This document shows, one piece after another, positions 1 to 64,000 of a stretch of DNA of 64,000 bases (its first letter is position 1; every line of letters starts with the position of its first letter). The notes under the pieces were generated by a model. That model was given only the letters and a program-made list of their open reading frames with translations. It was not told where the DNA came from and searched no databases. The stretch is from contig JAFLBF010000014.1 of the NCBI GenBank assembly GCA_017303895.1, positions 3,504 through 67,503 on the forward strand, given 5' to 3'. Both the position numbers and the translations under genes were made by a program. This stretch comes from Bacteroidota bacterium. GTDB taxonomy: Bacteria; Bacteroidota; Bacteroidia; 2-12-FULL-35-15.

Positions 1-312
1 CTTGTTCTTTTTCATGAGGAATTGAACACCTTTGCTCATTCCATCAGCCACATCACGACTGCGTTTTACAACAGCTCCGAAATCAGCTTCTCCACCTTTT
101 ACTGTAATACCATAATCGGATGCATGGTTTAAATATTCAAATACTTGTGCGCTTTTTAACAGAGCTTTTGTTGGGATACAGCCCCAGTTCAAGCAAATAC
201 CACCAAGGTTTTCACGCTCAATAACTGCTGTTTTTAAACCCAATTGTGAAGCTCTGATTGCTGCAACATATCCACCAGGACCGCTACCTAAAACTACTAG
301 ATCGTAACTCAT
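1..312 (-). CDS. lpdA: Dihydrolipoyl dehydrogenase, N-terminal part; the gene runs off the window start.
   Basis: The minus-strand ATG at 312-310 gives [52 protein letters not shown]. This has the FAD-binding GxGxxG motif and the redox-active CLNxGC disulfide typical of E3 lipoamide dehydrogenase. Confidence 0.85.
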
Positions 313-464
313 TTTTTGAAATTATAAATTGTGATTAGATTAATACTTATTTATGCAATGCGAATGTAACAAAAATATTTCTTTTTAATAGTCTCCAAGC
401 CCGATTTTACAATTCTTTATGTTCTGTTTGTTTAGATTCGTAAATTCGCAGCAAACAAAATCCT

Positions 465-2210
465 ATGAAGTATATTATCTCCTACGAAAAACCTCATAAT
501 CATTATATTGATATTGAATTCATTACTTCTGTTTCAGATGAACAAACACTCGTTCAGTTGCCTGCATGGCGACCGGGAAGGTATGAGCTGGGAAATTTTG
601 CGAAAAATGTTCAGAAATGGGCTGCATTCGATGAAAAAGGCAATGCATTGAGTTTTAAAAAGAAGACGAAAGATCTGTGGGAGGTACAAACCAAAAATGC
701 AAAGCAATTGCATATCAAGTACAATTATTATGCAGCGGAAATAAATGCCGGTTCTACTTTTTTAGATGCCACTCAGTTTTATATGAATCCCGTGAATTGC
801 TGTGTGTATGTTCCGGATAGGATCAATGAAAGCTGCGAGATGAACATACGAGTACCGGATACCTATGAGTTGGCGATGGGAGCTCAATGGAAAAAAAGTG
901 AAACAGGTTTTCAAGTTGTTTTTTCTGATTTTCATGAATTGGCTGACTCTCCTTTTATAGCTTCAGATACCTTACAGCACAATCAGTTTGTATGCGAAGG
1001 TGTTGAATTCAATTTGTGGTTTCAGGGAGAATGCAAACCCGATTGGTCAAAGCTAAATACCGATTTCATCAAATTTTGTAATCATCAATTAGAGATGATG
1101 AAAGACTTTCCGGTAAAAGCCTATCATTTTCTTTTCCAGATCCTTCCTTACAAAACCTATCATGGTGTAGAGCATATTACTTCAACGGTAATTGCTCTTG
1201 GGCCCGGATATGGATTAATGAAAGGAGCTTTGTATGAAGATCTGTTGGGTGTGAGTTCACACGAATTGTTTCATGTGTGGAATGTGAAAACCATCCGTCC
1301 AATTGAAATGTATCCTTACGATTATACTAGGGAAAATTATTCCAAGCTTGGTTATGTTTGCGAAGGGTTGACTACATACTATGGTGATTACTTATTGTTC
1401 CGTTCGGGAGTATTTAATGAACAACAGTATTTTCAAACCTTTGATGAACGCTTGCAGAAGCATTTCGATAATTTTGGACGCTTTAATCTTTCAGTTGCTG
1501 ATTCCTCTTTTGATACATGGCTGGATGGTTATGCTCCCGGTATTCCAAATAGAAAGACGAATATTTATGATGAAGGGAATTTATTAGCCTTTGTCACCGA
1601 TATGTTCATTCGAAAAAATTCAAAGAACGAATATTCTCTGGATGATGTGATGCGTCACTTGTATCAAGAGTTTGCTCTAAAAGGGAAGGGGTATTCTGAG
1701 GAAGATTATAAAGGCTGTGTGGAGCATTATGCCAATACTTCTTATGATACGATCTTCAATGATTATATTCATGGAATAAAAAATTTTGAATCCTTATTGC
1801 AAGAAGCAATGGATCATGTAGGCTGTGAATTATCTCTTACCCCATCGTCTAAATTTCATGAGTCCTCATTAGGGTTTAAAGTGTTGGACATGGCAGGCGT
1901 ATTGAAAGTAAGTGCCATTTACCCCGATTCAGTATCTGACAAAGCAGGCTTGTCATTAAACGATGAGCTATTAGCTATAAATCATATTCAGCTAAAAGCA
2001 GATGGAAGTGGAACCGGATTTTCGGAATGGTGTAGTTATTTTTCAAAGGAAGCGATCGAACTTACGGTTTCAACAATGGGTATCATTAAAAAGATCCAAT
2101 TAAAAGCAGATCCTAATAAGTATTATAAAATCGCTCAAATTAAAAAGAAAACAGGCGCTACTGATGAACAAAAGCGTAATTTTGAGAACTGGAGCAAGAA
2201 CAAATTTTAA
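465..2210 (+). CDS. M61-family glycyl aminopeptidase-like zinc metallopeptidase with a C-terminal PDZ-like domain.
   Basis: It carries a HEXXH zinc motif (SSHELFHVWN). The C-terminal region (GFKVLDMAGVLKVSAIYPDSVSDKAGLSLNDELLAIN) looks like a PDZ domain. It is 581 aa. Confidence 0.7.
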   Translation: MKYIISYEKPHNHYIDIEFITSVSDEQTLVQLPAWRPGRYELGNFAKNVQKWAAFDEKGNALSFKKKTKDLWEVQTKNAKQLHIKYNYYAAEINAGSTFLDATQFYMNPVNCCVYVPDRINESCEMNIRVPDTYELAMGAQWKKSETGFQVVFSDFHELADSPFIASDTLQHNQFVCEGVEFNLWFQGECKPDWSKLNTDFIKFCNHQLEMMKDFPVKAYHFLFQILPYKTYHGVEHITSTVIALGPGYGLMKGALYEDLLGVSSHELFHVWNVKTIRPIEMYPYDYTRENYSKLGYVCEGLTTYYGDYLLFRSGVFNEQQYFQTFDERLQKHFDNFGRFNLSVADSSFDTWLDGYAPGIPNRKTNIYDEGNLLAFVTDMFIRKNSKNEYSLDDVMRHLYQEFALKGKGYSEEDYKGCVEHYANTSYDTIFNDYIHGIKNFESLLQEAMDHVGCELSLTPSSKFHESSLGFKVLDMAGVLKVSAIYPDSVSDKAGLSLNDELLAINHIQLKADGSGTGFSEWCSYFSKEAIELTVSTMGIIKKIQLKADPNKYYKIAQIKKKTGATDEQKRNFENWSKNKF

Positions 2211-2215
2211 ATTTT

Positions 2216-2656
2216 ATGGAAAACGAAACTATTAATACTAGTAATGAGAAACCAAAGCGCCCTCAACTTCTAAGTATTCTTTGTGTATTAACATTCATTT
2301 CAAGTGGATTGGGCATTATAACATCTATTTTAACGCCTATGATGTCTGATAAATTAGTGGAGTTTATGGTTAGTATGCCTTCCTATGAACAAAATCTGAC
2401 CCAGGAAGGTCTGATCATTTTAAAAGCAGGTTGGGGGTATTACATGATCTCATTGGCTCTGATTTCAGGTTCGCTGACAGGGGCCATATATATGTGGAAG
2501 CTAAAAAAGATCGGCTTTCATTTCTATACAATAGCCAATATTATACTTTTTTGTCTCCCAAGCCTTATGTTAGGCTTAAATTTCGATCTGATTGGCTTAG
2601 TCATGCCGGGTGTTTTTATCGGCCTTTATGCCTTGAATTTGAAATACATGGAATAG
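2216..2656 (+). CDS. Small multi-pass membrane protein (DUF4199-like). It is a paralog of the next gene.
   Basis: It has four predicted TM helices. It shares the N-terminal KRP..L..LC.L.F motif and the C-terminal Y.LNLK.M motif with 2785..3240. Confidence 0.45.
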   Translation: MENETINTSNEKPKRPQLLSILCVLTFISSGLGIITSILTPMMSDKLVEFMVSMPSYEQNLTQEGLIILKAGWGYYMISLALISGSLTGAIYMWKLKKIGFHFYTIANIILFCLPSLMLGLNFDLIGLVMPGVFIGLYALNLKYME

Positions 2657-2784
2657 TTTGCAGTAACATTATTAACAGGTAAATTGTTTTGCTTGTTAAT
2701 AAGTTATAGGGGAGGGTGTTTTATCATCTTGTTTTTTTTACTTAATTAGCTAAACAAAACACTTTAACCCTTAAATTTAAAACT

Positions 2785-3240
2785 ATGGAACAAGAAAACA
2801 CAGGAGCTGGTGCACCAGCAAAAAGACCAACATTCTTAACAGTATTATGTATTTTATCCTTCGTAGCTGCAGGTATAGGAGTAATTGCTTCTATCTTAGG
2901 TTACGTTGGTATGCAAGCTGCTGAGAACATGGGAATGAGTTTAACAGAAGGTATGGAAGGTATGGAGTCTATGCCAGGAATGGAAGAGGCTATGAGCATG
3001 ATGAAACATGCAAAAACATTGTTAATTGTAGGGATCATTGTTACTTTGATCGCTCTTTACGGTGTTATCCAAATGTGGAAACAGAAAAAAATGGGCTTTT
3101 ATATCTATACAGGAGCTCAAGTATTAGGTATCATTGTACCGGTAGTTATCGCAGGAATGGCTGCATTCTCTACTTTTGGTGTAATTCTTTCAGTTGCATT
3201 CATCGTAATGTACGGATTGAACCTAAAACACATGTCTTAG
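2785..3240 (+). CDS. Small multi-pass membrane protein (DUF4199-like), a tandem paralog of 2216..2656.
   Basis: It has the same architecture as the preceding gene and a Met/Gly/Glu-rich insert (MGMSLTEGMEGMESMPGMEEAMSMM). Confidence 0.45.
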   Translation: MEQENTGAGAPAKRPTFLTVLCILSFVAAGIGVIASILGYVGMQAAENMGMSLTEGMEGMESMPGMEEAMSMMKHAKTLLIVGIIVTLIALYGVIQMWKQKKMGFYIYTGAQVLGIIVPVVIAGMAAFSTFGVILSVAFIVMYGLNLKHMS

Positions 3241-3260
3241 TCGTTTTACACTTACAAAAA

Positions 3261-3293
3261 AGCCCTTCTGTCATTTACAGAAGGGCTTTTTTA
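3261..3293. terminator. Bidirectional rho-independent terminator.
   Basis: The hairpin agcccttctg-tcatttac-agaagggct is followed by a T tract. It lies between convergent gene ends at 3240 and 3314. Confidence 0.7.
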
Positions 3294-3313
3294 TTGGTAT
3301 CACTTTATGCTTA

Positions 3314-3691
3314 TTATTTCATAGCAATAACGCTTATCTCTACATTTACATTCAATGGTAGTTTAGAAACTTGAACGGTTTCTCTTGCCGGGAAATCAGA
3401 AGTAAAATAAGAACCATACACTTCATTTACCTGTGCAAAATTGTTCATGTCGGTCAGGAAGATCGTTGTTTTGCAAACATTGGAAAAATCCATCCCCGCA
3501 TCCGTTAAAATTGCTTTTAGGTTATGCATTACCTGGTGTGTTTCGTCTTTAATATTTCCTAATACCATTTCTCCGTTTTCTGCTTTCTTGGCTACTTGTC
3601 CACTAACAAATAGTGTATTGCCAAATAACACGGCATGGCTGTATGGACCGATCGGTGCCGGTGCATTTTTTGATGTGATCACTTTTTTCAT
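3314..3691 (-). CDS. ridA: RidA family protein (YjgF / reactive-intermediate deaminase).
   Basis: It is 125 aa. The N-terminal APAPIGPYSHAV and the C-terminal region are typical of the RidA/YjgF/L-PSP fold. Confidence 0.85.
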   Translation of the reverse strand: MKKVITSKNAPAPIGPYSHAVLFGNTLFVSGQVAKKAENGEMVLGNIKDETHQVMHNLKAILTDAGMDFSNVCKTTIFLTDMNNFAQVNEVYGSYFTSDFPARETVQVSKLPLNVNVEISVIAMK

Positions 3692-3751
3692 ATGGTTCGT
3701 TTTTATAATTTATAATTTTTGAATTTCAAATCATGTTCCAACGTCCAACGT

Positions 3752-6295
3752 TTAATAAGCATAATCATACCAGTCTTTTCTTCTGCTCAACTTCAGGTCG
3801 CGCAATACGGATGATTTTACATTGATATCGATTGAAAAACTCTGACGGAATCCGAATGGTACCCAGTTGAAGTGCATTTCCCAGCAATGCAGATCGCGAT
3901 AAACATTGATAGAGGTCAAGGTCATCTCTTTTCTCGTAAAATCATATCCGGACGTTACACTCACTTTCCATTTTTTTGTAATACTCAAGTCGCCATTGAA
4001 TGTCAAGGACTGTGTATATTGATCATTCAATACATAAACAATCGATGATCCGATTAATTCCTGTTTCACCACTTTTGCATATTGTACATTGTAATATACA
4101 TTCAAATTCCATGGAATGCTGTAGTCCACATAGGCATTCGGGTTTCTATTGATGTAATCCAGTTCATCTGGTGTTGCTAATTTACTTGTTTTATTCTGAT
4201 TGTTATTCTCTTTACTTCTCAAGCTGGTGCTTACCGATAAATTGGCATTGGTCAATCGTCCGATCCGTCCATTATTCCATTCAAACCGTTCTATGCGTGT
4301 TCCTGTAGAATCGATCTGGTAAGGATCAAAAATAGCGATGGTATTAATATCGAAAAGTCGGAATAGTTTTGTTCTTGCATTCAAGTTGATCGTACTCCAT
4401 TGATAATTCTTGGCAGCCATGTTATAACTGAAAGCAACACCTAAGTTATCCAATAAGGATGTCTTTCGATATACACTTCCTGAATCTGTTTGAATTTTCT
4501 TCTTCGCTTCCAATGTATTGTTCAATGTAAAGCCGATCAATCCAGATCTTCCTGCACCCGGTGAGCCATACACTCCGTTTTGAAAAATGGAGTACTGCTG
4601 ATAGTTCCCCAAATTATCGCTTTGCACATTTTGATAATAACCATACTGACTTTCAGAAAAATCGGGACGATAACTTGCTGTAATGGTTGGAGTGGCTACA
4701 TGCCGTATTTGTTTTAAGCGTTTTGTTTTAAAATAATAATCTCCATAGATACGTGTAGTTAAGCCGGCACTGGCATTAAAATCATTCGCAACCTGAGCTC
4801 CTGTTAAGGTATCCGTGAAAATGGCATTTACATTCGGATCGTATCTTTTACGGATGGTTTGAAAATAAACCGTACTGGATGTATTGATTGTTGGTGTGAG
4901 TGTAAAATATTTCAAAATGTTTAATGATGTGCTGATCGGAACATTTAGACGGGCACCATTCCGCATCTTGCCGAGTGTTTGGTTGGTGAATAGTAATGAA
5001 TCGTAAGTGTTGATATCGTTTCTGGCATTGGCTGTTGCACTGATACCGATCTTATCATACCATCTTGGTTTTACACTGTTCTTATTCTTAAAAGGATAGA
5101 TCCTATTCATGGTCAATGCTAACTCCGGCAAACTGATGTCCATCTTTTTGGTGATGGTATTTTGACTATGCCTTGCATTGGCTGAAAAATTGAAAGGCGT
5201 TCCTGTAAATGATTTAGAATAGGAAATATTTGATTGGAAGGTGTTGGATAAATAATCGCCTGTAACACCGCCATTGAATTTGTTGAAAGAGCTACTTCCT
5301 GCATTTACATTGGCTGAAAAACGACTCGATGGATGTGCTTTCATATCCTGCTGATGATTCCAACGTATGAAGAAATCGTTTCTGGTAATGGAGTTAGGTA
5401 ATTCTCTGTCGCCTTCAATGATCCTCGAATAACTTAAATTCAAATTGCCATTATACTTGTACCGTTTTTTATAATTCGTATTGGTCTTTGCTCCAAAACT
5501 TCCATTGGCATAGATACTTCCTAATAAGGCAAGATCGAAATATTCATTCTTGCCAAAATAAAAACCACCATCTCTTAAGAAGAATCCTAAATTGTTTGAC
5601 TCACCATATGTTGGTATAATAATGCCTGATGCTCTTCCTTTTTTATTGGGAAAGTATCCGAAAGGGATAGCCAATGGTGTAGGAATATCGGCAATGTAAA
5701 GCATAGCGGGGCCGGTTACGATCTTGTCATCGGGGATCACTTTGATCTTTTTGGCACCAATAAAAAAGTGAGGGTGATCCAGATCGCAAGTGGTGTATTT
5801 TCCATGACCTACATAATACGTATTGTTTGTATCCTTTTTGATGTCCCTGCCATGAATATACCCTTCACCTTGTTGTGTGATCACATCTTTGATCTTCCCC
5901 TTTTTTGTGTTGAAATTATAGGTGATCTCACCGGCATCATACTTCCCGTCTTTATTTGAAAAAACAGGAGTTTGCGACATCTTTCCGGTACTGTCTTTTG
6001 TGCCCGATGCATGCACTAAATTGTTCTTGAAGTCAATTTCAATATAGCCGGCATTCATCTTCATGTCTTCATACAAAACCTCGGCATTATTAAAAAGGTA
6101 TGCTTTTTGATTTACCATATCAATGAGCATGGAATCAGTAGCAGTATATTTTACTTTTTCATTTAAAAAGGAGCTTCCCGACTTTTTAATGGTATCGGCA
6201 GGAGAGGATAAAGCAGAAAATGCAAATCCATCACTTGTTGCACTTATTAACAAGCAAAGGAGGATAAAAAAAGATCTACTGAAAATTAAACGCAA
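3752..6295 (-). CDS. lptD: LptD/OstA-like outer-membrane LPS-assembly protein.
   Basis: It is 847 aa with a signal peptide. The N-terminal OstA-like region (MLIDMVNQKAYLFNNAEVLYEDMKMNAGYIEIDFKNNLVHASG) is followed by a long Asn/Tyr-rich beta-barrel-like sequence. Confidence 0.55.
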   Translation of the reverse strand: MRLIFSRSFFILLCLLISATSDGFAFSALSSPADTIKKSGSSFLNEKVKYTATDSMLIDMVNQKAYLFNNAEVLYEDMKMNAGYIEIDFKNNLVHASGTKDSTGKMSQTPVFSNKDGKYDAGEITYNFNTKKGKIKDVITQQGEGYIHGRDIKKDTNNTYYVGHGKYTTCDLDHPHFFIGAKKIKVIPDDKIVTGPAMLYIADIPTPLAIPFGYFPNKKGRASGIIIPTYGESNNLGFFLRDGGFYFGKNEYFDLALLGSIYANGSFGAKTNTNYKKRYKYNGNLNLSYSRIIEGDRELPNSITRNDFFIRWNHQQDMKAHPSSRFSANVNAGSSSFNKFNGGVTGDYLSNTFQSNISYSKSFTGTPFNFSANARHSQNTITKKMDISLPELALTMNRIYPFKNKNSVKPRWYDKIGISATANARNDINTYDSLLFTNQTLGKMRNGARLNVPISTSLNILKYFTLTPTINTSSTVYFQTIRKRYDPNVNAIFTDTLTGAQVANDFNASAGLTTRIYGDYYFKTKRLKQIRHVATPTITASYRPDFSESQYGYYQNVQSDNLGNYQQYSIFQNGVYGSPGAGRSGLIGFTLNNTLEAKKKIQTDSGSVYRKTSLLDNLGVAFSYNMAAKNYQWSTINLNARTKLFRLFDINTIAIFDPYQIDSTGTRIERFEWNNGRIGRLTNANLSVSTSLRSKENNNQNKTSKLATPDELDYINRNPNAYVDYSIPWNLNVYYNVQYAKVVKQELIGSSIVYVLNDQYTQSLTFNGDLSITKKWKVSVTSGYDFTRKEMTLTSINVYRDLHCWEMHFNWVPFGFRQSFSIDINVKSSVLRDLKLSRRKDWYDYAY

Positions 6296-6389
6296 TTTTT
6301 ACTGCTAATTTTGTGTTATATACCAATTTCAGGGCTCAAAACTATAAAAAAATAACAGTTTTTGCCCCATTTATTTAGTTGTTTACAAG

Positions 6390-7685
6390 ATGAGATACAT
6401 CATTTACATAAGTATATTTCTTGCTGCTGTTTTTTTAACGAGCTCATTTATACCAAAATTCAAGCCAATATTTGGAGTTAAGACCGTTGTGATCGATGCA
6501 GGTCATGGTGGAAAGGATCCCGGCTGTCATGGTGCCAAGTACAAAGAAAAGGATGTAGCATTAGCCGTTTCTTTAAAACTGGGCGCTTATATCGAGGAAA
6601 ACTTCAAGGATGTAAAAGTGGTTTATACCCGTAAAACAGATGTGTTTCTTGAATTACAACAACGTGCGGAGATCGCTAACAAAGCTAAAGCCGACCTTTT
6701 TATTTGTATTCACTGTAATTCAGCTTGTTACAGAGATAAGAAACTGAAAAAAGATATCTGTAAAGATGAAGTAGCAGGTGCGGAAACCTATGTGATGGGT
6801 ATTAAGAATGAGCAAGGAAAGCTGGACGTTGCTAAGCGTGAGAACTCTGCCATTTTATTGGAAGATAACTATGTTCAAAAATACGATGGTTTCGATCCGA
6901 ATTCCGATGAATCGTACATCATCATGAGTATGTTTACTGACACCTATTTGAACCAGAGTTTGAGTTTTGCTCAAAAGGTGCAAAAACAGTATAAGACTAA
7001 GGCTGGGAGGGTAGATAAAGGAGTGAAGCGTGCCAGTTTATGGGTGCTTTGGAGAACGTATATGCCAAGTGTATTAACGGAGATCGGCTTTTTGACCAAT
7101 CCGGAAGAAGAGCAGTTTTTAGGCTCGGCTAAAGGACAGGATTATATTGCTTCCAGCTTATTCAGAGCTTTCAGAGAGTATAAGGACGAAGTGGAAGGAA
7201 CGGTAAAAAAATACGATGATAACTTCGAAAAACAGGAAAGTTATAAGTTAAGTAAAGAAGATTCATTGGAAGTAGCAGAACTTAGAAAAGCTCTTAAACC
7301 ATCTGTAAAAGAAGAGGATACAAAAGATTCTGTTCTTGTGAAAGACGAGAAAGTTGTGGATAAAAAAGAAGAGGACAAAAAAGAGATAAAGAAGGACGAA
7401 AAGAAAGAAGTGGTGGAGAAGAAGGAGGTCGATGTGAAAGCAGCTCCAATTGTTTATAAGGTTCAAATAGCTTCTTCCGATAAAAAGATCCCACTTGATT
7501 CCGACAAGTTCAAAGGCGTTGAAAAGCCGGGTGAATATCAGGATAAAGGGATCTACAAATACACAGCTGGTGAATACAGCAAACAGGAAGATGCTGTTCG
7601 TTTACAAGCTCTTTTAAGAAAACAGGGCTTTAAAGATGCGTTTGTGATCGCAATGCAGGATGGAAAACGCATTCCTCTCAAGTAA
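6390..7685 (+). CDS. N-acetylmuramoyl-L-alanine amidase (Amidase_3) with a C-terminal SPOR domain.
   Basis: VVIDAGHGGKDPGCHG is the amidase_3 zinc site. A K/E-rich linker precedes a C-terminal SPOR-like domain (KVQIASSDKKIP...QGFKDAFVIA). Confidence 0.8.
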   Translation: MRYIIYISIFLAAVFLTSSFIPKFKPIFGVKTVVIDAGHGGKDPGCHGAKYKEKDVALAVSLKLGAYIEENFKDVKVVYTRKTDVFLELQQRAEIANKAKADLFICIHCNSACYRDKKLKKDICKDEVAGAETYVMGIKNEQGKLDVAKRENSAILLEDNYVQKYDGFDPNSDESYIIMSMFTDTYLNQSLSFAQKVQKQYKTKAGRVDKGVKRASLWVLWRTYMPSVLTEIGFLTNPEEEQFLGSAKGQDYIASSLFRAFREYKDEVEGTVKKYDDNFEKQESYKLSKEDSLEVAELRKALKPSVKEEDTKDSVLVKDEKVVDKKEEDKKEIKKDEKKEVVEKKEVDVKAAPIVYKVQIASSDKKIPLDSDKFKGVEKPGEYQDKGIYKYTAGEYSKQEDAVRLQALLRKQGFKDAFVIAMQDGKRIPLK

Positions 7686-7758
7686 TTCAAAATAATGTTT
7701 CTTCCACAATATATTTGCATGGAAATCGTTTCCATGACGGATATTTTTATTTAGCTTT

Positions 7759-8829
7759 GTGTGGATGAATTTTAAGAAAAGCATACTTGTTTATTTTTCC
7801 TTGATCATGATCATGCCTGCTACCGCACAGGTAGGAGGAAACAATACATTCGAGTTTCTTAATTTACCCATCTCTGCCCGTTTAACAGCTTTAGGAGGGA
7901 ATAATATCTCCACACGTGATAACGATCTGAATGTATCCATTGCCAATCCTTCTCTGTTGACGGATTCAATGGATAATAATGTATCCCTTAGTTATATCAA
8001 CTATTTTGCGGATGTGAATTATGGCTACGCAGCCTATGCCAAGAAATTCAAAAAACTGGGCATGTTCAGTGCCGGTATTCAATATCTCGATTATGGTAAA
8101 TTCACCCGTGCCGATGATATCGGAAATACCGATGGAACATTTGGAGCCAACGAAATGTGCTTTAGCTTATCCTATGCCCGTTCTGTTTTAGATACCAACT
8201 TGACAATCGGTGCATCCATCAAAACGATCTACTCTCAATTAGAATCCTATACTTCCTGGGGCTCAGCTTTGGATATTGGTGCCACCTATGTGCGACCAAA
8301 GCATGGCTTTGCGGCCGCTGTTGTTATTAAGAACATCGGTCGTCAATGGAAAACCTATTCGGGAACAAAAGAAGCATTGCCGTTCGAAGTACAGATCGGT
8401 TTTTCTAAAAAGCCAAAGCATGTCCCTTTCCGCTTTTCAGTAGTATATGAGAATTTGGAAAAATGGGATCTAACCTATGTTGATCCATCTGTATCAACAG
8501 TAGATCCTTTAACAGGAGAAGAGATCACTCCTAATAAATACAAAGTGTTTGGCGATAAGTTGATGCGTCACATTGTGATAGGTGGTGAGTTTATTATCAC
8601 GAAGAACTTCTTCTTACGTGCCGGATATAATTATCAACGCAGAAAAGAATTAAAGATCCCTGAAAAAAGAGGCATGACCGGTTTTTCATTTGGATTCGGA
8701 TTCCGCATTTATAAGTTTCACTTTAGCTACGGAAGAGCCGTTTACCATTTAGCAGGTGCTACCAATAATTTTTCATTGAGCTTCGATATCAATAGCTTTT
8801 ACAAAAAAACTACAAAAGCGAATTTGTAA
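7759..8829 (+). CDS. porQ: Type IX secretion system protein PorQ-like outer-membrane beta-barrel.
   Basis: It has a signal peptide. The N-terminal GGNNTFEFLNLPISARLTALGG matches the PorQ family signature. It ends with an aromatic terminal motif. It is 356 aa. Confidence 0.55.
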   Translation: MWMNFKKSILVYFSLIMIMPATAQVGGNNTFEFLNLPISARLTALGGNNISTRDNDLNVSIANPSLLTDSMDNNVSLSYINYFADVNYGYAAYAKKFKKLGMFSAGIQYLDYGKFTRADDIGNTDGTFGANEMCFSLSYARSVLDTNLTIGASIKTIYSQLESYTSWGSALDIGATYVRPKHGFAAAVVIKNIGRQWKTYSGTKEALPFEVQIGFSKKPKHVPFRFSVVYENLEKWDLTYVDPSVSTVDPLTGEEITPNKYKVFGDKLMRHIVIGGEFIITKNFFLRAGYNYQRRKELKIPEKRGMTGFSFGFGFRIYKFHFSYGRAVYHLAGATNNFSLSFDINSFYKKTTKANL

Positions 8830-8876
8830 CAGATAAAATTGGCTGAGTAGTTTTTATATTTAATATATAAATACTT

Positions 8877-10154
8877 ATGCAAGCCAATATCAATAAAACC
8901 AATCAAAAGCGAGTTATTATCATTGGAGGTGGTTTCGGTGGACTGAAACTTGCCCGCGAATTATCTTCTTCCAATTTTCAAGTTGTACTTATCGATAAGA
9001 ACAATTATCATCAGTTTCAACCTTTATTTTATCAGGTTGCAACAGCAGGCCTCGAGCCTAGTGCCATCTCTTTCCCTTTTCGGAAAGTATTTCAAAAAGC
9101 TTCGAATGTGCATGTGCGTGTAGCTGAAGTCAGCCGTATCGATGCTGCTGCTAACTGCATTCAAACGAGCATTGGCGAAATTGAATACGACTATTTGATA
9201 CTTGCCATTGGAGCCGATACCAATTTCTTTGGTAATCAAAATATGATGAAGTATGCCATGCCGATGAAATCGGTAAGTGAAGCTTTGAGCATTCGAAATA
9301 CCATTTTGGAGAATTATGAAAAAGCATTGGTCGCAAGCGATGAGCAAGAGAAACAAGCCTTAATGAACATTGTTATTGTGGGTGGCGGACCAACAGGAGT
9401 GGAAGTAGCAGGTACATTAGCTGAAATGAAAAAAACAGTGTTGCCGAAAGATTATCCGGAGCTCGACTTTAGTTTGATGCAGGTGCATTTGCTGGAAGGT
9501 TCCGGCAGAGTGCTGGCAAGCATGTCGGAGATCGCATCAGAAAAAGCAAAACAATATTTGATCGACTTGGGAGTAGATGTTTCACTGAATGCACGGGTAA
9601 TCGATTATGATGGAAACACTGTAACACTTACCGATAGTCCTGCCATACATACCCGCACATTGGTTTGGGCGGCAGGAGTTATAGGAAATAAAATAGAAGG
9701 ATTATCTCCCGAAGTGATCAGCAGAGGAAACAGAATACTCGTTGATAAAACGAATAAAATAAACGGCTATTCCAACATCTTTGCAATAGGCGATATTGCG
9801 CTTATGAAAGATGAAACTTATCCGAATGGTCATCCTCAGGTGGCGCAGGTAGCGATCCAACAAGGAGAATTGTTGGCCAAGAATTTAAAAGCATTAAGTG
9901 CTGGAAAAGTGATGAAAGAGTTTAAGTACAAAGACCTGGGCTCGATGGCAACTGTGGGACGAAACAAAGCAGTAGTTGATCTTCCGAAGATCAAGTTTCA
10001 GGGCTTCTTTGCATGGATGGTATGGATGTTCATTCACTTAATGTCGATCGTTGGAATAAAAAACCGTTTGCTCATTTTCATTAACTGGGCATGGAATTAT
10101 ATCACTTACGATCAATCACTACGATTGATCATTAAACCTAAAACAAAACAATGA
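8877..10154 (+). CDS. ndh: Type II NADH:quinone oxidoreductase (NDH-2).
   Basis: Two Rossmann GxGxxG motifs are present (IIGGGFGG and IVGGGPTG). The C-terminal membrane-anchoring helix is typical of Ndh. Confidence 0.8.
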   Translation: MQANINKTNQKRVIIIGGGFGGLKLARELSSSNFQVVLIDKNNYHQFQPLFYQVATAGLEPSAISFPFRKVFQKASNVHVRVAEVSRIDAAANCIQTSIGEIEYDYLILAIGADTNFFGNQNMMKYAMPMKSVSEALSIRNTILENYEKALVASDEQEKQALMNIVIVGGGPTGVEVAGTLAEMKKTVLPKDYPELDFSLMQVHLLEGSGRVLASMSEIASEKAKQYLIDLGVDVSLNARVIDYDGNTVTLTDSPAIHTRTLVWAAGVIGNKIEGLSPEVISRGNRILVDKTNKINGYSNIFAIGDIALMKDETYPNGHPQVAQVAIQQGELLAKNLKALSAGKVMKEFKYKDLGSMATVGRNKAVVDLPKIKFQGFFAWMVWMFIHLMSIVGIKNRLLIFINWAWNYITYDQSLRLIIKPKTKQ

Positions 10155-10687
10155 TAGAACAACATTTTTTGGACAACACCATTGGTGTATTTAAGAATTA
10201 CAGAGCGTTGGCAGAGAAGTCATTTGCGCAGCTGAATACAGATAAAGAATTTCATTATGTTCCCGATGCCGAATCAAACAGTGTGGCTGTGATCATCAAA
10301 CACATGAGTGGAAATATGATCTCACGCTGGACCGATTTTTTGACCACCGATGGAGAGAAGCCCAACCGTAACCGTGATGCAGAATTTGTATCAGGGAATG
10401 AAACCAAAGAAGACTTGATCAAGAGTTGGAATGCAGGCTGGTTGGTTTTTATGAATACACTGGAATCATTAAAAACGGAGGATCTGATGAAAACGGTGAC
10501 TATCCGTGGAGAAGGTTTGACGGTGATGCAAGCCTTGAACAGACAAACAGCTCATTATGCCTACCATGTAGGACAGATCGTGTTTTTAGCGAAACATATC
10601 CGTTCCATCGACTGGCAATCGCTTTCTATTCCTAAGAATAAGTCGAATGATCATTTAAAAGGTTCTTATTTGGATAATCTGAAATAA
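10151..10687 (+). CDS. DUF1572 (DinB/YfiT-like) family protein.
   Basis: It is 178 aa with a DinB-like four-helix signature (HMSGNMISRW..., HYAYHVGQIVFLAKH). The start overlaps the ndh stop by 4 nt. Confidence 0.45.
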   Translation: MIEQHFLDNTIGVFKNYRALAEKSFAQLNTDKEFHYVPDAESNSVAVIIKHMSGNMISRWTDFLTTDGEKPNRNRDAEFVSGNETKEDLIKSWNAGWLVFMNTLESLKTEDLMKTVTIRGEGLTVMQALNRQTAHYAYHVGQIVFLAKHIRSIDWQSLSIPKNKSNDHLKGSYLDNLK

Positions 10688-10689
10688 AA

Positions 10690-10717
10690 AGGCGAAACAA
10701 TTTGTTTCGCCTTTTTG
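10690..10717. terminator. Bidirectional rho-independent terminator.
   Basis: The hairpin aggcgaaacaa-tt-tgtttcgcct is followed by tttttg. It lies between convergent genes. Confidence 0.7.
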
Positions 10718-10735
10718 AATGAAATGAGTATTCGA

Positions 10736-13330
10736 TTAATTTTTAACCATTTTCTTTGTTTCAATTACTTTACCATCTACAACAAGGGTATAAGTATAAA
10801 TACCATTGCTTAGGTCACTGGCAAATACATTAACACTTCCTTTTCCTTTTTGAGTAAGCTCTAAGGATTGGATAAGTTTACCTTGAGCATTGTAAAATAA
10901 TAATTGTGCTTTGTTTACTTCATCAGGTAAAAAATAACTGATGGATGTTTGCTCTGCAAAAGGATTAGGAACGTTTTGTTCTAATACAATTGACTGAGCA
11001 TCTTTTAATTCAATATTAGTAATGCTTGAGTTTTGATTATTTAAATTGTTTTGCTGCATAGCCAGGTTATTACCACATAAATTCAATCCATTTATACAAT
11101 TCTCTAGTGCTGTTAAACGATCATTTAAGCTATTGATAGCAGAATCTTTACTTTGAATTTGTAATTGTTGCTCTTGAATTGCTTTTGTAAGAATGCCAAT
11201 AAAAGCATTGTAATTTAATGCCTTAAAGTTGTAAGGCTCGATTATTTCATTTCCTAATGAGTCATAAACTGCTGGATTAATTACTCCTGTAACCAATTCA
11301 GGTAAAATAACTTCAACTTCTTGTGCTTTAAAACCATATTGTACACTATTAGGAAGATTCATGCCTTTTGTGGCACCAAGCGCAACATCAAAGTTGAATT
11401 TGATTGGATTTAATTGATTTACTATATCTACTGCATTGGAAATAGTTACTACATTTTTTTTGATTAAACCGTCAGATGGCGAATATACTGTTGTGTAATA
11501 TGCCGCACCATTTGAATAAACCGCCCAACTCTGATTAGTGGCACTTGCGGTCGTAATTGGAGAGCTTGTTCCGTAAATGCTATAATTAACACCACCTCCT
11601 ATAGCTTCACCATAAACACCGTATTTAGGAACCCCAGCTTGTGGGGTTACAGAACGTCCCATTACCCCAACGGCAAATCTAGTATTTTCAGCTCTAAACA
11701 ATCCTCCAATATTTCGCTGATTGGCACTGCCTTGAAATGCATCAGAAATACCGTAAACACCAATAGCGGTAAAAGATACGTTTGATGCTGGTAGATCCCT
11801 GTTGGCAAATGCTCCAGCTATTGTTAATGGAATTGTAGATACTGTAGCAGCAGACTGTTCTAATACACTCAATTTTGCTGCTGGTAAAATTGTAGAACAA
11901 GGTGATCCAATTGAGACACGATTGTCAAGAGGAGTATTTTGCCCAGAAAAATAATAATCAAAATTGTTTAATGGAACTTCATAATTTCCTACTATTGGAT
12001 TTTGTATTGGAGCTGAACAATAATTACCAACTCCTGTTCCTCCTTCAACATAAATTACATCACCATTTGCATCAACAGAAAGAACTCCTGTTCCGGGATT
12101 AGTAACAGTTAAATTTCCGAAATGCAAATCTCTAAAACGTAATCCACTTGCCCCAACTGTTCCATTTGGTGATGGATTTGTTAAGTTTATTCCGGCATCA
12201 ATTTCTAATTTGTTTTGAGGAGCTATCGCTGCATTTGACAATCCTATTCCTACCATAATGTTATTATTGCCTAGAATCATTTTATTACTGGCTGTTACAT
12301 TTGCCCCAAAACCTATTGCATTTGCATTTGTAAGACCAGGAGCATTTGCATCTGATGATGTACCTAGAAATAAATTATTACTGCCTGTTGTAATAAAATT
12401 ACCTGCATTTGTTCCGAATGCACAGTTATTAACCCCAGTTGTTATGTTATTTCCAGTATTTGCTCCTGCAAGTGTATTGCCTAGTCCAGATGTAATTGCA
12501 TTTCCTGTATTATAACCTAGTAAACTATTGTTATTTCCAGTTGTTAATGAAATAATGGTTCTACTCCCAACAATTGTATTTCTACTACCATTTGAATTCG
12601 TTGGTCCACCAAATGAAGAATGCCAACCGATTGCAACATTATCAGTACCACCAATAAAGGAAGCTCCAGCGTGATGTCCGACAAATGTATTTTGAATACC
12701 ATTTACCATATTTTCACCTGCCCTGTCACCAACATAAGTATTGTCATAGCCAGTTGTATTGGCCGTCCCTGCTAAATGACCTAAGAATGTGTTTTGAGAA
12801 CCTGTTGTGGTACTGGTACCTGCATTGTATCCAAAGAATGCATTCGCATTTGCACTAGTGTTTTGATTTCCTGAACCGGATCCAACAAAAGTATTTTGAA
12901 TACCTGTAGATAAGGCAGAGCCTGCATTTACTCCTACATAAATATTTGATGCTATTCCATTGTGCCATAATACATAACTAGAAGCAATTCTATATCCTCT
13001 GTTTGCACTATTTACATTTATATCTCCACCATTTACATCAAGTAGAAAATTGGGAGCAGTAAATCCTAGACCAATACCAACGAAACCAGTTGTATTCATA
13101 ATCGTCATACGCTGTGAACCATTCGTTTGAAAGTTTATAGGGAAATTTCCCTTGTGGGCTAGGGTGAATGCAAATGGGCGAGTTGCATTCCAACCGCAAT
13201 AGTCTGTTATTACTCCTGGCGCACCATTACCAACCTGAGATACTTGTGCTTTTATATTAGTAGCTACAAGACCAATTAAAGCGAATGACAACGCTAAGGT
13301 TTTTTTGTTTGATTTTTTCAAATGTTTCAT
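10736..13330 (-). CDS. Large secreted T9SS-sorted protein with tail-fibre-like Gly/Asn repeats and an endosialidase-chaperone (S74)-like domain.
   Basis: It has a signal peptide followed by dozens of G.N..VG / NTF.G repeats. There is an S74 intramolecular-chaperone-like segment (SDGLIKKNVVTISNAVDIVNQLNPIKFNFD), then a coiled coil. The C-terminus is a T9SS sorting domain (NGIYTYTLVVDGKVIETKKMVKN). Confidence 0.6.
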   Translation of the reverse strand: MKHLKKSNKKTLALSFALIGLVATNIKAQVSQVGNGAPGVITDYCGWNATRPFAFTLAHKGNFPINFQTNGSQRMTIMNTTGFVGIGLGFTAPNFLLDVNGGDINVNSANRGYRIASSYVLWHNGIASNIYVGVNAGSALSTGIQNTFVGSGSGNQNTSANANAFFGYNAGTSTTTGSQNTFLGHLAGTANTTGYDNTYVGDRAGENMVNGIQNTFVGHHAGASFIGGTDNVAIGWHSSFGGPTNSNGSRNTIVGSRTIISLTTGNNNSLLGYNTGNAITSGLGNTLAGANTGNNITTGVNNCAFGTNAGNFITTGSNNLFLGTSSDANAPGLTNANAIGFGANVTASNKMILGNNNIMVGIGLSNAAIAPQNKLEIDAGINLTNPSPNGTVGASGLRFRDLHFGNLTVTNPGTGVLSVDANGDVIYVEGGTGVGNYCSAPIQNPIVGNYEVPLNNFDYYFSGQNTPLDNRVSIGSPCSTILPAAKLSVLEQSAATVSTIPLTIAGAFANRDLPASNVSFTAIGVYGISDAFQGSANQRNIGGLFRAENTRFAVGVMGRSVTPQAGVPKYGVYGEAIGGGVNYSIYGTSSPITTASATNQSWAVYSNGAAYYTTVYSPSDGLIKKNVVTISNAVDIVNQLNPIKFNFDVALGATKGMNLPNSVQYGFKAQEVEVILPELVTGVINPAVYDSLGNEIIEPYNFKALNYNAFIGILTKAIQEQQLQIQSKDSAINSLNDRLTALENCINGLNLCGNNLAMQQNNLNNQNSSITNIELKDAQSIVLEQNVPNPFAEQTSISYFLPDEVNKAQLLFYNAQGKLIQSLELTQKGKGSVNVFASDLSNGIYTYTLVVDGKVIETKKMVKN

Positions 13331-13336
13331 TTTTAA

Positions 13337-14311
13337 TTAGTGACTAATTAGAATTTGTCTGGAATAAAAACTATTCTCGGTCTTTATTTTTAAAATATAA
13401 AGGCCTTGTGAAAAAGCTGAAATGTCTATTTCAGTTGTGTTTTTGTTTTTAGATTCAGCCTGATAGACAGTTTGTCCTAAACAGTTTGTCAAATAAATTT
13501 CTTCAATATAAGATGTGGTTGAGATTTTAATAATGTCATTGGATGGATTCGGATAGATATTTAATTTTTCATTATTCTGTTCTAAGTCATTAATACCAGT
13601 CCACGTCTCATTAAACATTGAATCGGTAGTTACACAGATGTCATCAAGAAAGTAATAAGATTCATTGGTCCAGTTGTTAGGTCCGCCAAAATAGAGTGTA
13701 TCAGTGTTCGCTTCATCAAAAAAATTACCAAGCATTAAATAGTTATAGGCTGAATCTGCAATAAATGACCCACTGACTTTGATCCATTGTAGAGTATCTG
13801 TATATATGGAATCAGTATATAAATGGGAGAAATTATCTAATGCCGGTGGTGTAGTCTCAGAATAAGGGACAGTTGAAAATTTTAGCCCTAATTTATCTGT
13901 ACCGATGGCATTTGTAGCCATGCCAATTGGGTATCTACGTGCAAAACTCATAAAAAAAGACATATAATATTTTTGACCAACACTTAAAGTACTTGCTAGC
14001 TGTATTCCAACAAATTCACGATAATCAGGCCAGCCCGAACTTGAAGGATTCACATAAGTAAAAACACCAATCATTCCAACGCCCGAATGTGCAGGGTGGT
14101 ATCCAGTAGGTGTATTTGGGACATTAAGAGCAGAGCTGCAACTATTCAGGTAGTCTGGAGACCTCCCAAAACAAACCCAGGATAAAGGAAGTTGATTTTC
14201 TGCCCATGGGCAAAATACTGTATCTTCAAGATTGGGGTTTGGTACAAGGTTCTGCCCAAATAAATTACATGTAAAATAAAATACTATAAAAAATGGCAAT
14301 AGCTTCTTCAT
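13337..14311 (-). CDS. Secreted protein with a T9SS C-terminal sorting domain.
   Basis: It has a signal peptide. The C-terminal ~80 aa (LNIYPNPSNDIIKIS...LYILKIKTENSFYSRQILIS) is typical of a Por_Secre_tail domain. Confidence 0.6.
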   Translation of the reverse strand: MKKLLPFFIVFYFTCNLFGQNLVPNPNLEDTVFCPWAENQLPLSWVCFGRSPDYLNSCSSALNVPNTPTGYHPAHSGVGMIGVFTYVNPSSSGWPDYREFVGIQLASTLSVGQKYYMSFFMSFARRYPIGMATNAIGTDKLGLKFSTVPYSETTPPALDNFSHLYTDSIYTDTLQWIKVSGSFIADSAYNYLMLGNFFDEANTDTLYFGGPNNWTNESYYFLDDICVTTDSMFNETWTGINDLEQNNEKLNIYPNPSNDIIKISTTSYIEEIYLTNCLGQTVYQAESKNKNTTEIDISAFSQGLYILKIKTENSFYSRQILISH

Positions 14312-14403
14312 TTATCAAATATATAAAAATACCTGAGAAAAACAAATGCCGGTATTTCTGCCATAATCTGAAATAAGAAACGAACATTCCTTATCTTTGT
14401 AAT

Positions 14404-15018
14404 ATGCTGACACTACTGATCATTGCGATTACGGTTTTTATCTCTATCACTTCTATGGAGAATCATACATTGAAGAATAAACTGATGTTCAATGCTTATA
14501 TGATCCATAATAGAAAAGAGTGGTGGCGTTTCTTTTCAAGTGGTTTGATCCATGCCGACTGGATGCACCTTGGTTTCAATATGTTCTCGTTCTATATGTT
14601 CGGTCGCCAGGTGGAAACAGCTTATGGATATATTTTTGGTTCACAAGGTTTTCTCTTCTTTTTGCTTTTATATATTGGTGGATTGGTCATGTCTTCTTTG
14701 TATTCTTATGAAAAACACAAACAGAATATCTATTACAATGCATTAGGAGCTTCGGGTGCTGTATCAGCAGTTGTGTTTGCTTATATCATTATTGCACCAA
14801 CTGCAGGATTGTATTTCTTTTTTATTCCTGTTCCTATTCCGGCTTATTTATTCGGTTTGATCTTTTTAGGTGTTGAATATTATTTAGGGAAAAGAGGGAA
14901 CAGTAATATCGGTCATGATGCCCATTTTTGGGGAGCTGTGTATGGTGCCCTGCTAACGATCGTATTGAAACCTTCTTTATTTATGGATTTTATTGATCAG
15001 ATCTTAGGGCGTGTTTAA
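14404..15018 (+). CDS. Rhomboid-family intramembrane serine protease.
   Basis: It has six TM helices. GASGAVSAVVF is the GxSG catalytic serine motif, and a downstream His lies in a TM helix (HDAHFWGAVYG). Confidence 0.7.
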   Translation: MLTLLIIAITVFISITSMENHTLKNKLMFNAYMIHNRKEWWRFFSSGLIHADWMHLGFNMFSFYMFGRQVETAYGYIFGSQGFLFFLLLYIGGLVMSSLYSYEKHKQNIYYNALGASGAVSAVVFAYIIIAPTAGLYFFFIPVPIPAYLFGLIFLGVEYYLGKRGNSNIGHDAHFWGAVYGALLTIVLKPSLFMDFIDQILGRV

Positions 15019-15023
15019 ACAAA

Positions 15024-15518
15024 ATGGAAACAATGAACAAAGCAATATTTTTAGACAGAGACGGTGTTATTAATTTTGAACGGGGATACACTCATCGTTT
15101 GGAGGATTTCAAGATCCTACCCGATCTGATGGAGGTATTGACCTTGTTTCAAAAGAATGGTTATCATTTGATCATTGTTTCGAATCAAAGTGGTATTGCT
15201 AAAGGTTTATATACACAAGCCGATGTAGAAGTATTACATGCTTATTTGTTGGAGGAATTTAAAAAGAACAATATAAAAATATCGGAAGTGTATTATTGTG
15301 TACATCATCCCGATGTAAGCAAATGTATTTGCCGTAAACCAGATTCTCTGTTTGTTGAAAAAGGATTAGCACGATTTAACATTGATCCGAAGCGATCTTA
15401 TTTTATCGGAGATAAAGAGCGTGATACCGAAGCCGCTGAAAAAGCAGGTGTGAAAGGGATTTTAATAGAGGCGAATATTTCATTGAAAACGATTTTAAAC
15501 CAAATTAAATTCGACTAA
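15024..15518 (+). CDS. gmhB: HAD-IIIA phosphatase (D,D-heptose 1,7-bisphosphate phosphatase GmhB-like).
   Basis: It contains the IFLDRDGVIN HAD motif I, an SNQSGIA motif and a GDKERD motif. Confidence 0.65.
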   Translation: METMNKAIFLDRDGVINFERGYTHRLEDFKILPDLMEVLTLFQKNGYHLIIVSNQSGIAKGLYTQADVEVLHAYLLEEFKKNNIKISEVYYCVHHPDVSKCICRKPDSLFVEKGLARFNIDPKRSYFIGDKERDTEAAEKAGVKGILIEANISLKTILNQIKFD

Positions 15519-16367
15519 ATGGCTGGATTTATTAATCATAATGGAAATTTTATGCCGGCCGATCAGCCGGTGTTGAATGTGAATAATCGCGGATTCCGTT
15601 ATGGTGATGCCCTGTTTGAAACAATCCGTTATTCTAACGGAAAGCCTTTATTTCTCAAAGAACATTTGCAACGTTTGCTGAATGGCATGCGTGTGTTGAA
15701 AATGAAACAACATCCTTTGTTCTCTGTCACTTTTTTTGAAGAGATGATCAAAGAATTGTCGCAGAAGAATGCTATTGGAACGGATGCAAGAGTGAGATTA
15801 ACCGTGTATAGGAATGATGGCGGGTTTTATGCACCATCTGATGATCAGGTATCTTACCTCATGGAAATGTATCCTGTTCAGGAAAAAGGCTATGTGTTGA
15901 ATTCTACCGGACTAACGGTTGATCTATTTACCGAGTTCAGAAAAACACCTAATTCATTGGCTTCCATTAAATCGGCCAACAGTGCTATTTATGTGTTAGC
16001 CGGTGTATATAAAAATCAGCAGCAATTGGATGAATGTATCTTGAGTAATGATAAATCTCATATTATTGAAGCCATAAGTTCCAATATCTTTGCAGTGAAA
16101 AATGGAGTGTTGTACACGCCTCCGGTAACCGATGGTTGTGTGGATGGTGTGATGCGTAAAAAGATCATTGAAGTAGCGCAGCAGAATAGAGTAGCAGTGT
16201 ATGAGATATCGATCATGCAGAATGTGTTATTGGGTGCAGACGAGTTGTTCTTAACCAATACGATCAAAGGTATTCAGTGGGTGGCAGCATTCAAGCAAAA
16301 ACGATATACCAATAATACTTCTGAAAAGTTGATCGCTAAATTAAATGAATTGGTTGTTAGTTGCTAG
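15519..16367 (+). CDS. Class IV aminotransferase (branched-chain aminotransferase / aminodeoxychorismate lyase family).
   Basis: It is 282 aa with fold-type IV PLP signature regions (RYGDALFETIR, E....N.F....G.L.TP). Confidence 0.7.
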   Translation: MAGFINHNGNFMPADQPVLNVNNRGFRYGDALFETIRYSNGKPLFLKEHLQRLLNGMRVLKMKQHPLFSVTFFEEMIKELSQKNAIGTDARVRLTVYRNDGGFYAPSDDQVSYLMEMYPVQEKGYVLNSTGLTVDLFTEFRKTPNSLASIKSANSAIYVLAGVYKNQQQLDECILSNDKSHIIEAISSNIFAVKNGVLYTPPVTDGCVDGVMRKKIIEVAQQNRVAVYEISIMQNVLLGADELFLTNTIKGIQWVAAFKQKRYTNNTSEKLIAKLNELVVSC

Positions 16368-16412
16368 AATGATGCCTATAAGCATTGGTAGTTTTAAAAT
16401 AAAAATAAATTT

Positions 16413-17063
16413 ATGGAAGATCTTAGATTATATATCAATACCCTTCGTCACGATTTTTCTAAACAAACATTGGATGAATCGCAAGTAGATAAAAGTCCTT
16501 TTTTACAATTCGAAAAATGGTTCAAAGAAGCTGTGGATGCGCATGTGAATGAGCCGAATGCAATGACAGTAGCAACAGCTTCCAAGAGTGGAAAACCTGC
16601 AGCACGTATCTTGTTGTTGCGTAACTTCAACGAGAATGGTTTTGTATTCTACACCAATTATACCAGCAGAAAAGGGGAGGAGATCGATGAGAATCCGAAT
16701 TGTGCACTATTGTTTTTCTGGCCTGAATTAGAACGTCAGGTAAGGATAGAAGGAAAGTTGATAAAGCAATCATCCGCTGAATCCGATCTATATTTTAATA
16801 CCCGTCCACGTACCAGTAAGTTGGGAGCATGGACATCTCCTCAAAGTAAAGTAGTGAAGAATCGTGAAGAGTTGGATGAGTTGTACGAACAAATGTCACA
16901 GCGTTTTCCTTCAGAAGATGTTCCCCGTCCACCACATTGGGGCGGCTATGTTTTACAACCAGATAGCATTGAATTTTGGCAAGGTCGTCCAAGTCGTATG
17001 CACGACAGGATACTTTATACCCTTGTAAATGGTAATTGGAAAATAGAGCGTTTGGCTCCCTGA
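16413..17063 (+). CDS. pdxH: Pyridoxamine 5'-phosphate oxidase.
   Basis: It shows PdxH-typical sequence throughout (ARILLLRNFNENGFVFYTNYTSRKG...WGGY...FWQGRPSRMHDR). Confidence 0.9.
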   Translation: MEDLRLYINTLRHDFSKQTLDESQVDKSPFLQFEKWFKEAVDAHVNEPNAMTVATASKSGKPAARILLLRNFNENGFVFYTNYTSRKGEEIDENPNCALLFFWPELERQVRIEGKLIKQSSAESDLYFNTRPRTSKLGAWTSPQSKVVKNREELDELYEQMSQRFPSEDVPRPPHWGGYVLQPDSIEFWQGRPSRMHDRILYTLVNGNWKIERLAP

Positions 17064-17178
17064 GCTAGTTGTTGAATTATTGAATAATTGATTTGTTGAG
17101 TTTTGTAAATTCTACGATTCTCTAACTCTCGAACTCTCCAACTCACAATTCATCAATCACCCTTCATCAATCACCCTT

Positions 17179-18105
17179 CTAAAGATCTTTCATCAACACT
17201 TTGTATAGGTCGATCATGCCTTGAATGTCTTTTTTATGCACCTTTTCATCAGGCGTATGTACATTTTGTTCGGCCGCACCTACAAAGCACCAATCCCAGG
17301 CAAATTCACCCATTTGTAATTCTTTTCCATCACTTCCTCCGCTACCTTCTACTTCTAACTGATGTGGTACTTTGTGTTTTTTAGCAATGGCTCTGATCTT
17401 GTTTACATAACTTCTACGTGGTATTAAACTGTCACGTAAAGAAATAACCGGACCAAGTCCCGGGTGAACACCATCGGAGATCCAGGAGATATCGGAGATA
17501 AGTGCTTGACGTACCTTGTATTTTTCTTGTAAAAATTTTTGAATGTAGGAAACACTTCCACCGCCATGTTCTTCCCAACAACTAAAAACGATCACTCCAT
17601 CTTTTAATGTCTCTGCTACTTTCAAGGCATTGTAAACACCCAAGCGGTTATCCATATAACAGCATTGCACATATTCTTTATCTTCTCTCCAGTTAGGTTT
17701 GAATGTTAATTCTGTTCCTCTTTCAAAATCACGTTTTCCTGTATATTCCAGCTTGGTTTCTTTCGTCTTTTTATCAACTGCTAATTTTAATTTCACTTCC
17801 GCTTTTCCTTTTTCATCTTCACCCACTAATTCAAATCCATCAATGGTTCTTGGTCCACCAATTTTTACTAATTGTTTTCCGTAGCGGACAGTAAATCCAA
17901 TACTATCAATGTGTGCAAAGATTGCAGTGCGGGGTTTTCCGAATACCAGTACGATACAGTCCTGAAAACCATCACCTGAGTAAACTTTCGGTTTTACTTT
18001 CCATGACTTTTTGTTTTTATCAATATAATTCAATAAGAATTTGGTCATTGCCACTTCGTTTCCAGATGGAGCATGAATGGCGCACATTTCTTTTAATAAT
18101 TTCAT
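17179..18105 (-). CDS. M42-family peptidase (glutamyl aminopeptidase / FrvX-like).
   Basis: It has the N-terminal MKLLKEMCAIHAPSGNE and an AHIDSIGF motif (the HxDxxG metal site). Confidence 0.65.
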   Translation of the reverse strand: MKLLKEMCAIHAPSGNEVAMTKFLLNYIDKNKKSWKVKPKVYSGDGFQDCIVLVFGKPRTAIFAHIDSIGFTVRYGKQLVKIGGPRTIDGFELVGEDEKGKAEVKLKLAVDKKTKETKLEYTGKRDFERGTELTFKPNWREDKEYVQCCYMDNRLGVYNALKVAETLKDGVIVFSCWEEHGGGSVSYIQKFLQEKYKVRQALISDISWISDGVHPGLGPVISLRDSLIPRRSYVNKIRAIAKKHKVPHQLEVEGSGGSDGKELQMGEFAWDWCFVGAAEQNVHTPDEKVHKKDIQGMIDLYKVLMKDL

Positions 18106-18122
18106 ATGTATAGTTTTTTATT

Positions 18123-18737
18123 CTAAATCTCTTTTATGAATTTAATTTCAAGATTACTGATTTTGCTGAACATATCATACACTTTTGTAGAATTACTTTT
18201 GCGTACTGAGAATGTTAATGCACAGCTTAGCTCAAAATTCTGAGAGAGGATCTGCAGTCCTTCATCTTTGATGATCTTCATGACATCATTCATTTGTAAA
18301 TAGTCAAATGATACTTCATATACTTCATCTACCGTTCTTTCTATGATCTTCGCATTTGTAATGGCATCAGCAGCAGCCAATTTGTAGGCATTGATCAGTC
18401 CGCTCACACCTAATAATGTACCACCGAAATAGCGGACAACAACGATCAGGATATTGGTGAGATCTTTTGATTGGATCTGTCCAAGGATCGGTTTTCCTGC
18501 GGTGTTCGATGGTTCACCGTCATCATTGGCTCGGAATGCTTGTTTGCTTGCTCCCAAACGAAAAGCATAACAATGATGTCTTGCGCTGGGGTGTAGTTTT
18601 CGAAGTTCTGCCAAATGGAGCTTTACAGCCTCTTCATTGGAAACAGGAAAGGCATAAGCCAAAAACTTACTGCCTTTGTCTTTGAACAATCCTTCGGATG
18701 CTTTTTCGATCGTTAAATAAGTGTCTTCAAAAAGCAT
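18123..18737 (-). CDS. yigZ: YigZ/IMPACT family protein.
   Basis: It is UPF0029-typical (IEKGSKFLAYAFPV, HHCYAFRLG...DDGEP.NTAG.PIL). Confidence 0.8.
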   Translation of the reverse strand: MLFEDTYLTIEKASEGLFKDKGSKFLAYAFPVSNEEAVKLHLAELRKLHPSARHHCYAFRLGASKQAFRANDDGEPSNTAGKPILGQIQSKDLTNILIVVVRYFGGTLLGVSGLINAYKLAAADAITNAKIIERTVDEVYEVSFDYLQMNDVMKIIKDEGLQILSQNFELSCALTFSVRKSNSTKVYDMFSKISNLEIKFIKEI

Positions 18738-18738
18738 A

Positions 18739-19791
18739 TTAGCTGTTACGATAGAGAAGTAAAGTGTTTGTATCGATCGACTCTTTTGATTCAGGTTTTA
18801 AAAGCATTTCCGGTGCATTGATGCCACTGTGAATATGTTCTTGCGAAATGAATACCCGTGCTTCATCCCAGCAGTCATCACTGATAAAACTGTTCAACAC
18901 ATTGTAGCCACCTTCAACGATCACAGATTGAATATTGCGTTTGTATAATTCCTGCATGATCTGCGGGATCATCTTTTCATCAAAATTGATCTTTACAAAA
19001 TCGAGGTTTGTTTCAGAAGGCATTTCTATGTCGGTGAAAACAATGGTTGGAACCGTTTTGTCGAATAGGAAATAGTCTTTTGGAATAGACAGTTTTTTAT
19101 CGGTCACAATGCGTATAGGATTTTTTCCTTCTACTTTTCTTACCGTTAATTGAGGATTATCCAACAAGGCAGTGTTTTTTCCCACCATGATCGCTTGTTC
19201 CTGACTTCTCCAAGTGTGCACCAGTTTTTGTGCAGCTTCATTACTGATCTGAAGCGGAGGACTTGTATTATCAGTTCTTACTTTATCAATAAAACCATCG
19301 GCTGTTTGTGCCCATTTTAAAATAATGTAGGGGCGTTTCTTTTCTTGAAAAGTAAAAAAACGTTTGTTCAATTCTTTACATTCATCTTCCAATACTCCCA
19401 CTTTTACATCCACTCCTGCTTTTGTTAATTTTTCAATTCCTCTTCCACATACCTGAGCAAAGCTGTCGATCGTGCCGATCACCACATAAGGTATTTTGTG
19501 TTCAATGATCAAGTCGGCACAAGGAGGTGTTTTCCCGAAATGCGAACAAGGTTCTAAATTCACATACAGTGTTGCTTTTTTCAACAAACTTTTATCTTTA
19601 ACAGATTGAATGGCATTCACTTCTGCATGTGCTTGTCCGTATTGCTGATGATATCCTTCACCAATGATCTCGTTATTATAAACGATCACGCTACCCACCA
19701 TAGGATTGGGTGCCACATTTCCAAAGCCTTTTGCTGCCAATTCAAGGCAACGTTTCATGTATTTTTCTTGTTCCGTCATATAGTGCTGCAA
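18739..19791 (-). CDS. ribD: Bifunctional riboflavin biosynthesis protein RibD (deaminase/reductase).
   Basis: It has the CMP/dCMP deaminase zinc motifs HAEVNAI and PCSHFGKTPPCADLI, and a C-terminal reductase domain. Confidence 0.9.
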   Translation of the reverse strand: MQHYMTEQEKYMKRCLELAAKGFGNVAPNPMVGSVIVYNNEIIGEGYHQQYGQAHAEVNAIQSVKDKSLLKKATLYVNLEPCSHFGKTPPCADLIIEHKIPYVVIGTIDSFAQVCGRGIEKLTKAGVDVKVGVLEDECKELNKRFFTFQEKKRPYIILKWAQTADGFIDKVRTDNTSPPLQISNEAAQKLVHTWRSQEQAIMVGKNTALLDNPQLTVRKVEGKNPIRIVTDKKLSIPKDYFLFDKTVPTIVFTDIEMPSETNLDFVKINFDEKMIPQIMQELYKRNIQSVIVEGGYNVLNSFISDDCWDEARVFISQEHIHSGINAPEMLLKPESKESIDTNTLLLYRNS

Positions 19792-19817
19792 ATGTAACTA
19801 TTCTTAACTTTGTGCCC

Positions 19818-20681
19818 ATGCAAATTGCTTCAAATAAAATAAAGGATGTGATCCGCTTTTTTAAGCAGGAGTTGGAAGGGATCTATGAGGATTCTGAAAT
19901 AGATGCTTTTGTTGCTATTTGTTTTGAAGAGTTGCTGAATTTGAAACGTTCCGATCTATTGTTGAAAGGCGAAAAGACCATGAGTGAGTCGGAATTGTTG
20001 AAATTTAATTTTGCCATTAAAGATCTTAAAAAGCAAAAACCTTTACAATACATTTTAGGTGTTGCCGATTTTTACGGTTTGAAGTTTAAGGTCAATTCAT
20101 CGGTATTGATACCTCGTCCCGAAACAGAAGAGTTGGTTGACTTGATCGTTAAGGACCATAAAGGAAAAGTCTTGCGGATCCTTGATATCGGAACCGGTTC
20201 GGGTTGTATTCCTGTGAGTTTGAAAAAGAATTTGCCACTCTCAACAGTCGATGCAGTTGATATTTCGGAAGAAGCGCTTCTGGTAGCGAAAGAAAATGCA
20301 AGAACGAATGCAGTTGATGTTCATTTTCAACGGGAGGATATTTTGAAACCTGATGCTGCTTTTAAAAGCTTACGCTATGATGTGATCGTGAGCAATCCAC
20401 CTTACATCAAAGAATCGGAAAAAGAAGCGATGCACAAGAATGTGCTCGATCATGAACCGCACTTAGCATTATTTGTTTATAACAGCGATGCTTTATTGTT
20501 CTATAAAGTAATTGCGGATCATGCTTTAACCATGTTAAATCCGGGTGGGCAGATCTACTTTGAGATCAATGTGGAACATGATCAGGAAACCAAACAAATG
20601 CTTGAAAATAAAGGCTTTAAAAATGTAGTGTTGATAAAGGATATGAGTAATAAAAATCGTATCTTGCGAGGTAGTATTTAG
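19818..20681 (+). CDS. prmC: Release-factor glutamine N5-methyltransferase PrmC/HemK.
   Basis: It has the VSNPPY catalytic motif and a SAM-binding DIGTGSG. The start was moved from the track's 19710 to the ATG at 19818 to avoid overlap with ribD. Confidence 0.85.
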   Translation: MQIASNKIKDVIRFFKQELEGIYEDSEIDAFVAICFEELLNLKRSDLLLKGEKTMSESELLKFNFAIKDLKKQKPLQYILGVADFYGLKFKVNSSVLIPRPETEELVDLIVKDHKGKVLRILDIGTGSGCIPVSLKKNLPLSTVDAVDISEEALLVAKENARTNAVDVHFQREDILKPDAAFKSLRYDVIVSNPPYIKESEKEAMHKNVLDHEPHLALFVYNSDALLFYKVIADHALTMLNPGGQIYFEINVEHDQETKQMLENKGFKNVVLIKDMSNKNRILRGSI

Positions 20682-20693
20682 ACCTATATTTTA

Positions 20694-23524
<2,831 letters not shown>

Positions 23525-23528
23525 AAGA

Positions 23529-24098
23529 ATGAGCATTTTCAAAAATATAAAACTCGCCATTGCCAACCGTGCGCTAAAGCAGGAAATGGCTATGCACAAG
23601 CGGGATCTAAAGCCGAATAAATTCAATTTTAATCAGACCAGAACGGTAGGTATTCTATTCGATGCCTCCGATCCGGAAGATTTTGAATTGGTAAAACGCT
23701 ATGTGGTGTATATGCGTGAGCACAATAAAAAAGTGAAAGTGCTGGGCTTTTTTAGTGTAAAGAATATTCCGGCTTTAACTTATTCCAAATTGGAATACGA
23801 TTTTTTTTCATTAAAAGAATTGAATTGGTATGGGAAACCAACCACGCATATCATTGATAATTTTATAAACGAAGATTTTGATCTTTTGATCGATCTGAAT
23901 ATTCATGATCATTTTGCATTGAAATACATTTCTGCTTTATCAAAGGCAAAGTTTAAAGTAGGAAAGTATAAAGAGTCGGATGAAGCGATCTACGACATGA
24001 TGATCGACTCCGATAATACACAAAAATTAAAGTATTTCTTAAGACAGGTGGATACTTACATTACCATGTTGAATAAACCTGAAGTGAATTTGAATTAA
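23529..24098 (+). CDS. Hypothetical protein.
   Basis: It is a 189-aa ORF tightly packed after ligA. No motif was recognised. Confidence 0.4.
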   Translation: MSIFKNIKLAIANRALKQEMAMHKRDLKPNKFNFNQTRTVGILFDASDPEDFELVKRYVVYMREHNKKVKVLGFFSVKNIPALTYSKLEYDFFSLKELNWYGKPTTHIIDNFINEDFDLLIDLNIHDHFALKYISALSKAKFKVGKYKESDEAIYDMMIDSDNTQKLKYFLRQVDTYITMLNKPEVNLN

Positions 24099-24110
24099 AA
24101 AGCGAACGCT

Positions 24111-25295
24111 ATGAACTATATTTTATTTGATGATGAATTTCGCAGCAATCTGTTGCCTTTAACATTTACACGTCCTGTAGCGGATATCAGGATCGGGATA
24201 TTGACCATTCGCGAAAAGTGGGAGAAGATGCTGGATTCAAAAACCTCTTCAAAAACCCAGGATTATCTAAGCAAAAAATATCCGACCGAATACACCATTG
24301 ATGCTGATAATGTTTGGATCAACGGTGCTTTTTGTCCGAATGAAAAATTGATCGAAGAGATCAAATCGCTTAAACCAAATGAGGCCTTGATGGATTCTAC
24401 CATTGTGGTAGCAGTCAATACAGGTGATGTAAAAAACTTTGAGCCAAGTAACTGGGGAAGCTTTACTAAATATGAAACACATGCCAAGCCGATGTGGATC
24501 GAACATCCATGGGATATCTTTTCGAAAAATGGCGATGCCATCAAAGCTGATTTCGATCTTGTTACCAAAGGCAGAAAATCCCTGGCATTGAGTAAAACCA
24601 ATCAGGTGATAGGCGTTGAGAATATTTTTGTGGAAGAAGGTGCAAAAGTAGAATGCGCCATTTTAAATGCAAGTACAGGACCGATCTATATTGGTAAAGA
24701 TGCAGAGATCATGGAAGGATCCATTGTTCGTGGACCATTTGCTTTGTGCGAGCATTCCGCTTTAAAATTGGGGGCTAAGATCTACGGACCAACTACCATC
24801 GGACCGCATAGTAAAGTAGGAGGAGAGGTTAATAATTCGGTGATCATCGGCTATTCTAACAAAGCACACGATGGGTTTTTAGGAAACTCTGTTCTGGGTG
24901 AATGGTGTAATCTGGGAGCCGACAGTAACAATTCCAATTTGAAGAATAATTATGCAGAAGTAAAATTGTGGAATTACAACAAAGAACGTTTTGTAGGAAC
25001 CGGCTTGACCTTTTGTGGTCTGATCATGGGCGATCATAGCAAATGTGGGATCAATACCATGTTCAATACAGGAACAGTAGTAGGAGTAAATGCCAATATT
25101 TTCGGATCGGGTTTCCCGCGTAATTTTGTTCCTTCTTTCTCCTGGGGTGGAGCTGCCGGCTTTACTACCTATAAGCTAAAAGATGCCTTTGAAGTGGCCT
25201 CAAAAGTATTTGAACGAAGAGGAATGGTATTCAATGAAACGGAGCAGGAAATACTGACCCATGTATTTGAATTGACGGAGAAATACAGGAAATAA
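24111..25295 (+). CDS. Left-handed beta-helix (hexapeptide-repeat) sugar-nucleotidyltransferase-like protein.
   Basis: It is 394 aa with hexapeptide repeats in the C-terminal half (IYGPTTIGPHSKVGGEVNNSVIIGYSNKAHDGFLGNSVLGEWCNLGADSNNSNL). Confidence 0.45.
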   Translation: MNYILFDDEFRSNLLPLTFTRPVADIRIGILTIREKWEKMLDSKTSSKTQDYLSKKYPTEYTIDADNVWINGAFCPNEKLIEEIKSLKPNEALMDSTIVVAVNTGDVKNFEPSNWGSFTKYETHAKPMWIEHPWDIFSKNGDAIKADFDLVTKGRKSLALSKTNQVIGVENIFVEEGAKVECAILNASTGPIYIGKDAEIMEGSIVRGPFALCEHSALKLGAKIYGPTTIGPHSKVGGEVNNSVIIGYSNKAHDGFLGNSVLGEWCNLGADSNNSNLKNNYAEVKLWNYNKERFVGTGLTFCGLIMGDHSKCGINTMFNTGTVVGVNANIFGSGFPRNFVPSFSWGGAAGFTTYKLKDAFEVASKVFERRGMVFNETEQEILTHVFELTEKYRK

Positions 25296-25353
25296 TTCTT
25301 CTATTTCATATCAACAAAAACCTTAAATTTGTGTTTCAATAAATAAAGATACT

Positions 25354-26337
25354 ATGAGAACAATCGAATTTCGTGAAGCACTTCGTGAAGCAATGAACGA
25401 AGAGATGCGCAGAGATGAAAAAATATTTTTGATGGGTGAGGAAGTGGCAGAGTACAATGGTGCTTACAAAGTAAGTAAAGGGATGCTTACCGAATTTGGT
25501 GAAAAACGTGTGATCGACACTCCTATTGCAGAGCTTGGTTTTGCAGGTATTGCTGTTGGAGCTGCTATGAACGGTTTGCGTCCTATCGTTGAGTTCATGA
25601 CCTTCAACTTTTCATTAGTAGCGATCGATCAGGTGATCAACTCCGCTGCGAAAATGATGAGTATGAGTGGTGGTCAGTTCTCTGTTCCAATTGTATTCCG
25701 TGGTCCTACTGCTTCTGCAGGTATGTTGAGCTCTCAGCACTCTCAAGCATTTGAGAACTGGTATGCTAACTGTCCTGGCTTAAAAGTGGTAGTTCCATCT
25801 AATCCATACGATGCAAAAGGTCTATTAAAGTCAGCTATCCGTGATAACGACCCTGTTATTTTCATGGAAAGCGAGCAAATGTATGGCGACAAAGGAGAAG
25901 TTCCTGAAGGAGAATACATCATTCCAATTGGAGTGGCAGATATTAAAAAAGAAGGAAAAGATGTTACCATCGTTTCTTTTGGTAAGATCATGAAACAAGC
26001 TTTGGCTGCTGCTGCTGAATTAGAAAAAGAAGGCATCAGTGCTGAAGTGATCGATCTTCGTTCGGTTCGTCCGATCGATTACGGTACAGTGATCAATTCT
26101 GTGAAGAAAACCAACCGTTTGGTGATCGTTGAGGAGGCTTGGCCTTTAGCATCTATCTCATCCGAGTTAGCATTCAAAGTTCAGAAAGAAGCATTTGATT
26201 ATTTAGATGCTCCGGTATTACGTGTTACATCTGCGGATGTGCCATTACCTTATGCTCCAACCTTGATCGAAGCATCATTGCCGAATGCTGCACGTGTGGT
26301 AAAAGCAGTAAAAGAAGTAATGTACGTGAATAAATAA
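25354..26337 (+). CDS. pdhB: Pyruvate/2-oxoacid dehydrogenase E1 component beta subunit.
   Basis: It has a transketolase-like pyrimidine-binding domain (MGEEVAEYNGAYKV...DTPIAE.GF.G.AVGAA.NGLRP) and a C-terminal domain. Confidence 0.9.
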   Translation: MRTIEFREALREAMNEEMRRDEKIFLMGEEVAEYNGAYKVSKGMLTEFGEKRVIDTPIAELGFAGIAVGAAMNGLRPIVEFMTFNFSLVAIDQVINSAAKMMSMSGGQFSVPIVFRGPTASAGMLSSQHSQAFENWYANCPGLKVVVPSNPYDAKGLLKSAIRDNDPVIFMESEQMYGDKGEVPEGEYIIPIGVADIKKEGKDVTIVSFGKIMKQALAAAAELEKEGISAEVIDLRSVRPIDYGTVINSVKKTNRLVIVEEAWPLASISSELAFKVQKEAFDYLDAPVLRVTSADVPLPYAPTLIEASLPNAARVVKAVKEVMYVNK

Positions 26338-26354
26338 AAAAGTATTATAAAGTA

Positions 26355-26391
26355 AAACGCCCCTTTTAGAAATCTAAAAGGGGCGTTTTTT
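26355..26391. terminator. Rho-independent terminator.
   Basis: The perfect hairpin aaacgcccctttt-agaaatct-aaaaggggcgttt is followed by a T tract. Confidence 0.8.
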
Positions 26392-26408
26392 ATTGTTGGG
26401 GGTGATAA

Positions 26409-26801
26409 TTAATTTTTGGTGATCTGACCTTCCAGGGCATCGATCAAAAGATCCTTCTGACGTAATTCGGCTCTCAATTGTTCAATTTCTTGTCGTAAAG
26501 CTTTTAATTCAAGTGTATATTTTGCTTCTTCTTTACTCCATAGATTCACATTGTAATAAGGCTCTTTATCGAAATTGTATCCATCAAAATTCTCGCGGAA
26601 AAAGCTATAAAGAGGTATACGTAATTCTTTAGATATTAATTCTAATGTTCTTATTTCTAGTGTGTTATGTTCTAAGGCGTAATCGAGGTCAGACTCGGAA
26701 ATATTCAAGTACGATGCCAGGTCGGCATACGTGAATTTTTTCATTTCCAGCACTTGAAGTATCTTTTCTTTCAGGTTCATTACTTCAATTTTAGTGTCCA
26801 T
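26409..26801 (-). CDS. HTH (XRE-like) domain protein with a C-terminal coiled coil.
   Basis: KKFTYADLASYLNISESDLDYALEHN looks like a helix-turn-helix. The C-terminus has a leucine-heptad coiled coil. Confidence 0.4.
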   Translation of the reverse strand: MDTKIEVMNLKEKILQVLEMKKFTYADLASYLNISESDLDYALEHNTLEIRTLELISKELRIPLYSFFRENFDGYNFDKEPYYNVNLWSKEEAKYTLELKALRQEIEQLRAELRQKDLLIDALEGQITKN

Positions 26802-26850
26802 AAGGCAATGCTAATTTTGGTTGGTTCTACGAGATCTTTTGAAAAAGGTT

Positions 26851-27417
26851 CTATTTAATTTCAGGCGTAAAGCTCTTCTCAAAATCTTCCCATTTGGTAT
26901 CCTTATACTTTCCGCTTCCGAAGAACTTCATTACCGGTTCAAATTGTGCCGGCTGGTAATATCCAACCACTACCTGGATGCGTTGTACTTGTTCATTTAA
27001 AAATACAATAGATGGATAGGATAGCTTGCCATCTAAAATAGAAACGGCAAAATCGTGCACGGGACGTGGAGTGCCGGGAGCATTTTGGTTTTTGAACACA
27101 TAACCATTGAAGGCAACGCTGTCAAATGTTTCGGCATCGAATTTTACAGGATAAAAGTTCTCATTCAAATATTTGGCAATGATCTCATTGCCGAAGGTGT
27201 TTTTACTCATCATTTTGCATGGACCGCACCATTGGGTGTAAACATCTACCATGATCGGTTTTGGGGTCTTTTTTTGAAGCTCAACCGCTTCTGTGAAGGT
27301 GTACCATTTTACCGGTCCGTGATCATCACCGGCAATAAATGAGCTACTGGTAATAAAACTTTGTGCAAGTACCACAATTGTGGCAATCCCTAATGCAATA
27401 AATACTTTTTTGATCAT
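26851..27417 (-). CDS. Thioredoxin-fold protein (secreted).
   Basis: It has a signal peptide and a WCGPCK CxxC motif. Confidence 0.65.
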   Translation of the reverse strand: MIKKVFIALGIATIVVLAQSFITSSSFIAGDDHGPVKWYTFTEAVELQKKTPKPIMVDVYTQWCGPCKMMSKNTFGNEIIAKYLNENFYPVKFDAETFDSVAFNGYVFKNQNAPGTPRPVHDFAVSILDGKLSYPSIVFLNEQVQRIQVVVGYYQPAQFEPVMKFFGSGKYKDTKWEDFEKSFTPEIK

Positions 27418-27458
27418 GCTGTAAAATTATAAAGTAAAGGTATGAATTAAAACAAAAA

Positions 27459-27490
27459 GGTCAAACATTGTACCATGTTTGACCTTTTTG
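27459..27490 (-). terminator. Rho-independent terminator after the POT transporter gene.
   Basis: The hairpin aggtcaaacat-tgtacc-atgtttgacct carries T tracts on both strands. Confidence 0.65.
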
Positions 27491-27506
27491 AAAAATGTAA
27501 TAAAGA

Positions 27507-29225
27507 TTATCTTACTCCGTGCATCATCTTCAATAATAACTTACTCAAGAAGAATAAGATCACTGATGAGATACCGGCCATTACAACGAATAGCATAAAG
27601 AAGGAATACAAGCTGTTGATGGTATAACCTGCAAATGATTTTTCTTTGATCATCGATCCTTTGAAGATGTTCTCAACGATAGAAGCTTTTACGGTTGGAT
27701 CTTTTACTTTCTCAAAAGAAATAAGGTCGATACTGATGTATTTTGTACCGTTGATCTCTTCTGCTTTATCCAATTTGGTTGTCAATTCAACCCCTTTTTC
27801 AGTTTGTTGTGATTCAACAGCAGCAACTGTGATCATTGTTTCAGGATAATAAGAACTTAATGTTCCTGCAAATTTGTTGGCAGAAGCAGTAGATAAGAAC
27901 CAAACACCCATCAATAAAGAAGCAAATTTAACAGGAGCTAATTTGTTTACCATGGATAGACCGATAGGTGATAAGCAAAGCTCACCGAAGGTATGGATCA
28001 AGTACAAGCTTAATAACCAAACCATGCTCACTTTTGTAGAAGGTTCGATTCCTTTTACACCATAAGCAATTACTAAATATCCTAATGCCAATAAGAATAA
28101 ACCAATAGATTGTTTGTAAGGAGAAGCAGGTTCTGCATTTCTCTTACTTAAGAATCCCCATAATGCAACGAAAATAGAAGCAAAGATAACAATCGCTACT
28201 GCGTTCACCGATTGGAAATAACTAGCAGGAATAACTGTTCCGAATAAACTTCTGTCAGTTTGCTCTTCCGCAAAGAACGTTAAAGCTGCACCTGCTTGTT
28301 CGAAGGCAGCCCAGAAGAAAATTACGAAGAAGGCAACGATATAGATAACCCAAATACGTTGTTTCTCGATCTTTGTTAGGCTCTTATCAGAGATAATGAA
28401 TCCCGGAGCAGCAATCGATAATGAGAAGATGAAGGAACCAATCACGCCTTGGTCTAAGAAGAAGAACAATGCAAACAATCCGATCTCAATACCTACCCAA
28501 GTTAAAATTTGAGTCATTGTAAACTCTGATTTTGCTTCAGCAACAGTGTCGATATCAGCAGCCGGTTTGTTAGAACCAGGTTTTGCACCGATCGCTTGAC
28601 CATCAGGTGTTACAATGTATTTATCTTTTAATGTAATGAATAGGATCAAACTTAAGATCATACCGATACAAGCAGCTAAGAAGCCCCATTTGAAATCAGC
28701 AGGATTACCTGTATCACCTAAAAATCCACACACCAATGGAGAGAAGAACGCTCCTAAGTTGATACCCATATAGAAAATTGTGAAGGCAGAGTCGATACGC
28801 TTATCACCTTTTGGATATAACTGACCAACCATGGTAGAGATATTTGGTTTGAAGAAACCGTTACCAAGGATCAAAGATGTTAATCCAACCATCATTAAGA
28901 TACGGGCAAGATCAATGTTTTCAAAGAAAGAACCACTCATGAACATAAAGAACTGACCGATCGCCATCATGATACCACCAATGATGATCGATTTGCGGTT
29001 ACCCCAATATCTGTCAGCCATATAACCACCGATCAATGGTGTTAAGTACACCAAACCTGTATAACTACCGTAGATATCACTTGCAAAAGCTTTGTCATAC
29101 ATTAAAGCTTTCGCTAAGAATAAAACGAAAATAGCACGCATCCCGTAGTAGCTGAATCGCTCCCACATTTCTGTTACAAAAAGTACATAAAGCCCTTTCG
29201 GGTGACCTTGTTTTACTTCTGACAT
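27507..29225 (-). CDS. dtpT: POT/PTR2-family di-/tripeptide:proton symporter.
   Basis: It has the PTR2 signature (GHPKGLYVLFVTEMWERFSYYGMRAIFVLFL), about 14 TM helices and a soluble insert. Confidence 0.9.
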   Translation of the reverse strand: MSEVKQGHPKGLYVLFVTEMWERFSYYGMRAIFVLFLAKALMYDKAFASDIYGSYTGLVYLTPLIGGYMADRYWGNRKSIIIGGIMMAIGQFFMFMSGSFFENIDLARILMMVGLTSLILGNGFFKPNISTMVGQLYPKGDKRIDSAFTIFYMGINLGAFFSPLVCGFLGDTGNPADFKWGFLAACIGMILSLILFITLKDKYIVTPDGQAIGAKPGSNKPAADIDTVAEAKSEFTMTQILTWVGIEIGLFALFFFLDQGVIGSFIFSLSIAAPGFIISDKSLTKIEKQRIWVIYIVAFFVIFFWAAFEQAGAALTFFAEEQTDRSLFGTVIPASYFQSVNAVAIVIFASIFVALWGFLSKRNAEPASPYKQSIGLFLLALGYLVIAYGVKGIEPSTKVSMVWLLSLYLIHTFGELCLSPIGLSMVNKLAPVKFASLLMGVWFLSTASANKFAGTLSSYYPETMITVAAVESQQTEKGVELTTKLDKAEEINGTKYISIDLISFEKVKDPTVKASIVENIFKGSMIKEKSFAGYTINSLYSFFMLFVVMAGISSVILFFLSKLLLKMMHGVR

Positions 29226-29471
29226 ATAGTATTCTTTTAGTTAATAATTTAGATTAGAGTTGGCGAATATAGGGATTAATGTATAAAGTATCAAGTAGGA
29301 TAATAAAGTATTGGGTATCAAGTATCAGGTATCAAGAAAGGGAAATTGAACTTAGCTTGTTTTTTGACTTAGCGCTTTGTATATCAGTTTGTTATACTTT
29401 TTAAGTTCCTCTTTTCTCTCATGTATATCCAACCATTTCTTAATACATGCTACTTACTACTTGATACTTTC

Positions 29472-31649
29472 CTACAGATTATTCAATATAAAATCCGTCA
29501 TTTTGGTATACAAGTGCAAACGGGTAGTAGCACCTAATATGCTATGATTTTTATCCGGATAAATGAACAGGTCGAATTGTTTGTTCTCTTTTACCAGCGC
29601 ATTGATCATTTCCATGGTGTTTTGATAATGCACATTATCATCACCGCTACCGTGGATCAATAAGTATTTCCCTTTTAGTTTGCTGACATGATTGATTGGT
29701 GAATTGTCGTCATACCCGCTAGCATTTTCCTGTGGTAATCCCATAAAGCGCTCGGTGTACACATTGTCATAATACCTCCAGTTGGTAACAGGGGCAACGG
29801 CAATGGCTGTTTTGAAATAATCGGCTCCTTTGGTGATGCACAATGAACTCAAATAACCACCGAAGCTCCAGCCGAAGGTTCCTATTCTTGTTTTATCAAC
29901 ATAAGGTAATGTGCCTAAATATTTAGCGGTTTCTATCTGATCGGCCACTTCCAGTTTACCCAGTTGTTTGTAGGTAGAATGTTTGAATTCCTTTCCTCTG
30001 TATTGTGTTCCTCTGTTATCCACACACATCACAATGTAGCCTTTTTGCGCTAACATCTGATGCCAGAAATAATCTCTGTCGAATGCATTGGCCACCATGT
30101 TACGTCCAGGTCCGCCATAAAACACTAAAAACACGGGGTACTTTTTGCTTGCATCAAAATTTTGTGGTTTGATCATCCAGGCATTCAATTCAATTCCTTC
30201 TGTGGTTTTGAACATGAACAATTCCTTTTTGCTCAAGCTGAATTCCTGCATTTTATTTTTCAAAGATTCATTGCTTTCCAGGGTGCGGATCAATTTTCCT
30301 TTGGCATCATAAATAGCGGTCACATTTGGTGAGTTCGCCTCTGAAAATACATCAATATAATATTTCATGCCTTTGCTGAAATCGGGTGCATGACTGCCTT
30401 TTTGCTGCGATACTTTGTTCTTTGTTTTTCCGTCAAATGAAACAGAATAGATGTCTTTCTCTGTAGCAGTTGTTTCTGAAGCTAAGTAAAAGATCGTTTT
30501 TGTTTTTTCATCCATCCCTTTTAATTGAACCACATCCCAGTTGCCTTTGGTGATCGGGTTGATCAATTTGCCATCCATGGAATACAGATACAAATGATTG
30601 AATCCGCTTGTTTCATTCTGAATGATGAATCCTTTTTTATCAGGAGTGAAATACACATAATCACCCTGACCTTCATGAATGTCAATATAGGTAGTACTAT
30701 TTTCGGTATATACCACTTTTGAACTTCCACTTGTAGCATCGTTCAACAACAATTCCAGTTTATTCTGGTAACGGTTCATTCTTACAATCGAAAGCTGGTT
30801 CGGATCCAATGTCCATTTGATGCGTGGAATGTATTGATTGGTCTCTTTTCCTATGTCCATCAATTTGGTGCTGTTGCTCGCCAGATCATACACGTGAATG
30901 CTCACGATAGAATTGTCTTCTCCGGCTTTCGGATATTTAAAACGATATTGGGTTGGGTACAATTGGTTATTGTATTCATCGAATGAGAACTCTTTTACCT
31001 TGCTTTCATCAAATTTATAATAGGCAATTTTCTTGCTGTCCGGACTCCAGAAATAAGCCACTGAAAAAGCAAACTCTTCCTCATGAACCCAGTCGGTAGC
31101 ACCATTAATAATGTTGTTCTGCTTGCCATCGAAGGTGATCTGTGTTTCTTTTCCGCTCGCAAGATCTTTGATAAAGATATTGTTGCCACGTACAAAACTC
31201 ACTTTGGAACCATCGGGTGAGAAGCCGGCATACATCTGTTTTTCGCCAGCGCTAACAGGTGTTACACTTTTTGTTTTTCGGTCGTACACAAAATAATATT
31301 CACGGGTGGAATGACGATACACTTGCTCCGATTGTGTTGAGATCAGCATTTTGCTTTCATCAGCACTAAAGGAATACGTGTTGATATCAATTGTTTTTCC
31401 ATCGTATTTCAGATCCGATTCACAAACGATCATTTCGGGTTTGGAGGCTTTGGCATATTCATATTGAAAAACGGTGTCTCTAGCCAAAGTAGAGTAGTGC
31501 AAACCATCGTTCATGGATACAAGGCCAAATACGCCTTTGGAGCGGAACGTTCCTTTGGTCCAGATGTCCTCTAATGTGATGTCTTTTTTCTGAGCACTGA
31601 TGTTATTAACCATCAATATTGAAAAACCTATGATAAATAGTCGTTTCAT
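29472..31649 (-). CDS. S9B prolyl oligopeptidase family dipeptidyl-peptidase IV.
   Basis: It has an N-terminal beta-propeller and a C-terminal alpha/beta hydrolase domain. GWSFGGY is the catalytic serine and DDNVHYQNT carries Asp and His. Confidence 0.9.
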   Translation of the reverse strand: MKRLFIIGFSILMVNNISAQKKDITLEDIWTKGTFRSKGVFGLVSMNDGLHYSTLARDTVFQYEYAKASKPEMIVCESDLKYDGKTIDINTYSFSADESKMLISTQSEQVYRHSTREYYFVYDRKTKSVTPVSAGEKQMYAGFSPDGSKVSFVRGNNIFIKDLASGKETQITFDGKQNNIINGATDWVHEEEFAFSVAYFWSPDSKKIAYYKFDESKVKEFSFDEYNNQLYPTQYRFKYPKAGEDNSIVSIHVYDLASNSTKLMDIGKETNQYIPRIKWTLDPNQLSIVRMNRYQNKLELLLNDATSGSSKVVYTENSTTYIDIHEGQGDYVYFTPDKKGFIIQNETSGFNHLYLYSMDGKLINPITKGNWDVVQLKGMDEKTKTIFYLASETTATEKDIYSVSFDGKTKNKVSQQKGSHAPDFSKGMKYYIDVFSEANSPNVTAIYDAKGKLIRTLESNESLKNKMQEFSLSKKELFMFKTTEGIELNAWMIKPQNFDASKKYPVFLVFYGGPGRNMVANAFDRDYFWHQMLAQKGYIVMCVDNRGTQYRGKEFKHSTYKQLGKLEVADQIETAKYLGTLPYVDKTRIGTFGWSFGGYLSSLCITKGADYFKTAIAVAPVTNWRYYDNVYTERFMGLPQENASGYDDNSPINHVSKLKGKYLLIHGSGDDNVHYQNTMEMINALVKENKQFDLFIYPDKNHSILGATTRLHLYTKMTDFILNNL

Positions 31650-31756
31650 TTCTTTATTATTTGTATAATTTTGAGAGGAACGAAAATAGCAAAATAGATC
31701 GATTGTTTTGCTTAAAAAGTGATGAGCGGTATATTCTTATTATTAATACAAAGAGC

Positions 31757-33160
31757 ATGTCATACAAAAAAATAACACCTCAGATCGTTGAACAGCTAAA
31801 AAGCATTGTTGGAGCATCTAACGTACTGTTGGATACTGAAAGTTTGGCCAATTACGGACATGATGAAACAGAGCAATTGGTGTTTTTGCCCGAGGTAGTG
31901 GTGAAGCCGGGAACAGCAGAGGAGATCTCCTCTATATTAAAATTAGCCAATGCAGAGCTTATTCCTGTTACTCCACGTGGAGCAGGGACGGGTTTGGCAG
32001 GTGGAGCATTGCCTATCAATGCCGGGATCAGTTTGAGTATGGAACGTTTTAATAAGATACTGGATATCGATAAACGTAATTTACAGGCAACAGTGCAGCC
32101 GGGTGTGATCAATGAGGTATTTCAGAATGCAGTAAAAGAAGAGAATTTATTTTATCCGCCTGACCCTGCCAGCAAAGGAAGTTGCTTTTTGGGTGGAAAC
32201 ATTGCTCATGGAAGCGGTGGTCCGAAATGCGTGAAATACGGAACAACTAAAGATTATATTTTAAATTTAGAAGTGGTATTGCCAACAGGTGAGATCATTA
32301 TGACGGGTGCGAATACCTTAAAAAATTCAACGGGATACAACTTAACGCAACTGATGGTAGGAAGTGAAGGAACTCTTGGAGTTGTTACCAAGATCGTTGT
32401 GAGATTATTACCATTACCGAAATATGATCTATTGATGCTTGTTCCGTTCCGCGACCTGGATGAAGCATGTGCAGCAGTGAGTGAAGTGTTCCGTGCGGGC
32501 TTTACACCAAGTGCTTTGGAATTGATGGAGCGCGATGCATTGGATTGGGTGAGCAAACATGTGGAGAGCAGTGTCGTAAAATTAGAAGATGATATTCAAG
32601 CGCATCTATTGATAGAAGTCGATGGAAATGATCAGGAGGTGTTGATGAAGGAGATGGAGCAGATAGCTGAGTTGATGAGTAAATACAATATTTCGGAGGT
32701 GCTGTTTGCCGATAGCGCAGCACAAAAAAATGAATTGTGGAAATTACGCAGAAAGATCAATGAAGCCGTGAAAATGAATGCTATTAGTAAAGAGCAGGAT
32801 ACGGTGGTGCCGAGAGCAGAGTTGCCAAAACTGGTAAAAGGAGTGAAAGAGGTAGGAAATCGTTATCAATTTAAGAGTGTATGTTACGGACATGCTGGCG
32901 ATGGTAATTTGCATATCCGTTTGATAAAAGGGGAGTTAACAGATGAACAATGGGAAGGTGATTATATCAAAAAAGCCATTGCAGAGATATTTACCATTTG
33001 TAAGAATTTAGGCGGTACCATCAGTGGTGAACATGGTATTGGTTTGATCCAGCAGGAATATCTTGGAATTGTATTCTCCGATAAAGCAATTGATATTCAA
33101 CGTACGATCAAAAAAGCGTTCGATCCGAATAATATTTTGAATCCCGGGAAGATATTTTGA
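31757..33160 (+). CDS. FAD-linked oxidase (GlcD / D-lactate dehydrogenase-like).
   Basis: It has an FAD_binding_4 domain (TPRGAGTGLAGGALP) and a C-terminal FAD-oxidase_C domain. The start was set at the ATG at 31757 (MSYKKITPQIV). Confidence 0.85.
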   Translation: MSYKKITPQIVEQLKSIVGASNVLLDTESLANYGHDETEQLVFLPEVVVKPGTAEEISSILKLANAELIPVTPRGAGTGLAGGALPINAGISLSMERFNKILDIDKRNLQATVQPGVINEVFQNAVKEENLFYPPDPASKGSCFLGGNIAHGSGGPKCVKYGTTKDYILNLEVVLPTGEIIMTGANTLKNSTGYNLTQLMVGSEGTLGVVTKIVVRLLPLPKYDLLMLVPFRDLDEACAAVSEVFRAGFTPSALELMERDALDWVSKHVESSVVKLEDDIQAHLLIEVDGNDQEVLMKEMEQIAELMSKYNISEVLFADSAAQKNELWKLRRKINEAVKMNAISKEQDTVVPRAELPKLVKGVKEVGNRYQFKSVCYGHAGDGNLHIRLIKGELTDEQWEGDYIKKAIAEIFTICKNLGGTISGEHGIGLIQQEYLGIVFSDKAIDIQRTIKKAFDPNNILNPGKIF

Positions 33161-33217
33161 TTCGTTTTTATTTTCGTAATTCGATATAGGTACTTCGTAC
33201 TATTCGTACTTCGTAGT

Positions 33218-34468
33218 CTACTCAATATTCTTCATATTCAGCTTCCTCAACTTTGGGGCTATTTTGGCAGTGGCAGCAACGATCAGAATGGTCATGATAC
33301 CACCAAACACCACTGAAGCTTTTAAGCCCATCGCACGGGCTGCTACTCCTGATTCAAATGCACCGATCTCATTCGAGGAGCCTATGAAAATACTATTTAC
33401 AGAAGATACCCGCCCACGCATATGATCAGGCGTTGCCAATTGCAGAATGCTATGACGGATCACCACGCTTACATTGTCGAATGCTCCGGTAAGGAATAAA
33501 AAGAAAAGCGATAAATAATAATTCTCGCTGATTCCAAACAGAATGGTGGCTCCACCAAAGGCTGCTATGGATAAAAATAAATTTCTACCTGCATGTTGTG
33601 TTGGTGGTTTGTAAGCAATAATGATCGCCATAACCACAGCACCCAATGCCGGAGCAGCTCTCAAGAATCCCAATTCAATAGCGCCTACATGCAATATCTT
33701 GTCGGCAAAAGCGGGAAGCATCGCCACCGCTCCTCCAAACAATACAGCAAACAGGTCGAGCGACAAAGCACCGAGGATCAATTGATTCTTAAATACAAAC
33801 TTGATCCCTGCACTTAAACTTTCAAAAAGTGTTTCTGTTTTTTCTTTTTTAGGAAGTGGTTTCGATTTGATAAAAAGAAAAGAAAAAATGGAGATGCAGA
33901 TCAGGGCAATGTTTACTTTATACGCTGCAGTAAAGCTCACTGCACAAATGAAGCCGGCCATGGCAGGACCAACAATAGAAGCAACATGCCACACGGTGCT
34001 GTTCCAGGTAGCGGCATTGGTGTAAAGGTCGCGGGTCACCAATTGCGACATGAACGAAGGAAATGCTGCCGAGATAAATCCTCTAACGATACCAATGAAT
34101 CCGATCACCAAAAAGATAGGCAATGTTCCATGGTCCTTAATGATCGTATTGGTTTCCAATGAGAAATACAACAATGCTAAAGTGGATACGATCAAAAAGG
34201 AAGTGGCTGTGATGATGATCTTTTTTCTGTCCACCGTATCGGCCACATGGCCTGAAAATAAGGATACTGCAATGAAAGGGATGGCTTCTGCTAAACCAAT
34301 CAATCCCAGATCCAACTCATCACCTGTGATCTTGTATACCTGCCATCCAACAATAACACTTTGCATTTGAATAGCAAGTGTTAAAAAGAAACGTGTATTC
34401 AAAAAGAATAAAAACTCTTTTATTCTTAATACCGCATACGGATCGTGTTGGGATGTTTTCTTCGTCAT
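33218..34468 (-). CDS. MFS transporter.
   Basis: It has 12 TM helices with MFS-type loops. It is 416 aa. Confidence 0.8.
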   Translation of the reverse strand: MTKKTSQHDPYAVLRIKEFLFFLNTRFFLTLAIQMQSVIVGWQVYKITGDELDLGLIGLAEAIPFIAVSLFSGHVADTVDRKKIIITATSFLIVSTLALLYFSLETNTIIKDHGTLPIFLVIGFIGIVRGFISAAFPSFMSQLVTRDLYTNAATWNSTVWHVASIVGPAMAGFICAVSFTAAYKVNIALICISIFSFLFIKSKPLPKKEKTETLFESLSAGIKFVFKNQLILGALSLDLFAVLFGGAVAMLPAFADKILHVGAIELGFLRAAPALGAVVMAIIIAYKPPTQHAGRNLFLSIAAFGGATILFGISENYYLSLFFLFLTGAFDNVSVVIRHSILQLATPDHMRGRVSSVNSIFIGSSNEIGAFESGVAARAMGLKASVVFGGIMTILIVAATAKIAPKLRKLNMKNIE

Positions 34469-34511
34469 AGATCGACTGTAAATTTACATTTTAAATTCTT
34501 ATCTTTGGAGT

Positions 34512-35138
34512 ATGATAACAGACAGCGCCAAGATCAGCATTCCGAACATCGATAATGAGATGAAAAAACAATTAATGGACAATGGTACCATTAAGAATTT
34601 CAAAGCAGGAGATGTTATTTTGCAGGAGAATAGTTATATTAAAACATTGCCTATTGTTTTGCATGGAAGCTTGAAAGTAATGCGTGAGGAGGAAGATGGG
34701 AAAGAGATCTTATTGTATTATATCAAAGCGGGGGAGACCTGTGTGATGTCATTTCTTGGTGGTATCAGCAATGATAAAAGTAAAGTAAAAGCGGTGGTGG
34801 AGGAAGATTCAGAGATCCTCTTGATCCCTATTCACAATGCGCAGGATTGGGTGTCGAAATATCCTTCCTGGTGCGATTTCATCTTTAAATTATACCATAA
34901 ACGTTTCGAAGAACTTTTATCTGTGGTAAATGCCATGGCTTTTCAAAAGATCGATCAGCGTATTGTGGAATTGCTTCATAAAAAATATCAGCTTACCGGT
35001 AATAAAGAGATCAGCGTTACACACCAGCAGCTGGCTGATGAATTGGGTACTGCCCGCGAGGTAGTTTCCCGCCTTTTAAAACAACTTGAAAGGGAAAAAA
35101 AGATCAGTCTTTCCCGCAATAAGATCACTATTTTATAG
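34512..35138 (+). CDS. Crp/Fnr-family transcriptional regulator.
   Basis: It has an N-terminal cNMP-binding beta-roll and a C-terminal HTH (ADELGTAREVVSRLLKQLE). Confidence 0.8.
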   Translation: MITDSAKISIPNIDNEMKKQLMDNGTIKNFKAGDVILQENSYIKTLPIVLHGSLKVMREEEDGKEILLYYIKAGETCVMSFLGGISNDKSKVKAVVEEDSEILLIPIHNAQDWVSKYPSWCDFIFKLYHKRFEELLSVVNAMAFQKIDQRIVELLHKKYQLTGNKEISVTHQQLADELGTAREVVSRLLKQLEREKKISLSRNKITIL

Positions 35139-35142
35139 CTAT

Positions 35143-35158
35143 GTGATATATATCACTG
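35143..35158. promoter_or_regulatory. CRP-type palindromic operator candidate (TGTGA-N6-TCACT).
   Basis: tgtgatatatatcact contains the perfect 14-bp palindrome gtgatatatatcac. It lies 5 bp downstream of the Crp/Fnr gene stop and upstream of the rhodanese operon. Confidence 0.4.
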
Positions 35159-35229
35159 ACCATGTTTGTTAAGCATTGTAATTTTGTGTCGTAAATAAAT
35201 GATTATTCACAACCAAAACCAACCAAACA

Positions 35230-35436
35230 ATGAAAAAAAACATGGGAAACATCGACAGGATCATCAGAGTACTGATCGCTCTTGTTGTAATTGCACTTTA
35301 TTTTGCAAATGTAATTTCAGGAACTGTAGCAATCGTATTGCTTGTTCTATCAGGTATCTTTATCTTGACTAGTCTTATCAGTTTCTGCCCGCTTTATTTA
35401 CCATTCGGAATAAATACATGTAAGAAAAACGACTAA
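35230..35436 (+). CDS. DUF2892 (YgaP-like) small membrane protein.
   Basis: It has N-terminal GNIDRIIR and two TM helices ending ...SFCPLY. This family is typically adjacent to rhodaneses. Confidence 0.55.
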   Translation: MKKNMGNIDRIIRVLIALVVIALYFANVISGTVAIVLLVLSGIFILTSLISFCPLYLPFGINTCKKND

Positions 35437-35517
35437 TTCCGGATAAAGAAAGCTCCATTCAGTTGGGCTAGGGAAGAGGAGCTTTATTTTTTTGTAAACA
35501 ATTAAAAACAATATAAA

Positions 35518-35799
35518 ATGAGATTAGATGAATTAATTAAATCGAACAAAACTACGATAGTAGATGTTCGTACACGTGAAGAATTCAGAGGTGGTAATGT
35601 AGCAGGATCGATCAACATTCCTTTGAATGAGATCCCACAACGAATTGAAGAATTCAAGGCAATGGAACAGCCTATCGTATTGTGCTGTTTATCGGGCGGA
35701 AGAAGCGGCCAGGCAACCATGTATTTGATGCAACAAGGTTTTAAAGATGTGCACAATGGTGGTTCATGGTTAGATGTAAATTATTATAAAAACAACTAA
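35518..35799 (+). CDS. Single-domain rhodanese sulfurtransferase.
   Basis: VDVRTREEF is followed by the active-site loop LCCLSGGRSG. Confidence 0.8.
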   Translation: MRLDELIKSNKTTIVDVRTREEFRGGNVAGSINIPLNEIPQRIEEFKAMEQPIVLCCLSGGRSGQATMYLMQQGFKDVHNGGSWLDVNYYKNN

Positions 35800-35809
35800 A
35801 AAAACAGAT

Positions 35810-36121
35810 ATGTTAGACGGAATTAAAAAACTATTCGGGATGGGTCCTAAAGTGGACTTAGGCGAACTAATAAAAAATGGAGCAATGATCGTTGACGTGC
35901 GCACCAAAGGTGAGTATGCCGGTGGACATGTAAAAGGTTCGATCAATATTCCATTGGATCAATTGGGAAGCAATCTGGCTAAATTGAAAAAAGATAAAGT
36001 GATCATCACTTGCTGTGCTTCCGGTATGAGAAGTGGTGCTGCTAAAAGTCAGCTAAAAAGCAAAGGCTATGAGGTACACAATGGTGGTAGCTGGATGAGT
36101 GTTAACCGATACGTAAAATAA
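35810..36121 (+). CDS. Single-domain rhodanese sulfurtransferase.
   Basis: VDVRTKGEY is followed by the active-site loop ITCCASGMRSG. Confidence 0.8.
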   Translation: MLDGIKKLFGMGPKVDLGELIKNGAMIVDVRTKGEYAGGHVKGSINIPLDQLGSNLAKLKKDKVIITCCASGMRSGAAKSQLKSKGYEVHNGGSWMSVNRYVK

Positions 36122-36123
36122 AA

Positions 36124-36390
36124 ATGTCGTTCTTCTCTTTCCTTTCCGGATGGAATGTTGTGCGCATACTTCGTTTGTTCATAGGGCTGGCTGCATTGGC
36201 AGCCGCCTATTATGAGCATGATAAGCTGATGGGCTTGTTGGGAGTGGTGTTCACTGCTCAGGCACTTTTTAATGTAGGCTGTTGCGGTATGTCGGCTTGC
36301 TCGACAGATACCTTCAGAAAACCCGGAACGGAAGAAAAAGAAATAGAATTTGAAACAATAAAAAAAGAAAAAGACCATGGCAACATTTAA
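36124..36390 (+). CDS. DUF2892-like small membrane protein.
   Basis: It is an 88-aa hydrophobic protein with GWNVVRILR and a C-terminal Cys cluster (CCGMSACS). Confidence 0.45.
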
Positions 36391-36673
36391 TGAAATTATA
36401 AATTCGGATAAACCCGTGTTGGTTGATTTTTCAGCCGAGTGGTGTGGTCCTTGCAAAATGATGGCGCCTATCTTGAAAGACTTGGCAGGCCAGGTGGGTG
36501 ACAATGCCAGCATCTTAAAAGTAGATGTGGATAAGAATCCCAAAGCAGCACGTGCTTATCACATACAAGGTGTGCCAACCTTGATCTTATTTAAAAATGG
36601 TGAAGTGAAATGGCGTCAATCAGGCGTTGTTCCTGCCGAAAAATTAAAACAAATCATAGACTTACATTCATAA
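36377..36673 (+). CDS. trxA: Thioredoxin.
   Basis: It contains [10 protein letters not shown] and is 98 aa. Confidence 0.85.
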
Positions 36674-37419
36674 TGAAAAAGAACAAATTTAAAATGGCGG
36701 GAATTTTATTCCTTGTATTAACAGCAGCTTTTACTTCTTGTAAACAAAGTGCCAAACAGAATGGAGTGGGTGGAACGATCGCTGCCGATGAATTCGAAAA
36801 AAAGTTAGCTGCCACTGAAAATGCACAGATAGCCGATGTTCGTACTCCCGGAGAATATTCCGAAGGACATATTAAAAATGCATTGAACATCGACTGGAAC
36901 GGAAGTTCATTTGAAGCCGACATCCAAAAAATGGATAAAGATAAACCTGTATTTGTGTATTGTTTATCAGGCGGAAGAAGCTCTAGTGCAGTGAGTAAAA
37001 TGGTAGCATTAGGTTTTAAAGAGATCTATGAATTAGATGGAGGAATGCGTGCCTGGTACAATGGACAAAAGCCTGTTGATACAGGGAATGCAGCTCCTGC
37101 AGAGGACAAACCACAAGGAATGAGCCTGACTGAATATGAAAAGATACTAAGCACCGATAAATTGGTATTGGTTGATTTTAATGCGGTATGGTGTGCGCCT
37201 TGCAAACAAATGTCGCCTTGGTTGGATGAAATTGCTGCCGATATGAAAGATAAGGTTGTTGTTTTAAAGTTGGATGTAGAAGAGAACAAGCAGATAGCAG
37301 ATATGTTACAGGTTGAAAATTTACCAACCCTATTGCTTTACAAAAATGGTAAGGTCGTTTGGAATGGAGAAGGCTTAACCTTGAAAGACGTGATCGTGGA
37401 TGCGATCAACAAAAACTAA
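36673..37419 (+). CDS. Lipoprotein with fused rhodanese and thioredoxin domains.
   Basis: It has a lipoprotein signal (LTAAFTSC). The rhodanese loop is VYCLSGGRSS and a second CxxC motif is WCAPCK. The start was set at the ATG at 36673. Confidence 0.7.
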   Translation: MKKNKFKMAGILFLVLTAAFTSCKQSAKQNGVGGTIAADEFEKKLAATENAQIADVRTPGEYSEGHIKNALNIDWNGSSFEADIQKMDKDKPVFVYCLSGGRSSSAVSKMVALGFKEIYELDGGMRAWYNGQKPVDTGNAAPAEDKPQGMSLTEYEKILSTDKLVLVDFNAVWCAPCKQMSPWLDEIAADMKDKVVVLKLDVEENKQIADMLQVENLPTLLLYKNGKVVWNGEGLTLKDVIVDAINKN

Positions 37420-37422
37420 TAT

Positions 37423-37869
37423 ATGGCAAACGAACATTATTACGACATCGATCTTGTATGGAGATCGGATCGCATGGGAGAAGTAAGTTCTCCTGTATTG
37501 AATGAAAAAATTGAAGTGGTTACTCCACCTGAATTTCCAAAAGGCATTGCCGGGAAATGGTCGCCCGAACATTTTTTTACTGCAGCTGTTTCCAGCTGTT
37601 TTATGACCACTTTCCTAGCGGTTGCCGAAAATTCTAAATTAGAATTTGTAAGCTTGGAAGTAAAAGCAAAAGGAAAATTAGAAATGGTAGAAGGCAAATT
37701 CATGATGAGTGAAGTAGAACTGAAACCTGAGTTGGTGATCACCAAGCAGGATGATCAGGAGAGAGCATTTCGTATTCTTAATAAATCGGAAGCGGCTTGT
37801 TTGATCTCGAATTCGATTAAATCGAAGATCGTATTTGTTCCTGAAATTAAAATAGCACAAACAGCATAA
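37423..37869 (+). CDS. OsmC/Ohr-family peroxiredoxin-like protein.
   Basis: It has the OsmC fold with its two conserved Cys residues (SSCFMTTF, EAACLISNS). Confidence 0.7.
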   Translation: MANEHYYDIDLVWRSDRMGEVSSPVLNEKIEVVTPPEFPKGIAGKWSPEHFFTAAVSSCFMTTFLAVAENSKLEFVSLEVKAKGKLEMVEGKFMMSEVELKPELVITKQDDQERAFRILNKSEAACLISNSIKSKIVFVPEIKIAQTA

Positions 37870-38008
37870 AAACTTTTCGTTGGTTGGAAAAGGGGATTGA
37901 ATTTTTATTCGTCCCCCCTTTTTTTGTGTTTAATAGAATGATTATAGCTTGATACTGATGAAGATCAAGAATACAGATGAAGAATAATTTTTATATTTGT
38001 GTCATAAA

Positions 38009-38480
38009 ACTATTCCTTATGAAAAAATTGATCCTTTTAAGTTTGTTATTATCCGCTCCGGTGGTATTTGCACAAAAAGTAAATCCTGATAATTTACCTG
38101 AACCGGTAAAAACTGCTTTCAACACAAAATTTGCAGGTGTTAAAAAAGCAAAATGGGAAATGGACTATGAGAACTACGAAGCAGAGTTCAAATACAATAA
38201 AAATGAAATGTCGGCTACGTTCGATAAAACAGGAAAATGGCTGGAAACAGAATACATGGTTCTTCCATCGGATCTGCCTCAAGCAGTGAAAGATTATATG
38301 AACTCTAACTTTGCAGGATTCGAAATTAAAGAAGCCGAAAAAGTGGAGACAGCTGATAAAGGCATTCTATATGAACTAGAGATCAAAAAAGCTGAAGCGA
38401 AATATGAGATCTCTATCTCCGAAACCGGCAAATTGATCAGCCGTACGGATGCGAATTCTGACGAGAAAGCGAAATACTAA
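38009..38480 (+). CDS. PepSY-like (putative beta-lactamase-inhibitor-like) secreted protein.
   Basis: It has a signal peptide and repeated YE.E.K...GK modules. The start is at MKKLILLSLLL. Confidence 0.5.
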
Positions 38481-38499
38481 AATAGTAATCCATAAAAAA

Positions 38500-38529
38500 A
38501 GCCCCGGTCAATCGATCGGGGCTTTTTTA
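38500..38529. terminator. Bidirectional rho-independent terminator.
   Basis: The hairpin agccccggtcaatcgatcggggct is followed by a T tract. Confidence 0.8.
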
Positions 38530-38545
38530 TTACTGAATGTTTGTA

Positions 38546-38965
38546 TTAGAAACGCTCTAATTTTGAAAAGAAGAAATCTCCTTCAATTTGTGCATTCTCA
38601 TCGCTGTCTGATCCATGAACGGCATTTGCTGCAATTGACTTCGCATAGATCTTACGGATCGTTCCTTCGTCAGCTTTCGTTGGATCAGTTGCTCCGATCA
38701 AAGTACGGAAATCAGCTACTGCATTGTTCTTTTCCAAGATAGCAGCAACGATCGGACCGCTGCTCATATACGTTACTAACTCACCATAGAACGGACGCTC
38801 TTTGTGTACTTCATAGAATTTACCTGCTGCCTCAGCCGATAACTTAGTATATTTCATTGCTACAATGCGGAAACCTGCATCGTTAATCATTTTTAAAATT
38901 CCTCCAATGTAGTTGTTTTCAACTGCATCAGGCTTGATCATTGTAAATGTTCTGTTAGTTGCCAT
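38546..38965 (-). CDS. ndk: Nucleoside-diphosphate kinase.
   Basis: It shows Ndk sequence throughout ([18 protein letters not shown]). Confidence 0.95.
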
Positions 38966-39119
38966 TTCTGTTTTATTTATTGTGTTATTGAATTTCTATT
39001 GATCTGATTCGGGCGCGAAATTAGAAAAAATATCTATACAAAATATGTTAACAGGGCTTAATTCGATAATTTTCGCCTTATTATTTATCGTAAATTTGTA
39101 AGCATTAAAAATTGAATAC

Positions 39120-40136
39120 GTGAACGCAAAACAAGTAAAAGAGGTAAAAAGTTTATTAGCTAAACCAAAACATATAGTTATCGTTACCCATTGGTCGCCC
39201 GATGGCGATGCCATGGGCTCTTCCCTTGGATTATACAATTACCTGATCCAGAAAGATCATAAAGTAACCGTGATCACTCCAAACGATTATCCGGCTTTCC
39301 TTTCCTGGATGCCGGGCGATAAAAAAGTGATCGATTTTTCTAAGAAAACGGCTGCTGCTAAAAAACACGTTGCACAAGCGGAACTGATCTTTTGTCTCGA
39401 CTTTAATTCATTAAAACGTATTGATAAACTGGGTGATGAAGTGGCTAAAAGCAAGGCCATCAAATTCATTATCGATCATCACTTGCAGCCCGAAGATTTT
39501 GCAAAATACATGTTGCACAATGTGGGCGCTTGCTCCACCTGCGAACTCATTTATGAGTTCATTTCACTGATGGGCGACAAAAAGCTATTGAACAAGGACA
39601 TCGCGAATTGTTTGTACACGGGCATCATGACCGATACCGGCTCTTTCCGTTTTCCTTCTACTACTACCAAAACACATGCGATCATAGCCGACCTGATGAA
39701 AGCTGGTGCGGAAAATTCCGAGATCCACAACCGCATTTACGATGGCAACACCGTTGACAAGATCAAACTATTGGGCTATTGCTTAGGCGAAAAGCTCACG
39801 GTGATGAAAGAGCTCAATACCGCTTATTTCAGCTTAACAGATAAAGAACTGAAGAAATTTAATTATAAAAAAGGCGATACCGAAGGGGTGGTGAATTATG
39901 CACTCTCCATCGAAGGGATCAAGTTTGCAGCCTTCTTTGTGGAACGCGATGGTATCATCAAAACATCCTTCCGTTCCAAAGGAAGCTTTAATGTGAACTT
40001 GTTTGCACGTGCTCACTTCGAAGGTGGCGGCCATGCCAATGCTGCCGGAGGAATGAGTCCATTGAGCATGAAGGACACACTCAAAAAATTTGTGTCTATC
40101 GTTCCAACCTATAAAAAAGAACTGACTAAAAAATAG
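39120..40136 (+). CDS. nrnA: DHH-family phosphoesterase (NrnA-like bifunctional oligoribonuclease / pAp phosphatase).
   Basis: It has the DHH motif (IIDHH) and a DHHA1 C-terminus (GGGHANAAG). The start is a GTG at 39120. Confidence 0.75.
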   Translation: MNAKQVKEVKSLLAKPKHIVIVTHWSPDGDAMGSSLGLYNYLIQKDHKVTVITPNDYPAFLSWMPGDKKVIDFSKKTAAAKKHVAQAELIFCLDFNSLKRIDKLGDEVAKSKAIKFIIDHHLQPEDFAKYMLHNVGACSTCELIYEFISLMGDKKLLNKDIANCLYTGIMTDTGSFRFPSTTTKTHAIIADLMKAGAENSEIHNRIYDGNTVDKIKLLGYCLGEKLTVMKELNTAYFSLTDKELKKFNYKKGDTEGVVNYALSIEGIKFAAFFVERDGIIKTSFRSKGSFNVNLFARAHFEGGGHANAAGGMSPLSMKDTLKKFVSIVPTYKKELTKK

Positions 40137-40139
40137 ATC

Positions 40140-40682
40140 ATGCTGAGTTTAAATAAATACATTGTTTTACTGGTTGGTTCTTCCTTGCTATTGGGTGCAT
40201 CCTGTGGGAATGATAGCAGCAAAGCTACCAAGCAAACCAATATTCAAAGTAAGGAGTTTCAGGACAAACTCATTGAGGCTAACAAAATGTATGTGAAGCG
40301 CGAAAGCGATGAGATCGATCAGTACGTGAAACACCGTGGCTGGAACATGATCACCACCGGAACCGGATTACGTTACATGATAGTGACACAAGGCAAAGGT
40401 GAATTGGCAAAGCCCGAACAATTGGCCAAAGTGAATTACAAAGTAAGTTTACTGGATGGCACTGTTTGTTATACATCCGAAAAGAACGGACCCAAAGAAT
40501 TCATGGTAGGGAAGGACAATGTAGAAAGTGGCCTGCACGAAGGAATTCAATACATGCATGTGGGCGATAAAGCCATTTTGATATTACCTTCTCATCTGGC
40601 ACACGGACTTTTAGGCGATGATAACAAGATCCCGGCTAAATCATCGGTGATGTATGAATTAGAATTATTGTCATTGCGATAA
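40140..40682 (+). CDS. FKBP-type peptidyl-prolyl cis-trans isomerase lipoprotein.
   Basis: It has a lipobox (LLGASC) and an FKBP domain (GLRYMIVTQGKG...ILPSHLAHG...ELELLS). Confidence 0.8.
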   Translation: MLSLNKYIVLLVGSSLLLGASCGNDSSKATKQTNIQSKEFQDKLIEANKMYVKRESDEIDQYVKHRGWNMITTGTGLRYMIVTQGKGELAKPEQLAKVNYKVSLLDGTVCYTSEKNGPKEFMVGKDNVESGLHEGIQYMHVGDKAILILPSHLAHGLLGDDNKIPAKSSVMYELELLSLR

Positions 40683-40683
40683 G

Positions 40684-41586
40684 ATGAAGCGGATTTCCCT
40701 TGTATTTACTTTATTACTCCTTTTAGGTTTGAGCTCCTGTTTCAGGGATTCCGACTTTGAAGGATATACCAAGACCGATACCGGCCTGCATTATAAATTA
40801 TTGATGATAGGCGAGGGGAAACGTAAACCTACTTTTGGCGAGTTACTTCAGCTGAACATCACGTACAAAACCATGGCCGATTCGGTGTTTCTGGATTCTT
40901 ATTCCGTCAATGAAACAGGCATGGTCATTTTACCCTTTAATCATTCTTCCTTCAAAGGAAGCTTCGAAGAAGGCTTGCTGAACATGTGCGAGGGCGACAG
41001 CGTTTCCTTTATTGTGGATGCCAAGCCATTATTCAAAGAGTTTTTTAAAGCCGAATTGCCTTATTTTTTGAAGGAAGGCGACAAAGTAAAAATGGAAGTG
41101 AAGCTCAACCGTATTTTGGATCAAAAACAATATGAGCAGGAAATTGTTCGGTATAAGGAACTATTGGAAGACCGTGATATTGAGGAGCAACGGATCCTGC
41201 AAGTGTATCTGGATACCATCCCGGGAACATTCACCCCGCTGGAAAACGGTATGTATTTTCAGCCTGTACAACAAGGTGCCGGTGATCCGGTGGAAAGTGG
41301 CGATCTGGTAAGGGTACATTTTAAAGGCAGTTTCCTGAACGGACGCAGCTTTGAGTCCACCTACGAACGCAACCAGCCCATGGAATTTACATTCGGGGAA
41401 CAGGGGCAGGTGATCAAAGGATTGGAAGCTGCAATAAGTTTATTAAATGAGGGTGCACAAGCAAAATTTATCATACCTTCGCACCTTGCTTATGGAGAAA
41501 ATGGATCATCCACGGGTGTCATTCCTCCTTATACAACTTTAGTGTACGAAATTGAATTACTTAAATTAACAAAACATAATAATTGA
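40684..41586 (+). CDS. FKBP-type PPIase with a degenerate N-terminal FKBP-like domain and a canonical FKBP domain.
   Basis: It has the lipobox LGLSSC. The C-terminal domain reads MYFQPVQQGAGD...FIIPSHLAYGENG...YEIELLKL. Confidence 0.8.
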   Translation: MKRISLVFTLLLLLGLSSCFRDSDFEGYTKTDTGLHYKLLMIGEGKRKPTFGELLQLNITYKTMADSVFLDSYSVNETGMVILPFNHSSFKGSFEEGLLNMCEGDSVSFIVDAKPLFKEFFKAELPYFLKEGDKVKMEVKLNRILDQKQYEQEIVRYKELLEDRDIEEQRILQVYLDTIPGTFTPLENGMYFQPVQQGAGDPVESGDLVRVHFKGSFLNGRSFESTYERNQPMEFTFGEQGQVIKGLEAAISLLNEGAQAKFIIPSHLAYGENGSSTGVIPPYTTLVYEIELLKLTKHNN

Positions 41587-42542
41587 AAATGAAGATCTCT
41601 AAAAAACTAGTATTTGCATCAGTAGGTGCTGCTTTAATGTTTAGTGCATGCGACAATTCACCATACCCTGGTTATGAAATGTCAGAATCAGGTTTGTATT
41701 CTCAGTTCTACAATCACGATGAAGCCGGAGTTACTCCAAAAGAAGGTGATGTAGTAAAATTGATCATGTCGTACCGTAACTCAAAAGATTCGATCTTATT
41801 CGATTCTAAAAAAATGGGTCGTTCTGAAGATGGAACCATCGAGTTCCCATTAACTAAATCTACATTTAAAGCAAGTTTTGAAGAGGCATTAGGAACAATG
41901 GCAGTTGGTGATAGCGCTAGCTTCAAGATCAGTGCTGACTCAGTTTACTTAAAAACATTCATGGTGCAGGAATTACCTGCTTACATCGAAAAAGGAAGTA
42001 TGTTGACCTTCGAAGCGAAGTTGGTAAAGATCACCAGCAAAGAAGAAGCTATGAAAGAACAACAAAAACGTCAGGAAGAACAAAAAGTGATGATGGAATT
42101 GGCGAAGAACGAAGAAGGAAAGATCATGGCGAAATATTTAGAGGATAACAAGATCACAGCCAAGCCAACAGCTAGCGGATTGATCTATGTAGAAACCAAA
42201 AAAGGAAGCGGTTCAAAACCAACTGCCGGATCAATGGTGAAAGTAAACTATGTTGGTATGTTATTGGATGGAACTATCTTCGATACAAGTTTAGAAGACA
42301 GAGCAAAAGAAGCAGGATTGTATGACGAAAGAAGACCATACGAACCATTTGAATTTGCTTTAGGTACAGGTCAGGTGATCCCGGGTTGGGACGAAGGTAT
42401 TGCATTAATGACACCGGGTTCAAAAGGTAAATTGATCATTCCTTCTGAATTAGCGTATGGTGCACAAGGTGGCGGACCGATCCCTCCATTCTCTTCATTG
42501 GTATTTGAAGTAGAATTGGTAAGCTTCAGCGCTGCTAAATAA
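41583..42542 (+). CDS. FKBP-type PPIase, paralog of the 40684 gene.
   Basis: It has the lipobox FSAC and a C-terminal FKBP domain (GLIYVETKKGSG...LIIPSELAYGAQG...FEVELVSF). Confidence 0.8.
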   Translation: MKMKISKKLVFASVGAALMFSACDNSPYPGYEMSESGLYSQFYNHDEAGVTPKEGDVVKLIMSYRNSKDSILFDSKKMGRSEDGTIEFPLTKSTFKASFEEALGTMAVGDSASFKISADSVYLKTFMVQELPAYIEKGSMLTFEAKLVKITSKEEAMKEQQKRQEEQKVMMELAKNEEGKIMAKYLEDNKITAKPTASGLIYVETKKGSGSKPTAGSMVKVNYVGMLLDGTIFDTSLEDRAKEAGLYDERRPYEPFEFALGTGQVIPGWDEGIALMTPGSKGKLIIPSELAYGAQGGGPIPPFSSLVFEVELVSFSAAK

Positions 42543-42567
42543 TTTGGATTAAAAATTGATAATATCG

Positions 42568-42596
42568 AGGGCTGACTAAAATAGTCAGCCCTTTTT
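42568..42596 (+). terminator. Rho-independent terminator.
   Basis: The hairpin gggctgactaaaatagtcagccc is followed by ttttt. Confidence 0.8.
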
Positions 42597-42616
42597 AAAA
42601 CCTTAAAGATCATATC

Positions 42617-43831
42617 ATGAAAAAAGTATCCATCCTTTTCCTTGCCTTATTCAGTATCACTGTGGTAGCACAGGAGAAAGTGAAAAAAGAAATTGCAAAA
42701 GACGAGAAAACAGTAAAAACAGTTAAAGTAAAAAAGCCGAAGACAATGAAAACAGCATCAGGTTTGGAATATACCATCACCGAAAAAGGAAATGGTAAAC
42801 GCCCGCAAATTGGAGATAAAGTAAAAGTACACTACACCGGAAAATTATTAAACGACACCGTATTCGATAGCTCCGTAAAAAGAGGACAACCATTCGAATT
42901 TAAATTAGGTGCCGGACAGGTGATCAAAGGATGGGATGAAGCTTTCCAATTATTAGATGTAGGTGATAAAGCAACTATCAAATTACCTGCTGATATTGCT
43001 TATGGCAACAGAGCTATGGGTTCTATTCCTCCAAATTCTACTTTGATATTTGATGTGGAATTGATCGACTTTAAAGAAGGTGTTCGTCCTTGGGATGCAA
43101 AAGGAAAAGATACCATCACTACTGCAAGTGGTTTGAAATACATCATCATCAAAGAGAACAAAGCAGGTGAGCAAGTAAAAGCAGGCGCACAGGCAACCGT
43201 TCATTACAGTGGATATTTCAAAGATGGAAAAATGTTCGATTCTTCTGTAGAGCGCGGACAACCATTCAAAGTAAAAGTGGGTAAAGGACAAGTGATCAAA
43301 GGATGGGACGAAGGATTGGCTTTATTGCGCAAAGGCGAAAAAGCAAAATTATTTATTCCTTATCAATTAGGATATGGCGAACAAGGTTACGGACCAATTC
43401 CTGCAAAAGCAGAATTGATCTTTGATGTGGAGATCGTAGATGTGCAGGAAGCAATGGTGCCTGTATTGTACGATGTATCTAAATTAGAAGCAAAGAAAAC
43501 AGCATCCGGCTTAAGCTACTATGAAGTAAAAAGAAGCGGAAGCACAGTAAAAGCCGAAGCAGGTAAAACTGTGAAAGTGCATTACTCCGGTTATTTAGCC
43601 GATGGAAAAATGTTCGATTCTTCTATTGAAAGAGGAGAGCCGATTGAGTTTCCATTAGGACAAGGCATGGTGATCCCGGGATGGGAGGAAGGCATTGCCT
43701 TGATGAATGTAGGTGATAAATTACGTTTGGTGATCCCGTATTACTTAGCCTATGGCGAACAAGGAAGAGAACCGATCATTCCTGCAAAAGCCGACCTTAC
43801 ATTTGATGTTGAGTTAGTGGATGTAAAATAA
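42617..43831 (+). CDS. FKBP-type PPIase with three tandem FKBP domains.
   Basis: It has three internal repeats of about 110 aa. Each begins TASGL.Y and ends IP..A.L.FDVE..D. Confidence 0.85.
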   Translation: MKKVSILFLALFSITVVAQEKVKKEIAKDEKTVKTVKVKKPKTMKTASGLEYTITEKGNGKRPQIGDKVKVHYTGKLLNDTVFDSSVKRGQPFEFKLGAGQVIKGWDEAFQLLDVGDKATIKLPADIAYGNRAMGSIPPNSTLIFDVELIDFKEGVRPWDAKGKDTITTASGLKYIIIKENKAGEQVKAGAQATVHYSGYFKDGKMFDSSVERGQPFKVKVGKGQVIKGWDEGLALLRKGEKAKLFIPYQLGYGEQGYGPIPAKAELIFDVEIVDVQEAMVPVLYDVSKLEAKKTASGLSYYEVKRSGSTVKAEAGKTVKVHYSGYLADGKMFDSSIERGEPIEFPLGQGMVIPGWEEGIALMNVGDKLRLVIPYYLAYGEQGREPIIPAKADLTFDVELVDVK

Positions 43832-43851
43832 GATGGTATTATTATAGAAAA

Positions 43852-43880
43852 AGCCTGAGCATTTGCTCAGGCTTTTTGTT
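43852..43880. terminator. Bidirectional rho-independent terminator.
   Basis: The hairpin agcctgagcatttgctcaggct is followed by tttttgtttt. Confidence 0.8.
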
Positions 43881-44948
43881 TTATGGTACCAGATCTACCA
43901 TTACTATTTTTCCTTCTTGTGTGGTTAAGCTTTGCTGCACCCCTCCAATAAACCGGGTGCCTGTGGGTGAAAAACTACCGAGTCCGGCCCATACTGCATG
44001 ACCGGCATCTTGTACATTATGCTTTTCATTAAAGAATGTTAATCGTTTTTTGTCTGTTCCATCAGTATTCATGATCCACCAATCGGTGCCACCGCGCGTG
44101 CTGTTGGTATTGCTCATCCAAACGATCTTGCTGCCATCCGGTTTATAAAAACCATGCTCATTATAATCAGTTTGTGTCAATTGCACAATATTATTTCCTG
44201 TTGTATCCATGGTATAGATCTGTTGATCCCATACCGAAGGTTTGTTCATGCTGCTGCAAAAAATGATCTTGCTGCCATCGGGTGAGAAACCATAACTCTC
44301 ATAAAAATTATTGGCAACAGGTTCGAAGGTTTGGGTGTTACCGATATATGGAATACTATCCGTTGCGCCAAAAGCAAAGTCGGCCATTTTGATGGTCCAA
44401 AAGCCAAATGTTTGTGTTGGAATTAAAATATTAGGTTGTGCCTTTCTATCTGTCCAAATGATCTTGCTGCCATCGGGAGAAAAACGTGGTGCAATAACAC
44501 CATGGTCATAATCATTCGGCAGATCAACGATCTTGTAGGCTTTTGTACCAATGTCATTCATCACCCAAATATCACAATAGGCACCAAAGCCAGGCAATGC
44601 ATCGGTAGATGAACCGGGATGTGTGGCTTCTTCCACCACCATAATGATCCATTTGCCGGATGGATGCCAACCCGGATTGGAGATATGCTTATTAGGTAAT
44701 AAAGGATGATCACAAGTTAAACACACATCATTGCTGCCATCGGGCTGGGCAAAATGAATATCATAATACGTGTCATTTCCTTTGCTGGAATACATGATCC
44801 TGTTGCTTCCCGATTGATCCCAATCCACATCCAATCCCGATTCACGGAAGGTTGTAACAAGTGTAGGAAGTACATCAGGTACAGTATCTTCTTTTTTGCA
44901 TTGAGCAAACAAAGCAAGAACTGCGGAGAGGTAGAGTAATTTTTTCAT
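43881..44948 (-). CDS. PD40/WD40-like beta-propeller lipoprotein (TolB-like repeats).
   Basis: It has the lipobox LFAQC. The SPDGSKI(I/V)W and FSPDGS PD40 motifs are repeated. Confidence 0.65.
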   Translation of the reverse strand: MKKLLYLSAVLALFAQCKKEDTVPDVLPTLVTTFRESGLDVDWDQSGSNRIMYSSKGNDTYYDIHFAQPDGSNDVCLTCDHPLLPNKHISNPGWHPSGKWIIMVVEEATHPGSSTDALPGFGAYCDIWVMNDIGTKAYKIVDLPNDYDHGVIAPRFSPDGSKIIWTDRKAQPNILIPTQTFGFWTIKMADFAFGATDSIPYIGNTQTFEPVANNFYESYGFSPDGSKIIFCSSMNKPSVWDQQIYTMDTTGNNIVQLTQTDYNEHGFYKPDGSKIVWMSNTNSTRGGTDWWIMNTDGTDKKRLTFFNEKHNVQDAGHAVWAGLGSFSPTGTRFIGGVQQSLTTQEGKIVMVDLVP

Positions 44949-44979
44949 GATTATCCGTTTCTATAACGAATATACGGAA

Positions 44980-45195
44980 TTATTTCTTCAAAGGTTTTAA
45001 CAGATCTTCCAAATCATTGAGTTTGATCACATACATGGTTTCCAGCAACACACCCAATTTCCCTTCCGGAAAGCCTTTGCGGTTGAACCACTCCAAATAC
45101 GAAACCGGCAAATTACACAGCACCGTTCCCTGATACCTCCCAAAAGGCATTTTCATTTCTACTAGGGAGAGAAGGAGTTCGGGGTTGAGGTTCAT
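44980..45195 (-). CDS. DUF3820 family protein.
   Basis: It is 71 aa. MPFGRYQGTVLCNLPVSYLEWFNRKGFPEGKLG matches the DUF3820 signature. Confidence 0.6.
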   Translation of the reverse strand: MNLNPELLLSLVEMKMPFGRYQGTVLCNLPVSYLEWFNRKGFPEGKLGVLLETMYVIKLNDLEDLLKPLKK

Positions 45196-45219
45196 GGTGA
45201 AATTTTATTTTATACTTCA

Positions 45220-46389
45220 TTATGTTTTCTTAGCAACCTTTTCTTTTTTCAATAATTTAGCTTTGTGTTCTTCAACTTTTTTCTTTTGTTCTTCTTTTTT
45301 CTTTTTTTGTTCTTCTGCTTTTTTCAATTCTTCCTCTTCTTCTTTTTGTTGTTGGTTAATTAGTTCCTTCAATTCATTATAAGATAAAGATTCAGATTCG
45401 GATTGATTATCATTTGAGTATTTGTTTAGTAAAATCTTTCCAAACTCAATTTTGGCAAGCCTTTTATCTTTAGTCGATTCAATAGCATTGAAAATTTCGA
45501 ATTGATTTTTTCGTGTTTTTAGATTATCAAAAAATAGTTGATAAACTTCCATAAAAGACTTGAATTGTGAGTTTGTTAAGCCATAGAAGAATAAATTTAT
45601 TTCTGATTTGTATTCTTGTATTCCTTTGTCAAGGATTACAGAAACAAACTCTATAGTCGACTTAGTAATATCATTTTCAAATGACGCGCGAATAGCGTCT
45701 GGAATAAATTTTGAAATGTCTTCTCTCAATTCTTCATCTCTTAATGCTTGGCTAAGGAAGTGTTGAGAGAAGACTATTTTATAATAATGTCCATAATTTC
45801 CTTCATGTTTATTGGGAAGATTTAAATATGCTTGTTTGATTTTCTGGAAATCTTCTTGCTGAAGCTCTCTCGATATCAATGTATCACATACATTTGAAAT
45901 ATCTTTTGGTACTTTTACTAGTCTATCAATAATGTGAACGGATTCCTCTCGCTTAATTTTAAGAAATAGATTGTAAATGTCACTTTGTATCAATTTATTT
46001 AATGATTCAACATCATCTTTTATTTTCTGATTTTTTGTAAGTAGTTCCTTGTTCTCCTCACCAATTTTTACTATTTTTCTTTCGATGTATGTAACATAGA
46101 ATCCAAGCAATATTGCCCCAATTCCAAATAATAGCCCAAATATTGTTAAGTTATAAGAAGCAGATTCAAGCTGATTAGATATACTACTGTTTGTTTGTTC
46201 ATACATCTTTTGTTGAAAATCAAGCTTATCATTAATTGTACTAATCTCGTTTTCTATATTTTTGTTGTTGAAATTTTGGAGAAGGTTTTCTACCTTGATT
46301 AGTCTAGATTTCCAAGATGTATCTTGTTTAGATTGAGAAAAAACTGTGGAATAAATAATGAGAAGTGTTACTGTGATGAATTTTTTCAT
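45220..46389 (-). CDS. Hypothetical membrane-anchored coiled-coil protein with a Lys/Glu-rich tail.
   Basis: It has a signal peptide and a mid-protein TM helix (LTIFGLLFGIGAILLGFYVTYI). The C-terminus is KEEEEELKKAEEQKKKKEEQKKKVEEHKAKLLKKEK. Confidence 0.5.
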   Translation of the reverse strand: MKKFITVTLLIIYSTVFSQSKQDTSWKSRLIKVENLLQNFNNKNIENEISTINDKLDFQQKMYEQTNSSISNQLESASYNLTIFGLLFGIGAILLGFYVTYIERKIVKIGEENKELLTKNQKIKDDVESLNKLIQSDIYNLFLKIKREESVHIIDRLVKVPKDISNVCDTLISRELQQEDFQKIKQAYLNLPNKHEGNYGHYYKIVFSQHFLSQALRDEELREDISKFIPDAIRASFENDITKSTIEFVSVILDKGIQEYKSEINLFFYGLTNSQFKSFMEVYQLFFDNLKTRKNQFEIFNAIESTKDKRLAKIEFGKILLNKYSNDNQSESESLSYNELKELINQQQKEEEEELKKAEEQKKKKEEQKKKVEEHKAKLLKKEKVAKKT

Positions 46390-46555
46390 TTTATTTTTTT
46401 ATTCAATTTTGGCATTTAACTTAATTGTAATCTAATACATGTAGTTTGTTTATGATAGAAACTTATCTTACAAATTTTACCAACTAAGGATGCATTTACC
46501 CAAATATAGCAAAATCAACCAAATAAAAAAGGGGAGGGGAGAGGTAAAAAACAAA

Positions 46556-46580
46556 AAAACCTTCCATTTGGAAGGCTTTT
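46556..46580 (-). terminator. Terminator downstream of tRNA-Asp (minus strand).
   Basis: The minus strand reads ccttccaaatggaagg followed by ttttttt. Confidence 0.7.
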
Positions 46581-46581
46581 G

Positions 46582-46655
46582 CGGTCCGGACGGGACTCGA
46601 ACCCGCGACCTCTGCCGTGACAGGGCAGCATTCTAACCAGCTGAACTACCGGACC
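46582..46655 (-). tRNA. tRNA-Asp (anticodon GTC).
   Basis: The reverse complement folds as a 74-nt cloverleaf: GGTCCGG acceptor stem, anticodon arm CTGCC-CTGTCAC-GGCAG, T-loop GGTTCGAGTCC and discriminator G. CCA is not encoded. Confidence 0.9.
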
Positions 46656-46766
46656 TAATTCTGTTAGAATTGGATTGCAAAAGTAGGGTAATTTTTGAAT
46701 TCAGCAAAAAAATAATGAAAAAAATGTGTTACCTAAAATCCGCAAGTCTCATTTTTTGATAAAAAA

Positions 46767-46811
46767 ACGCTCAAAATGCTTGATATTCAAGCTTGTGAGC
46801 GTTTATTTTTT
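46767..46811. terminator. Compound hairpin terminator (bidirectional).
   Basis: The outer stem is acgctca...tgagcgt and the inner stem gcttga-tat-tcaagc. T tracts follow on both strands. It sits after the minus-strand gene ending at 46824. Confidence 0.6.
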
Positions 46812-46823
46812 CGCTAATTATTT

Positions 46824-47006
46824 TTAAATATTTTTTTGAATTTCCATCTGTTCGAATGAATTCAGGATATCCGCCTTCGTTTCGGTAGGCAAATTCGATA
46901 ATATAGCTTCAATTTCTGCCCTTGAAAGGTAGTTTTTGCCTATTTCAAAAAGCTGTTCATCTGGCAATTGGTTTATTAATTCTTCAAATGTAATTTCTAC
47001 TGACAT
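46824..47006 (-). CDS. Small hypothetical protein (60 aa).
   Basis: It is an acidic ORF in the island and is followed by a terminator. No motif was recognised. Confidence 0.35.
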   Translation of the reverse strand: MSVEITFEELINQLPDEQLFEIGKNYLSRAEIEAILSNLPTETKADILNSFEQMEIQKNI

Positions 47007-47036
47007 GGTAATCTGAATTGTTTAATCCCAATGTGC

Positions 47037-47504
47037 TTATAACACACATTTTATTAAATTCATAAATCGAATGGCATCGCCTTTTTTAATTTCAACGTCC
47101 TTTTGGAGATCGCCATCTTTTGAATCTAGTGTAAACCGTTGTGATTGCACCTTGCTTTTCATTAGTTCCATTAAATCCGATTCTTTTATTGGAAATGAGC
47201 CATTGTTTTCTTCTAGAGTAATTATCTTACTATTTTCCAGTAAAAGAAGCATTTTAGAGCCTGATTTTATGGTTCTTCTAACATTAAATGATCCATCACA
47301 AACAAAAATTAACGAATATTCATTGTCTATTTTCTGAATACTTATAAATCCAACGATCTGGTTGGTTTCAAACAATTCTTCTGGTTTTGTCAATTTGGTT
47401 AATTTTCCAGTGAACTTGTCTACATCATTGGTTTTGTACTTACAATTTTGAGAAAAGGTAATAGTTGATAGCAATATCAATATTAAAGCGATTGAATTTT
47501 TCAT
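47037..47504 (-). CDS. Hypothetical secreted protein / lipoprotein.
   Basis: It has a signal peptide (ILILLSTITFSQNC). No motif was recognised. Confidence 0.45.
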   Translation of the reverse strand: MKNSIALILILLSTITFSQNCKYKTNDVDKFTGKLTKLTKPEELFETNQIVGFISIQKIDNEYSLIFVCDGSFNVRRTIKSGSKMLLLLENSKIITLEENNGSFPIKESDLMELMKSKVQSQRFTLDSKDGDLQKDVEIKKGDAIRFMNLIKCVL

Positions 47505-47523
47505 TTATGCTCTTGTTTTATTG

Positions 47524-47922
47524 TTAGTATAATTTCACCGTAGTGCATCCATTTGATGCTATTGTTACAGTTCCAGCCCAAGATAAACTTGTTCCTTGCT
47601 CGTAAGCAGTATAAGCATACGTTCCAGCAGGGGCAGTATATGTTACACAGCCACTTGCCCCACATGATGGAGTTCCTGAATAATTAACCGTTATAGTTCC
47701 CTCTGGCACTCCCTCTACATAAACGTCAACATTACCTAACCCGCTTGTTGTTAGATTCCAAAATGTTGCTTTCCCCTTGTAAGTACAAGTCCCATCATCT
47801 TTTTCTGCTGAAGAAGAGTAATTTGTTGCCGATACATCTGTGCAACCTGTTTCTTTTTTACAACCAATAGTAGCAAATCCTAATAGAATGGAGGCTACAA
47901 GCAATAGTGTTTTTGTTTTCAT
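47524..47922 (-). CDS. Small secreted Cys-rich, Gly/Thr-rich protein.
   Basis: It has a signal peptide plus the lipobox GC. Six Cys residues sit in a 110-aa mature region that is T/G/Y-rich (GTYAYTAYEQGTS). Confidence 0.45.
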   Translation of the reverse strand: MKTKTLLLVASILLGFATIGCKKETGCTDVSATNYSSSAEKDDGTCTYKGKATFWNLTTSGLGNVDVYVEGVPEGTITVNYSGTPSCGASGCVTYTAPAGTYAYTAYEQGTSLSWAGTVTIASNGCTTVKLY

Positions 47923-48038
47923 TTTTAAATTAGTTTAAAAGGTTAGTTTTTATTGACCGTATGGCTAAATTATGAATTATTTCTAAACCCGACAAATATG
48001 TCGTGTTCTTTTTGTTAACTCTTTAGCACTTTTGATAT

Positions 48039-48263
48039 GTGAAAAAGGCATACAAGCAAGAATTAAAGCAATTAGGAAAGAAAATAAAGGCGATTCGGTT
48101 ATCTCAAAAGATGACTCAGGAGGCTCTTGCTGATTTGTGCGAAATTGATGTTAGGACTATTCAGAGGATTGAGAAAGGAGAAAATGGAATAGGTATAAAT
48201 ATTTTGTTTGCAATTAGTGAAGCATTGAAAATTTCTTTGCCTGAATTTTTTAAAAAAGATTAA
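48039..48263 (+). CDS. XRE-family helix-turn-helix transcriptional regulator.
   Basis: MTQEALADLCEIDVRTIQRIEKGE is the canonical HTH_3 motif. It is 74 aa. Confidence 0.8.
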   Translation: MKKAYKQELKQLGKKIKAIRLSQKMTQEALADLCEIDVRTIQRIEKGENGIGINILFAISEALKISLPEFFKKD

Positions 48264-48304
48264 TTGCTTTTATTATAGCATTACCATAGTGCCCAGCAAA
48301 CATG

Positions 48305-49528
48305 TTAAAGAAGGTTCTTGTTATATTCAAGAGAATAGCCCAAAGAATCTGTCCCAGATATCCTTGTTTTGCTAATTATTTGTAATGATTCAGTTGAATG
48401 GATAGCATTGTCTTTGTTAATTTTAATTAGTTTAAAGGCAGAGTTATTTATATATTTCACAAGTAATTTGAATGTGACTTCTCCATCTATGTAATAATAC
48501 CCAGAACTACTGATCTCAATTTTTTCCTTTTTCATTACATTATCTTTTGCGTATGTCAATTCCCATGCCCCATAAAATATAATGGCTAATCTATTTAAGT
48601 TTTCTAATATTTCTTTATTTTGTTTGGATTTTTCTGTTTCAGAATTTACAATTATACCATCTTTTAATTCAATAATTTGACCTTCCAGATATTTCCCCCT
48701 CTTCTTTTGATTTAAATATGAATATTCAATAACTAGCTCTTTTACGGAAAATTTATTCGGATCAAATTTAAAAACCGAATTTTCTATTGCCAAGGGATCA
48801 CCATTACTAAATGCATTTTTAATGATAGACGTTACTTCAATATATTTATTATCAATTCCATAAACTGCATTCTCTATTTTAAAGGCTTTTTTTTCATTCT
48901 CAAAATCATTTAATTCCTTTTCAAGCGTTTTTATTTTTTCACTTTTTTCAAAAAGTTGTTTATCTAGTTGGCTGAATTTAATATTACTATCCTTAATTTC
49001 ATTTTCTTTTTTCTCCAAATCTTTCTTTAATGATGAATTTAGGGCAGCATTTGATTCTAATTTAATCTGCACTTCCTGCAAATCAGCTCTTTTTTGAGTT
49101 ACTTCTTCTTCAATTTTAATGTGTTTTCTTTCAAGCTTTTCATAATCCATTTTTGGAATCCAGTTGCCATCGTCAATTTTTTGAAGTAGTCGAATAGAAC
49201 CTTTATTAATGTATATATATAATCCTTTGCCAAAAGCATTAATCTTATTGAAAAGAATCATCATTATGAATCCCCAGAATAAAGCCCAGACTATTGTAGC
49301 ATAAAATCCTTTGAAACCAAATAGCCACGATAAACATGTAAATGAGTTTAGCTGCAAGTGAACCCAGTCAATTTTTTGTTGTAAACTGTAGTTGTCAGAA
49401 AAATTAAATAATCCAAAAAGGAGGGTTTTATTTGTAATAATCCATACAAAAATTACAGACCCAAAATACGGATTAAGCCTGTTATTAACATAATTACGCA
49501 ATTGATCTTTAACTTCGTCTAACTCCAT
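48305..49528 (-). CDS. Hypothetical membrane protein with a central coiled coil and a C-terminal globular domain.
   Basis: It has two or three N-terminal TM helices and a ~100-aa heptad-rich segment (KIEEEVTQKRADLQEVQIKLESN...). It is divergent from the XRE gene. Confidence 0.45.
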   Translation of the reverse strand: MELDEVKDQLRNYVNNRLNPYFGSVIFVWIITNKTLLFGLFNFSDNYSLQQKIDWVHLQLNSFTCLSWLFGFKGFYATIVWALFWGFIMMILFNKINAFGKGLYIYINKGSIRLLQKIDDGNWIPKMDYEKLERKHIKIEEEVTQKRADLQEVQIKLESNAALNSSLKKDLEKKENEIKDSNIKFSQLDKQLFEKSEKIKTLEKELNDFENEKKAFKIENAVYGIDNKYIEVTSIIKNAFSNGDPLAIENSVFKFDPNKFSVKELVIEYSYLNQKKRGKYLEGQIIELKDGIIVNSETEKSKQNKEILENLNRLAIIFYGAWELTYAKDNVMKKEKIEISSSGYYYIDGEVTFKLLVKYINNSAFKLIKINKDNAIHSTESLQIISKTRISGTDSLGYSLEYNKNLL

Positions 49529-49639
49529 TTTAGAATATGAAATTTATATTAAGCATATAAAATAAAGACAATTTTATCAATTCTTCTAAAAATAGTTTTT
49601 TTTAAGAGAAAACAGATGTTTTTATCGAAATGTATCAGA

Positions 49640-50002
49640 TTAGGCTATGTGATAATGAATGTGAATTGCCAAGTATAGTGTATTTAATGGGTCAAAAACA
49701 CTCTTTACAGGTGGGCTAATTTTTTCTTCTTCATTATAGTATCTATTTATTTCATCAACCAATCTTATCCCCTCTTCATATGAGTTGATTTTAATTTTAG
49801 TGCAATGTGTTGCTAGTTTTTTATAAATGTTATTTTGTGCTTCAAAATACTCATCTGGACTATCCGTAATAACTACTCCCCAGCATTCAGATTTTATGGA
49901 AATTGGTGTATTTGTATTATGACTTCCATCTTTACTCCATCGAATAATAACTCGCCCTTTTCTCTCATTTTCAATTTGATTTATTACATCTATTCCATTC
50001 AT
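49640..50002 (-). CDS. Hypothetical protein (120 aa).
   Basis: It is an ORF in an AT-rich island. No motif was recognised. Confidence 0.35.
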   Translation of the reverse strand: MNGIDVINQIENERKGRVIIRWSKDGSHNTNTPISIKSECWGVVITDSPDEYFEAQNNIYKKLATHCTKIKINSYEEGIRLVDEINRYYNEEEKISPPVKSVFDPLNTLYLAIHIHYHIA

Positions 50003-50171
50003 TTTAGTACTATTTTAGGTTTATTAATTATGATAGTATAATTTTTTTTTAGTTATTTTAGCAAGAAAGATACCAACCTCTTTTCTAAGACTATGTGGCG
50101 CTCTTTATTACATTAAAATGAGAATGTCAGAAATATTTATGACACTCTGACGTTTTGTGTAATATAAAACA

Positions 50172-50387
50172 TCAATCTAATATATGAATCATTACTGAAT
50201 TTTTCGGCAGCTCAAAACTAGGAGTATTTCCGTTTAATGAGCATGGAATTCCATCCTCTCCAGTACAGCCATAAGTATCTTCTGCAAAAAGGTATACAAT
50301 TTCACCTTTAAGAAAATCACGTTTTAACCAACGACATTCTTGCTTGGTAACATCTCGAATTAATTTTAGTTTGATGAGTTGTTTCAT
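50172..50387 (-). CDS. Hypothetical small protein (71 aa). It abuts the transposase stop and may lie within the IS.
   Basis: Its start at 50387 is immediately adjacent to the transposase stop at 50393. It has four Cys residues. Confidence 0.3.
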   Translation of the reverse strand: MKQLIKLKLIRDVTKQECRWLKRDFLKGEIVYLFAEDTYGCTGEDGIPCSLNGNTPSFELPKNSVMIHILD

Positions 50388-50392
50388 TGTTT

Positions 50393-51688
50393 TTAGTTTA
50401 TAGATGGTGGTCTTGCATACAATGGAGAATAATCTCGATCAGAATTGATGCACGCGACCTTTTCATTGTTTTCAAAAGTCCATTCAAGTGAAACGGTTAT
50501 AAAGTTAAATATGAAATTTTTAAGCTTATAATTCGATTTAACAAAATGTAGTTTTTTACTGAAGTGACTTAGTAGGTAATTATAAATAATGTTGCCTATT
50601 GCTCCCATAATCATGAATACCGTATTCTGATTTAAGAAAGAGAAAGGCAGTCGTTTCCAGTTCCAATCATTTAATAGGGTTGTGAAATTTAACTCAATAG
50701 CACCTCGTTGGTTGTAAAATGATATAACCTCTTGGTTAGACATTTTTCTGTTGTTCGTAATAATTGCTCTATAAGTATAGTAGTCGTTTGAATATTTATT
50801 TAGCTTAGTTTGTCTTGAATCCCTTAATTTAGAGACAACAACTCTGTAAGTATTTTCATAGAGATCGTATTCGAACGAATAAGCTTGGCTCGGCATGTCG
50901 CCAATTATAACATTTTCCCAGCCATCTTCACTTTCTAAAGCTTTTCTGAAAATAGCATTGCTGTTTTGTGCGCGAATAAAAAAATCAATTCCCTTTTGAT
51001 TTAAGTACAGTAAAACATTTTTTGAATATGCAGCACTGTCACTTCTAAACCGCTTTATTTTAATTCCTCTCTTTTCAACTATATTAATAGATCTTTCCAG
51101 TGTTTCTAATAGTTGGTAGTTTGCCACAGAATTACCATTTCTGTTTTCAATATAGACAGGTGTTTTCCCTATAAATGCAACTGATGGAAAATAGCCAATA
51201 ACCTCGCTGTACGTTTTTCTGCTGTCATACTTTTCACAAGGGGTTATAACGTTGTCATAATCTAAGGTTGCATTCGAATTTTTATTTAATTGCCCAAGTT
51301 TTAACGCTGTATGAAGCAGTAGCTCGTTTAAAGGTATATTGAGATTTAACTCGTGATCTACTGTTTCTTTGTAATGCTTAGTTACTGGTGTTGCAAAAGA
51401 TTTAAATATGTCAGCAATTCTATCTGGAGAAGGATGTCTATTATTAGGAATTTCCGAAAAATAATGCTTTAGCTGCTTGACATCCTCCAGCCGTTCACTC
51501 CCGCACAATACACTGTATACCCATGATAATATTACATCGCTGTAGCTGTATTTGGCTTGTTTTACTCTTTTTCCTAAGAAATTATCAATTAAACGAGGGA
51601 TTCCTTTTCTCTGCAATTCTTCCATGCAGAAAAGAATACCTCCATAAGGATTGGAAATACGGTTGATATGTCGTATTTTTGTCTTCAC
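50393..51688 (-). CDS. IS1380-family DDE transposase.
   Basis: Family-typical blocks are SVLCGSERLEDVKQL (compare ISEcp1 MLCG...LERLK), FRSDSAAYS (compare FRMDSGYF) and YNQRGAIELNF...LSHF (compare YEKRGNAENYIKE...YNLF). It is 431 aa. Confidence 0.6.
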   Translation of the reverse strand: MKTKIRHINRISNPYGGILFCMEELQRKGIPRLIDNFLGKRVKQAKYSYSDVILSWVYSVLCGSERLEDVKQLKHYFSEIPNNRHPSPDRIADIFKSFATPVTKHYKETVDHELNLNIPLNELLLHTALKLGQLNKNSNATLDYDNVITPCEKYDSRKTYSEVIGYFPSVAFIGKTPVYIENRNGNSVANYQLLETLERSINIVEKRGIKIKRFRSDSAAYSKNVLLYLNQKGIDFFIRAQNSNAIFRKALESEDGWENVIIGDMPSQAYSFEYDLYENTYRVVVSKLRDSRQTKLNKYSNDYYTYRAIITNNRKMSNQEVISFYNQRGAIELNFTTLLNDWNWKRLPFSFLNQNTVFMIMGAIGNIIYNYLLSHFSKKLHFVKSNYKLKNFIFNFITVSLEWTFENNEKVACINSDRDYSPLYARPPSIN

Positions 51689-51904
51689 AATTGCTTAGAG
51701 CATTGGGAATAGCTTTCGGGTTCATGTTTGCGAGACGGAAAACCCTAAAGCTATTTTTCTTTTACATCCTTCTATTTTCGTGCCAAAATATATGTAATTA
51801 ATTGATTTTCAGTTATTTGAATGTCGGTGAGTGTCGAAAAGTCTCCCGAACAAATTGATTTTATTCAGATATAGAAAATGTTCAATTTTTGCTATTTTTT
51901 TATA

Positions 51905-51986
51905 GCTTGATTAATTATTTTTGCAAAAATTCGTATAAAAAAGCTTGAATTAGCTTGAATTAGCTTGAAAATAGCTTGATAAAACT
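51905..51986. repeat. Cluster of agcttga(a/t) iterons.
   Basis: The sequence tagcttgatt ... aagcttgaatt agcttgaatt agcttgaaaat agcttgataaaa gives five copies of agcttga in 80 bp between the IS and the next gene. Confidence 0.6.
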
Positions 51987-52132
51987 TTTATATGTTAGAT
52001 AATATAAATTTAGAAGTGGCTCAACTTGAACAAAAATTAACAATGAGATTAGCCAAAATAGTTATAAAATAAAGCTGTTAATATTTATATTGACATTAAT
52101 GACAATTTATATTTCAAAATCTATTACATTTG

Positions 52133-52534
52133 ATGCGAGCAATTTCCAAAATTAATATGGTAGAGAACGGAACTGAGCAACTTGCCGTTGTGAAAGTAAT
52201 ACAAAGTATGTTAGCTTCACACTACACTGTTGTTTCAAATATAGCCCAAGAACAGCATCATATCGGAGGCTTTTTCCCAGATATTATAGTAATGGATAAA
52301 GATAACGGTAATGCATTATTTGCAATTGAAGTAAGGAAAAATGGGCAAGTAAGCCATTGTATTCAGCAATGGAAATCTGTAACTCCACATTTACCAGCCA
52401 CATTGTATATTGTTGTTCCAGAAGCAGAACTTGAGAATGCACAAGCAATTGCAGCAGTAAACGGTTTAAAAGCTAAATTTGGAACATATAAAATGAAATC
52501 CGATGGGGGAGTAGCTAATGTAAATTTCTTATAA
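52133..52534 (+). CDS. Hypothetical protein, possibly with a PD-(D/E)xK-like fold.
   Basis: FFPDIIVMDKDNGNALFAIEVRKNG resembles a PD...E.(R)K nuclease core. The start may instead be at 52157 (MVENG), because a TACATTTG -7-like box sits at 52125-52132. Confidence 0.35.
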   Translation: MRAISKINMVENGTEQLAVVKVIQSMLASHYTVVSNIAQEQHHIGGFFPDIIVMDKDNGNALFAIEVRKNGQVSHCIQQWKSVTPHLPATLYIVVPEAELENAQAIAAVNGLKAKFGTYKMKSDGGVANVNFL

Positions 52535-52545
52535 GCCACAGATAG

Positions 52546-53016
52546 ATGAATCCCGAAACCCAAAACGTAATACTCGGAGCTGTCCTTGGTGCCCTTTTTG
52601 CAGTAGTTGGTGGAGGAGTAGGTAAAAAAATAGAAATGTGGCTGAATCTTCGACAAGAAAGAAGTTTTATAAAAAAAGGATTGATTGATGAACTTGACGA
52701 AATCATTACTGTAATAGGCAAGCTAAAAGAAACATTTGAACAAACATCTCAAACCCCAAAATCTTATATAATTGATTTAAAGTCAAATATAGAGGCTTAT
52801 AACCACCATAGACATAGACTTTTTGTGCTTCAAGGAGACGATTTAAGGCATAAAATTATTCAATTTTACAGAAAGCTTAAAGATTCACTTGAAGATGCAG
52901 AAGGGAAAGTCGGCACACTTGCAACATCGCCTCAGGCTAAACAGCAACAAAAGGATATTGTCTCCAAAATGGAAAAGTTCGAACAGGACGCAAAAGAATT
53001 AAAGAAGCTCCTTTAG
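52546..53016 (+). CDS. Hypothetical membrane-anchored coiled-coil protein.
   Basis: It has an N-terminal TM helix (VILGAVLGALFAVVGGGVG) and a helical, charged remainder. It lies 12 bp after the preceding gene. Confidence 0.4.
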   Translation: MNPETQNVILGAVLGALFAVVGGGVGKKIEMWLNLRQERSFIKKGLIDELDEIITVIGKLKETFEQTSQTPKSYIIDLKSNIEAYNHHRHRLFVLQGDDLRHKIIQFYRKLKDSLEDAEGKVGTLATSPQAKQQQKDIVSKMEKFEQDAKELKKLL

Positions 53017-53045
53017 TTTTTTATATGATACTATTCATAATTTAA

Positions 53046-53906
53046 TTATTGTGAATTTTTATCGTCTAGCCTGATAACTCCTAAATTTTCAGGAAAAATT
53101 AAGTATTGATCCATGTTTAATGGCATTTTTTCAAAAATAAACCTGTGAGTTGATTCCGAAGAATCTATAATTAATCCATTTTGGATCTGTCTTAATTCAT
53201 TGTTTTTAACTTCAGAATTTTTATGATGCAGATATAGGCAATAGTCTCTTGTTAGTGGAAAATATAATTCAGCTTCTAAAGGAATTAAAAATTCATAATA
53301 TCCGTTATTTTCAATGATAATAGGATTGTCACTTGTAACCCATCCATAGTTATTATAGTCTTTTAGAATGCAGTAGTCAAATTTTTGTAATATATAATTG
53401 AAATGCCGCATCGACATTAGCATCAAATAGTTTAGTCTATCATCAGGTGCAATATTATCAACATGGTAAATAGCACTTTTTTGTGAGTCATTTATAAAAA
53501 AAGCGATTTCTTTAAGTAGCTTTTCTTTAGTCTCAATATTTGTATAGTAATTGTTAATTCTAGTCCTCATCATTTCTGTTCTACATATTGTGTTAGCAAC
53601 AAATTGCTTTAATAGAATTTCAGATTTATGGCTTAGTGATTCTTTTAAATATAGCTCATCAATTATTTTGTTATAGTATGTTTCTAACTGACCATTTAAA
53701 TTTTCAAAAACACTTGGATTAATGGAGGGAATGGTAGACAATTGAAAGAAATGTGGCTTATTTAAAAAGCTAGCTACATTTTTTAAGGCTGTTCTAGGAA
53801 GCCCTTTTTCCCAAACACATAGCTTTAATTGTCCGTTGTAATCGAACGCAAATTTCTTTAGATATACTTCTCCTAATATGTGATGCCTTCTTTTTGATTT
53901 TTGCAT
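53046..53906 (-). CDS. DUF4238 domain protein.
   Basis: The N-terminal RRHHILGEVYLKKF matches the DUF4238 HH.vP..YL..F signature. It is 286 aa. Confidence 0.5.
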   Translation of the reverse strand: MQKSKRRHHILGEVYLKKFAFDYNGQLKLCVWEKGLPRTALKNVASFLNKPHFFQLSTIPSINPSVFENLNGQLETYYNKIIDELYLKESLSHKSEILLKQFVANTICRTEMMRTRINNYYTNIETKEKLLKEIAFFINDSQKSAIYHVDNIAPDDRLNYLMLMSMRHFNYILQKFDYCILKDYNNYGWVTSDNPIIIENNGYYEFLIPLEAELYFPLTRDYCLYLHHKNSEVKNNELRQIQNGLIIDSSESTHRFIFEKMPLNMDQYLIFPENLGVIRLDDKNSQ

Positions 53907-53911
53907 AGATT

Positions 53912-54748
53912 TTAGATTAAGTCAATTATATCTTGTATTTTTTGAATTGAAGTTGGCAGGTATTTATTATCATGTAAAAAGTGGCGAGTTTGTGAATATG
54001 CAGTCCTTATGTTTTTAGTTTGATAGCTTACCCCATCTCTTTTTACGAAAAATTTTTCGATAATGCTGGGGTAGTCATACCCTTTATATTGGGGTTTGTT
54101 ATTCGATAATTTTATGACAAGAAAAACTAATTGTCTTGTTGTGCCAAGCCATTTTATTTTAGAGATATCTAGGAAATTATTCGTTTGAAAAATATAAATA
54201 TTATTTGAGTCAGCATTTAGAAGCTTTAGTTCAACAAGTTTATTAATTATTAATGCTAATTGCTCATGATTAATATGTTCAAACCAATTGCTTTTAAAAC
54301 ATTTGTTTTCCGAATTAACAAACACTCTTTCTCCTTCTACCCATTTCATTATCCTATCCAATCTTTCTGTATTATCAAATGGGCTAGAAGCTTGGACGTA
54401 TTCATAGACATAACCTTCTATGAATGAAGGAAAGTATCCTGCCCCCTTATATTGGGACTTCTGATAGCTTAAAAACGATGTAATTCTGGGTGTTGGGTAT
54501 GCTATAAGTGTAATAGCAAGAAATCGAAGGTAATCTGGATTATCTTGCCTAATTATGATTGAAATAGAAGCTTTGTAATGCTCTTTTAGATTTATCTTGT
54601 TTCTACGACAGTATAAATACAAGGTATCAACCAATTTTTGTCCAAAAGATTTCTGCTTAGCATTAACTTTATTGGAATTGATTACTTGCTCTATATTCTT
54701 CAGTGTTTTAACTAAATCTATATCATATGGTTCACTGTAGATTTGCAT
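53912..54748 (-). CDS. RteC-like regulatory protein (Bacteroidota mobile-element associated).
   Basis: The C-terminal region (KWLGTTRQLVFLVIKL...IIEKFFVKRDGVSYQT..IRTAYSQTRHF) resembles the RteC winged-helix region. It is recalled from memory, so the call is modest. Confidence 0.3.
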   Translation of the reverse strand: MQIYSEPYDIDLVKTLKNIEQVINSNKVNAKQKSFGQKLVDTLYLYCRRNKINLKEHYKASISIIIRQDNPDYLRFLAITLIAYPTPRITSFLSYQKSQYKGAGYFPSFIEGYVYEYVQASSPFDNTERLDRIMKWVEGERVFVNSENKCFKSNWFEHINHEQLALIINKLVELKLLNADSNNIYIFQTNNFLDISKIKWLGTTRQLVFLVIKLSNNKPQYKGYDYPSIIEKFFVKRDGVSYQTKNIRTAYSQTRHFLHDNKYLPTSIQKIQDIIDLI

Positions 54749-54846
54749 TTATTATTAATCATATTTTAGAAAAATAGGGATATATTTGCGATTATTAAAA
54801 GCCCCTGTCATTCGTCAGCATTGTATTTTTGGATAAAATGTCGAAA

Positions 54847-54870
54847 AATTTTGACAATATTGTCAAAATT
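54847..54870. promoter_or_regulatory. 24-bp perfect palindrome, an operator candidate.
   Basis: aattttgacaatattgtcaaaatt is exactly self-complementary. It lies in the divergent intergenic region between 54748 and 55023. Confidence 0.5.
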
Positions 54871-55022
54871 AAGTACATTTGTGGCATAATTGTTATGTAG
54901 ATATGTAACATATATGTAATAATTAGTGTATAAGTAAAGCGGTCAATACCATTTTTTAGCGAAATTGTTATTATAAATTGCTATTTGTATTTTATATTAT
55001 TAAGTACTTATAACACAAAAAA

Positions 55023-55181
55023 ATGAGAACAATAGAGATTAAAACCCAAGTAAAAGATCCTAAAGTGATAGAAATCATTAAGGATGCAAAGGCTAAAAAG
55101 CAAGCTATCCACGCTCTTTTAGTTAGCGGAGTTCCTATATCTGAAATCCCAGAAGAATTAAAAATTTCTTTACAAAAATAG
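55023..55181 (+). CDS. Small ORF (52 aa) not in the supplied track.
   Basis: ATG at 55023 through TAG at 55181 gives MRTIEIKTQVKDPKVIEIIKDAKAKKQAIHALLVSGVPISEIPEELKISLQK. It sits 3 bp before the next ORF. Confidence 0.3.
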   Translation: MRTIEIKTQVKDPKVIEIIKDAKAKKQAIHALLVSGVPISEIPEELKISLQK

Positions 55182-55184
55182 GAA

Positions 55185-55670
55185 ATGTATCATCGTTACG
55201 AGTATTCTGTAACTGATGGGGATGTCCATTCATATAAATTTACTGATTATCCTGTAACATTAATACTGGCGCCAGCTCATTACACATTAAGTGGAATTGA
55301 GCCATCTCTTAACTTATATAGCATAGACCTCCTTCGGACAGGAGATAAGATGAATTGTAATTGTGGAGAAACAGTATGTAAAATTTTAGTCGATTTTGTT
55401 AATAATAATAAGAAATGTTCTTTGGGCTTTTATCCTAGTTATAAAGATAATAAGGAAGACGCAAGGTGCTGCTTGTTTAATAAATGGTTAACTAAATATG
55501 TTTTAGATGAAAATATTACAACAATAAAGAATGTTTTAACTTTTCCGACTGAAACAGGAAAAACTAAAGAGGAGCTAACCCTTCAAGTTTTTATGCACGA
55601 TGAGTATGAATATGGAGACTTGATGCTATCGAATTTAAATGCTATTTCAAAAACAATTGCATCTAAATAG
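55185..55670 (+). CDS. Hypothetical Cys-containing protein (161 aa).
   Basis: It has the Cys cluster NCNCGETVC...KCS...RCC. No family was recognised. Confidence 0.4.
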   Translation: MYHRYEYSVTDGDVHSYKFTDYPVTLILAPAHYTLSGIEPSLNLYSIDLLRTGDKMNCNCGETVCKILVDFVNNNKKCSLGFYPSYKDNKEDARCCLFNKWLTKYVLDENITTIKNVLTFPTETGKTKEELTLQVFMHDEYEYGDLMLSNLNAISKTIASK

Positions 55671-55775
55671 TTTTTCGTTAATAATCCCAAAGGATGCTGT
55701 TTTAGAAAGAGGAATCAGTTATAGGTAGAATTTGTGAAAAATACATGTATTATTCCTTATCAATTATATTAATTG

Positions 55776-55783
55776 TAACTTTG
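55776..55783 (+). promoter_or_regulatory. Bacteroidota-type -7 promoter box (TAACTTTG).
   Basis: It matches TAnnTTTG and lies about 22 to 40 nt upstream of candidate start codons at 55805 and 55823. Confidence 0.4.
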
Positions 55784-55804
55784 TCTATAGTGCTTAATTG
55801 AAAA

Positions 55805-56251
55805 GTGATAAATATTAAAATTATGACACCCGATATTTTTATACCATTCTCTGTTAGATTTTCTTTGAAGATATTTACGCTTCCTAGTGTTGGAAAATTG
55901 CTAGGGAATTTGTTATATAAGATTAAAGACCAATATGTTTTTTTGAATTTTGCTTTAAAGGGGATAAAGGACGAATTAATAAAAAACAAAATTCAAATGA
56001 ACGGGAAGGAGATTAAAAAAATTACTAGTCTTAAAAAACTATTAAGTGTAGTAGGTTCCTCTATAAGTGAGAATGAAAGTCAAAATTTGTTATCAATAAA
56101 GGAAAATGTTATGTCTTCTATTGCTACCATTGATGAAATTCTTTTAATTATTAAAGAAAAAGAAGAACATAAAGAGTTGAAGCAAAATTTATTTAACTAT
56201 TCTGAGCTTGCAATAAATTCTCATTTGACAAAGTATAGTAAAGCAATATGA
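55805..56251 (+). CDS. Hypothetical protein; putative cognate partner (antitoxin?) of the downstream MazF-like gene.
   Basis: It is 148 aa and its stop overlaps the start of the next gene (ATGA at 56248-56251). It bears no resemblance to MazE, AbrB or RHH antitoxins. Confidence 0.4.
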   Translation: MINIKIMTPDIFIPFSVRFSLKIFTLPSVGKLLGNLLYKIKDQYVFLNFALKGIKDELIKNKIQMNGKEIKKITSLKKLLSVVGSSISENESQNLLSIKENVMSSIATIDEILLIIKEKEEHKELKQNLFNYSELAINSHLTKYSKAI

Positions 56252-56607
56252 AGATTAGCAGAAGAGATGTTGTTGAGGTCGTATTCGCTTCTAATACAAA
56301 AGCTAGTCATCCTGTTATTGTTCTTTCACCAGAAGAGATTAATTCAGAAGAAGAGAGCTTTTTGGGAGTTATGATTACAGATTCACTATATTTTGATGTA
56401 AACAATGATTTCAGCTTTCCACTAGACGATTCAATGTTTGTAAAACCTTTAAAGGAAAAGAGTTCAAAAGCGAGACTTTATTTGGTTAATTTTTTGCCTA
56501 ATAGTTCTGTCGTTAATAAGGCTAAAATTAATGAGATGAAAATAGATGCTTTTAAGCAGTTAATAAAAGACTTAAATTTAAAAGTTTTTGATATTAATAT
56601 TTCTTGA
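56248..56607 (+). CDS. MazF/PemK-like toxin-fold protein.
   Basis: MKISRRDVVEVVFASNTKASHPVIVLSPEEIN...GVMITD parallels the PemK/MazF pattern R.GDIv.v.F.p..G.E...RPalVlSp...N.....vivcPiT. Confidence 0.5.
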   Translation: MKISRRDVVEVVFASNTKASHPVIVLSPEEINSEEESFLGVMITDSLYFDVNNDFSFPLDDSMFVKPLKEKSSKARLYLVNFLPNSSVVNKAKINEMKIDAFKQLIKDLNLKVFDINIS

Positions 56608-56654
56608 TTTATCTGCACCATCCCACCTTTCTTTTTTATTTTTATTTCTAATAA

Positions 56655-57629
56655 ATGGACGAAAAAACATTTCATAATTTATCGGATGATGAATTAATTC
56701 ATGGGATGAAATTATCGTTAGAAAATTCGAACAAGCATTTTAAAGCAGCTATTTCAATTGAAAAGGAAGAGCTTTATGGTATTGCTAATTCTCATTTGAT
56801 ATTGAGTTCAGAAGAAGGGATCAAGGCACTCTTATTCCTAACCAAATTTTTAAAAATTGAACTTGAGAATATAGATATCAGTCCGTTTTTCAAGAAGCAT
56901 GCCCCAAAACATAAAGTCGCAAAAGAGGTATATTGGGAATTTAAGTATTACAACCAAATTATGGACTCTGTACTGAAGGAGTTAGCGAGTAAAAAAGATA
57001 AGTACATAACTTTTAAAAATGGAATCCCCTCCCTTGATAATGAAAAATTAAAACAAGATTATGTAAGGGGGCTAGCATTAAATAAAAGGCAATTATTGGT
57101 AAGTCATATTAGAAATAATTGGGAGGTTGAAGAACAAGAACAGAAGTGGTGGAATAAAGCCGATTATTATAAAAATAGAGGTTTCTACGTTAATTTTTAT
57201 AATAGGAAATGGGAATCACCAGATGATATTACTAAAGAAATATATTTTGAAAGTAAAAAAATAGTGACAACAATTGTTGAGTTTATGAATGCATGTTGCA
57301 CAAGACAAGATTTAAATGATATACAAGAAACTTTACCCAGCTTACAGATGCCGACAATAGAACTTCATAGCAAAATATTACCTAGTGGTCATAAATTAGA
57401 TCATATTATTATCACGGAGATTCCAAATGCAGATGGAAGTGATATTGATTATAAAATTGAATATGTGGATTGGACTGATATTGATAAGAAAAGAATTCAT
57501 GTAGGAACTTGTTGTTTGACTTTAGGCAGTATATCTTTTGAAAAGTCAGAACCTGTTGGTATTCCAGTTGGTGCAATTAAATTAGCCTGCGAATGGGTTG
57601 AGCAAAGGATGGGAGAAGAGAGAGTATAG
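56655..57629 (+). CDS. HEPN-domain (AbiV-like) protein with an extra C-terminal domain.
   Basis: The N-terminal helical region is HEPN/AbiV-like (LENSNKHFKAAISIEKEELYGIANSHLILSSEEGIKALLF). The R-x5-H motif is present (KRQLLVSH). It is 324 aa. Confidence 0.35.
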   Translation: MDEKTFHNLSDDELIHGMKLSLENSNKHFKAAISIEKEELYGIANSHLILSSEEGIKALLFLTKFLKIELENIDISPFFKKHAPKHKVAKEVYWEFKYYNQIMDSVLKELASKKDKYITFKNGIPSLDNEKLKQDYVRGLALNKRQLLVSHIRNNWEVEEQEQKWWNKADYYKNRGFYVNFYNRKWESPDDITKEIYFESKKIVTTIVEFMNACCTRQDLNDIQETLPSLQMPTIELHSKILPSGHKLDHIIITEIPNADGSDIDYKIEYVDWTDIDKKRIHVGTCCLTLGSISFEKSEPVGIPVGAIKLACEWVEQRMGEERV

Positions 57630-57652
57630 TTTGTAATTCAATATTATCAATG

Positions 57653-57794
57653 ATTTTAGATTAAAAATTATAATTATGCCAAATTTTGGCAATTAAACAG
57701 CCTGAATTTTACTAGAGATTAAAAATATTGGATTTTTAATTCCAAAACGGGTGATAAAATTAGGTTTTTAGAAGTATTCGGATTTTAGGTGTTT
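57653..57794 (+). repeat. Copy A of a ~142-bp imperfect direct repeat.
   Basis: It aligns with 59406-59549. The first ~75 nt are about 85% identical, the middle diverges and the 3' end shares cggattttaggtgtt. It contains the palindrome tgccaaattttggca. Confidence 0.7.
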
Positions 57795-57863
57795 TGCATC
57801 AAAAATGATGTAAAATAAGCTTTACTTAAATAATTTGGGGAAACCTCATGACACAACAACTCT

Positions 57864-58811
57864 ATGCAACCAGATCCTCTTGACTTTTGGAAAAAATATG
57901 AGTTAGTAAGTAGCTCCCAAACTTATTCTATGGAAAAGAGTAAAAGTAAAATTTGTAGATATTGCGATAAGACAGATAAAGAAACAACTTTTACACAAGA
58001 CACTCATTTACTTCCAGAACTTATAGGCGAGAATAACATCCTTACTTTTGATGAATGTGACAAATGCAACAAATTATTCAGCGATTATGAAAGTAGTTTT
58101 TCAATTTTTATACGACCGTATATTACTCTTATTGGCGTAAAGGGTAAAAAGAAGATTCCTAAGTTTCAGTCTCGGACAATTAATAGAAATGAAGAAACAC
58201 GAACAACTCTCATACACAAAAAAGACAATCAGAAAGAGTTGCATATTCAATCTATTGACGATTATTCGTTAAATACAAAAGATAAAACATTTGACATCGT
58301 TTTTAGAAAACCACCTTTTATCCCTTTGAAAGTGTACAAAACTCTTTTGAAAATAGGATTGTCACTATTACCGATAAAATTTGACAAATTCAACAAAAAT
58401 TCATTTGCTTGGCTTACTAATAGGCAAGATGATTTGACATTTATTCCCCAAGGATTTATAACATCTTTAAAAAGAAGATCTTTCACTGAGCCTTCTGCTT
58501 ATTTATATAGAGCAAAAAAAATATTTATAGGCAAAGAGGAGTTTCCAGAATATATTCTAATTCTCTGTTTTGCAAATCAAATCTTTCAAATTTTCCTGCC
58601 ATTTTCTGACGAGTTTAAAAAGATTCATTTTGAACAACGACAACTTGTTTTAAATCTATTTCCAGCCTTTGTATTTGATAAAATCAAAATGTCACAAATC
58701 GTTGAAATAAAGGCATATGACTTTAGTGTTACAACATCAGTAACTGAGAATCACAAAATTTCATTCAGTTATCAAGATGCTCAAATAAATATTCCCGAGA
58801 AAAATAGCTAA
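57864..58811 (+). CDS. Protein with an N-terminal HNH-nuclease-like zinc-finger motif and an unknown C-terminal domain.
   Basis: CRYCDK...DTHLLPELIGENNILTFDECDKCN fits the HNH pattern C.C...(D)H..P...GG...N....C.CN. About 260 aa of unrecognised sequence follow. Confidence 0.45.
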   Translation: MQPDPLDFWKKYELVSSSQTYSMEKSKSKICRYCDKTDKETTFTQDTHLLPELIGENNILTFDECDKCNKLFSDYESSFSIFIRPYITLIGVKGKKKIPKFQSRTINRNEETRTTLIHKKDNQKELHIQSIDDYSLNTKDKTFDIVFRKPPFIPLKVYKTLLKIGLSLLPIKFDKFNKNSFAWLTNRQDDLTFIPQGFITSLKRRSFTEPSAYLYRAKKIFIGKEEFPEYILILCFANQIFQIFLPFSDEFKKIHFEQRQLVLNLFPAFVFDKIKMSQIVEIKAYDFSVTTSVTENHKISFSYQDAQINIPEKNS

Positions 58812-58825
58812 TCAACAAATAATTA

Positions 58826-59323
58826 ATGAAACATTTTATACTTTATAACCAAATTAAAGACAAGTCAATTGATTCACTTCTGAAAAGAATAGGAAGAAAC
58901 GAGAAAAAAGTCATTTGTGATTTAAAATTCATAGATTTAATTTATGGAAAACAATCAATGAATGGCGTTTATGTGATATTTGACCCATCTGACAAACCCG
59001 CTTATGTTGGAAAAACAGGAAGCAGAGCAATTTTGGAGAGAATGGCAGCTCATTATGATCTTAGACAAAATGCGTTCATGAATTCGTTTTTATGCGCTTT
59101 GGCAGGATTTAAAAAAAGTCGAAGTGGACACCAAGCAACAGATAAAGAAATAAAACAGGCTTACGAGGAATCATTGAAATATAAAATGTTATTTATTGAG
59201 ATTCCAGATAAAGCGATTATAAATAGGCTAGAGAGAATAATTTCTAAGGAATTAAACCCTCCACTTAATAGCATAAAAGGGAAAAATGAATACGATTTAA
59301 ATACAAAAATCAAAAATATTTAA
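58826..59323 (+). CDS. GIY-YIG nuclease domain protein (165 aa).
   Basis: GVYVIFDPSDKPAYVGKTGSRAILER provides the GIY...YIG motif plus Arg. A downstream segment (LFIEIPDKAIINRLERIISKELNPPLN) supplies the Glu and Asn. Confidence 0.55.
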   Translation: MKHFILYNQIKDKSIDSLLKRIGRNEKKVICDLKFIDLIYGKQSMNGVYVIFDPSDKPAYVGKTGSRAILERMAAHYDLRQNAFMNSFLCALAGFKKSRSGHQATDKEIKQAYEESLKYKMLFIEIPDKAIINRLERIISKELNPPLNSIKGKNEYDLNTKIKNI

Positions 59324-59405
59324 AACTAAAAAAATTGAGTGCAAATAGGTTGGAAAAATATAAGTAAAAAGAATAAAAAAAGTCTACAATCCAATGTTAT
59401 CAGTC

Positions 59406-59549
59406 ATTTTAGATTAAAAATTATAATCATGCCAAATTTTGGCAAAAAAACAGCCTAAATCTTACTAAAGTTTTAAAACTAAGAATTTTTAACGTCCGAA
59501 ATGGCTGTTAATATTGAATTTTGAGAGACCTGCGGATTTTAGGTGTTAT
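59406..59549 (+). repeat. Copy B of the ~142-bp imperfect direct repeat.
   Basis: See copy A. It contains atgccaaattttggcaa and ends cggattttaggtgtt. It is located upstream of the gene starting at 59614. Confidence 0.7.
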
Positions 59550-59613
59550 TTATTTGTTTTGCTTGAAAATCAGTCCTTTATTTTGCCTTATTTTTACAAA
59601 AAAATTAAATCTC

Positions 59614-60354
59614 ATGAATTTTGCTTTTGTCGTTATCGGTCTTGTACTCGGTGGTTTGGGTACCCTCATCTGCCTCGTTTTTACTATTATCGCCCTTAGT
59701 GGCGGAAAAACTAAGAATGCTGCTTCCTGGGGAATCGGCTTTGCCGTGTCCATCTCCTTGCTCATTTTTTCTATCGTTAGCCTGGTCAACAGCATTTCCG
59801 ATAAAGTAAAAACCGGTGTGGAATGGTTGGAACAGCATGAAAACCAAACCTATGATGATATGAATGTGGACTATCAGGCACAGGACAGAGCCAACATGAT
59901 CGATACCCTGAAAGCTTATACCAATGAAATGTATGCCGATAAAGTGCCTGCTGATTTTTATTCATCTGCAAAAGTAGAGATCGATTCCAACGGTATCATG
60001 GTGGTTCCTTTCTTGTATCCGTACTCCTTAAGAATAAACACTTACACCAGCCTGGCGGATATTGTGGTGGATGCCAAAGACAGCATGTTTGTACAAAATG
60101 TATCGCAATTCTCCTTCGACCAAAACTTTGTGATCGCCCGCATCGACAATGCACAATCCAAAGATCTGTTGAAAAAAGGTCATGCCGAAATTGAATACCT
60201 GCTATTTGATATGCGTACCGGCAATTATGAAAATGCCAATAATATGGAAATGCTCATGGACTTTGCCAACCGCATTGGTTTTGTGGGTCCCAAAGATTTA
60301 AGATACATTTCAGAAGATTATACCGGCTGGTTTGATTATGAGCAATATGATTAA
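59614..60354 (+). CDS. Hypothetical protein with an N-terminal double-TM anchor.
   Basis: Two TM helices (FAFVVIGLVLGGLGTLICLVFTIIAL, WGIGFAVSISLLIFSIVSLV) precede a ~180-aa soluble domain. The start was set at the ATG at 59614. Confidence 0.45.
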   Translation: MNFAFVVIGLVLGGLGTLICLVFTIIALSGGKTKNAASWGIGFAVSISLLIFSIVSLVNSISDKVKTGVEWLEQHENQTYDDMNVDYQAQDRANMIDTLKAYTNEMYADKVPADFYSSAKVEIDSNGIMVVPFLYPYSLRINTYTSLADIVVDAKDSMFVQNVSQFSFDQNFVIARIDNAQSKDLLKKGHAEIEYLLFDMRTGNYENANNMEMLMDFANRIGFVGPKDLRYISEDYTGWFDYEQYD

Positions 60355-61138
60355 ACAGCTGTTTAAGAATACCTTTCATTCTTCTCAAAGTCATATTCAT
60401 CATCCCGGGAAACCCGATTACAAAGCCATGGCCATTTTGGTGGTGGTGGCACTTTCGCTTTCCCTCATCAAATACTTGGGTGATTTTAAGTTTGCGGTAA
60501 CTTTTCTTTCGCAAATCGGTTTGAATTATACGGCTTTGCAATTGGAAGACTGGTGTACCATTCATCCCAATGCAGGTTTTAACCGCTTGTTCTGGTGGGT
60601 GTCCAACGTGATCGTGTTTTATCTCATCCCGCCTTTTATACTCATTAAGTTTGTTTTTAAGGATGCATTTTCAGCGTATGGTCTTAGCTTAAAAGGAGCT
60701 TTTAAGGATTATAAATTGTACCTCATCATGCTGTTGGTGATGATCCCTTTGGTGCTTTATTTCTCGCGCACACAAAGCTTTCAGCAGCGCTATCCTTTTT
60801 ATGATCTTCAGGAAGGGGAGCCACTGTTCCCCAATTTTATTCTCTGGGAACTCATTTATTTTGTGCAGTTCTTTGCGCTGGAATTTTTCTTTCGTGGCTT
60901 CATGATCCACGGCACCAAGCAGGTGTTCGGTTTTTATTCGGTATTCGTTATGACCATTCCGTATTGTATGATCCACTTCGGAAAACCTTTCCCTGAAACC
61001 ATTGCAGCCATCATTGCGGGTGTGGTGCTGGGTGTGTTGAGTTTAAAAAGCAGAAGTATCTGGATGGGTGTTGCCATTCATTACAGTGTAGCCATCACCA
61101 TGGATCTTTGTTCACTTTATCAAAAAGGAATTCTCTGA
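60332..61138 (+). CDS. CPBP-family (CAAX protease-like) intramembrane metalloprotease.
   Basis: It has multiple TM helices with the EExxxR-like motif LEFFFRGF, FxxxH (MIHFG) and HxxxD (AIHYSVAITMD). It overlaps the previous gene. Alternative starts lie at 60338 and 60347. Confidence 0.6.
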   Translation: MIMSNMIKQLFKNTFHSSQSHIHHPGKPDYKAMAILVVVALSLSLIKYLGDFKFAVTFLSQIGLNYTALQLEDWCTIHPNAGFNRLFWWVSNVIVFYLIPPFILIKFVFKDAFSAYGLSLKGAFKDYKLYLIMLLVMIPLVLYFSRTQSFQQRYPFYDLQEGEPLFPNFILWELIYFVQFFALEFFFRGFMIHGTKQVFGFYSVFVMTIPYCMIHFGKPFPETIAAIIAGVVLGVLSLKSRSIWMGVAIHYSVAITMDLCSLYQKGIL

Positions 61139-62614
61139 TCATTCCATCTCGGCAATAGCAACGAGGATCTTTTCCAGTTTGCGTTTCATCTCGGTAGGAC
61201 TGCACTCATAATTATTGGCCAATACGGAGAATGATAATTGCTCTCCTTTTTTATTCTTTACATAACCGCAATAACCTCTGGCTCCGGTAATGTAACCGCT
61301 CTTGGCTCTTAAATTGTTTTCGGCAACAGTGCCTTCGCACAATCCACCCAATGATCCTGATTTTCCTGCCACCGGCAATGAATTGTAAAAAGGAAGGAAT
61401 GTTTTTTCTTTGGCAATGGCGCGCAATATTTGTGCTTGTGTTTTGGTGGTGATCACATTGGCGCGTGATAAACCACAACCATCGTTCATGGAAAATCCGC
61501 TGATGTCAACACCTTTGGCTTTCCAAAAGCTCTTCACGATCTCAATGCCATCCGTTTCTTTTCCTGCGCCTTTTTTATGATACGCCATGTATTTTAATAA
61601 ATGCTCGGCATACAGATTATCACTTTTCAAATTGGTGTAATACACAATTTTATCGAGCGGAGGCGAGTAGTGGGTATGCAATACTTTTCTATTCGCAAGC
61701 GCATACTCATTCTTGTCTTTTAATTGTTTAACGGTACTTGGTTTTTCGCTGATTTTGATGCCTATATTCTTCAACGCATCGTTTAATGCTTGTGCGCAGA
61801 ATAGGGAAGGATCGGGCAGGGAGCCTTCCACTTCATAATTGGTTTTGTTGGCAGGAATGGTGCCTTCGGCAAATCGTACATTGGAATAAGGCGAGCCATA
61901 GATCACGGCATTGTCGCCTTTGCCACCGGCCGTTACATAATTGTTGAAGATCAAACCTTTTACTTCCGGAAGAATCTTGTTCACCGTAGTGATGCTTCCT
62001 TCGGCTCCTGAATTATAATACACCGTGTATTTATTATCATTATAAGTCAAACCATTGGCACCCGCTCCGAAATAGTTGCCCATATCTCCCCAGATCCATT
62101 GCCCTGGCACCATATTGTCCTCAAAGATGCTTGCATCGGCAATCACCGCGCCATCAATTTGTTTGATGCCTTTTTGCTTCAGTATAGCAGCCCATTTTTC
62201 TACGGTTGTTAAACTGTCTTTTTTATCCTTGAAATATCCGGAGCCCAAGCTGGGATCACCACCACCCACAATATAGAGATTACCTTTGATGATGCCTTTG
62301 ATAGAATCGAAAGTGCCATCGTAGGAAAGTTTAGTCGTGAATTTAAAGTTAGCACCCAGCATTTCCAGTGCTGCGCCTGTGGTCACAATTTTCATGGTGC
62401 TGGCAGGCACCACACTTACTTGACTGTTATATTCTGCAACAACCGAATCTTTTGAATTGATCACACATACACTCCACACGGCATGTTTCAGGGCAGGATC
62501 ATTCTTGAGTGTATTGATCTCTTGCTTTAGTTTGTTTTGTGCAAACAGGTTGTCTGTTCTACCAATGATGAACAGTGATAGAAGCACTAAAAAGATATGT
62601 GACTGTTTTTTCAA
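61139..62614 (-). CDS. dacB: D-alanyl-D-alanine carboxypeptidase/endopeptidase (PBP4, peptidase S13).
   Basis: It has a signal peptide, an STMK SxxK active site (PASTMKIVT), an SDN motif (LKSDNLYAE) and a KSG motif (GKSGSLGG). Confidence 0.85.
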   Translation of the reverse strand: MKKQSHIFLVLLSLFIIGRTDNLFAQNKLKQEINTLKNDPALKHAVWSVCVINSKDSVVAEYNSQVSVVPASTMKIVTTGAALEMLGANFKFTTKLSYDGTFDSIKGIIKGNLYIVGGGDPSLGSGYFKDKKDSLTTVEKWAAILKQKGIKQIDGAVIADASIFEDNMVPGQWIWGDMGNYFGAGANGLTYNDNKYTVYYNSGAEGSITTVNKILPEVKGLIFNNYVTAGGKGDNAVIYGSPYSNVRFAEGTIPANKTNYEVEGSLPDPSLFCAQALNDALKNIGIKISEKPSTVKQLKDKNEYALANRKVLHTHYSPPLDKIVYYTNLKSDNLYAEHLLKYMAYHKKGAGKETDGIEIVKSFWKAKGVDISGFSMNDGCGLSRANVITTKTQAQILRAIAKEKTFLPFYNSLPVAGKSGSLGGLCEGTVAENNLRAKSGYITGARGYCGYVKNKKGEQLSFSVLANNYECSPTEMKRKLEKILVAIAEME

Positions 62615-62615
62615 A

Positions 62616-63047
62616 TTATGATTTTACGATCTCTATTACCGCCATCGTCAGACGGCTGATGCAAACTAGTTTTCCTTTTTCATCGCTGATCTCTATCGAC
62701 CATACATGTGTTTTCTTCCCGATATGGATCGGTTTGGCTTCTGCAAAAACAAAGCCACTGCTGGCAGGGCGAAGATGATTGGCATTGATGTCCAATCCCA
62801 CACAGGCATATCTGGAAGTGTCCACAATTAAGTTGGAACCAATACTTCCTAATGATTCCGCCAAGGCAACGGATGCGCCACCATGCAATATTTTCATAGG
62901 TTGTACCGTGCGGTGATCCACCGGCATTTTTCCTTTGATGCTGTTATCGGTCAATTCGGTGATCTCAATGCCAATGGCTTCGCACATGTTCTCTTTCAAC
63001 ATCCAGGCAAGATCAGGTAAGCTGTATGGTCTGAACCAAATACTCAT
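62616..63047 (-). CDS. PaaI/YbgC-like hotdog-fold thioesterase.
   Basis: It is 143 aa with the hotdog signature (LHGGASVALAESLGSIG ... VWSIEISDEKGKLVCISRLTMAV). Confidence 0.75.
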   Translation of the reverse strand: MSIWFRPYSLPDLAWMLKENMCEAIGIEITELTDNSIKGKMPVDHRTVQPMKILHGGASVALAESLGSIGSNLIVDTSRYACVGLDINANHLRPASSGFVFAEAKPIHIGKKTHVWSIEISDEKGKLVCISRLTMAVIEIVKS

Positions 63048-63165
63048 AGTTTTTAATTTTTTATAAAGTTAAGAATAAAATGCTTTATGGAATTCTTTTA
63101 AGGTCGGCATCTGTCATTTGTAATAATTCAAAACCATTGTCGTTTATCTCAAAAAAACTCTCACC

Positions 63166-64000
63166 ATGAAAACATCATCAAAAATTTATCTCACGCTTGT
63201 TACAATTTTAGCTTTAGCTGCTTGTAACGGAAAACTAAAAGAGGAAAACTATGCTGCTGATGCCGCGCCTCCTCCTGTTATGGATCAAGTTTCTTTCACC
63301 CCTCCGGATGTGTTGGAGAAAGAAGTTTTAGCAAATGCTAAAATGGATCAGACAGAAGCAACAGGCGAAGGACAAAGCGGAGTGACTACTAAAATACAAG
63401 TGAAGATCCCTTCCAAGATCCGCAAAACAGCTGACATTAACATTACCGTGGATGATTACAAAAAAGCACGCACCGAAATTGAAAAGATCATCAAGTCGGC
63501 CAATTCCTACATTGGCAATGAGAACGAACAACGCAACACTTACAGCATTTCCAATGATATGGTGATCCGTGTGGTGAACAAAGATTTTGAATCCATGGTG
63601 GATAAACTATTGGGTGTTGCCAAAGATGTGAATTCAAAGAGTGTTTCGGCTGAAGATGTAACAGCACAATTTGTGGACCTGCAAAGTCGTTTACGTTCGA
63701 AAAAAGAGATCGAGAAAAGATATTTGGATATCCTGCAAAAAGCCAATAAGGTGTCTGATATCTTAGAGATAGAGCAAAAAATAGGGGAGATCCGCGAAGA
63801 GATAGAAGCCAAAGAAGGAGAATTAAAATATTTAGCCGATCAGGTGGATTACAGCACCATCAACTTAACCTTTCATGAAGATTTTGAATACACACCTTCC
63901 GATAAACCGGGCTTTTGGGGTAGAGTAGGTACAGCTTTCGGAACAGGCTGGAACGGGTTTTTAAGTTTTCTGGTTGGAATGGTGTATGCTTGGCCTTTGT
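63166..64000 (+). CDS. DUF4349-like lipoprotein. It is partial and continues past the window end.
   Basis: ATG at 63166 with the lipobox LALAAC. The frame stays open to position 64000. The pattern (ITVDDYKKARTEIEKII...LQSRLRSKKEIEKRYLDIL...TINLTFHE) is DUF4349-like. It was not listed in the track because it has no stop in the window. Confidence 0.6.
   Translation, partial: MKTSSKIYLTLVTILALAACNGKLKEENYAADAAPPPVMDQVSFTPPDVLEKEVLANAKMDQTEATGEGQSGVTTKIQVKIPSKIRKTADINITVDDYKKARTEIEKIIKSANSYIGNENEQRNTYSISNDMVIRVVNKDFESMVDKLLGVAKDVNSKSVSAEDVTAQFVDLQSRLRSKKEIEKRYLDILQKANKVSDILEIEQKIGEIREEIEAKEGELKYLADQVDYSTINLTFHEDFEYTPSDKPGFWGRVGTAFGTGWNGFLSFLVGMVYAWPL

Follow-up and report, generated by a model that had tools for sequence, protein, structure and literature searches.

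The locus described here raises the question of how about 13 kb of accessory DNA came to lie beside a tRNA gene in a Bacteroidota genome with no integrase nearby. In the initial annotation of the window (the whole 64-kb stretch of DNA that was analysed) positions 46582-59550 were regarded as an AT-rich, defense-type island, either a decayed integrative element or a variable hotspot assembled by other means. We conclude, with a probability of roughly 0.85, that positions 46732-59543 form a single IS1380-family transposon of 12,812 bp, in which passenger genes lie to the left and to the right of the transposase.

The G+C content of this block is 30.2% compared with 38.7% in the remaining window, where the lowest 12.8-kb stretch is not below 0.370. 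In 1-kb windows the mean is 0.302 (sd 0.019) within the block and 0.387 (sd 0.023) outside, thus its composition differs from that of the flanks, as the initial annotation held. The block contains 18 ORFs and is 83% coding. The 3' end of the neighboring tRNA-Asp(GTC) gene (46581-46655, minus strand) faces away from the block. The insertion point falls within the intergenic spacer, 76 bp before the 5' end of the tRNA rather than at its 3' end. The borders were found to be marked by the following sequences:

46727-46731 (no strand): target-site duplication, left copy TGTTA; a single TGTTA is present at the orthologous empty site of relative L002
46732-46750 (plus strand): terminal inverted repeat CCTAAAATCCGCAAGTCTC, the end downstream of the transposase gene (IRR side)
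46766-46803 (minus strand): G+C-rich, terminator-like hairpin between A and T runs, just inside the left end and downstream of a 60-aa ORF, noted by eye
59525-59543 (minus strand): terminal inverted repeat CCTAAAATCCGCAGGTCTC, the end upstream of the transposase gene (IRL side)
59544-59548 (no strand): target-site duplication, right copy TGTTA, a perfect 5-bp match to the left copy

The two terminal inverted repeats are 19 bp long, match in 18 of 19 positions and share the sequence CCTAAAATCCGCA[A/G]GTCTC, for which only these two matches exist in the 64-kb window (0 expected by chance), and which therein delimits one complete element copy. Both begin with CCTAAAATCC, in line with the CC start and the length of about 15-20 bp that characterize IS1380 ends, and the TGTTA duplication, with which the block extends from 46727 to 59548, agrees with the 4-5 bp target duplication of the family. 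The limits first proposed deviate from the true ends by 150 bp on the left and 7 bp on the right (2 bp if the duplicated target is included).

The block is absent from two relatives, L002 (the closer one, ~93% identical) and the more distant L003, in both of which tRNA-Asp directly adjoins the 277-aa/CPBP/dacB genes. Alignments of both to the window break at the same positions, 46731|46732 and 59543|59544, with diverged sequence at the TGTTA position in L003. This bears on the proposed hotspot, in which a variable defence region beside tRNA-Asp would have been built piecemeal in situ by recombination and small insertions, with the repeats stemming from just one of these events. The heterogeneous cargo is consistent with such a history, as is the variation among relatives on both sides of tRNA-Asp, where segment 45196-46580 is replaced and L002 carries a hipA-like module. 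However, a single repeat pair with a single 5-bp duplication exactly encloses the full 12.8 kb, the breakpoints of the two empty sites coincide to the base pair, and the G+C content is uniform throughout the block (sd 0.019), so that we regard piecemeal assembly as highly improbable.

The other proposal, a tRNA-targeting integrative or mobilisable element that has lost its integrase, would explain the adjoining tRNA gene, the AT-richness and the XRE regulator, and an RteC-like gene had been perceived in the block. Yet the insertion lies on the 5' side of the tRNA, and the search for tRNA-derived direct repeats at the block borders yielded none, both as already noted in the initial annotation; the borders are inverted repeats. 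Likewise no tyrosine or serine recombinase domain is present in any of the 18 ORFs (Pfam/NCBIfam), and the RteC assignment is backed by neither Pfam, NCBIfam nor PDB. A 5-bp duplication next to inverted repeats is characteristic of DDE transposons and not of site-specific recombination, which leaves a decayed integrative element with next to no probability.

A candidate enzyme for a DDE transposon is encoded within the block, together with features surrounding its gene:

50172-50387 (minus strand): 71-aa ORF, beginning 6 bp past the transposase stop on the same strand; phrog_27034, E=5.6e-14, function unknown
50393-51688 (minus strand): full-length IS1380-family DDE transposase, 431 aa (NCBIfam, Pfam)
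51709-51754 (minus strand): conserved hairpin of 12 pairs in the transposase leader, just upstream of the start codon
51904-51979 (no strand): five AGCTTGA copies, four as a 10-11-bp array, within the 441-bp gap upstream of the transposase, noted by eye; possibly a regulator-binding array

The transposase scores 181.5 bits against NCBIfam NF033539 (IS1380 equivalog, cut-off 180) and 63.6 bits against Pfam DDE_Tnp_1_4 (cut-off 34.7, E=1.3e-17). Its alignment with nine homologues covers the full length, and all columns that are invariant among the ten sequences are preserved, while identity to the named members of the family, IS942 and IS612 from Bacteroides among them, amounts to only 30-35%. 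In its leader hairpin, compared across 6 elements, compensatory changes were found in 4 of the 12 pairs. The gene is 3.6 kb away from one block end and 7.9 kb from the other, and a search of its vicinity for local inverted repeats found none.

Complete elements around a close transposase homologue (53-61% identity) were found at four loci, and these are all such loci among those examined: L006 (7,877 bp, duplication AAAAT), L007 (6,834 bp, ATAGA), L009 (7,512 bp, ATAGA) and L090 (8,533 bp, CTAAT). Every one of these 6.8-8.5-kb elements has the terminal repeats of the block on both sides and a perfect 5-bp duplication of its own. A smaller element of 3,580 bp with the duplication ATCTA surrounds a transposase of 44% identity in L023, and about 40 remoter homologues (35-45% identity) reside in compact metagenomic elements of 1.55-1.8 kb, whose repeat consensus CCT[A/T]AAATCCGCA[A/G]GT is common to the block and several of which show perfect 5-bp duplications. 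In the initial annotation the transposase was a mere passenger of the island; in all complete elements that were inspected, though, its relatives are enclosed by these same repeats. Since these repeats bracket both the close-homologue elements and the compact distant ones, the internal transposase is most likely active on the ends of the block and drives it. The empty sites in L002 and L003, together with related elements that occupy four further sites and have a separate duplication at each, indicate indirectly that the block may be mobile.

The distance of 3.6 kb and 7.9 kb between the transposase gene and the ends, without adjacent repeats, could also be read as the mark of a non-autonomous element with IS1380-type ends that was moved in trans, the internal transposase being a passenger or inactive, and compact relatives sharing the repeat consensus could supply the enzyme. 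We consider this unlikely. An internal transposase, the same repeats and a 5-bp duplication recur in five other elements, and although the transposases share no more than 53-67% identity, the repeats stayed nearly identical, which is the pattern predicted by co-evolution of enzyme and ends. The intact length of the transposase, its preserved invariant columns and the conserved structured leader likewise speak against a passenger.

As an IS1380 transposon the block is atypical. To our knowledge, described members of the family are 1.5-2 kb long with one ORF, and a compact insertion sequence has the transposase as its sole ORF, whereas the block with 12,812 bp and 18 ORFs around a central transposase is therefore a cargo-bearing derivative and not an insertion sequence in the strict sense. 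It shares with the compact IS1380, IS1247, ISArsp10 and IS942/IS612 the single DDE transposase, the CC-start repeats and the 5-bp duplication; ends starting with CC and a 5-bp duplication have been reported for ISArsp10 (PMC6305408) and IS1247 (PMC3281130). In contrast to these elements of 1.5-2 kb, it carries 17 further ORFs in 12.8 kb, with the transposase placed mid-element several kb from the ends. Closer in size are the transporter IS ISArsp9 and ISArsp14 (ISNCY) with 13-17.5 kb and 11-12 passenger genes (PMC6305408), which likewise combine one transposase, one inverted-repeat pair and many passengers, but belong to another transposase family. Base-pair-defined ends and variable cargo rich in defence-type genes are also found in Tn7-like transposons, whose insertions, like that of the block, frequently lie close to a tRNA gene or another conserved gene (Benler et al., bioRxiv 10.1101/2021.08.23.457393); these, however, employ a multi-protein TnsABC(D/E) machinery with attachment-site targeting, while the block encodes one DDE transposase, and its 5-bp targets are AT-rich and show no evident site specificity. 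An IS1380-family element with internal cargo was not found in the literature searched. We also considered a composite transposon, two IS copies around cargo, and rejected it, given one transposase gene, two terminal repeats and one decayed inner end.

The cargo comprises about 17 passenger genes, distributed to both sides of the transposase:

46824-47006 (minus strand): 60-aa ORF, no family match
47037-47504 (minus strand): 155-aa ORF with a signal-peptide-like N-terminus, no matches
47524-47922 (minus strand): 132-aa ORF with a lipoprotein-like N-terminus, no matches
48039-48263 (plus strand): XRE-type HTH regulator, 74 aa (Pfam HTH_3, E=1.3e-14), divergent from the 407-aa gene
48305-49528 (minus strand): 407-aa protein with hydrophobic N-terminal stretches and coiled-coil; weak coiled-coil matches only
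49640-50002 (minus strand): 120-aa ORF, no matches
52130-53016 (plus strand): two ORFs of 134 aa and 156 aa, no significant family matches
53046-53906 (minus strand): DUF4238 protein, 286 aa (Pfam PF14022, E=1.2e-20)
53912-54748 (minus strand): 278-aa all-helical protein of an uncharacterised family, the gene first called RteC-like
55185-55670 (plus strand): 161-aa ORF, weak DUF6169 match (E=0.0013, under cut-off)
55805-56607 (plus strand): toxin-antitoxin-like pair, a 148-aa ORF and a 119-aa PemK/MazF-like protein with 4-bp overlap
56655-57629 (plus strand): AbiV-like HEPN protein, 324 aa (Pfam HEPN_AbiV, E=4.3e-17; TIGR04498)
57864-58811 (plus strand): HNH_5 nuclease-like protein, 315 aa (Pfam 26.9 bits, 0.6 below the 27.5 cut-off; phrog_26663)
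58826-59323 (plus strand): GIY-YIG nuclease-like protein, 165 aa, weak (Pfam GIY_YIG_2, E=4e-4, under cut-off)

Pfam and NCBIfam thus agree with the initial annotation for XRE, the IS1380 transposase, DUF4238, MazF-like and HEPN/AbiV. The HNH/GIY-YIG pair named there was seen again, yet with HNH_5 just under the cut-off and GIY-YIG weak, and the RteC call did not hold: even at permissive thresholds neither the 278-aa protein nor 34 members of its family matched RteC. This protein has 124 relatives (exhaustive phmmer) and an AlphaFold model with pLDDT 88.5, whose fold has no PDB match at E<=0.001; by sequence, no PDB match was found either. Its C-terminus resembles an ORF of ~300 aa that lies upstream of the L007 transposase. 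Further links to the related elements are small XRE genes in three of them (31-37% identity) and a homologue of the 407-aa protein, 38% identical, within the L006 element. The cargo is enriched in abortive-infection, toxin and nuclease domains, with AbiV (TIGR04498, 37.6 bits, cut-off 27) and PemK/MazF (PemK_toxin, 25.3 bits, cut-off 23.1) above cut-off, HNH_5 and GIY-YIG weaker, and DUF4238 in addition. The label defense-type is hence apt for the domains and not for a complete system, as PADLOC found no system among the block proteins, its matches being confined to generic HTH models and, weakly, UzuA, with none for the AbiV-like protein. The cargo may benefit the host, putatively through defence, or stabilise the element, and part of it could have entered after insertion.

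At the right end of the block the terminal sequence is present twice:

57628-57789 (minus strand): inner, degenerate version of the right end with about 130 nt of subterminal sequence and then CCTAAAATCCGAATACTTC, 1.75 kb inside the outer end
59381-59524 (minus strand): outer right-end subterminal sequence; the outer copy of the ~130-nt repeat is 59381-59513

The inner ~130 nt are 82-88% identical to 59381-59513, and the terminal repeat of the inner copy has decayed, while the outer one is intact. This single duplicated end, 1.75 kb inside, suggests that the HNH/GIY-YIG module was gained by end capture. HNH homologues elsewhere form a single-gene module adjoining tyrosine integrases, where the GIY-YIG gene is not found beside them. 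A 4-nt match, TGTT, immediately follows both right-end copies and weighs against this scenario.

The inner and outer pair indicates at least one change of the end in use, which recalls transposition units (TMos) of the ISEcp1/ISPme1 type, in which a compact IS1380 element skips its own end, uses a chance look-alike at a greater distance and captures neighbouring chromosomal DNA in a single step. Such capture is known for IS1380-family members (PMC9330008; PMC3281130), and as in the block the enzyme moves extra genes, a 5-bp duplication surrounds the whole unit and the end in use can shift outward (PMC9330008). TMos, however, retain a complete compact IS at one of their edges, with a weak surrogate end 3' of it, whereas no compact IS with both its own repeats exists at either edge of the block, whose ends are authentic, conserved clade-wide repeats matching in 18/19 positions. 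Moreover, the cargo flanks the transposase on both sides in an architecture that is stable across the clade, and it is the end 5' of the transposase (IRL side) that is duplicated. The cargo is also 8 G+C points poorer than the host and therefore not local chromosomal DNA. A one-step capture by a compact element thus appears very unlikely.

For the cargo-bearing IS1380 transposon we propose the following course from the arrangement of the sequences. The DDE transposase (50393-51688, minus strand) would bind both 19-bp terminal inverted repeats, and everything between them would move as one unit into AT-rich 5-bp targets, which are duplicated. The element would have landed upstream of tRNA-Asp after the split of this lineage from L002. 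At least once it would have grown by switching to the more distal end of a related element, thereby enclosing the HNH/GIY-YIG module and leaving the old end to decay. More tentatively, and with somewhat less than even odds, the block may be the largest element seen of an undescribed IS1380 clade in environmental Bacteroidota, in which minimal insertion sequences have turned into stable cargo transposons of 3.6-12.8 kb with passengers to either side of the transposase. These would grow by adopting the outer ends of related neighbours and would ferry toxin and nuclease genes as well as two-component systems; 4 of 9 relatives checked also contain non-canonical tRNA genes, namely Ser-like bodies with a long arm and an Ile or Phe anticodon, and a tRNA that reads amber.

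The IS1380 family is clinically important because end-skipping allows ISEcp1 to capture resistance genes. A natural clade with stable internal cargo and the fossil of an end switch would add a further route to IS1380 gene vehicles, and a family known for minimal insertion sequences can apparently become a sizeable gene carrier. The block also shows at base-pair resolution by what mechanism an island without an integrase can be explained. DDE cargo transposons may account for many islands of this kind in Bacteroidota, possibly overlooked because annotation pipelines call the transposase a stray IS; with the conserved 18-19-bp ends as a simple search key, further elements can be found and delimited and their cargo catalogued.

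The flanks of tRNA-Asp are variable between relatives on both sides. The initial annotation placed densely packed housekeeping genes left of 46.4 kb, which is only partly the case, as the AT-rich zone begins near 45.0 kb, to the left of tRNA-Asp. Positions 45196-46580 (G+C 0.279, with a 389-aa ORF) form a separate variable segment across the tRNA from the block and are replaced in L002, where the hipA-like module on that side of tRNA-Asp is bracketed by a 48-bp repeat containing the 3' end of the tRNA.

The G+C content of the window drops sharply between about 45.0 and 59.5 kb (0.28-0.34 versus 0.36-0.43 elsewhere in a sliding profile). For the block from 46732 to 59543 it is 0.302, compared to 0.387 for the remaining window, and the lowest 12.8-kb stretch outside the island does not fall under 0.370. 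This agrees with the initial annotation, which had described an AT-rich, defense-type island next to tRNA-Asp without an integrase, and left it either as a decayed integrative element or as a variable hotspot. Most of its gene calls were confirmed by the ORF list together with Pfam/NCBIfam scans, and none of the island ORFs was found to carry a recombinase domain. tRNA-Asp is the only tRNA reported by ARAGORN and the only match in an Rfam scan of 44.9-59.7 kb. The features are as follows.

Features in and next to the island (window positions; domains by Pfam/NCBIfam)
46581-46655, minus strand: tRNA-Asp(GTC)
46732-46750: left terminal repeat
48039-48263: XRE HTH protein
50393-51688: IS1380-type DDE transposase
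53046-53906: DUF4238 protein
53912-54748: 278-aa protein
56248-56607: PemK/MazF-like protein
56655-57629: HEPN_AbiV protein (TIGR04498, above cut-off)
57628-57789: decayed inner copy of the right end
57864-58811: HNH_5 protein
58826-59323: GIY-YIG protein (weak match)
59525-59543: right terminal repeat

Relatives with the same flanks were found by scanning a genome collection with the flanking dacB protein, which gave two informative metagenome-assembled genomes, L002 (dacB protein 94% identical, flank DNA about 93% identical) and L003 (dacB 75% identical). An exact look-up of the CPBP protein gave no record, probably owing to the start codon chosen. In both relatives tRNA-Asp directly adjoins the 277-aa/CPBP/dacB genes, so that the empty site which the initial annotation had proposed to look for between the tRNA and CPBP/dacB is indeed present. 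BLASTN aligns window 46547-46731 with L002 8982-8798 and window 59543-64000 with L002 8803-4349, and the alignment with L003 breaks at the same points. Between these break points about 12.8 kb have been inserted 5' of tRNA-Asp, and the empty site represents the ancestral state.

The junctions were then aligned against both empty sites. The block opens with CCTAAAATCCGCAAGTCTC (46732-46750) and closes with CCTAAAATCCGCAGGTCTC in reverse complement (59525-59543), and directly outside both ends lies TGTTA (46727-46731 and 59544-59548), which is present as a single copy in the empty site of L002. A mismatch-tolerant search placed the terminal 19-mer at these two positions alone in the 64 kb, where none is expected by chance, and a repeat finder independently returned the same terminal pair. 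Terminal inverted repeats with a 5-bp target duplication are a hallmark of DDE transposition, and therefore the whole 12,812 bp came as one unit. The repeat was not found in an exact search of viral contigs, and a megablast of the whole element against plasmids gave no match. The transposon entered the spacer that separates tRNA-Asp from the divergent 277-aa gene, 76 bp upstream of the 5' end of the tRNA, and a promoter-like motif of what we take to be the Bacteroidota type (TTTG, 19 nt, TACTTTTG; judged by eye) is kept between the tRNA and the insertion. The mechanical ORF of the 277-aa membrane protein (59521-60354) has a TTG start inside the right repeat of the transposon, but the part conserved in L002 and L003 starts with the ATG at 59614, probably the true start codon, which places the transposon in the region upstream of the gene and outside its coding sequence.

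The only transposase in the island is an internal 431-aa protein, which scores 181.5 bits with the NCBI IS1380 equivalog (cut-off 180), can be aligned with its homologues over the full length and retains all columns invariant among ten aligned sequences. A 71-aa ORF begins 6 bp past its stop codon. A compact insertion sequence inside the island was considered and rejected, as no inverted repeats were found immediately around the transposase, and a composite transposon is ruled out by the single transposase gene.

Even the nearest transposase homologues show only 53-61% identity. The contigs of six of these homologues were examined for the same repeats, and a metagenome scan with the clade alignment added 80 more distant relatives. 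The complete related elements carry variants of CCTAAAATCCGC[A/G][A/G]GT.. on both sides, each with a perfect 5-bp duplication.

Complete related elements (locus, position on contig, length, target duplication)
L006, 1255-9131, 7,877 bp, AAAAT
L007, 8475-15308, 6,834 bp, ATAGA
L009, 8343-15854, 7,512 bp, ATAGA
L090, 7776-16308, 8,533 bp, CTAAT
L023 (transposase 44% identical), 951-4530, 3,580 bp, ATCTA

Contig ends interrupt L093 (at least 9.1 kb) and L092, which show one matching end each. About 40 of the 80 distant relatives, with 35-45% identity, are compact elements of the ordinary kind, 1.55-1.79 kb long, with the end consensus CCT[A/T]AAATCCGCA[A/G]GT, several of them with perfect 5-bp duplications. 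Within the cargo group the transposases are 53-67% identical, whereas identity to L023 and the compact relatives does not exceed 48%. The decisive test was whether the transposases of the relatives sit between the same repeats, and they do; it follows that the island ends are authentic ends of this IS1380-family branch, that these ends have stayed nearly constant despite the divergence of the transposases, and that carriage of cargo is common to the nearest relatives of the window's element. All these cargo elements have a lower G+C content than their own flanks. The elements in L007 and L009 occupy the same target (ATAGA, by ssb) in two genomes, with transposases 67% identical and largely different cargo, which would fit either an old insertion whose cargo was replaced in situ or a site that was used more than once.

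The transposase is the one gene that the elements clearly have in common. Three relatives share a small XRE gene with the window's element, whose copy is 31-37% identical and differs in position and orientation. The 407-aa protein of the island has a 38%-identical homologue in L006, and the C-terminus of the 278-aa protein is similar to an ORF of about 300 aa upstream of the L007 transposase. The cargo of both L090 and L093 includes a Y_Y_Y histidine kinase together with a LytTR regulator, and that of L009 a SocA/Panacea-domain protein. As for the label "defense-type", part of the window's cargo conforms to it at the domain level, but PADLOC recognised no defence system among all island proteins, and the label is not a property of the cargo-element family as a whole. 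In a PHROGs scan the island proteins matched two families without known function and otherwise only generic HTH models.

The 278-aa protein had been called RteC-like, a designation that could not be upheld: it has no Pfam, NCBIfam or PDB sequence match, and neither the protein itself nor any of 34 relatives scanned with it matches RteC. A word-indexed homologue search recovered the protein alone, and its 124 relatives, mostly without a Pfam domain and one with DUF6617, were obtained only by exhaustive phmmer. The AlphaFold model is a confident two-domain, all-helical fold (pLDDT 88.5) with no PDB fold match at E<=0.001. The protein is thus a member of an uncharacterised family. Together with the HNH protein it has 100% matches in a metagenome-assembled "Bacteroidetes bacterium", under the locus tags J0L87_12845 (278-aa protein) and J0L87_12875 (HNH).

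A hairpin (ATAGCTTTAGGG...CCCGAAAGCTAT; 51709-51754, minus strand) lies just upstream of the transposase start codon and is conserved at equivalent positions in L006, L007, L009, L090 and L092. Over the six elements, 4 of its 12 pairs show compensatory changes, and it is probably a leader controlling transposase expression. Within the 441-bp gap upstream of the transposase, AGCTTGA occurs five times (51904-51979), four of the copies at 10-11-bp spacing; the array may be a binding site for a regulator. The corresponding position in related elements is occupied by a tRNA gene. Such a gene was found inside the repeats of four related cargo elements, 200-400 nt upstream of the transposase and on the same strand: in L006 (4543-4632, anticodon TAT, Ile), L007 (= L008; 9711-9798, GAA, Phe), L090 (= L091; 9634-9707, CTA, amber-reading) and L023 (1620-1692, ACT). 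They score 46-61 bits with Rfam tRNA models. Those of L006 and L007 have Ser-like bodies with a long variable arm and, by eye, compensatory changes in the acceptor stem. The cargo tRNAs may be mis-decoding or suppressor tRNAs. The window's element has none, and neither do L009, L092 and L093 nor some 55 relatives that are compact or more distant.

A second copy of the right end is located about 1.75 kb inside the element. Its subterminal part, of about 130 nt, shares 82-88% identity with the outer copy and leads into CCTAAAATCCGAATACTTC, in which the first 11 bases of the repeat are retained and the remainder is decayed. Inner and outer end exactly enclose the HNH and GIY-YIG genes. Since it is the outer end that borders the present target duplication, the element used this end when it last moved. 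The simplest reading of the duplicated end would be end capture: an older element ending at 57789 would have come to adjoin the end of a related element, and would then have adopted that outer end and enclosed both nuclease genes, a plausible way for cargo to grow. Past the inner end the sequence reads TGTTT (57790-57794) and past the outer one TGTTA (59544-59548), so that the similarity seems to extend 4 nt beyond the repeat; this could be chance, target preference or a remnant of a second insertion into that target.

The two nuclease genes had been annotated as a pair, but a conserved two-gene system can be rejected. Homologues of the HNH protein (70-76% identity; loci L095 to L099) occur directly beside tyrosine integrases of other mobile elements, either singly or in other company and without GIY-YIG; NB-ARC, AAA_15, CoiA-nuclease and TrwC relaxase genes are among the neighbours. 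Nucleotide similarity to these loci is confined to the HNH gene, which appears to move as a single-gene module among mobile elements.

Published IS1380-family elements have ends starting with CC and 5-bp duplications (PMC6305408, PMC3281130), for example ISArsp10 with ends CCTTGATCCACCGAT and duplication CTTAG (PMC6305408) and IS1247 with 1,672 bp and a 5-bp duplication (PMC3281130). The window's element shares the transposase model, the CC-starting ends and the 5-bp duplication, but is not compact with a single ORF. Insertion sequences with passenger genes are known from other families, such as ISNCY elements of 13-17.5 kb (PMC6305408); in the literature searched, no IS1380-family element carrying cargo internally was described, although its coverage is incomplete and absence is not proven. 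ISEcp1 and ISPme1 build transposition units by end-skipping (PMC9330008), which the end capture of the window's element resembles. In contrast to these, a true end of the family would have been adopted, and on the upstream side of the transposase. A classical unit of this type was rejected, since neither edge has a compact insertion sequence, the transposase has cargo to both sides and the two ends are authentic. The integrase-less island thus finds a mechanistic explanation and its ends offer a reusable search key, while no paradigm is broken.

The region to the left (3') of the tRNA, outside the transposon, is variable as well. Window 45196-46580 is AT-rich (G+C 0.279), and its 389-aa ORF, for which no family match was found, combines a signal peptide and a coiled-coil with a tail rich in lysine. 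L002 differs there (8949-15230), with a hipA-like kinase module of 1.84 kb followed by about 4.4 kb of other genes. The module is bracketed by a 48-bp direct repeat in which the last 13 nt of tRNA-Asp and its terminator are included, an att-like structure without an integrase; a 421-aa ORF considered as a candidate integrase proved to be HipA-like. An att-type signature of the kind that the initial annotation had looked for at the far edge of the island thus exists, but in another genome and on the other side of the tRNA. With a transposon on one side and the att-like module of L002 on the other, both sides of tRNA-Asp are variable by different mechanisms. Further left, a PD40/Tricorn_N beta-propeller lipoprotein gene of normal G+C content (43881-44948) is missing from L002, where the equivalents of window 43843-43882 and 44984-45213 are adjacent; leftward of this point the synteny with L002 ends.

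What the first reader, a model, noticed from the sequence alone, without database searches (positions are those of the whole stretch)
55776..56607. MazF/PemK-like toxin translationally coupled to an atypical 148-aa upstream partner.
The 56248..56607 product matches the MazF/PemK N-terminal pattern (RRDVVEVVF....SHPVIVLSPEEIN...GVMITD). Its ATG overlaps the stop of the upstream 148-aa ORF (ATGA). That partner has no resemblance to MazE, PemI, AbrB, RHH or Phd antitoxins and is about twice the usual antitoxin size. A TAACTTTG -7 box lies just upstream. This could be a toxin-antitoxin module with a new antitoxin family. The partner could also be a sensor or chaperone, as in tripartite or fused systems.
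Basis: partly seen in the sequence, partly recalled or inferred. Interest (0 to 1): 0.6.

Follow-up and report, generated by a model that had tools for sequence, protein, structure and literature searches.

The report
MazF-like toxin with new helical partner
This is a self-contained two-gene toxin-antitoxin-type module from a Bacteroidota genomic island, in which a divergent MazF-fold toxin is always paired with a 142-residue helical protein unlike any known antitoxin. That makes it a new variant of a familiar system rather than a new kind of system.

Summary
ORF 56248..56607 (119 aa) matches Pfam PemK_toxin above its cut-off. Its predicted structure matches only MazF structures among the top 50 PDB hits. 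Its ATG overlaps the stop of the upstream gene (ATGA). Family alignment and the NCBI annotation place that gene's start at ATG 55823, giving 142 aa rather than 148.

The partner is a real protein. dN/dS is 0.05-0.08, and it has a small family of 17 clusters among 1.84 billion representatives. It lies directly upstream of this MazF subclade in every one of 19 distinct Bacteroidota loci where the DNA is available. No third gene is conserved, and the genomic contexts vary. A TAnnTTTG -7 box lies upstream in 13 of 15 loci.

The partner is all-alpha, basic and soluble. It has no Pfam, PADLOC, PHROG, PDB-sequence or PDB/BFVD fold match.

Four independent toxin-inactivating lesions occur in relatives while the partner stays intact, as expected if the partner is the antidote. 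The toxin keeps the catalytic Thr/Ser, but an invariant His replaces the catalytic Arg.

Verdict: a type II TA-like module with a new candidate antitoxin family. Toxicity and neutralisation are untested. Interest is moderate.

The parts
55776..55783 (+). Bacteroidota-type -7 promoter box TAACTTTG, 39 nt before the partner's ATG. It is the likely promoter of the two-gene operon.
   Evidence: The sequence is. A TAnnTTTG box lies within 55 nt upstream of the partner start in 13 of 15 related loci, where 3.7% per locus is expected. The motif alone is not enriched in the window.
55736..55755 (.). Palindrome GAAAAATACATGTATTATTC (core ATACATGTAT) just upstream of the -7 box. It is only a candidate operator.
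   Evidence: A second imperfect inverted repeat (55750-55766 / 55795-55811) brackets the -7 box. No comparable repeat is conserved in the other loci, so its function is unproven.
55823..56251 (+). Partner gene (142 aa, MBN8697414.1, annotated as hypothetical). It is a candidate antitoxin of a new all-alpha family.
   Evidence: The start is fixed by the family alignment and the NCBI call. dN/dS is 0.05-0.08. The AlphaFold model has pLDDT 81.7 and pTM 0.70, with five helices including H87-141. No family or fold match was found. The gene lies upstream of the toxin in every locus examined.
56248..56251 (+). ATGA start/stop overlap, implying translational coupling.
   Evidence: In relatives the junction ranges from a 17-nt gap to a 14-nt overlap, and most overlap by 1-14 nt.
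56248..56607 (+). MazF/PemK-fold toxin gene (119 aa, MBN8697415.1). Invariant His21 sits at the catalytic Arg position and Thr44 at the catalytic Thr position.
   Evidence: Pfam PF02452 is above its cut-off, and 17 of 17 members hit it. Foldseek top hits are 1ne8, 4me7, 4mdx, 5hkc and 5ckb.

Best explanation
This is a two-gene type II toxin-antitoxin-type module carried on a low-GC genomic island of a Bacteroidota bacterium. A promoter with a TAnnTTTG -7 box drives a bicistronic transcript. The first gene encodes a 142-aa basic, soluble, all-helical protein. Its stop codon overlaps the start of the second gene, so the two are translationally coupled. The second gene encodes a MazF-fold protein, most likely a sequence-specific endoribonuclease that uses His21 in place of the usual Arg, together with Thr44.

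The helical protein is proposed to be the cognate protein antitoxin. It would bind the acidic MazF-like dimer and block its RNA groove. The most likely contact is the conserved, basic part of its long C-terminal helix (residues ~116-141, motif LKxNxFxxSxxAxxxxLxKY), which probably extends beyond the helical core.

Shown here: the toxin fold, the coding status of the partner, strict pairing, coupling, promoter position, absence of a third component, and novelty of the partner.

Inferred: toxicity, RNase activity, physical binding, the binding surface, and any autoregulation or phage-defence role.
For: Toxin identity: Pfam PemK_toxin scores 25.3 bits against a 23.1 cut-off, and 17 of 17 family members hit the model. 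The AlphaFold model's top 50 PDB matches are all MazF, at TM 0.57-0.75.

Catalytic register: T/S44 aligns with the catalytic Thr48/Thr52. His21 aligns with Arg25/Arg29. Lys and Ser substitutions at these two sites are tolerated in M. tuberculosis MazF4 and MazF7 (PMC7354611).

Partner is a real protein: dN/dS is 0.05-0.08. Length (139-147 aa) and motifs are conserved across 23-51% identity.

Pairing: the partner is present directly upstream in 15 of 15 toxin loci that have upstream DNA. A toxin gene, intact or damaged, lies downstream of every partner looked up from the partner side.

Self-contained and mobile: no third conserved gene was found and the flanks vary.

Own promoter: a -7 box is present in 13 of 15 loci.

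Linked evolution: pairwise identities of partners and toxins correlate (r=0.73, Mantel 1 of 10000). The partner diverges faster, at 37% mean identity against 62% for the toxin, as is usual for antitoxins.

Asymmetric decay: four independent toxin lesions were found. These are frameshifts in L015, L023 and L027, and a nonsense codon 34 in L031/L032 seen in two independent samples. The partner is intact in all of them. The unbiased counts are 4/16 toxins against 0/14 partners (Fisher one-sided p=0.066).
Against: The partner lacks every hallmark of known MazF antitoxins. It has no AbrB, RHH, DUF3018 or wHTH DNA-binding domain and no acidic C-terminal tail. It is basic (pI ~9-9.5), and its C-terminal segment carries a net charge of about +3. 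It is predicted to be well folded rather than partly disordered.

The canonical catalytic Arg is absent from the toxin, so it could be catalytically altered or inactive.

The identity correlation is expected for any two linked genes and does not prove contact.

The lesion asymmetry is only suggestive (p=0.066), and some frameshifts could be assembly errors.

No conserved operator was found.

PADLOC and PHROGs do not recognise either protein.
Confidence: 0.65

Rival explanations
1. The pair is a phage-defence (abortive infection) module. The helical partner acts mainly as a sensor or regulator that holds the MazF-like RNase inactive until a phage trigger appears, rather than as a passive labile antitoxin. 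This is a functional refinement of the TA model, not its opposite.
For: The pair sits in a low-GC island. Neighbours include a HEPN AbiV abortive-infection gene 47 nt downstream (Pfam E=4e-17, NCBIfam AbiV_defense), DUF4238, HNH_5, GIY-YIG (weak UzuA hit) and a DDE transposase. The partner is larger and better folded than a typical antitoxin.
Against: In other loci the neighbours are housekeeping or unknown genes, not defence genes. PADLOC gives no hit. No copies occur in phage, plasmid or viral collections. No sensor-type domain is detectable.
Confidence: 0.15
2. The MazF-fold protein is not a toxin. With His replacing the catalytic Arg it may be an inactive or repurposed RNA-binding protein, and the two proteins form a non-toxic regulatory complex.
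For: Invariant His21 sits at the Arg25/Arg29 position, which mutagenesis shows to be essential in canonical MazFs (PMC7354611 and PMC10893535). The Pfam score is borderline. No PDB sequence-level match to any MazF was found. The partner resembles no antitoxin.
Against: His is a competent general acid/base in many RNases, and Lys substitutes at this site in active MazF4. The Thr/Ser partner residue is conserved. Recurrent inactivating lesions hit the MazF-like gene but never the partner. Tight coupling, antitoxin-first order, patchy distribution and variable contexts all fit a selfish TA module.
Confidence: 0.12
3. The roles are reversed. The basic helical protein is the toxic component, for example through nucleic-acid or membrane binding, and the acidic MazF-fold protein neutralises it.
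For: The charge pattern is the opposite of E. coli MazE/MazF: the partner has pI ~9-9.5 and the MazF-like protein pI 5.2-6.4. The partner's fold is unknown.
Against: B. subtilis MazF is equally acidic, with pI 5.07. Lesions accumulate in the MazF-like gene while the partner stays intact, which would be lethal if the partner were the toxin. No member has a transmembrane segment. Upstream-gene-as-antitoxin is the usual order.
Confidence: 0.04
4. The upstream ORF is not a functional protein. It would be either a chance ORF in AT-rich DNA or the template of an RNA antitoxin, as in type III ToxIN systems whose toxins share a Kid/MazF-like fold.
For: The region is 29-30% GC, where long ORFs arise easily. 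The ORF has no database annotation.
Against: dN/dS is 0.05-0.08 at dS of 0.8-1.5. The protein family is conserved across 23-51% identity with invariant residues. The helical model is confident. No tandem repeats occur in 55000-57000 apart from a 15-nt TTTTTA run downstream of the toxin. No Rfam family matched.
Confidence: 0.01

Closest known systems
MazEF (E. coli chpA; B. subtilis ydcDE/EndoA) type II toxin-antitoxin systems
   Same: The toxin has the MazF SH3-like barrel; the best fold matches are 1ne8, 4me7, 4mdx and 5ckb. The catalytic Thr position is retained. The order is antitoxin-first in a two-gene operon with overlapping or abutting ORFs.
   Different: The partner is unrelated to MazE. 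It is all-alpha and 142 aa, against ~82-93 aa, and basic rather than acidic. It has no AbrB or RHH DNA-binding domain. The toxin shares only 13-18% identity with solved MazFs and has no PDB sequence hit. It has a shorter beta1-beta2 loop and a conserved insertion (SFPLDDSMF region). An invariant His replaces the catalytic Arg.
PemIK / Kis-Kid (plasmids R100/R1) and S. aureus PemIK
   Same: The toxin belongs to the same Pfam family (PF02452), with the same operon logic.
   Different: These are plasmid-borne addiction modules with AbrB-type or loop-mimicking antitoxins. The present family has no plasmid or phage copies, and its partner is unrelated.
MazF-family toxins paired with alternative antitoxin classes (AbrB/SpoVT, CopG/RHH, DUF3018, winged HTH; PMC3879964)
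   Same: The principle is the same: one toxin fold combines with different antitoxin families through partner swapping.
   Different: All four described classes carry a recognisable N-terminal DNA-binding domain and are short. This partner matches none of them at E<=1 in any of 12 members scanned, and it is roughly twice as long.
All-helical antitoxins without a DNA-binding domain (e.g. epsilon of epsilon/zeta, PaaA2 of ParE2). This comparison rests on general knowledge and was not tested here.
   Same: The possible mode of action is similar: a folded or helix-forming antitoxin neutralises by direct binding, and transcriptional control may be left to other factors.
   Different: No sequence or fold similarity was detected; the best PDB Foldseek E-value is 0.49. 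Those antitoxins pair with zeta or ParE toxins, not MazF. No conserved third regulator gene is present here.
ToxIN / AbiQ type III systems (toxin with Kid/MazF-like fold, repetitive RNA antitoxin)
   Same: The toxin fold is distantly related, and the antidote is likewise encoded directly upstream of the toxin.
   Different: The upstream element here is a protein-coding gene under purifying selection, not a tandem RNA repeat. The Foldseek top hits are MazF proteins, not ToxN.

Membership tests
MazF/PemK toxin family (Pfam PF02452) | Sequence match to the family profile at or above the curated cut-off | tested here: met
   The window protein scores 25.3 bits against a 23.1 cut-off, E=1.8e-5, covering profile positions 2-103 of 109. 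All 17 family members hit PF02452 at E<=1, with a best E-value of 1.1e-6. The margin is narrow, and NCBIfam gave no hit.
MazF/PemK toxin family (Pfam PF02452) | SH3-like beta-barrel MazF/Kid fold with a C-terminal helix | tested here: met
   The AlphaFold model has pLDDT 78.8 and pTM 0.76, with five strands and helix 99-114. Its top 50 Foldseek PDB hits are all MazF, at probability 1.00 and TM 0.57-0.75. This is a predicted structure, not a solved one.
MazF/PemK toxin family (Pfam PF02452) | Catalytic Arg at the start of strand beta2 (Arg25 in B. subtilis, Arg29 in E. coli) | tested here: not met
   Invariant His21 occupies this position in all 17 members. A Lys variant is known in the active M. 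tuberculosis MazF4 (PMC7354611). A His variant is not documented in the papers read.
MazF/PemK toxin family (Pfam PF02452) | Catalytic Thr (or Ser) at the end of strand beta3 (Thr48/Thr52) | tested here: met
   Position 44 is Thr in 14 and Ser in 3 of the 17 members. The 23-residue spacing from His21 is the same as Arg to Thr in both reference MazFs.
MazF/PemK toxin family (Pfam PF02452) | Sequence-specific endoribonuclease activity and growth inhibition | not testable with these tools
   The only evidence is indirect: four independent inactivating lesions in the toxin gene with the partner intact.
Known MazF-linked antitoxins (MazE/PemI AbrB-type, CopG/RHH, DUF3018, winged HTH, Phd/YefM) | Sequence membership in one of these antitoxin families | tested here: not met
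   No such Pfam family was hit at E<=1 by any of 12 partners. There were no NCBIfam, PADLOC or PHROG hits. A profile search against PDB sequences returned only designed helical repeat proteins.
Known MazF-linked antitoxins (MazE/PemI AbrB-type, CopG/RHH, DUF3018, winged HTH, Phd/YefM) | N-terminal DNA-binding fold (swapped-hairpin barrel, ribbon-helix-helix or HTH) | tested here: not met
Known MazF-linked antitoxins (MazE/PemI AbrB-type, CopG/RHH, DUF3018, winged HTH, Phd/YefM) | Acidic, extended C-terminal toxin-binding region | tested here: not met
   Partner pI is 8.7-9.6 in 12 of 13 members. The C-terminal segment 116-142 carries a mean net charge of +3.0. It is predicted to be helical rather than extended.
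Type II toxin-antitoxin module (generic) | Two small co-oriented genes, overlapping or tightly adjacent, conserved as a pair | tested here: met
   The window has an ATGA overlap. The pair is present in 19 distinct loci, with junctions ranging from a 17-nt gap to a 14-nt overlap.
Type II toxin-antitoxin module (generic) | Self-contained unit found in varied genomic contexts, with its own promoter | tested here: met
   No third gene is conserved, and the flanking genes differ. A -7 box is present in 13 of 15 loci.
Type II toxin-antitoxin module (generic) | Antitoxin binds and neutralises the toxin, and the antitoxin or complex autoregulates the operon | not testable with these tools
   No complex prediction or experiment was possible. 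Inverted repeats occur around the window promoter but are not conserved in the other loci.
Tripartite / chaperone-assisted (TAC) or fused TA systems | A conserved third gene (chaperone or regulator), or extra fused domains | tested here: not met
   All-vs-all comparison of flanking ORFs in 17 loci finds only the two genes conserved. Partner family members are 52-165 aa and show a single matched stretch. An HTH_XRE gene lies upstream in one lineage only (L006).
Type III (ToxIN-like) systems | A tandem-repeat RNA antitoxin upstream of the toxin | tested here: not met
   No tandem repeats lie upstream of the toxin. The upstream ORF has dN/dS of 0.05-0.08.

The most novel reading that the evidence does not exclude
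The 142-aa protein founds a previously undescribed antitoxin fold and neutralisation mode for MazF-type RNases. In this reading a folded, basic helical bundle docks a protruding C-terminal helix onto an acidic MazF variant that uses His instead of Arg. This would replace the usual acidic, RNA-mimicking disordered tail attached to a DNA-binding domain. Within this Bacteroidota defence island the partner might also act as the phage-sensing switch of an abortive-infection module.
Probability: 0.25. Interest if true: 0.55.

Novelty: new variant of a known kind. Interest (0 to 1): 0.42.

Why it matters
MazF toxins are among the best-studied bacterial RNases. Their known antitoxins all combine a small DNA-binding domain with an acidic toxin-binding tail. 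This partner is unrelated, twice as large, basic and fully helical, yet strictly linked to its toxin. It would extend the repertoire of ways a MazF fold can be silenced.

It would also add an antitoxin family that current annotation pipelines miss: NCBI labels the toxin but calls the partner hypothetical.

The invariant Arg-to-His change offers a natural test of the MazF catalytic mechanism.

The family is small and confined to uncultured Bacteroidota, so its practical impact is limited. New antitoxin families are reported regularly, so specialists would be interested rather than astonished.

Tried and rejected
- **Family searches for the partner.** Pfam, NCBIfam, PADLOC and PHROGs gave nothing meaningful. 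The Arg_repressor_C hit (14.8 bits, 1 of 12 members) was rejected as chance.
- **PDB sequence searches.** The partner profile matched only designed helical repeat proteins, which reflects composition. The toxin profile matched no MazF at E<=1, only spurious TRPM8 hits.
- **Profile search of 1.84 billion representatives.** It found only the 17-member family, with no remote relatives or fusions.
- **hhalign of the toxin profile against single MazF sequences.** Probability was low (2.6-6%), but the register was consistent. MAFFT confirmed the register.
- **Conserved operator.** Inverted repeats are present in the window but not conserved elsewhere.
- **Sigma-70 promoter and terminator scan.** Results were uninformative: 21 sites against 18.7 expected, and no terminators.
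- **Plasmid, phage and IMG/VR searches.** No copies were found.
- **Transmembrane or secreted partner.** Rejected, because the maximum 19-residue hydropathy is below 1.4 in all members.
- **Shorter antitoxin from internal Met59.** Rejected, because that Met is not conserved.
- **Type III RNA antitoxin and chance ORF.** Rejected.
- **Tripartite system.** Rejected.
Full report
**1. What is in the sequence**

Two co-oriented ORFs lie on the + strand. One runs from 55805/55823 to 56251 and the other from 56248 to 56607. Its ATG overlaps the TGA of the first ORF (ATGA, 56248-56251). TAACTTTG lies at 55776-55783.

The longest version of the upstream ORF starts at GTG 55805 and gives 148 aa. All relatives, however, start at a Met aligned with ATG 55823 (MTPDIF...). 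NCBI annotates the same 142-aa product: MBN8697414.1, a hypothetical protein from a Bacteroidetes MAG contig of 82,896 nt. The downstream product is MBN8697415.1, annotated as a PemK/MazF family toxin.

**2. The toxin**

The 119-aa protein matches Pfam PemK_toxin over almost the whole profile. The score is E=1.8e-5 and 25.3 bits, against a cut-off of 23.1. All 17 members of its family (56-100% identical) hit the same model.

The family is very divergent. Its profile finds no MazF among PDB sequences at E<=1, and NCBIfam, PADLOC and PHROGs are silent.

An AlphaFold model built on the 17-sequence alignment has pLDDT 78.8 and pTM 0.76. It contains five strands and a C-terminal helix. All of its top 50 Foldseek PDB matches are MazF proteins: B. 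subtilis YdcE/EndoA, B. anthracis MoxT, MazF-mt3, and S. aureus, E. coli and D. radiodurans MazF. They match at probability 1.00, TM 0.57-0.75 and 10-18% identity.

I confirmed my recalled B. subtilis and E. coli MazF sequences as exact PDB chains. I then aligned them to the family by hhalign and MAFFT, and the register agrees:
- Thr44 (Thr in 14 and Ser in 3 of 17 members) corresponds to the catalytic Thr48/Thr52.
- The catalytic Arg25/Arg29 position is occupied by a His that is invariant in the family.

Mutagenesis shows these two residues are essential in canonical MazFs. Lys and Ser substitutions occur in the active M. tuberculosis MazF4 and MazF7 (PMC7354611; PMC10893535). [quoted passage not shown] That is inference.

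**3. The partner is a real, conserved protein, always paired with this toxin**

A single-sequence search found only the protein itself. I therefore looked upstream of the toxin homologues. Every locus with upstream DNA has a homologous ORF of 139-147 aa that ends between 1 nt before and 13 nt after the toxin start.

Searches with a partner profile gave the following:
- 10 clusters among 5.8 billion proteins.
- 17 representatives among 1.84 billion clusters at 50% identity, all 52-165 aa, each with a single matched stretch and no fusions.

I also looked up partners directly, including the most divergent ones. Each time a MazF-like gene lies immediately downstream. In total there are 19 distinct pairs and no counter-example. 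The only toxins without a visible partner sit at contig ends (L005/L011, L019).

An all-against-all comparison of flanking ORFs in 17 loci shows only these two genes conserved. The neighbours are unrelated: peptidase, LytB, aminotransferase, permease, IS1595 transposase and others.

Among close relatives dN/dS is 0.05-0.08 for the partner and 0.03-0.05 for the toxin, at dS of 0.65-1.6. No tandem repeats lie upstream of the toxin and no Rfam family matches. A chance ORF and an RNA antitoxin are therefore excluded.

All loci come from Bacteroidota MAGs or metagenomes. Nothing was found in plasmid, phage or viral collections.

**4. What the partner looks like**

The AlphaFold model was built from 10 sequences and has pLDDT 81.7 and pTM 0.70. 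It is entirely helical, with helices at 9-17, 21-30, 32-53, 61-80 and one long helix at 87-141.

Helices 32-53 and 61-80 are too short to cover the 55-residue helix. Its C-terminal third, which carries the conserved residues Lys120, Phe124, Ser127, Ala130, Leu135, Lys137 and Tyr138, therefore probably projects from the core. This is a geometric inference; coordinates were not inspected.

The protein is soluble, with no transmembrane-grade segment. It is basic, at pI ~9-9.5. Segment 86-115 is mildly acidic and segment 116-142 carries about +3.

It matches nothing:
- No Pfam family at E<=1 that is shared by more than 2 of 12 members.
- No PDB sequence apart from designed helical repeats.
- No PDB fold (best E=0.49, TM<0.5).
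- No viral predicted structure.

The antitoxin classes described upstream of MazF toxins are AbrB/SpoVT, CopG/RHH, DUF3018 and winged HTH (PMC3879964). The partner belongs to none of them.

**5. Evidence on how it works**

- **Operon with its own promoter.** The Bacteroidota -7 motif TAnnTTTG is not enriched in the window as a whole (95 matches against 85 expected). It does lie within 55 nt upstream of the partner's ATG in 13 of 15 loci, where 3.7% per locus is expected (binomial 3e-17).
- **Translational coupling.** Overlapping or abutting ORFs are conserved.
- **Linked evolution.** Pairwise identities of partners and toxins correlate (r=0.73, Mantel 1 of 10000). The partner diverges faster, at 37% mean identity against 62% for the toxin. 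This fits an antitoxin-toxin pair but would also arise from linkage alone.
- **Asymmetric decay.** Four independent lesions inactivate the toxin while the partner stays intact:
  - A frameshift near codon 25 in L015.
  - A single-base deletion at codon 50 in L023, not in a homopolymer, in a copy otherwise 99% identical to the intact L005 gene.
  - A frameshift near codon 100 in L027.
  - An in-frame stop at codon 34 in L031 and L032, seen in two independent samples.

  Counting only observations not biased by how the locus was found gives 4/16 toxins against 0/14 partners (Fisher one-sided p=0.066). This is the pattern expected if losing the partner alone is lethal and losing the toxin is harmless. 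It is suggestive rather than conclusive.
- **Operator.** No conserved operator was found. The window has a palindrome (55736-55755) and an inverted repeat bracketing the -7 box, but other loci do not share them.

**6. Most likely mechanism and rivals**

I commit to a type II TA-type module (confidence 0.65). The helical protein would be a proteic antitoxin that binds and blocks a MazF-fold endoribonuclease, probably through its conserved C-terminal helix. The conserved Tyr138 may act as an anchor, by analogy with the aromatic hot-spot residues of MazE-type antitoxins. That analogy is a lead, not a test.

The rivals are:
- A defence-specific sensor role for the partner (0.15). This is a refinement supported only by the island context in this window.
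- A non-toxic MazF-fold protein, because of the Arg-to-His change (0.12).
- Reversed roles (0.04). This is contradicted by the lesion pattern and by the equally acidic B. subtilis MazF.
- A non-coding or chance upstream ORF (0.01). This is refuted.
- The tripartite or chaperone idea. It is not supported.

**7. Context**

The pair lies in a low-GC block (0.29-0.32 against 0.36-0.42 elsewhere) spanning roughly 46.7-59.5 kb, next to tRNA-Asp. The block carries:
- A DDE transposase.
- A DUF4238 protein.
- A HEPN AbiV abortive-infection gene, 47 nt downstream of the toxin.
- An HNH_5 protein.
- A GIY-YIG protein.

No terminator-like site and no -7 box lie between the toxin and AbiV, so AbiV may be co-transcribed here. 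AbiV is not linked to the pair in any other locus.

**8. Comparison, novelty and score**

The module works like MazEF/PemIK. The toxin qualifies as a divergent PF02452 member on profile, fold and the catalytic Thr/Ser, but it fails the canonical Arg criterion. The partner fails every membership test for known antitoxin families.

Partner swapping among TA families is well established (PMC3879964; PMC10440598). This is therefore a new variant of a known kind: a new candidate antitoxin family plus a His-variant MazF clade confined to Bacteroidota. It is not a new category. Interest is 0.42.

Noticed in passing
window 46731-46750 and 59525-59544 (also 57779-57790): A 20-nt inverted repeat (ACCTAAAATCCGCAAGTCTC / GAGACCTGCGGATTTTAGGT, 19 of 20 complementary) brackets the low-GC island (~12.8 kb), 75 nt from the 5' end of tRNA-Asp (46581-46655, minus strand). 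Its 12-mer core CGGATTTTAGGT occurs three times in the window against 0.32 expected. These may be terminal inverted repeats or recombination sites of a mobile defence island. No integrase was found, only a DDE transposase inside.
   Followed up: partly
window 57628-57795 and 59381-59548: A ~165-nt direct repeat (~80% identical) contains the palindrome TGCCAAATTTTGGCA and ends in the CGGATTTTAGGTG core. One copy follows the AbiV gene and the other follows the GIY-YIG gene, so the repeats bracket the HNH_5 + GIY-YIG pair like cassette boundaries.
   Followed up: partly
window 56655-57629 (+): A 324-aa HEPN AbiV abortive-infection protein (Pfam PF18728 E=4e-17; NCBIfam AbiV_defense) starts 47 nt after the toxin stop. 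No terminator-like hairpin and no TAnnTTTG box lie between them, so it may ride on the same transcript here. It is not linked to the pair in any other locus.
   Followed up: partly
window 53046-53906 (-) and 53912-54748 (-): A DUF4238 protein (E=1e-20) is preceded, 5 nt upstream on the same strand, by a 278-aa protein with no family match. This may be another two-gene module of the island.
   Followed up: no
window 55023-55181 (+) and 55185-55670 (+): A 52-aa ORF is followed after 3 nt by a 161-aa ORF with a weak sub-threshold DUF6169 match (E=1.3e-3). This is another tightly spaced small-gene pair, immediately upstream of the MazF module, of unknown function.
   Followed up: no
window 57864-58811 (+) and 58826-59323 (+): Two adjacent nuclease-type genes. 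One is a 315-aa protein with an N-terminal HNH_5 motif just under the Pfam cut-off. The other is a 165-aa GIY-YIG protein with weak PADLOC UzuA hits (E~4e-4).
   Followed up: no
window 50393-51688 (-): A DDE transposase (DDE_Tnp_1_4, E=1e-17) lies inside the low-GC island. The ORFs around it (47037-50002) have no Pfam or PHROG match.
   Followed up: no
L015:841-1193, L023:2260-2612, L027:735-1110, L031:732-1085, L032:646-999: In four related lineages the MazF-like gene carries a frameshift or a premature stop. The stop at codon 34 is seen in two independent samples. The upstream partner gene is intact in all of them.
   Followed up: yes
L006:2035-2307 (also L007, L008, L012): In one Bacteroidales lineage a 90-aa HTH_XRE protein is encoded 105 nt upstream of the partner on the same strand. 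It could be a lineage-specific regulator. It is absent from all other loci.
   Followed up: no
window 55736-55755 and 55750-55766 / 55795-55811: A 20-nt palindrome (core ATACATGTAT) and a 17-nt imperfect inverted repeat flank the TAACTTTG box upstream of the partner gene. They are candidate operator sites, but they are not conserved in other loci and could arise by chance in AT-rich DNA.
   Followed up: partly

Follow-up and report, generated by a model that had tools for sequence, protein, structure and literature searches.

A palindrome-bearing intergenic repeat beside a Bacteroidota tRNA-Asp gene is very probably the end segment of an IS1380-family cargo transposon

The window analysed here, a 64,000-nucleotide stretch of a Bacteroidota genome, holds two similar intergenic sequences in the same orientation, each containing a palindrome, each closing with the same short motif and each lying directly upstream of a gene start. 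The question raised by this pair is whether it is a duplicated promoter/operator module, the scar of a cassette or a site for cassette exchange, the three options put forward in an earlier note on this DNA. The cassette idea held up in part, the promoter/operator option found no positive support and a dedicated recombination site was not borne out. Our analysis indicates that the downstream copy (B) is very probably one end of a 12.8-kb cargo transposon of the IS1380 family and the upstream copy (A) an internal copy of that end, the two-gene module between them having been gained or lost by recombination between the repeats. Relatives without the module do carry a single hybrid repeat, but the primary identity of the repeat as an IS1380-family transposon end had been missed.

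Both copies are where they had been placed: their 40-nt start matches at 57653 and 59406 only in the 64-kb window (none expected by chance), the 15-nt 3' motif CGGATTTTAGGTGTT has its sole matches in the window at 57779 and 59533, and the gene starts at 57864 and 59614 lie downstream as described. The unit is longer than the roughly 142 bp first assigned to it. Repeat searches and alignments place the start of the homology 25 nt earlier (57628 and 59381), giving 162 and 163 nt, and its end at ...GGATTTTAGG (57789 and 59543), after which TGTT follows in each copy. The aligned copies are 78-79% identical across the whole unit. This identity is uneven. A 40-nt core, the longest identical stretch of the unit (22 + 17 nt), reaches 97.5%, against 72% for the 25 nt at the start and 71% for the final 98 nt, and the middle of about 50 nt that had been called divergent is still alignable at 65-75% identity. 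The palindrome TGCCAAATTTTGGCA, earlier described as exactly self-complementary, consists of two perfect 7-nt arms with a T between them and is one base different from its reverse complement. Its arms are kept in all three versions of the repeat (A, B and that of the sister elements described below) while the central base flips, a pattern that hints at protein binding. Homology between A and B before the unit or past the tip was not significant (p about 0.05 each), and we therefore do not claim that chromosomal flank was duplicated along with it. A known structured RNA was considered and rejected, as no Rfam covariance model matches the repeat: in a search of 44000-64000 the tRNA-Asp was the sole match above gathering score, two further listed matches (E about 0.5) fall outside the repeats, and folding the A/B consensus as RNA, for either strand, gave weak structures with at most one compensatory pair.

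The 3' end is common to both copies, as had been observed, but a third and inverted copy of it, upstream of the tRNA-Asp gene at 46732-46750 and matching at 18 of 19 positions, had been overlooked. The sequences CCTAAAATCCGCAAGTCTC (46732-46750) and CCTAAAATCCGCAGGTCTC (59525-59543) thus stand as terminal inverted repeats (18/19 positions; none expected by chance), with CCTAAAATCCGCA(A/G)GTCTC inverted at 46732 and 59543. The empty site is supplied by a related metagenome-assembled genome (MAG), L002 (JAEUTU010000026.1), which is otherwise collinear with the window. There the tRNA-Asp promoter region runs through a single TGTTA (...aaatgTGTTAtttatttg...) into the upstream region of the gene for the 246-aa protein. 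The window flanks are 93-99% identical to L002, and 98.7-98.9% beside the junction, and BLAST places the two flanks on L002 with an overlap at 9930-9935. From the inverted ends and this empty site the insert is therefore delimited as 46732-59543, with 19-nt terminal inverted repeats (CC...GG) and a 5-bp target site duplication. Since the shared 3' motif is the inverted terminal repeat of the insert, where the transposase would act, copy B is the functional end upstream of the transposase. The coordinates are collected in Table 1.

Table 1. Features of the insertion and its surroundings in the window (IR, inverted repeat; IRL and IRR, transposase-upstream and transposase-downstream ends; TSD, target site duplication).
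Feature	Position	Strand	Evidence or remark
tRNA-Asp (GTC), chromosomal	46581..46655	-	ARAGORN; Rfam tRNA 68.8 bits
Left TSD, TGTTA	46727..46731	.	single TGTTA in the L002 empty site
Whole inserted element	46732..59543	- (strand of transposase)	12,812 bp IS1380-family cargo transposon (very probable assignment), bounded by IRs and TSD
IRR, transposase-downstream end, CCTAAAATCCGCAAGTCTC	46732..46750	+	same 18-mer ends L003, L006, L095 and 80 metagenome loci
IRR-side backbone module	46732..48264	.	small ORFs, 155-aa and 132-aa ORFs, XRE-type HTH gene
XRE-type HTH gene	48039-48263		in IRR-side module; Pfam HTH_3 1.3e-14
IS1380-family DDE transposase	50393..51688	-	NCBIfam NF033539 181.5 bits (cut-off 180); Pfam DDE_Tnp_1_4 PF13701
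AbiV-type HEPN abortive-infection gene	56655..57629	+	Pfam HEPN_AbiV 4.3e-17; TIGR04498
Copy A	57628..57789	+	162 nt, internal; decayed IR tip 57771-57789, 14/19 positions matching the IR
Palindrome TGCCAAA-T-TTTGGCA, copy A	57677..57691	.	within 40-nt core
HNH_5-like gene	57864..58811	+	Pfam HNH_5 26.9 bits, just under cut-off
GIY-YIG-like gene	58826..59323	+	GIY_YIG_2 and GIY-YIG weak matches, both below cut-offs
Copy B	59381..59543	+	163 nt; transposase-upstream (IRL) end; IR tip GAGACCTGCGGATTTTAGG at 59525-59543
Palindrome, copy B	59430..59444	.	from sequence
Right TSD, TGTTA	59544..59548	.	flanks the insert on the other side
Chromosomal gene, 246 aa	59614..60354	+	downstream of insertion; own upstream region unchanged in empty site

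The insertion lies between the divergent promoters of the tRNA-Asp and the chromosomal gene, with its tip 77 nt upstream of the 5' end of the tRNA and TGTTA duplicated. The G+C content of the insert is 28-34% against 37-43% outside, and the inverted repeats coincide with the edges of this low-G+C block. The junction of copy B with the chromosome was confirmed in an independent assembly (L001), and the AbiV/copy A/HNH junction is read from one MAG assembly. The TGTTA site (L097 2104-2133, window 59525-59555, L002 9915-9950) carries an insertion in two relatives whose flanks are about 95% identical, whereas a third, about 93% identical, has it empty; this may reflect either an old insertion with later remodelling of its cargo or repeated use of a preferred target. 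A variable region is also present 3' of the tRNA-Asp gene, where the window (45196-46547) holds a 389-aa low-G+C coiled-coil ORF and L002 (3486-9750) about 6.3 kb of different DNA, the genes further out being collinear. DNA on both sides of the tRNA-Asp is thus variable, by different mechanisms.

An IS1380-type transposase is the sole transposition gene inside the insert, and tblastn matched it to IS942/IS1380 transposases of Bacteroides. The element shows the features that define the IS1380 family, namely the family transposase, CC...GG terminal inverted repeats and a 4-5 bp duplication with a single-copy empty site. The element is not a simple insertion sequence of about 1.6-2 kb carrying a transposase alone, having 12,812 bp and about 20 ORFs. 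No inverted repeat is found near the transposase gene, and the only sites in the window resembling the inverted repeat are at 46732, 57771 and 59525. The transposase module (window 50357-51761) is 66.6% identical at the nucleotide level, over the aligned block, to its closest relative (L005 149-1552); it includes a leader of about 75 nt upstream that the two have in common, and the homology stops abruptly at the module edges in both, as if this were one exchangeable block. About 250 nt upstream of the transposase gene there is a tandem array of AGCTTGAATT (3.7 copies, 51942-51979), and an extra copy of AGCTTGAAT (46785-46793), a short way in from the IRR end, lies within a hairpin with a T-run after it. 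The array and the extra copy could be protein-binding sites of the element.

The cargo includes genes for an AbiV protein (HEPN), a PemK/MazF toxin, a DUF4238 protein, an XRE-type HTH protein and the HNH_5-like and GIY-YIG-like proteins, and on account of these genes and its 12,812-bp length we classify the element as a cargo transposon and not a plain insertion sequence. The AbiV stop codon abuts copy A. PADLOC assigned none of ten cargo proteins to a known defence system and gave a weak UzuA-like match for the GIY-YIG protein. Exact-protein look-ups found no record of the HNH, AbiV or transposase proteins, and the literature searched, a limited collection, described no IS1380-type defence-cargo transposon. 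Homologues of the HNH_5-like gene (72-77% nucleotide identity; L088-L094) occur singly in other mobile elements, with no copy of the repeat, and adjoin integrases, a CoiA-like nuclease or a putative AbiC; none of these loci has the GIY-YIG partner. The notion that the repeat belongs to an HNH cassette found elsewhere was rejected, these homologues being solo and the homology stopping at the ORF.

The 18-nt end sequence CCTAAAATCCGCAAGTCT is found in many other elements. In L003 it follows a transposase (58% identical) at a distance of 2.2 kb, in L006 it precedes one (56% identical) by 1.5 kb, and other genes lie between in each case; an exact-match scan of JGI metagenomes gave 80 loci (L008-L087). 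These include complete insertion sequences of 1.61-1.64 kb, with both inverted repeats and an IS1380-type transposase, and miniature inverted-repeat elements (MITEs) of 127-175 bp; canonical insertion sequences and MITEs have 4-5 bp duplications. Many of them sit within palindromic targets, for example CCCGAT-AGCT-ATCGGG. The transposases of the 1.61-1.64 kb insertion sequences are 32-36% identical to that of the window. One 18-nt end is therefore common to plain insertion sequences, MITEs and cargo elements whose transposases are about a third identical, and it can serve as a convenient marker in searches for elements of this kind. Different elements have unrelated ends past those 18-19 nt, so that a likeness extending over 163 nt, as between A and B, is particular to this element lineage. 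The interior of the repeat showed no similarity to the vestigial IRL or transposase leader of canonical insertion sequences (z below 1.2). Viral contigs scanned for exact matches to the palindrome core and the inverted repeat gave none, and a metagenome scan for the palindrome plus tip gave no hits; no further element with the 163-nt repeat was found in JGI metagenomes or viral contigs, and the sample amounts to three elements. Pairs of MITEs with these ends in direct orientation flank 1.05-1.3 kb in L043 (209-349/1400-1540) and L046 (4401-4600/5845-6044); in L046 the pair flanks a 388-aa lipoprotein-like ORF, and about 70 nt of the left flank is duplicated along with the MITE. These pairs are a possible parallel to A and B.

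The history of the pair was approached through sister sequences in Logan assemblies, two from one sample (L095 and L096, SRR22387820) and one from another (L097, SRR26424858). L095 is 97.9% identical to window 48264-46729 over 1,536 bp, covering the HTH gene, two ORFs and the IRR, and beyond this has a different flank and different inner cargo. L096 has an 80%-identical AbiV gene, then one repeat, then the IRL tip. As the flanks of L095 and L096 share TATTT beside the tips, the two are taken as the ends of one sister insertion at another site, evidence that the element is mobile. L097 is a sister at the chromosomal junction of the window, where ...GGATTTTAGG is joined directly to TGTTAtttatttg and followed by the 246-aa gene and an Rce1-like gene, with a flank 95.1% identical to that of the window. 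It too runs from an 80%-identical AbiV gene through one repeat to the tip, and the HNH gene, the GIY-YIG gene and a second repeat are all absent. Comparison with relatives lacking the cassette, which had been suggested as a way to find out whether a single copy marks the site without it, thus gave a clear outcome in both L096 and L097: a single repeat marks the module-less state.

This single repeat is identical in L096 and L097 and 91.4% identical to copy B. Its first 25 nt are closer to A (92%, and 80% to B), while its last 98 nt are closer to B (94.9%, and 71.4% to A). At the sites where A and B differ, it is A-like at 5 of 7 on the left, those seven being the only informative sites on that side of the breakpoint, and B-like at 26 of 28 on the right (Fisher p=0.0012). 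The switch is bracketed by alignment columns 55 and 96, which places it within the 40-nt core or next to it. Within the core A and B are 97.5% identical and either is 87.5-90% identical to the sister, and this greater likeness of A and B may be due to gene conversion or functional constraint and not to the crossover. The excess of the window over the sisters, 1,753 bp, consists of the 3' part of A, the HNH and GIY-YIG genes and the 5' part of B. Because the sister repeat is a hybrid, with A on its left and B on its right, this 1,753-bp module is interpreted as an insertion or deletion by recombination between the repeats. Identities between the window and the sisters differ by segment, at 67-90% for AbiV, 98% for the IRR module and about 95% for the 3' part of the repeat and the flank, so that the elements are mosaics in which segments have been exchanged repeatedly and not simple parent and offspring.

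These observations suggest the following course of events. Copy A would be a second, internal copy of the transposon end segment, whose tip has decayed. The two direct repeats would bracket the 1.75-kb HNH-like and GIY-YIG-like module and make it present or absent among sisters by recombining with each other, crossing over within or next to the palindrome-bearing 40-nt core, where they are nearly identical. The module may have been gained, if a circle with one repeat and the two genes integrated into a single-repeat element, or lost, if it was deleted from a two-repeat element. Integration and deletion would each give the observed repeat pattern, and from the sequences we infer recombination of repeat against repeat. 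The crossover was most likely ordinary homologous recombination. The two-repeat state itself arose most plausibly by nested or adjacent insertion of two sister elements, after which the outer ends would have been used. The IS1380-family elements ISEcp1 and ISPme1 capture adjacent DNA by misrecognising an end (PMC9330008); end-skipping of this kind, together with the decayed tip of A (14/19), would fit such an origin.

Other readings of the repeat have to be set against this evidence. In a regulatory one, a promoter and operator would have been duplicated to drive the HNH gene from A and the chromosomal gene from B, with the palindrome binding a dimeric regulator such as the XRE-type HTH protein of the element. 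Each copy is indeed 70-75 nt upstream of a start codon, the retained palindrome arms and the high conservation of the core would suit a binding site, and IS1380-family elements carry outward-facing promoters (PMC9330008). However, a scan for the Bacteroidota promoter pattern (TTTG at -33, TAnnTTTG at -7), which finds the tRNA-Asp promoter at 46678-46708, gave no match in or after either copy, and sigma-70-like matches are no commoner than in shuffled sequence; the only one conserved between A and B points inward and loses the T of its -10 in the sister, where it becomes TAAAAC. No similar palindrome lies near the HTH gene, and copy B is not needed for the chromosomal gene, because the native upstream region of that gene is present in the empty site. 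Promoter and regulator taken together, this reading is unlikely, although it is compatible with the repeat being a transposon end. Even less can be said for the repeat as an ordinary dispersed intergenic repeat, which the earlier note had named as its refutation, or as the tRNA-linked att site of an integrase-type island. The island does abut a tRNA-Asp gene and is low in G+C, but there are two copies in the window and the metagenome and viral-contig searches gave no match apart from sister elements, the element is on the 5' (promoter) side of the tRNA, with no shared tRNA sequence and no integrase, and its boundaries are inverted repeats with a 5-bp duplication. We regard either form of this explanation as extremely improbable. 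The absence of any repeated tRNA sequence agrees with the earlier judgement that this is not a tRNA-derived att site, and a tRNA-linked integrative island was rejected on the same grounds, namely insertion upstream of the tRNA, no tRNA-derived repeats and no integrase.

The core and its palindrome might also be a dedicated site-specific recombination site, like attC/attI or dif, at which circular cassettes dock. Direct repeats flanking a module, a hybrid breakpoint that maps to the core, and a core nearly identical between copies that agree at about 72% elsewhere would all fit this, but a breakpoint in the longest identical stretch is equally predicted by homologous recombination. Pfam and NCBIfam searches of 20 ORFs in the island region revealed no tyrosine or serine recombinase domain, and the known cases amount to one module and three elements. 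Usual recombination core sites have arms with a 6-8 bp spacer, unlike the 7-nt arms of this palindrome, which are separated by one base. We hold such a site to be quite improbable. The same low probability attaches to a broader proposal, that the 163-nt end segment is a docking site whose palindromic core binds a factor encoded by the host or by the element, perhaps either nuclease or the transposase, and at which circular modules of defence genes are inserted and excised; if true, defence transposons of the IS1380 type would have at one end a slot for cassettes, much as integrons do. There is, finally, the idea that the 163-nt unit is a MITE of this insertion sequence group that inserted twice in the same orientation, with the outer inverted repeat of B serving the large element. 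MITEs of 127-175 bp with these ends are common, direct pairs occur in L043 and L046, and the inner edge of B reads TCTACAATCC where the inverted repeat has CCTAAAATCC. That inner-edge match, however, covers 10 of 18 positions in B and 8 of 18 in A, no more than chance would give with the positions allowed; neither copy alone is flanked by a target duplication, the interior of the unit matches none of the MITEs of the group, and the sisters have the unit only at the tip. The idea of a double MITE insertion accordingly seems very improbable.

The preferred reading, a cargo transposon with a duplicated end, has counterparts among described systems. Like the modules mobilised by ISEcp1 and ISPme1, the window element has an IS1380-family transposase, CC...GG ends and 4-5 bp duplications, carries genes other than those for transposition between its ends and is flanked as a whole unit by a single TGTTA duplication; it also retains an old end inside, next to captured DNA, as happens when an element skips its own end (PMC9330008). 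It differs from them in that its transposase has no adjacent inverted repeat and has cargo on both sides (3.6 kb and 7.8 kb), its two outer ends are true inverted repeats and not weak look-alikes, and its second end is a 163-nt homologue and not a chance sequence resembling the inverted repeat. ISEcp1 and ISPme1 capture downstream DNA, whereas the duplicated end here is on the transposase-upstream side, and the cargo here consists of defence and toxin genes in a Bacteroidota MAG. A transposable module (TMo) of the ISEcp1/ISPme1 type was rejected as a description of the element, there being no intact insertion sequence with both of its own inverted repeats and no weak surrogate end, and the inner end (A) being upstream. 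A module between direct repeats, with a module-less relative carrying a hybrid repeat, recalls IS26 translocatable units and deletions between IS pairs, but the repeats here are 163-nt end segments, 78% identical with a 40-nt core, and not whole insertion sequences. The small module at a fixed place in a mobile platform, with palindrome-containing repeats, resembles integron cassettes (attI/attC), although the window element has no IntI-type integrase, its repeats are homologous over 163 nt and there is one module. MITE-bounded composites, for example the TIMEs of the Tn3 family (PMC4133298), likewise have short non-coding elements with IS ends flanking a mobilisable segment; the window unit, unlike these, has a convincing inverted repeat at one edge only.

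The element is very probably an IS1380-derived defence-cargo transposon with repeat-mediated insertion or deletion of a module at its upstream end, and the processes underlying it are known ones. An intergenic repeat that looked like an operator is thereby explained as a transposon end, and a complete IS1380-type transposon of 12.8 kb is defined, for which the site without the insert is known, as are a sister copy inserted elsewhere and a sister lacking one module. For annotation, the lesson is that palindrome-bearing repeats beside genes should be compared with the far boundary of the island before they are called regulatory. For uncultured Bacteroidota, the locus offers a concrete route by which abortive-infection, toxin and nuclease genes may be packaged and reshuffled. 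It would operate at two levels, the whole package moving by transposition and single modules being gained or lost by recombination at the repeated end segment.
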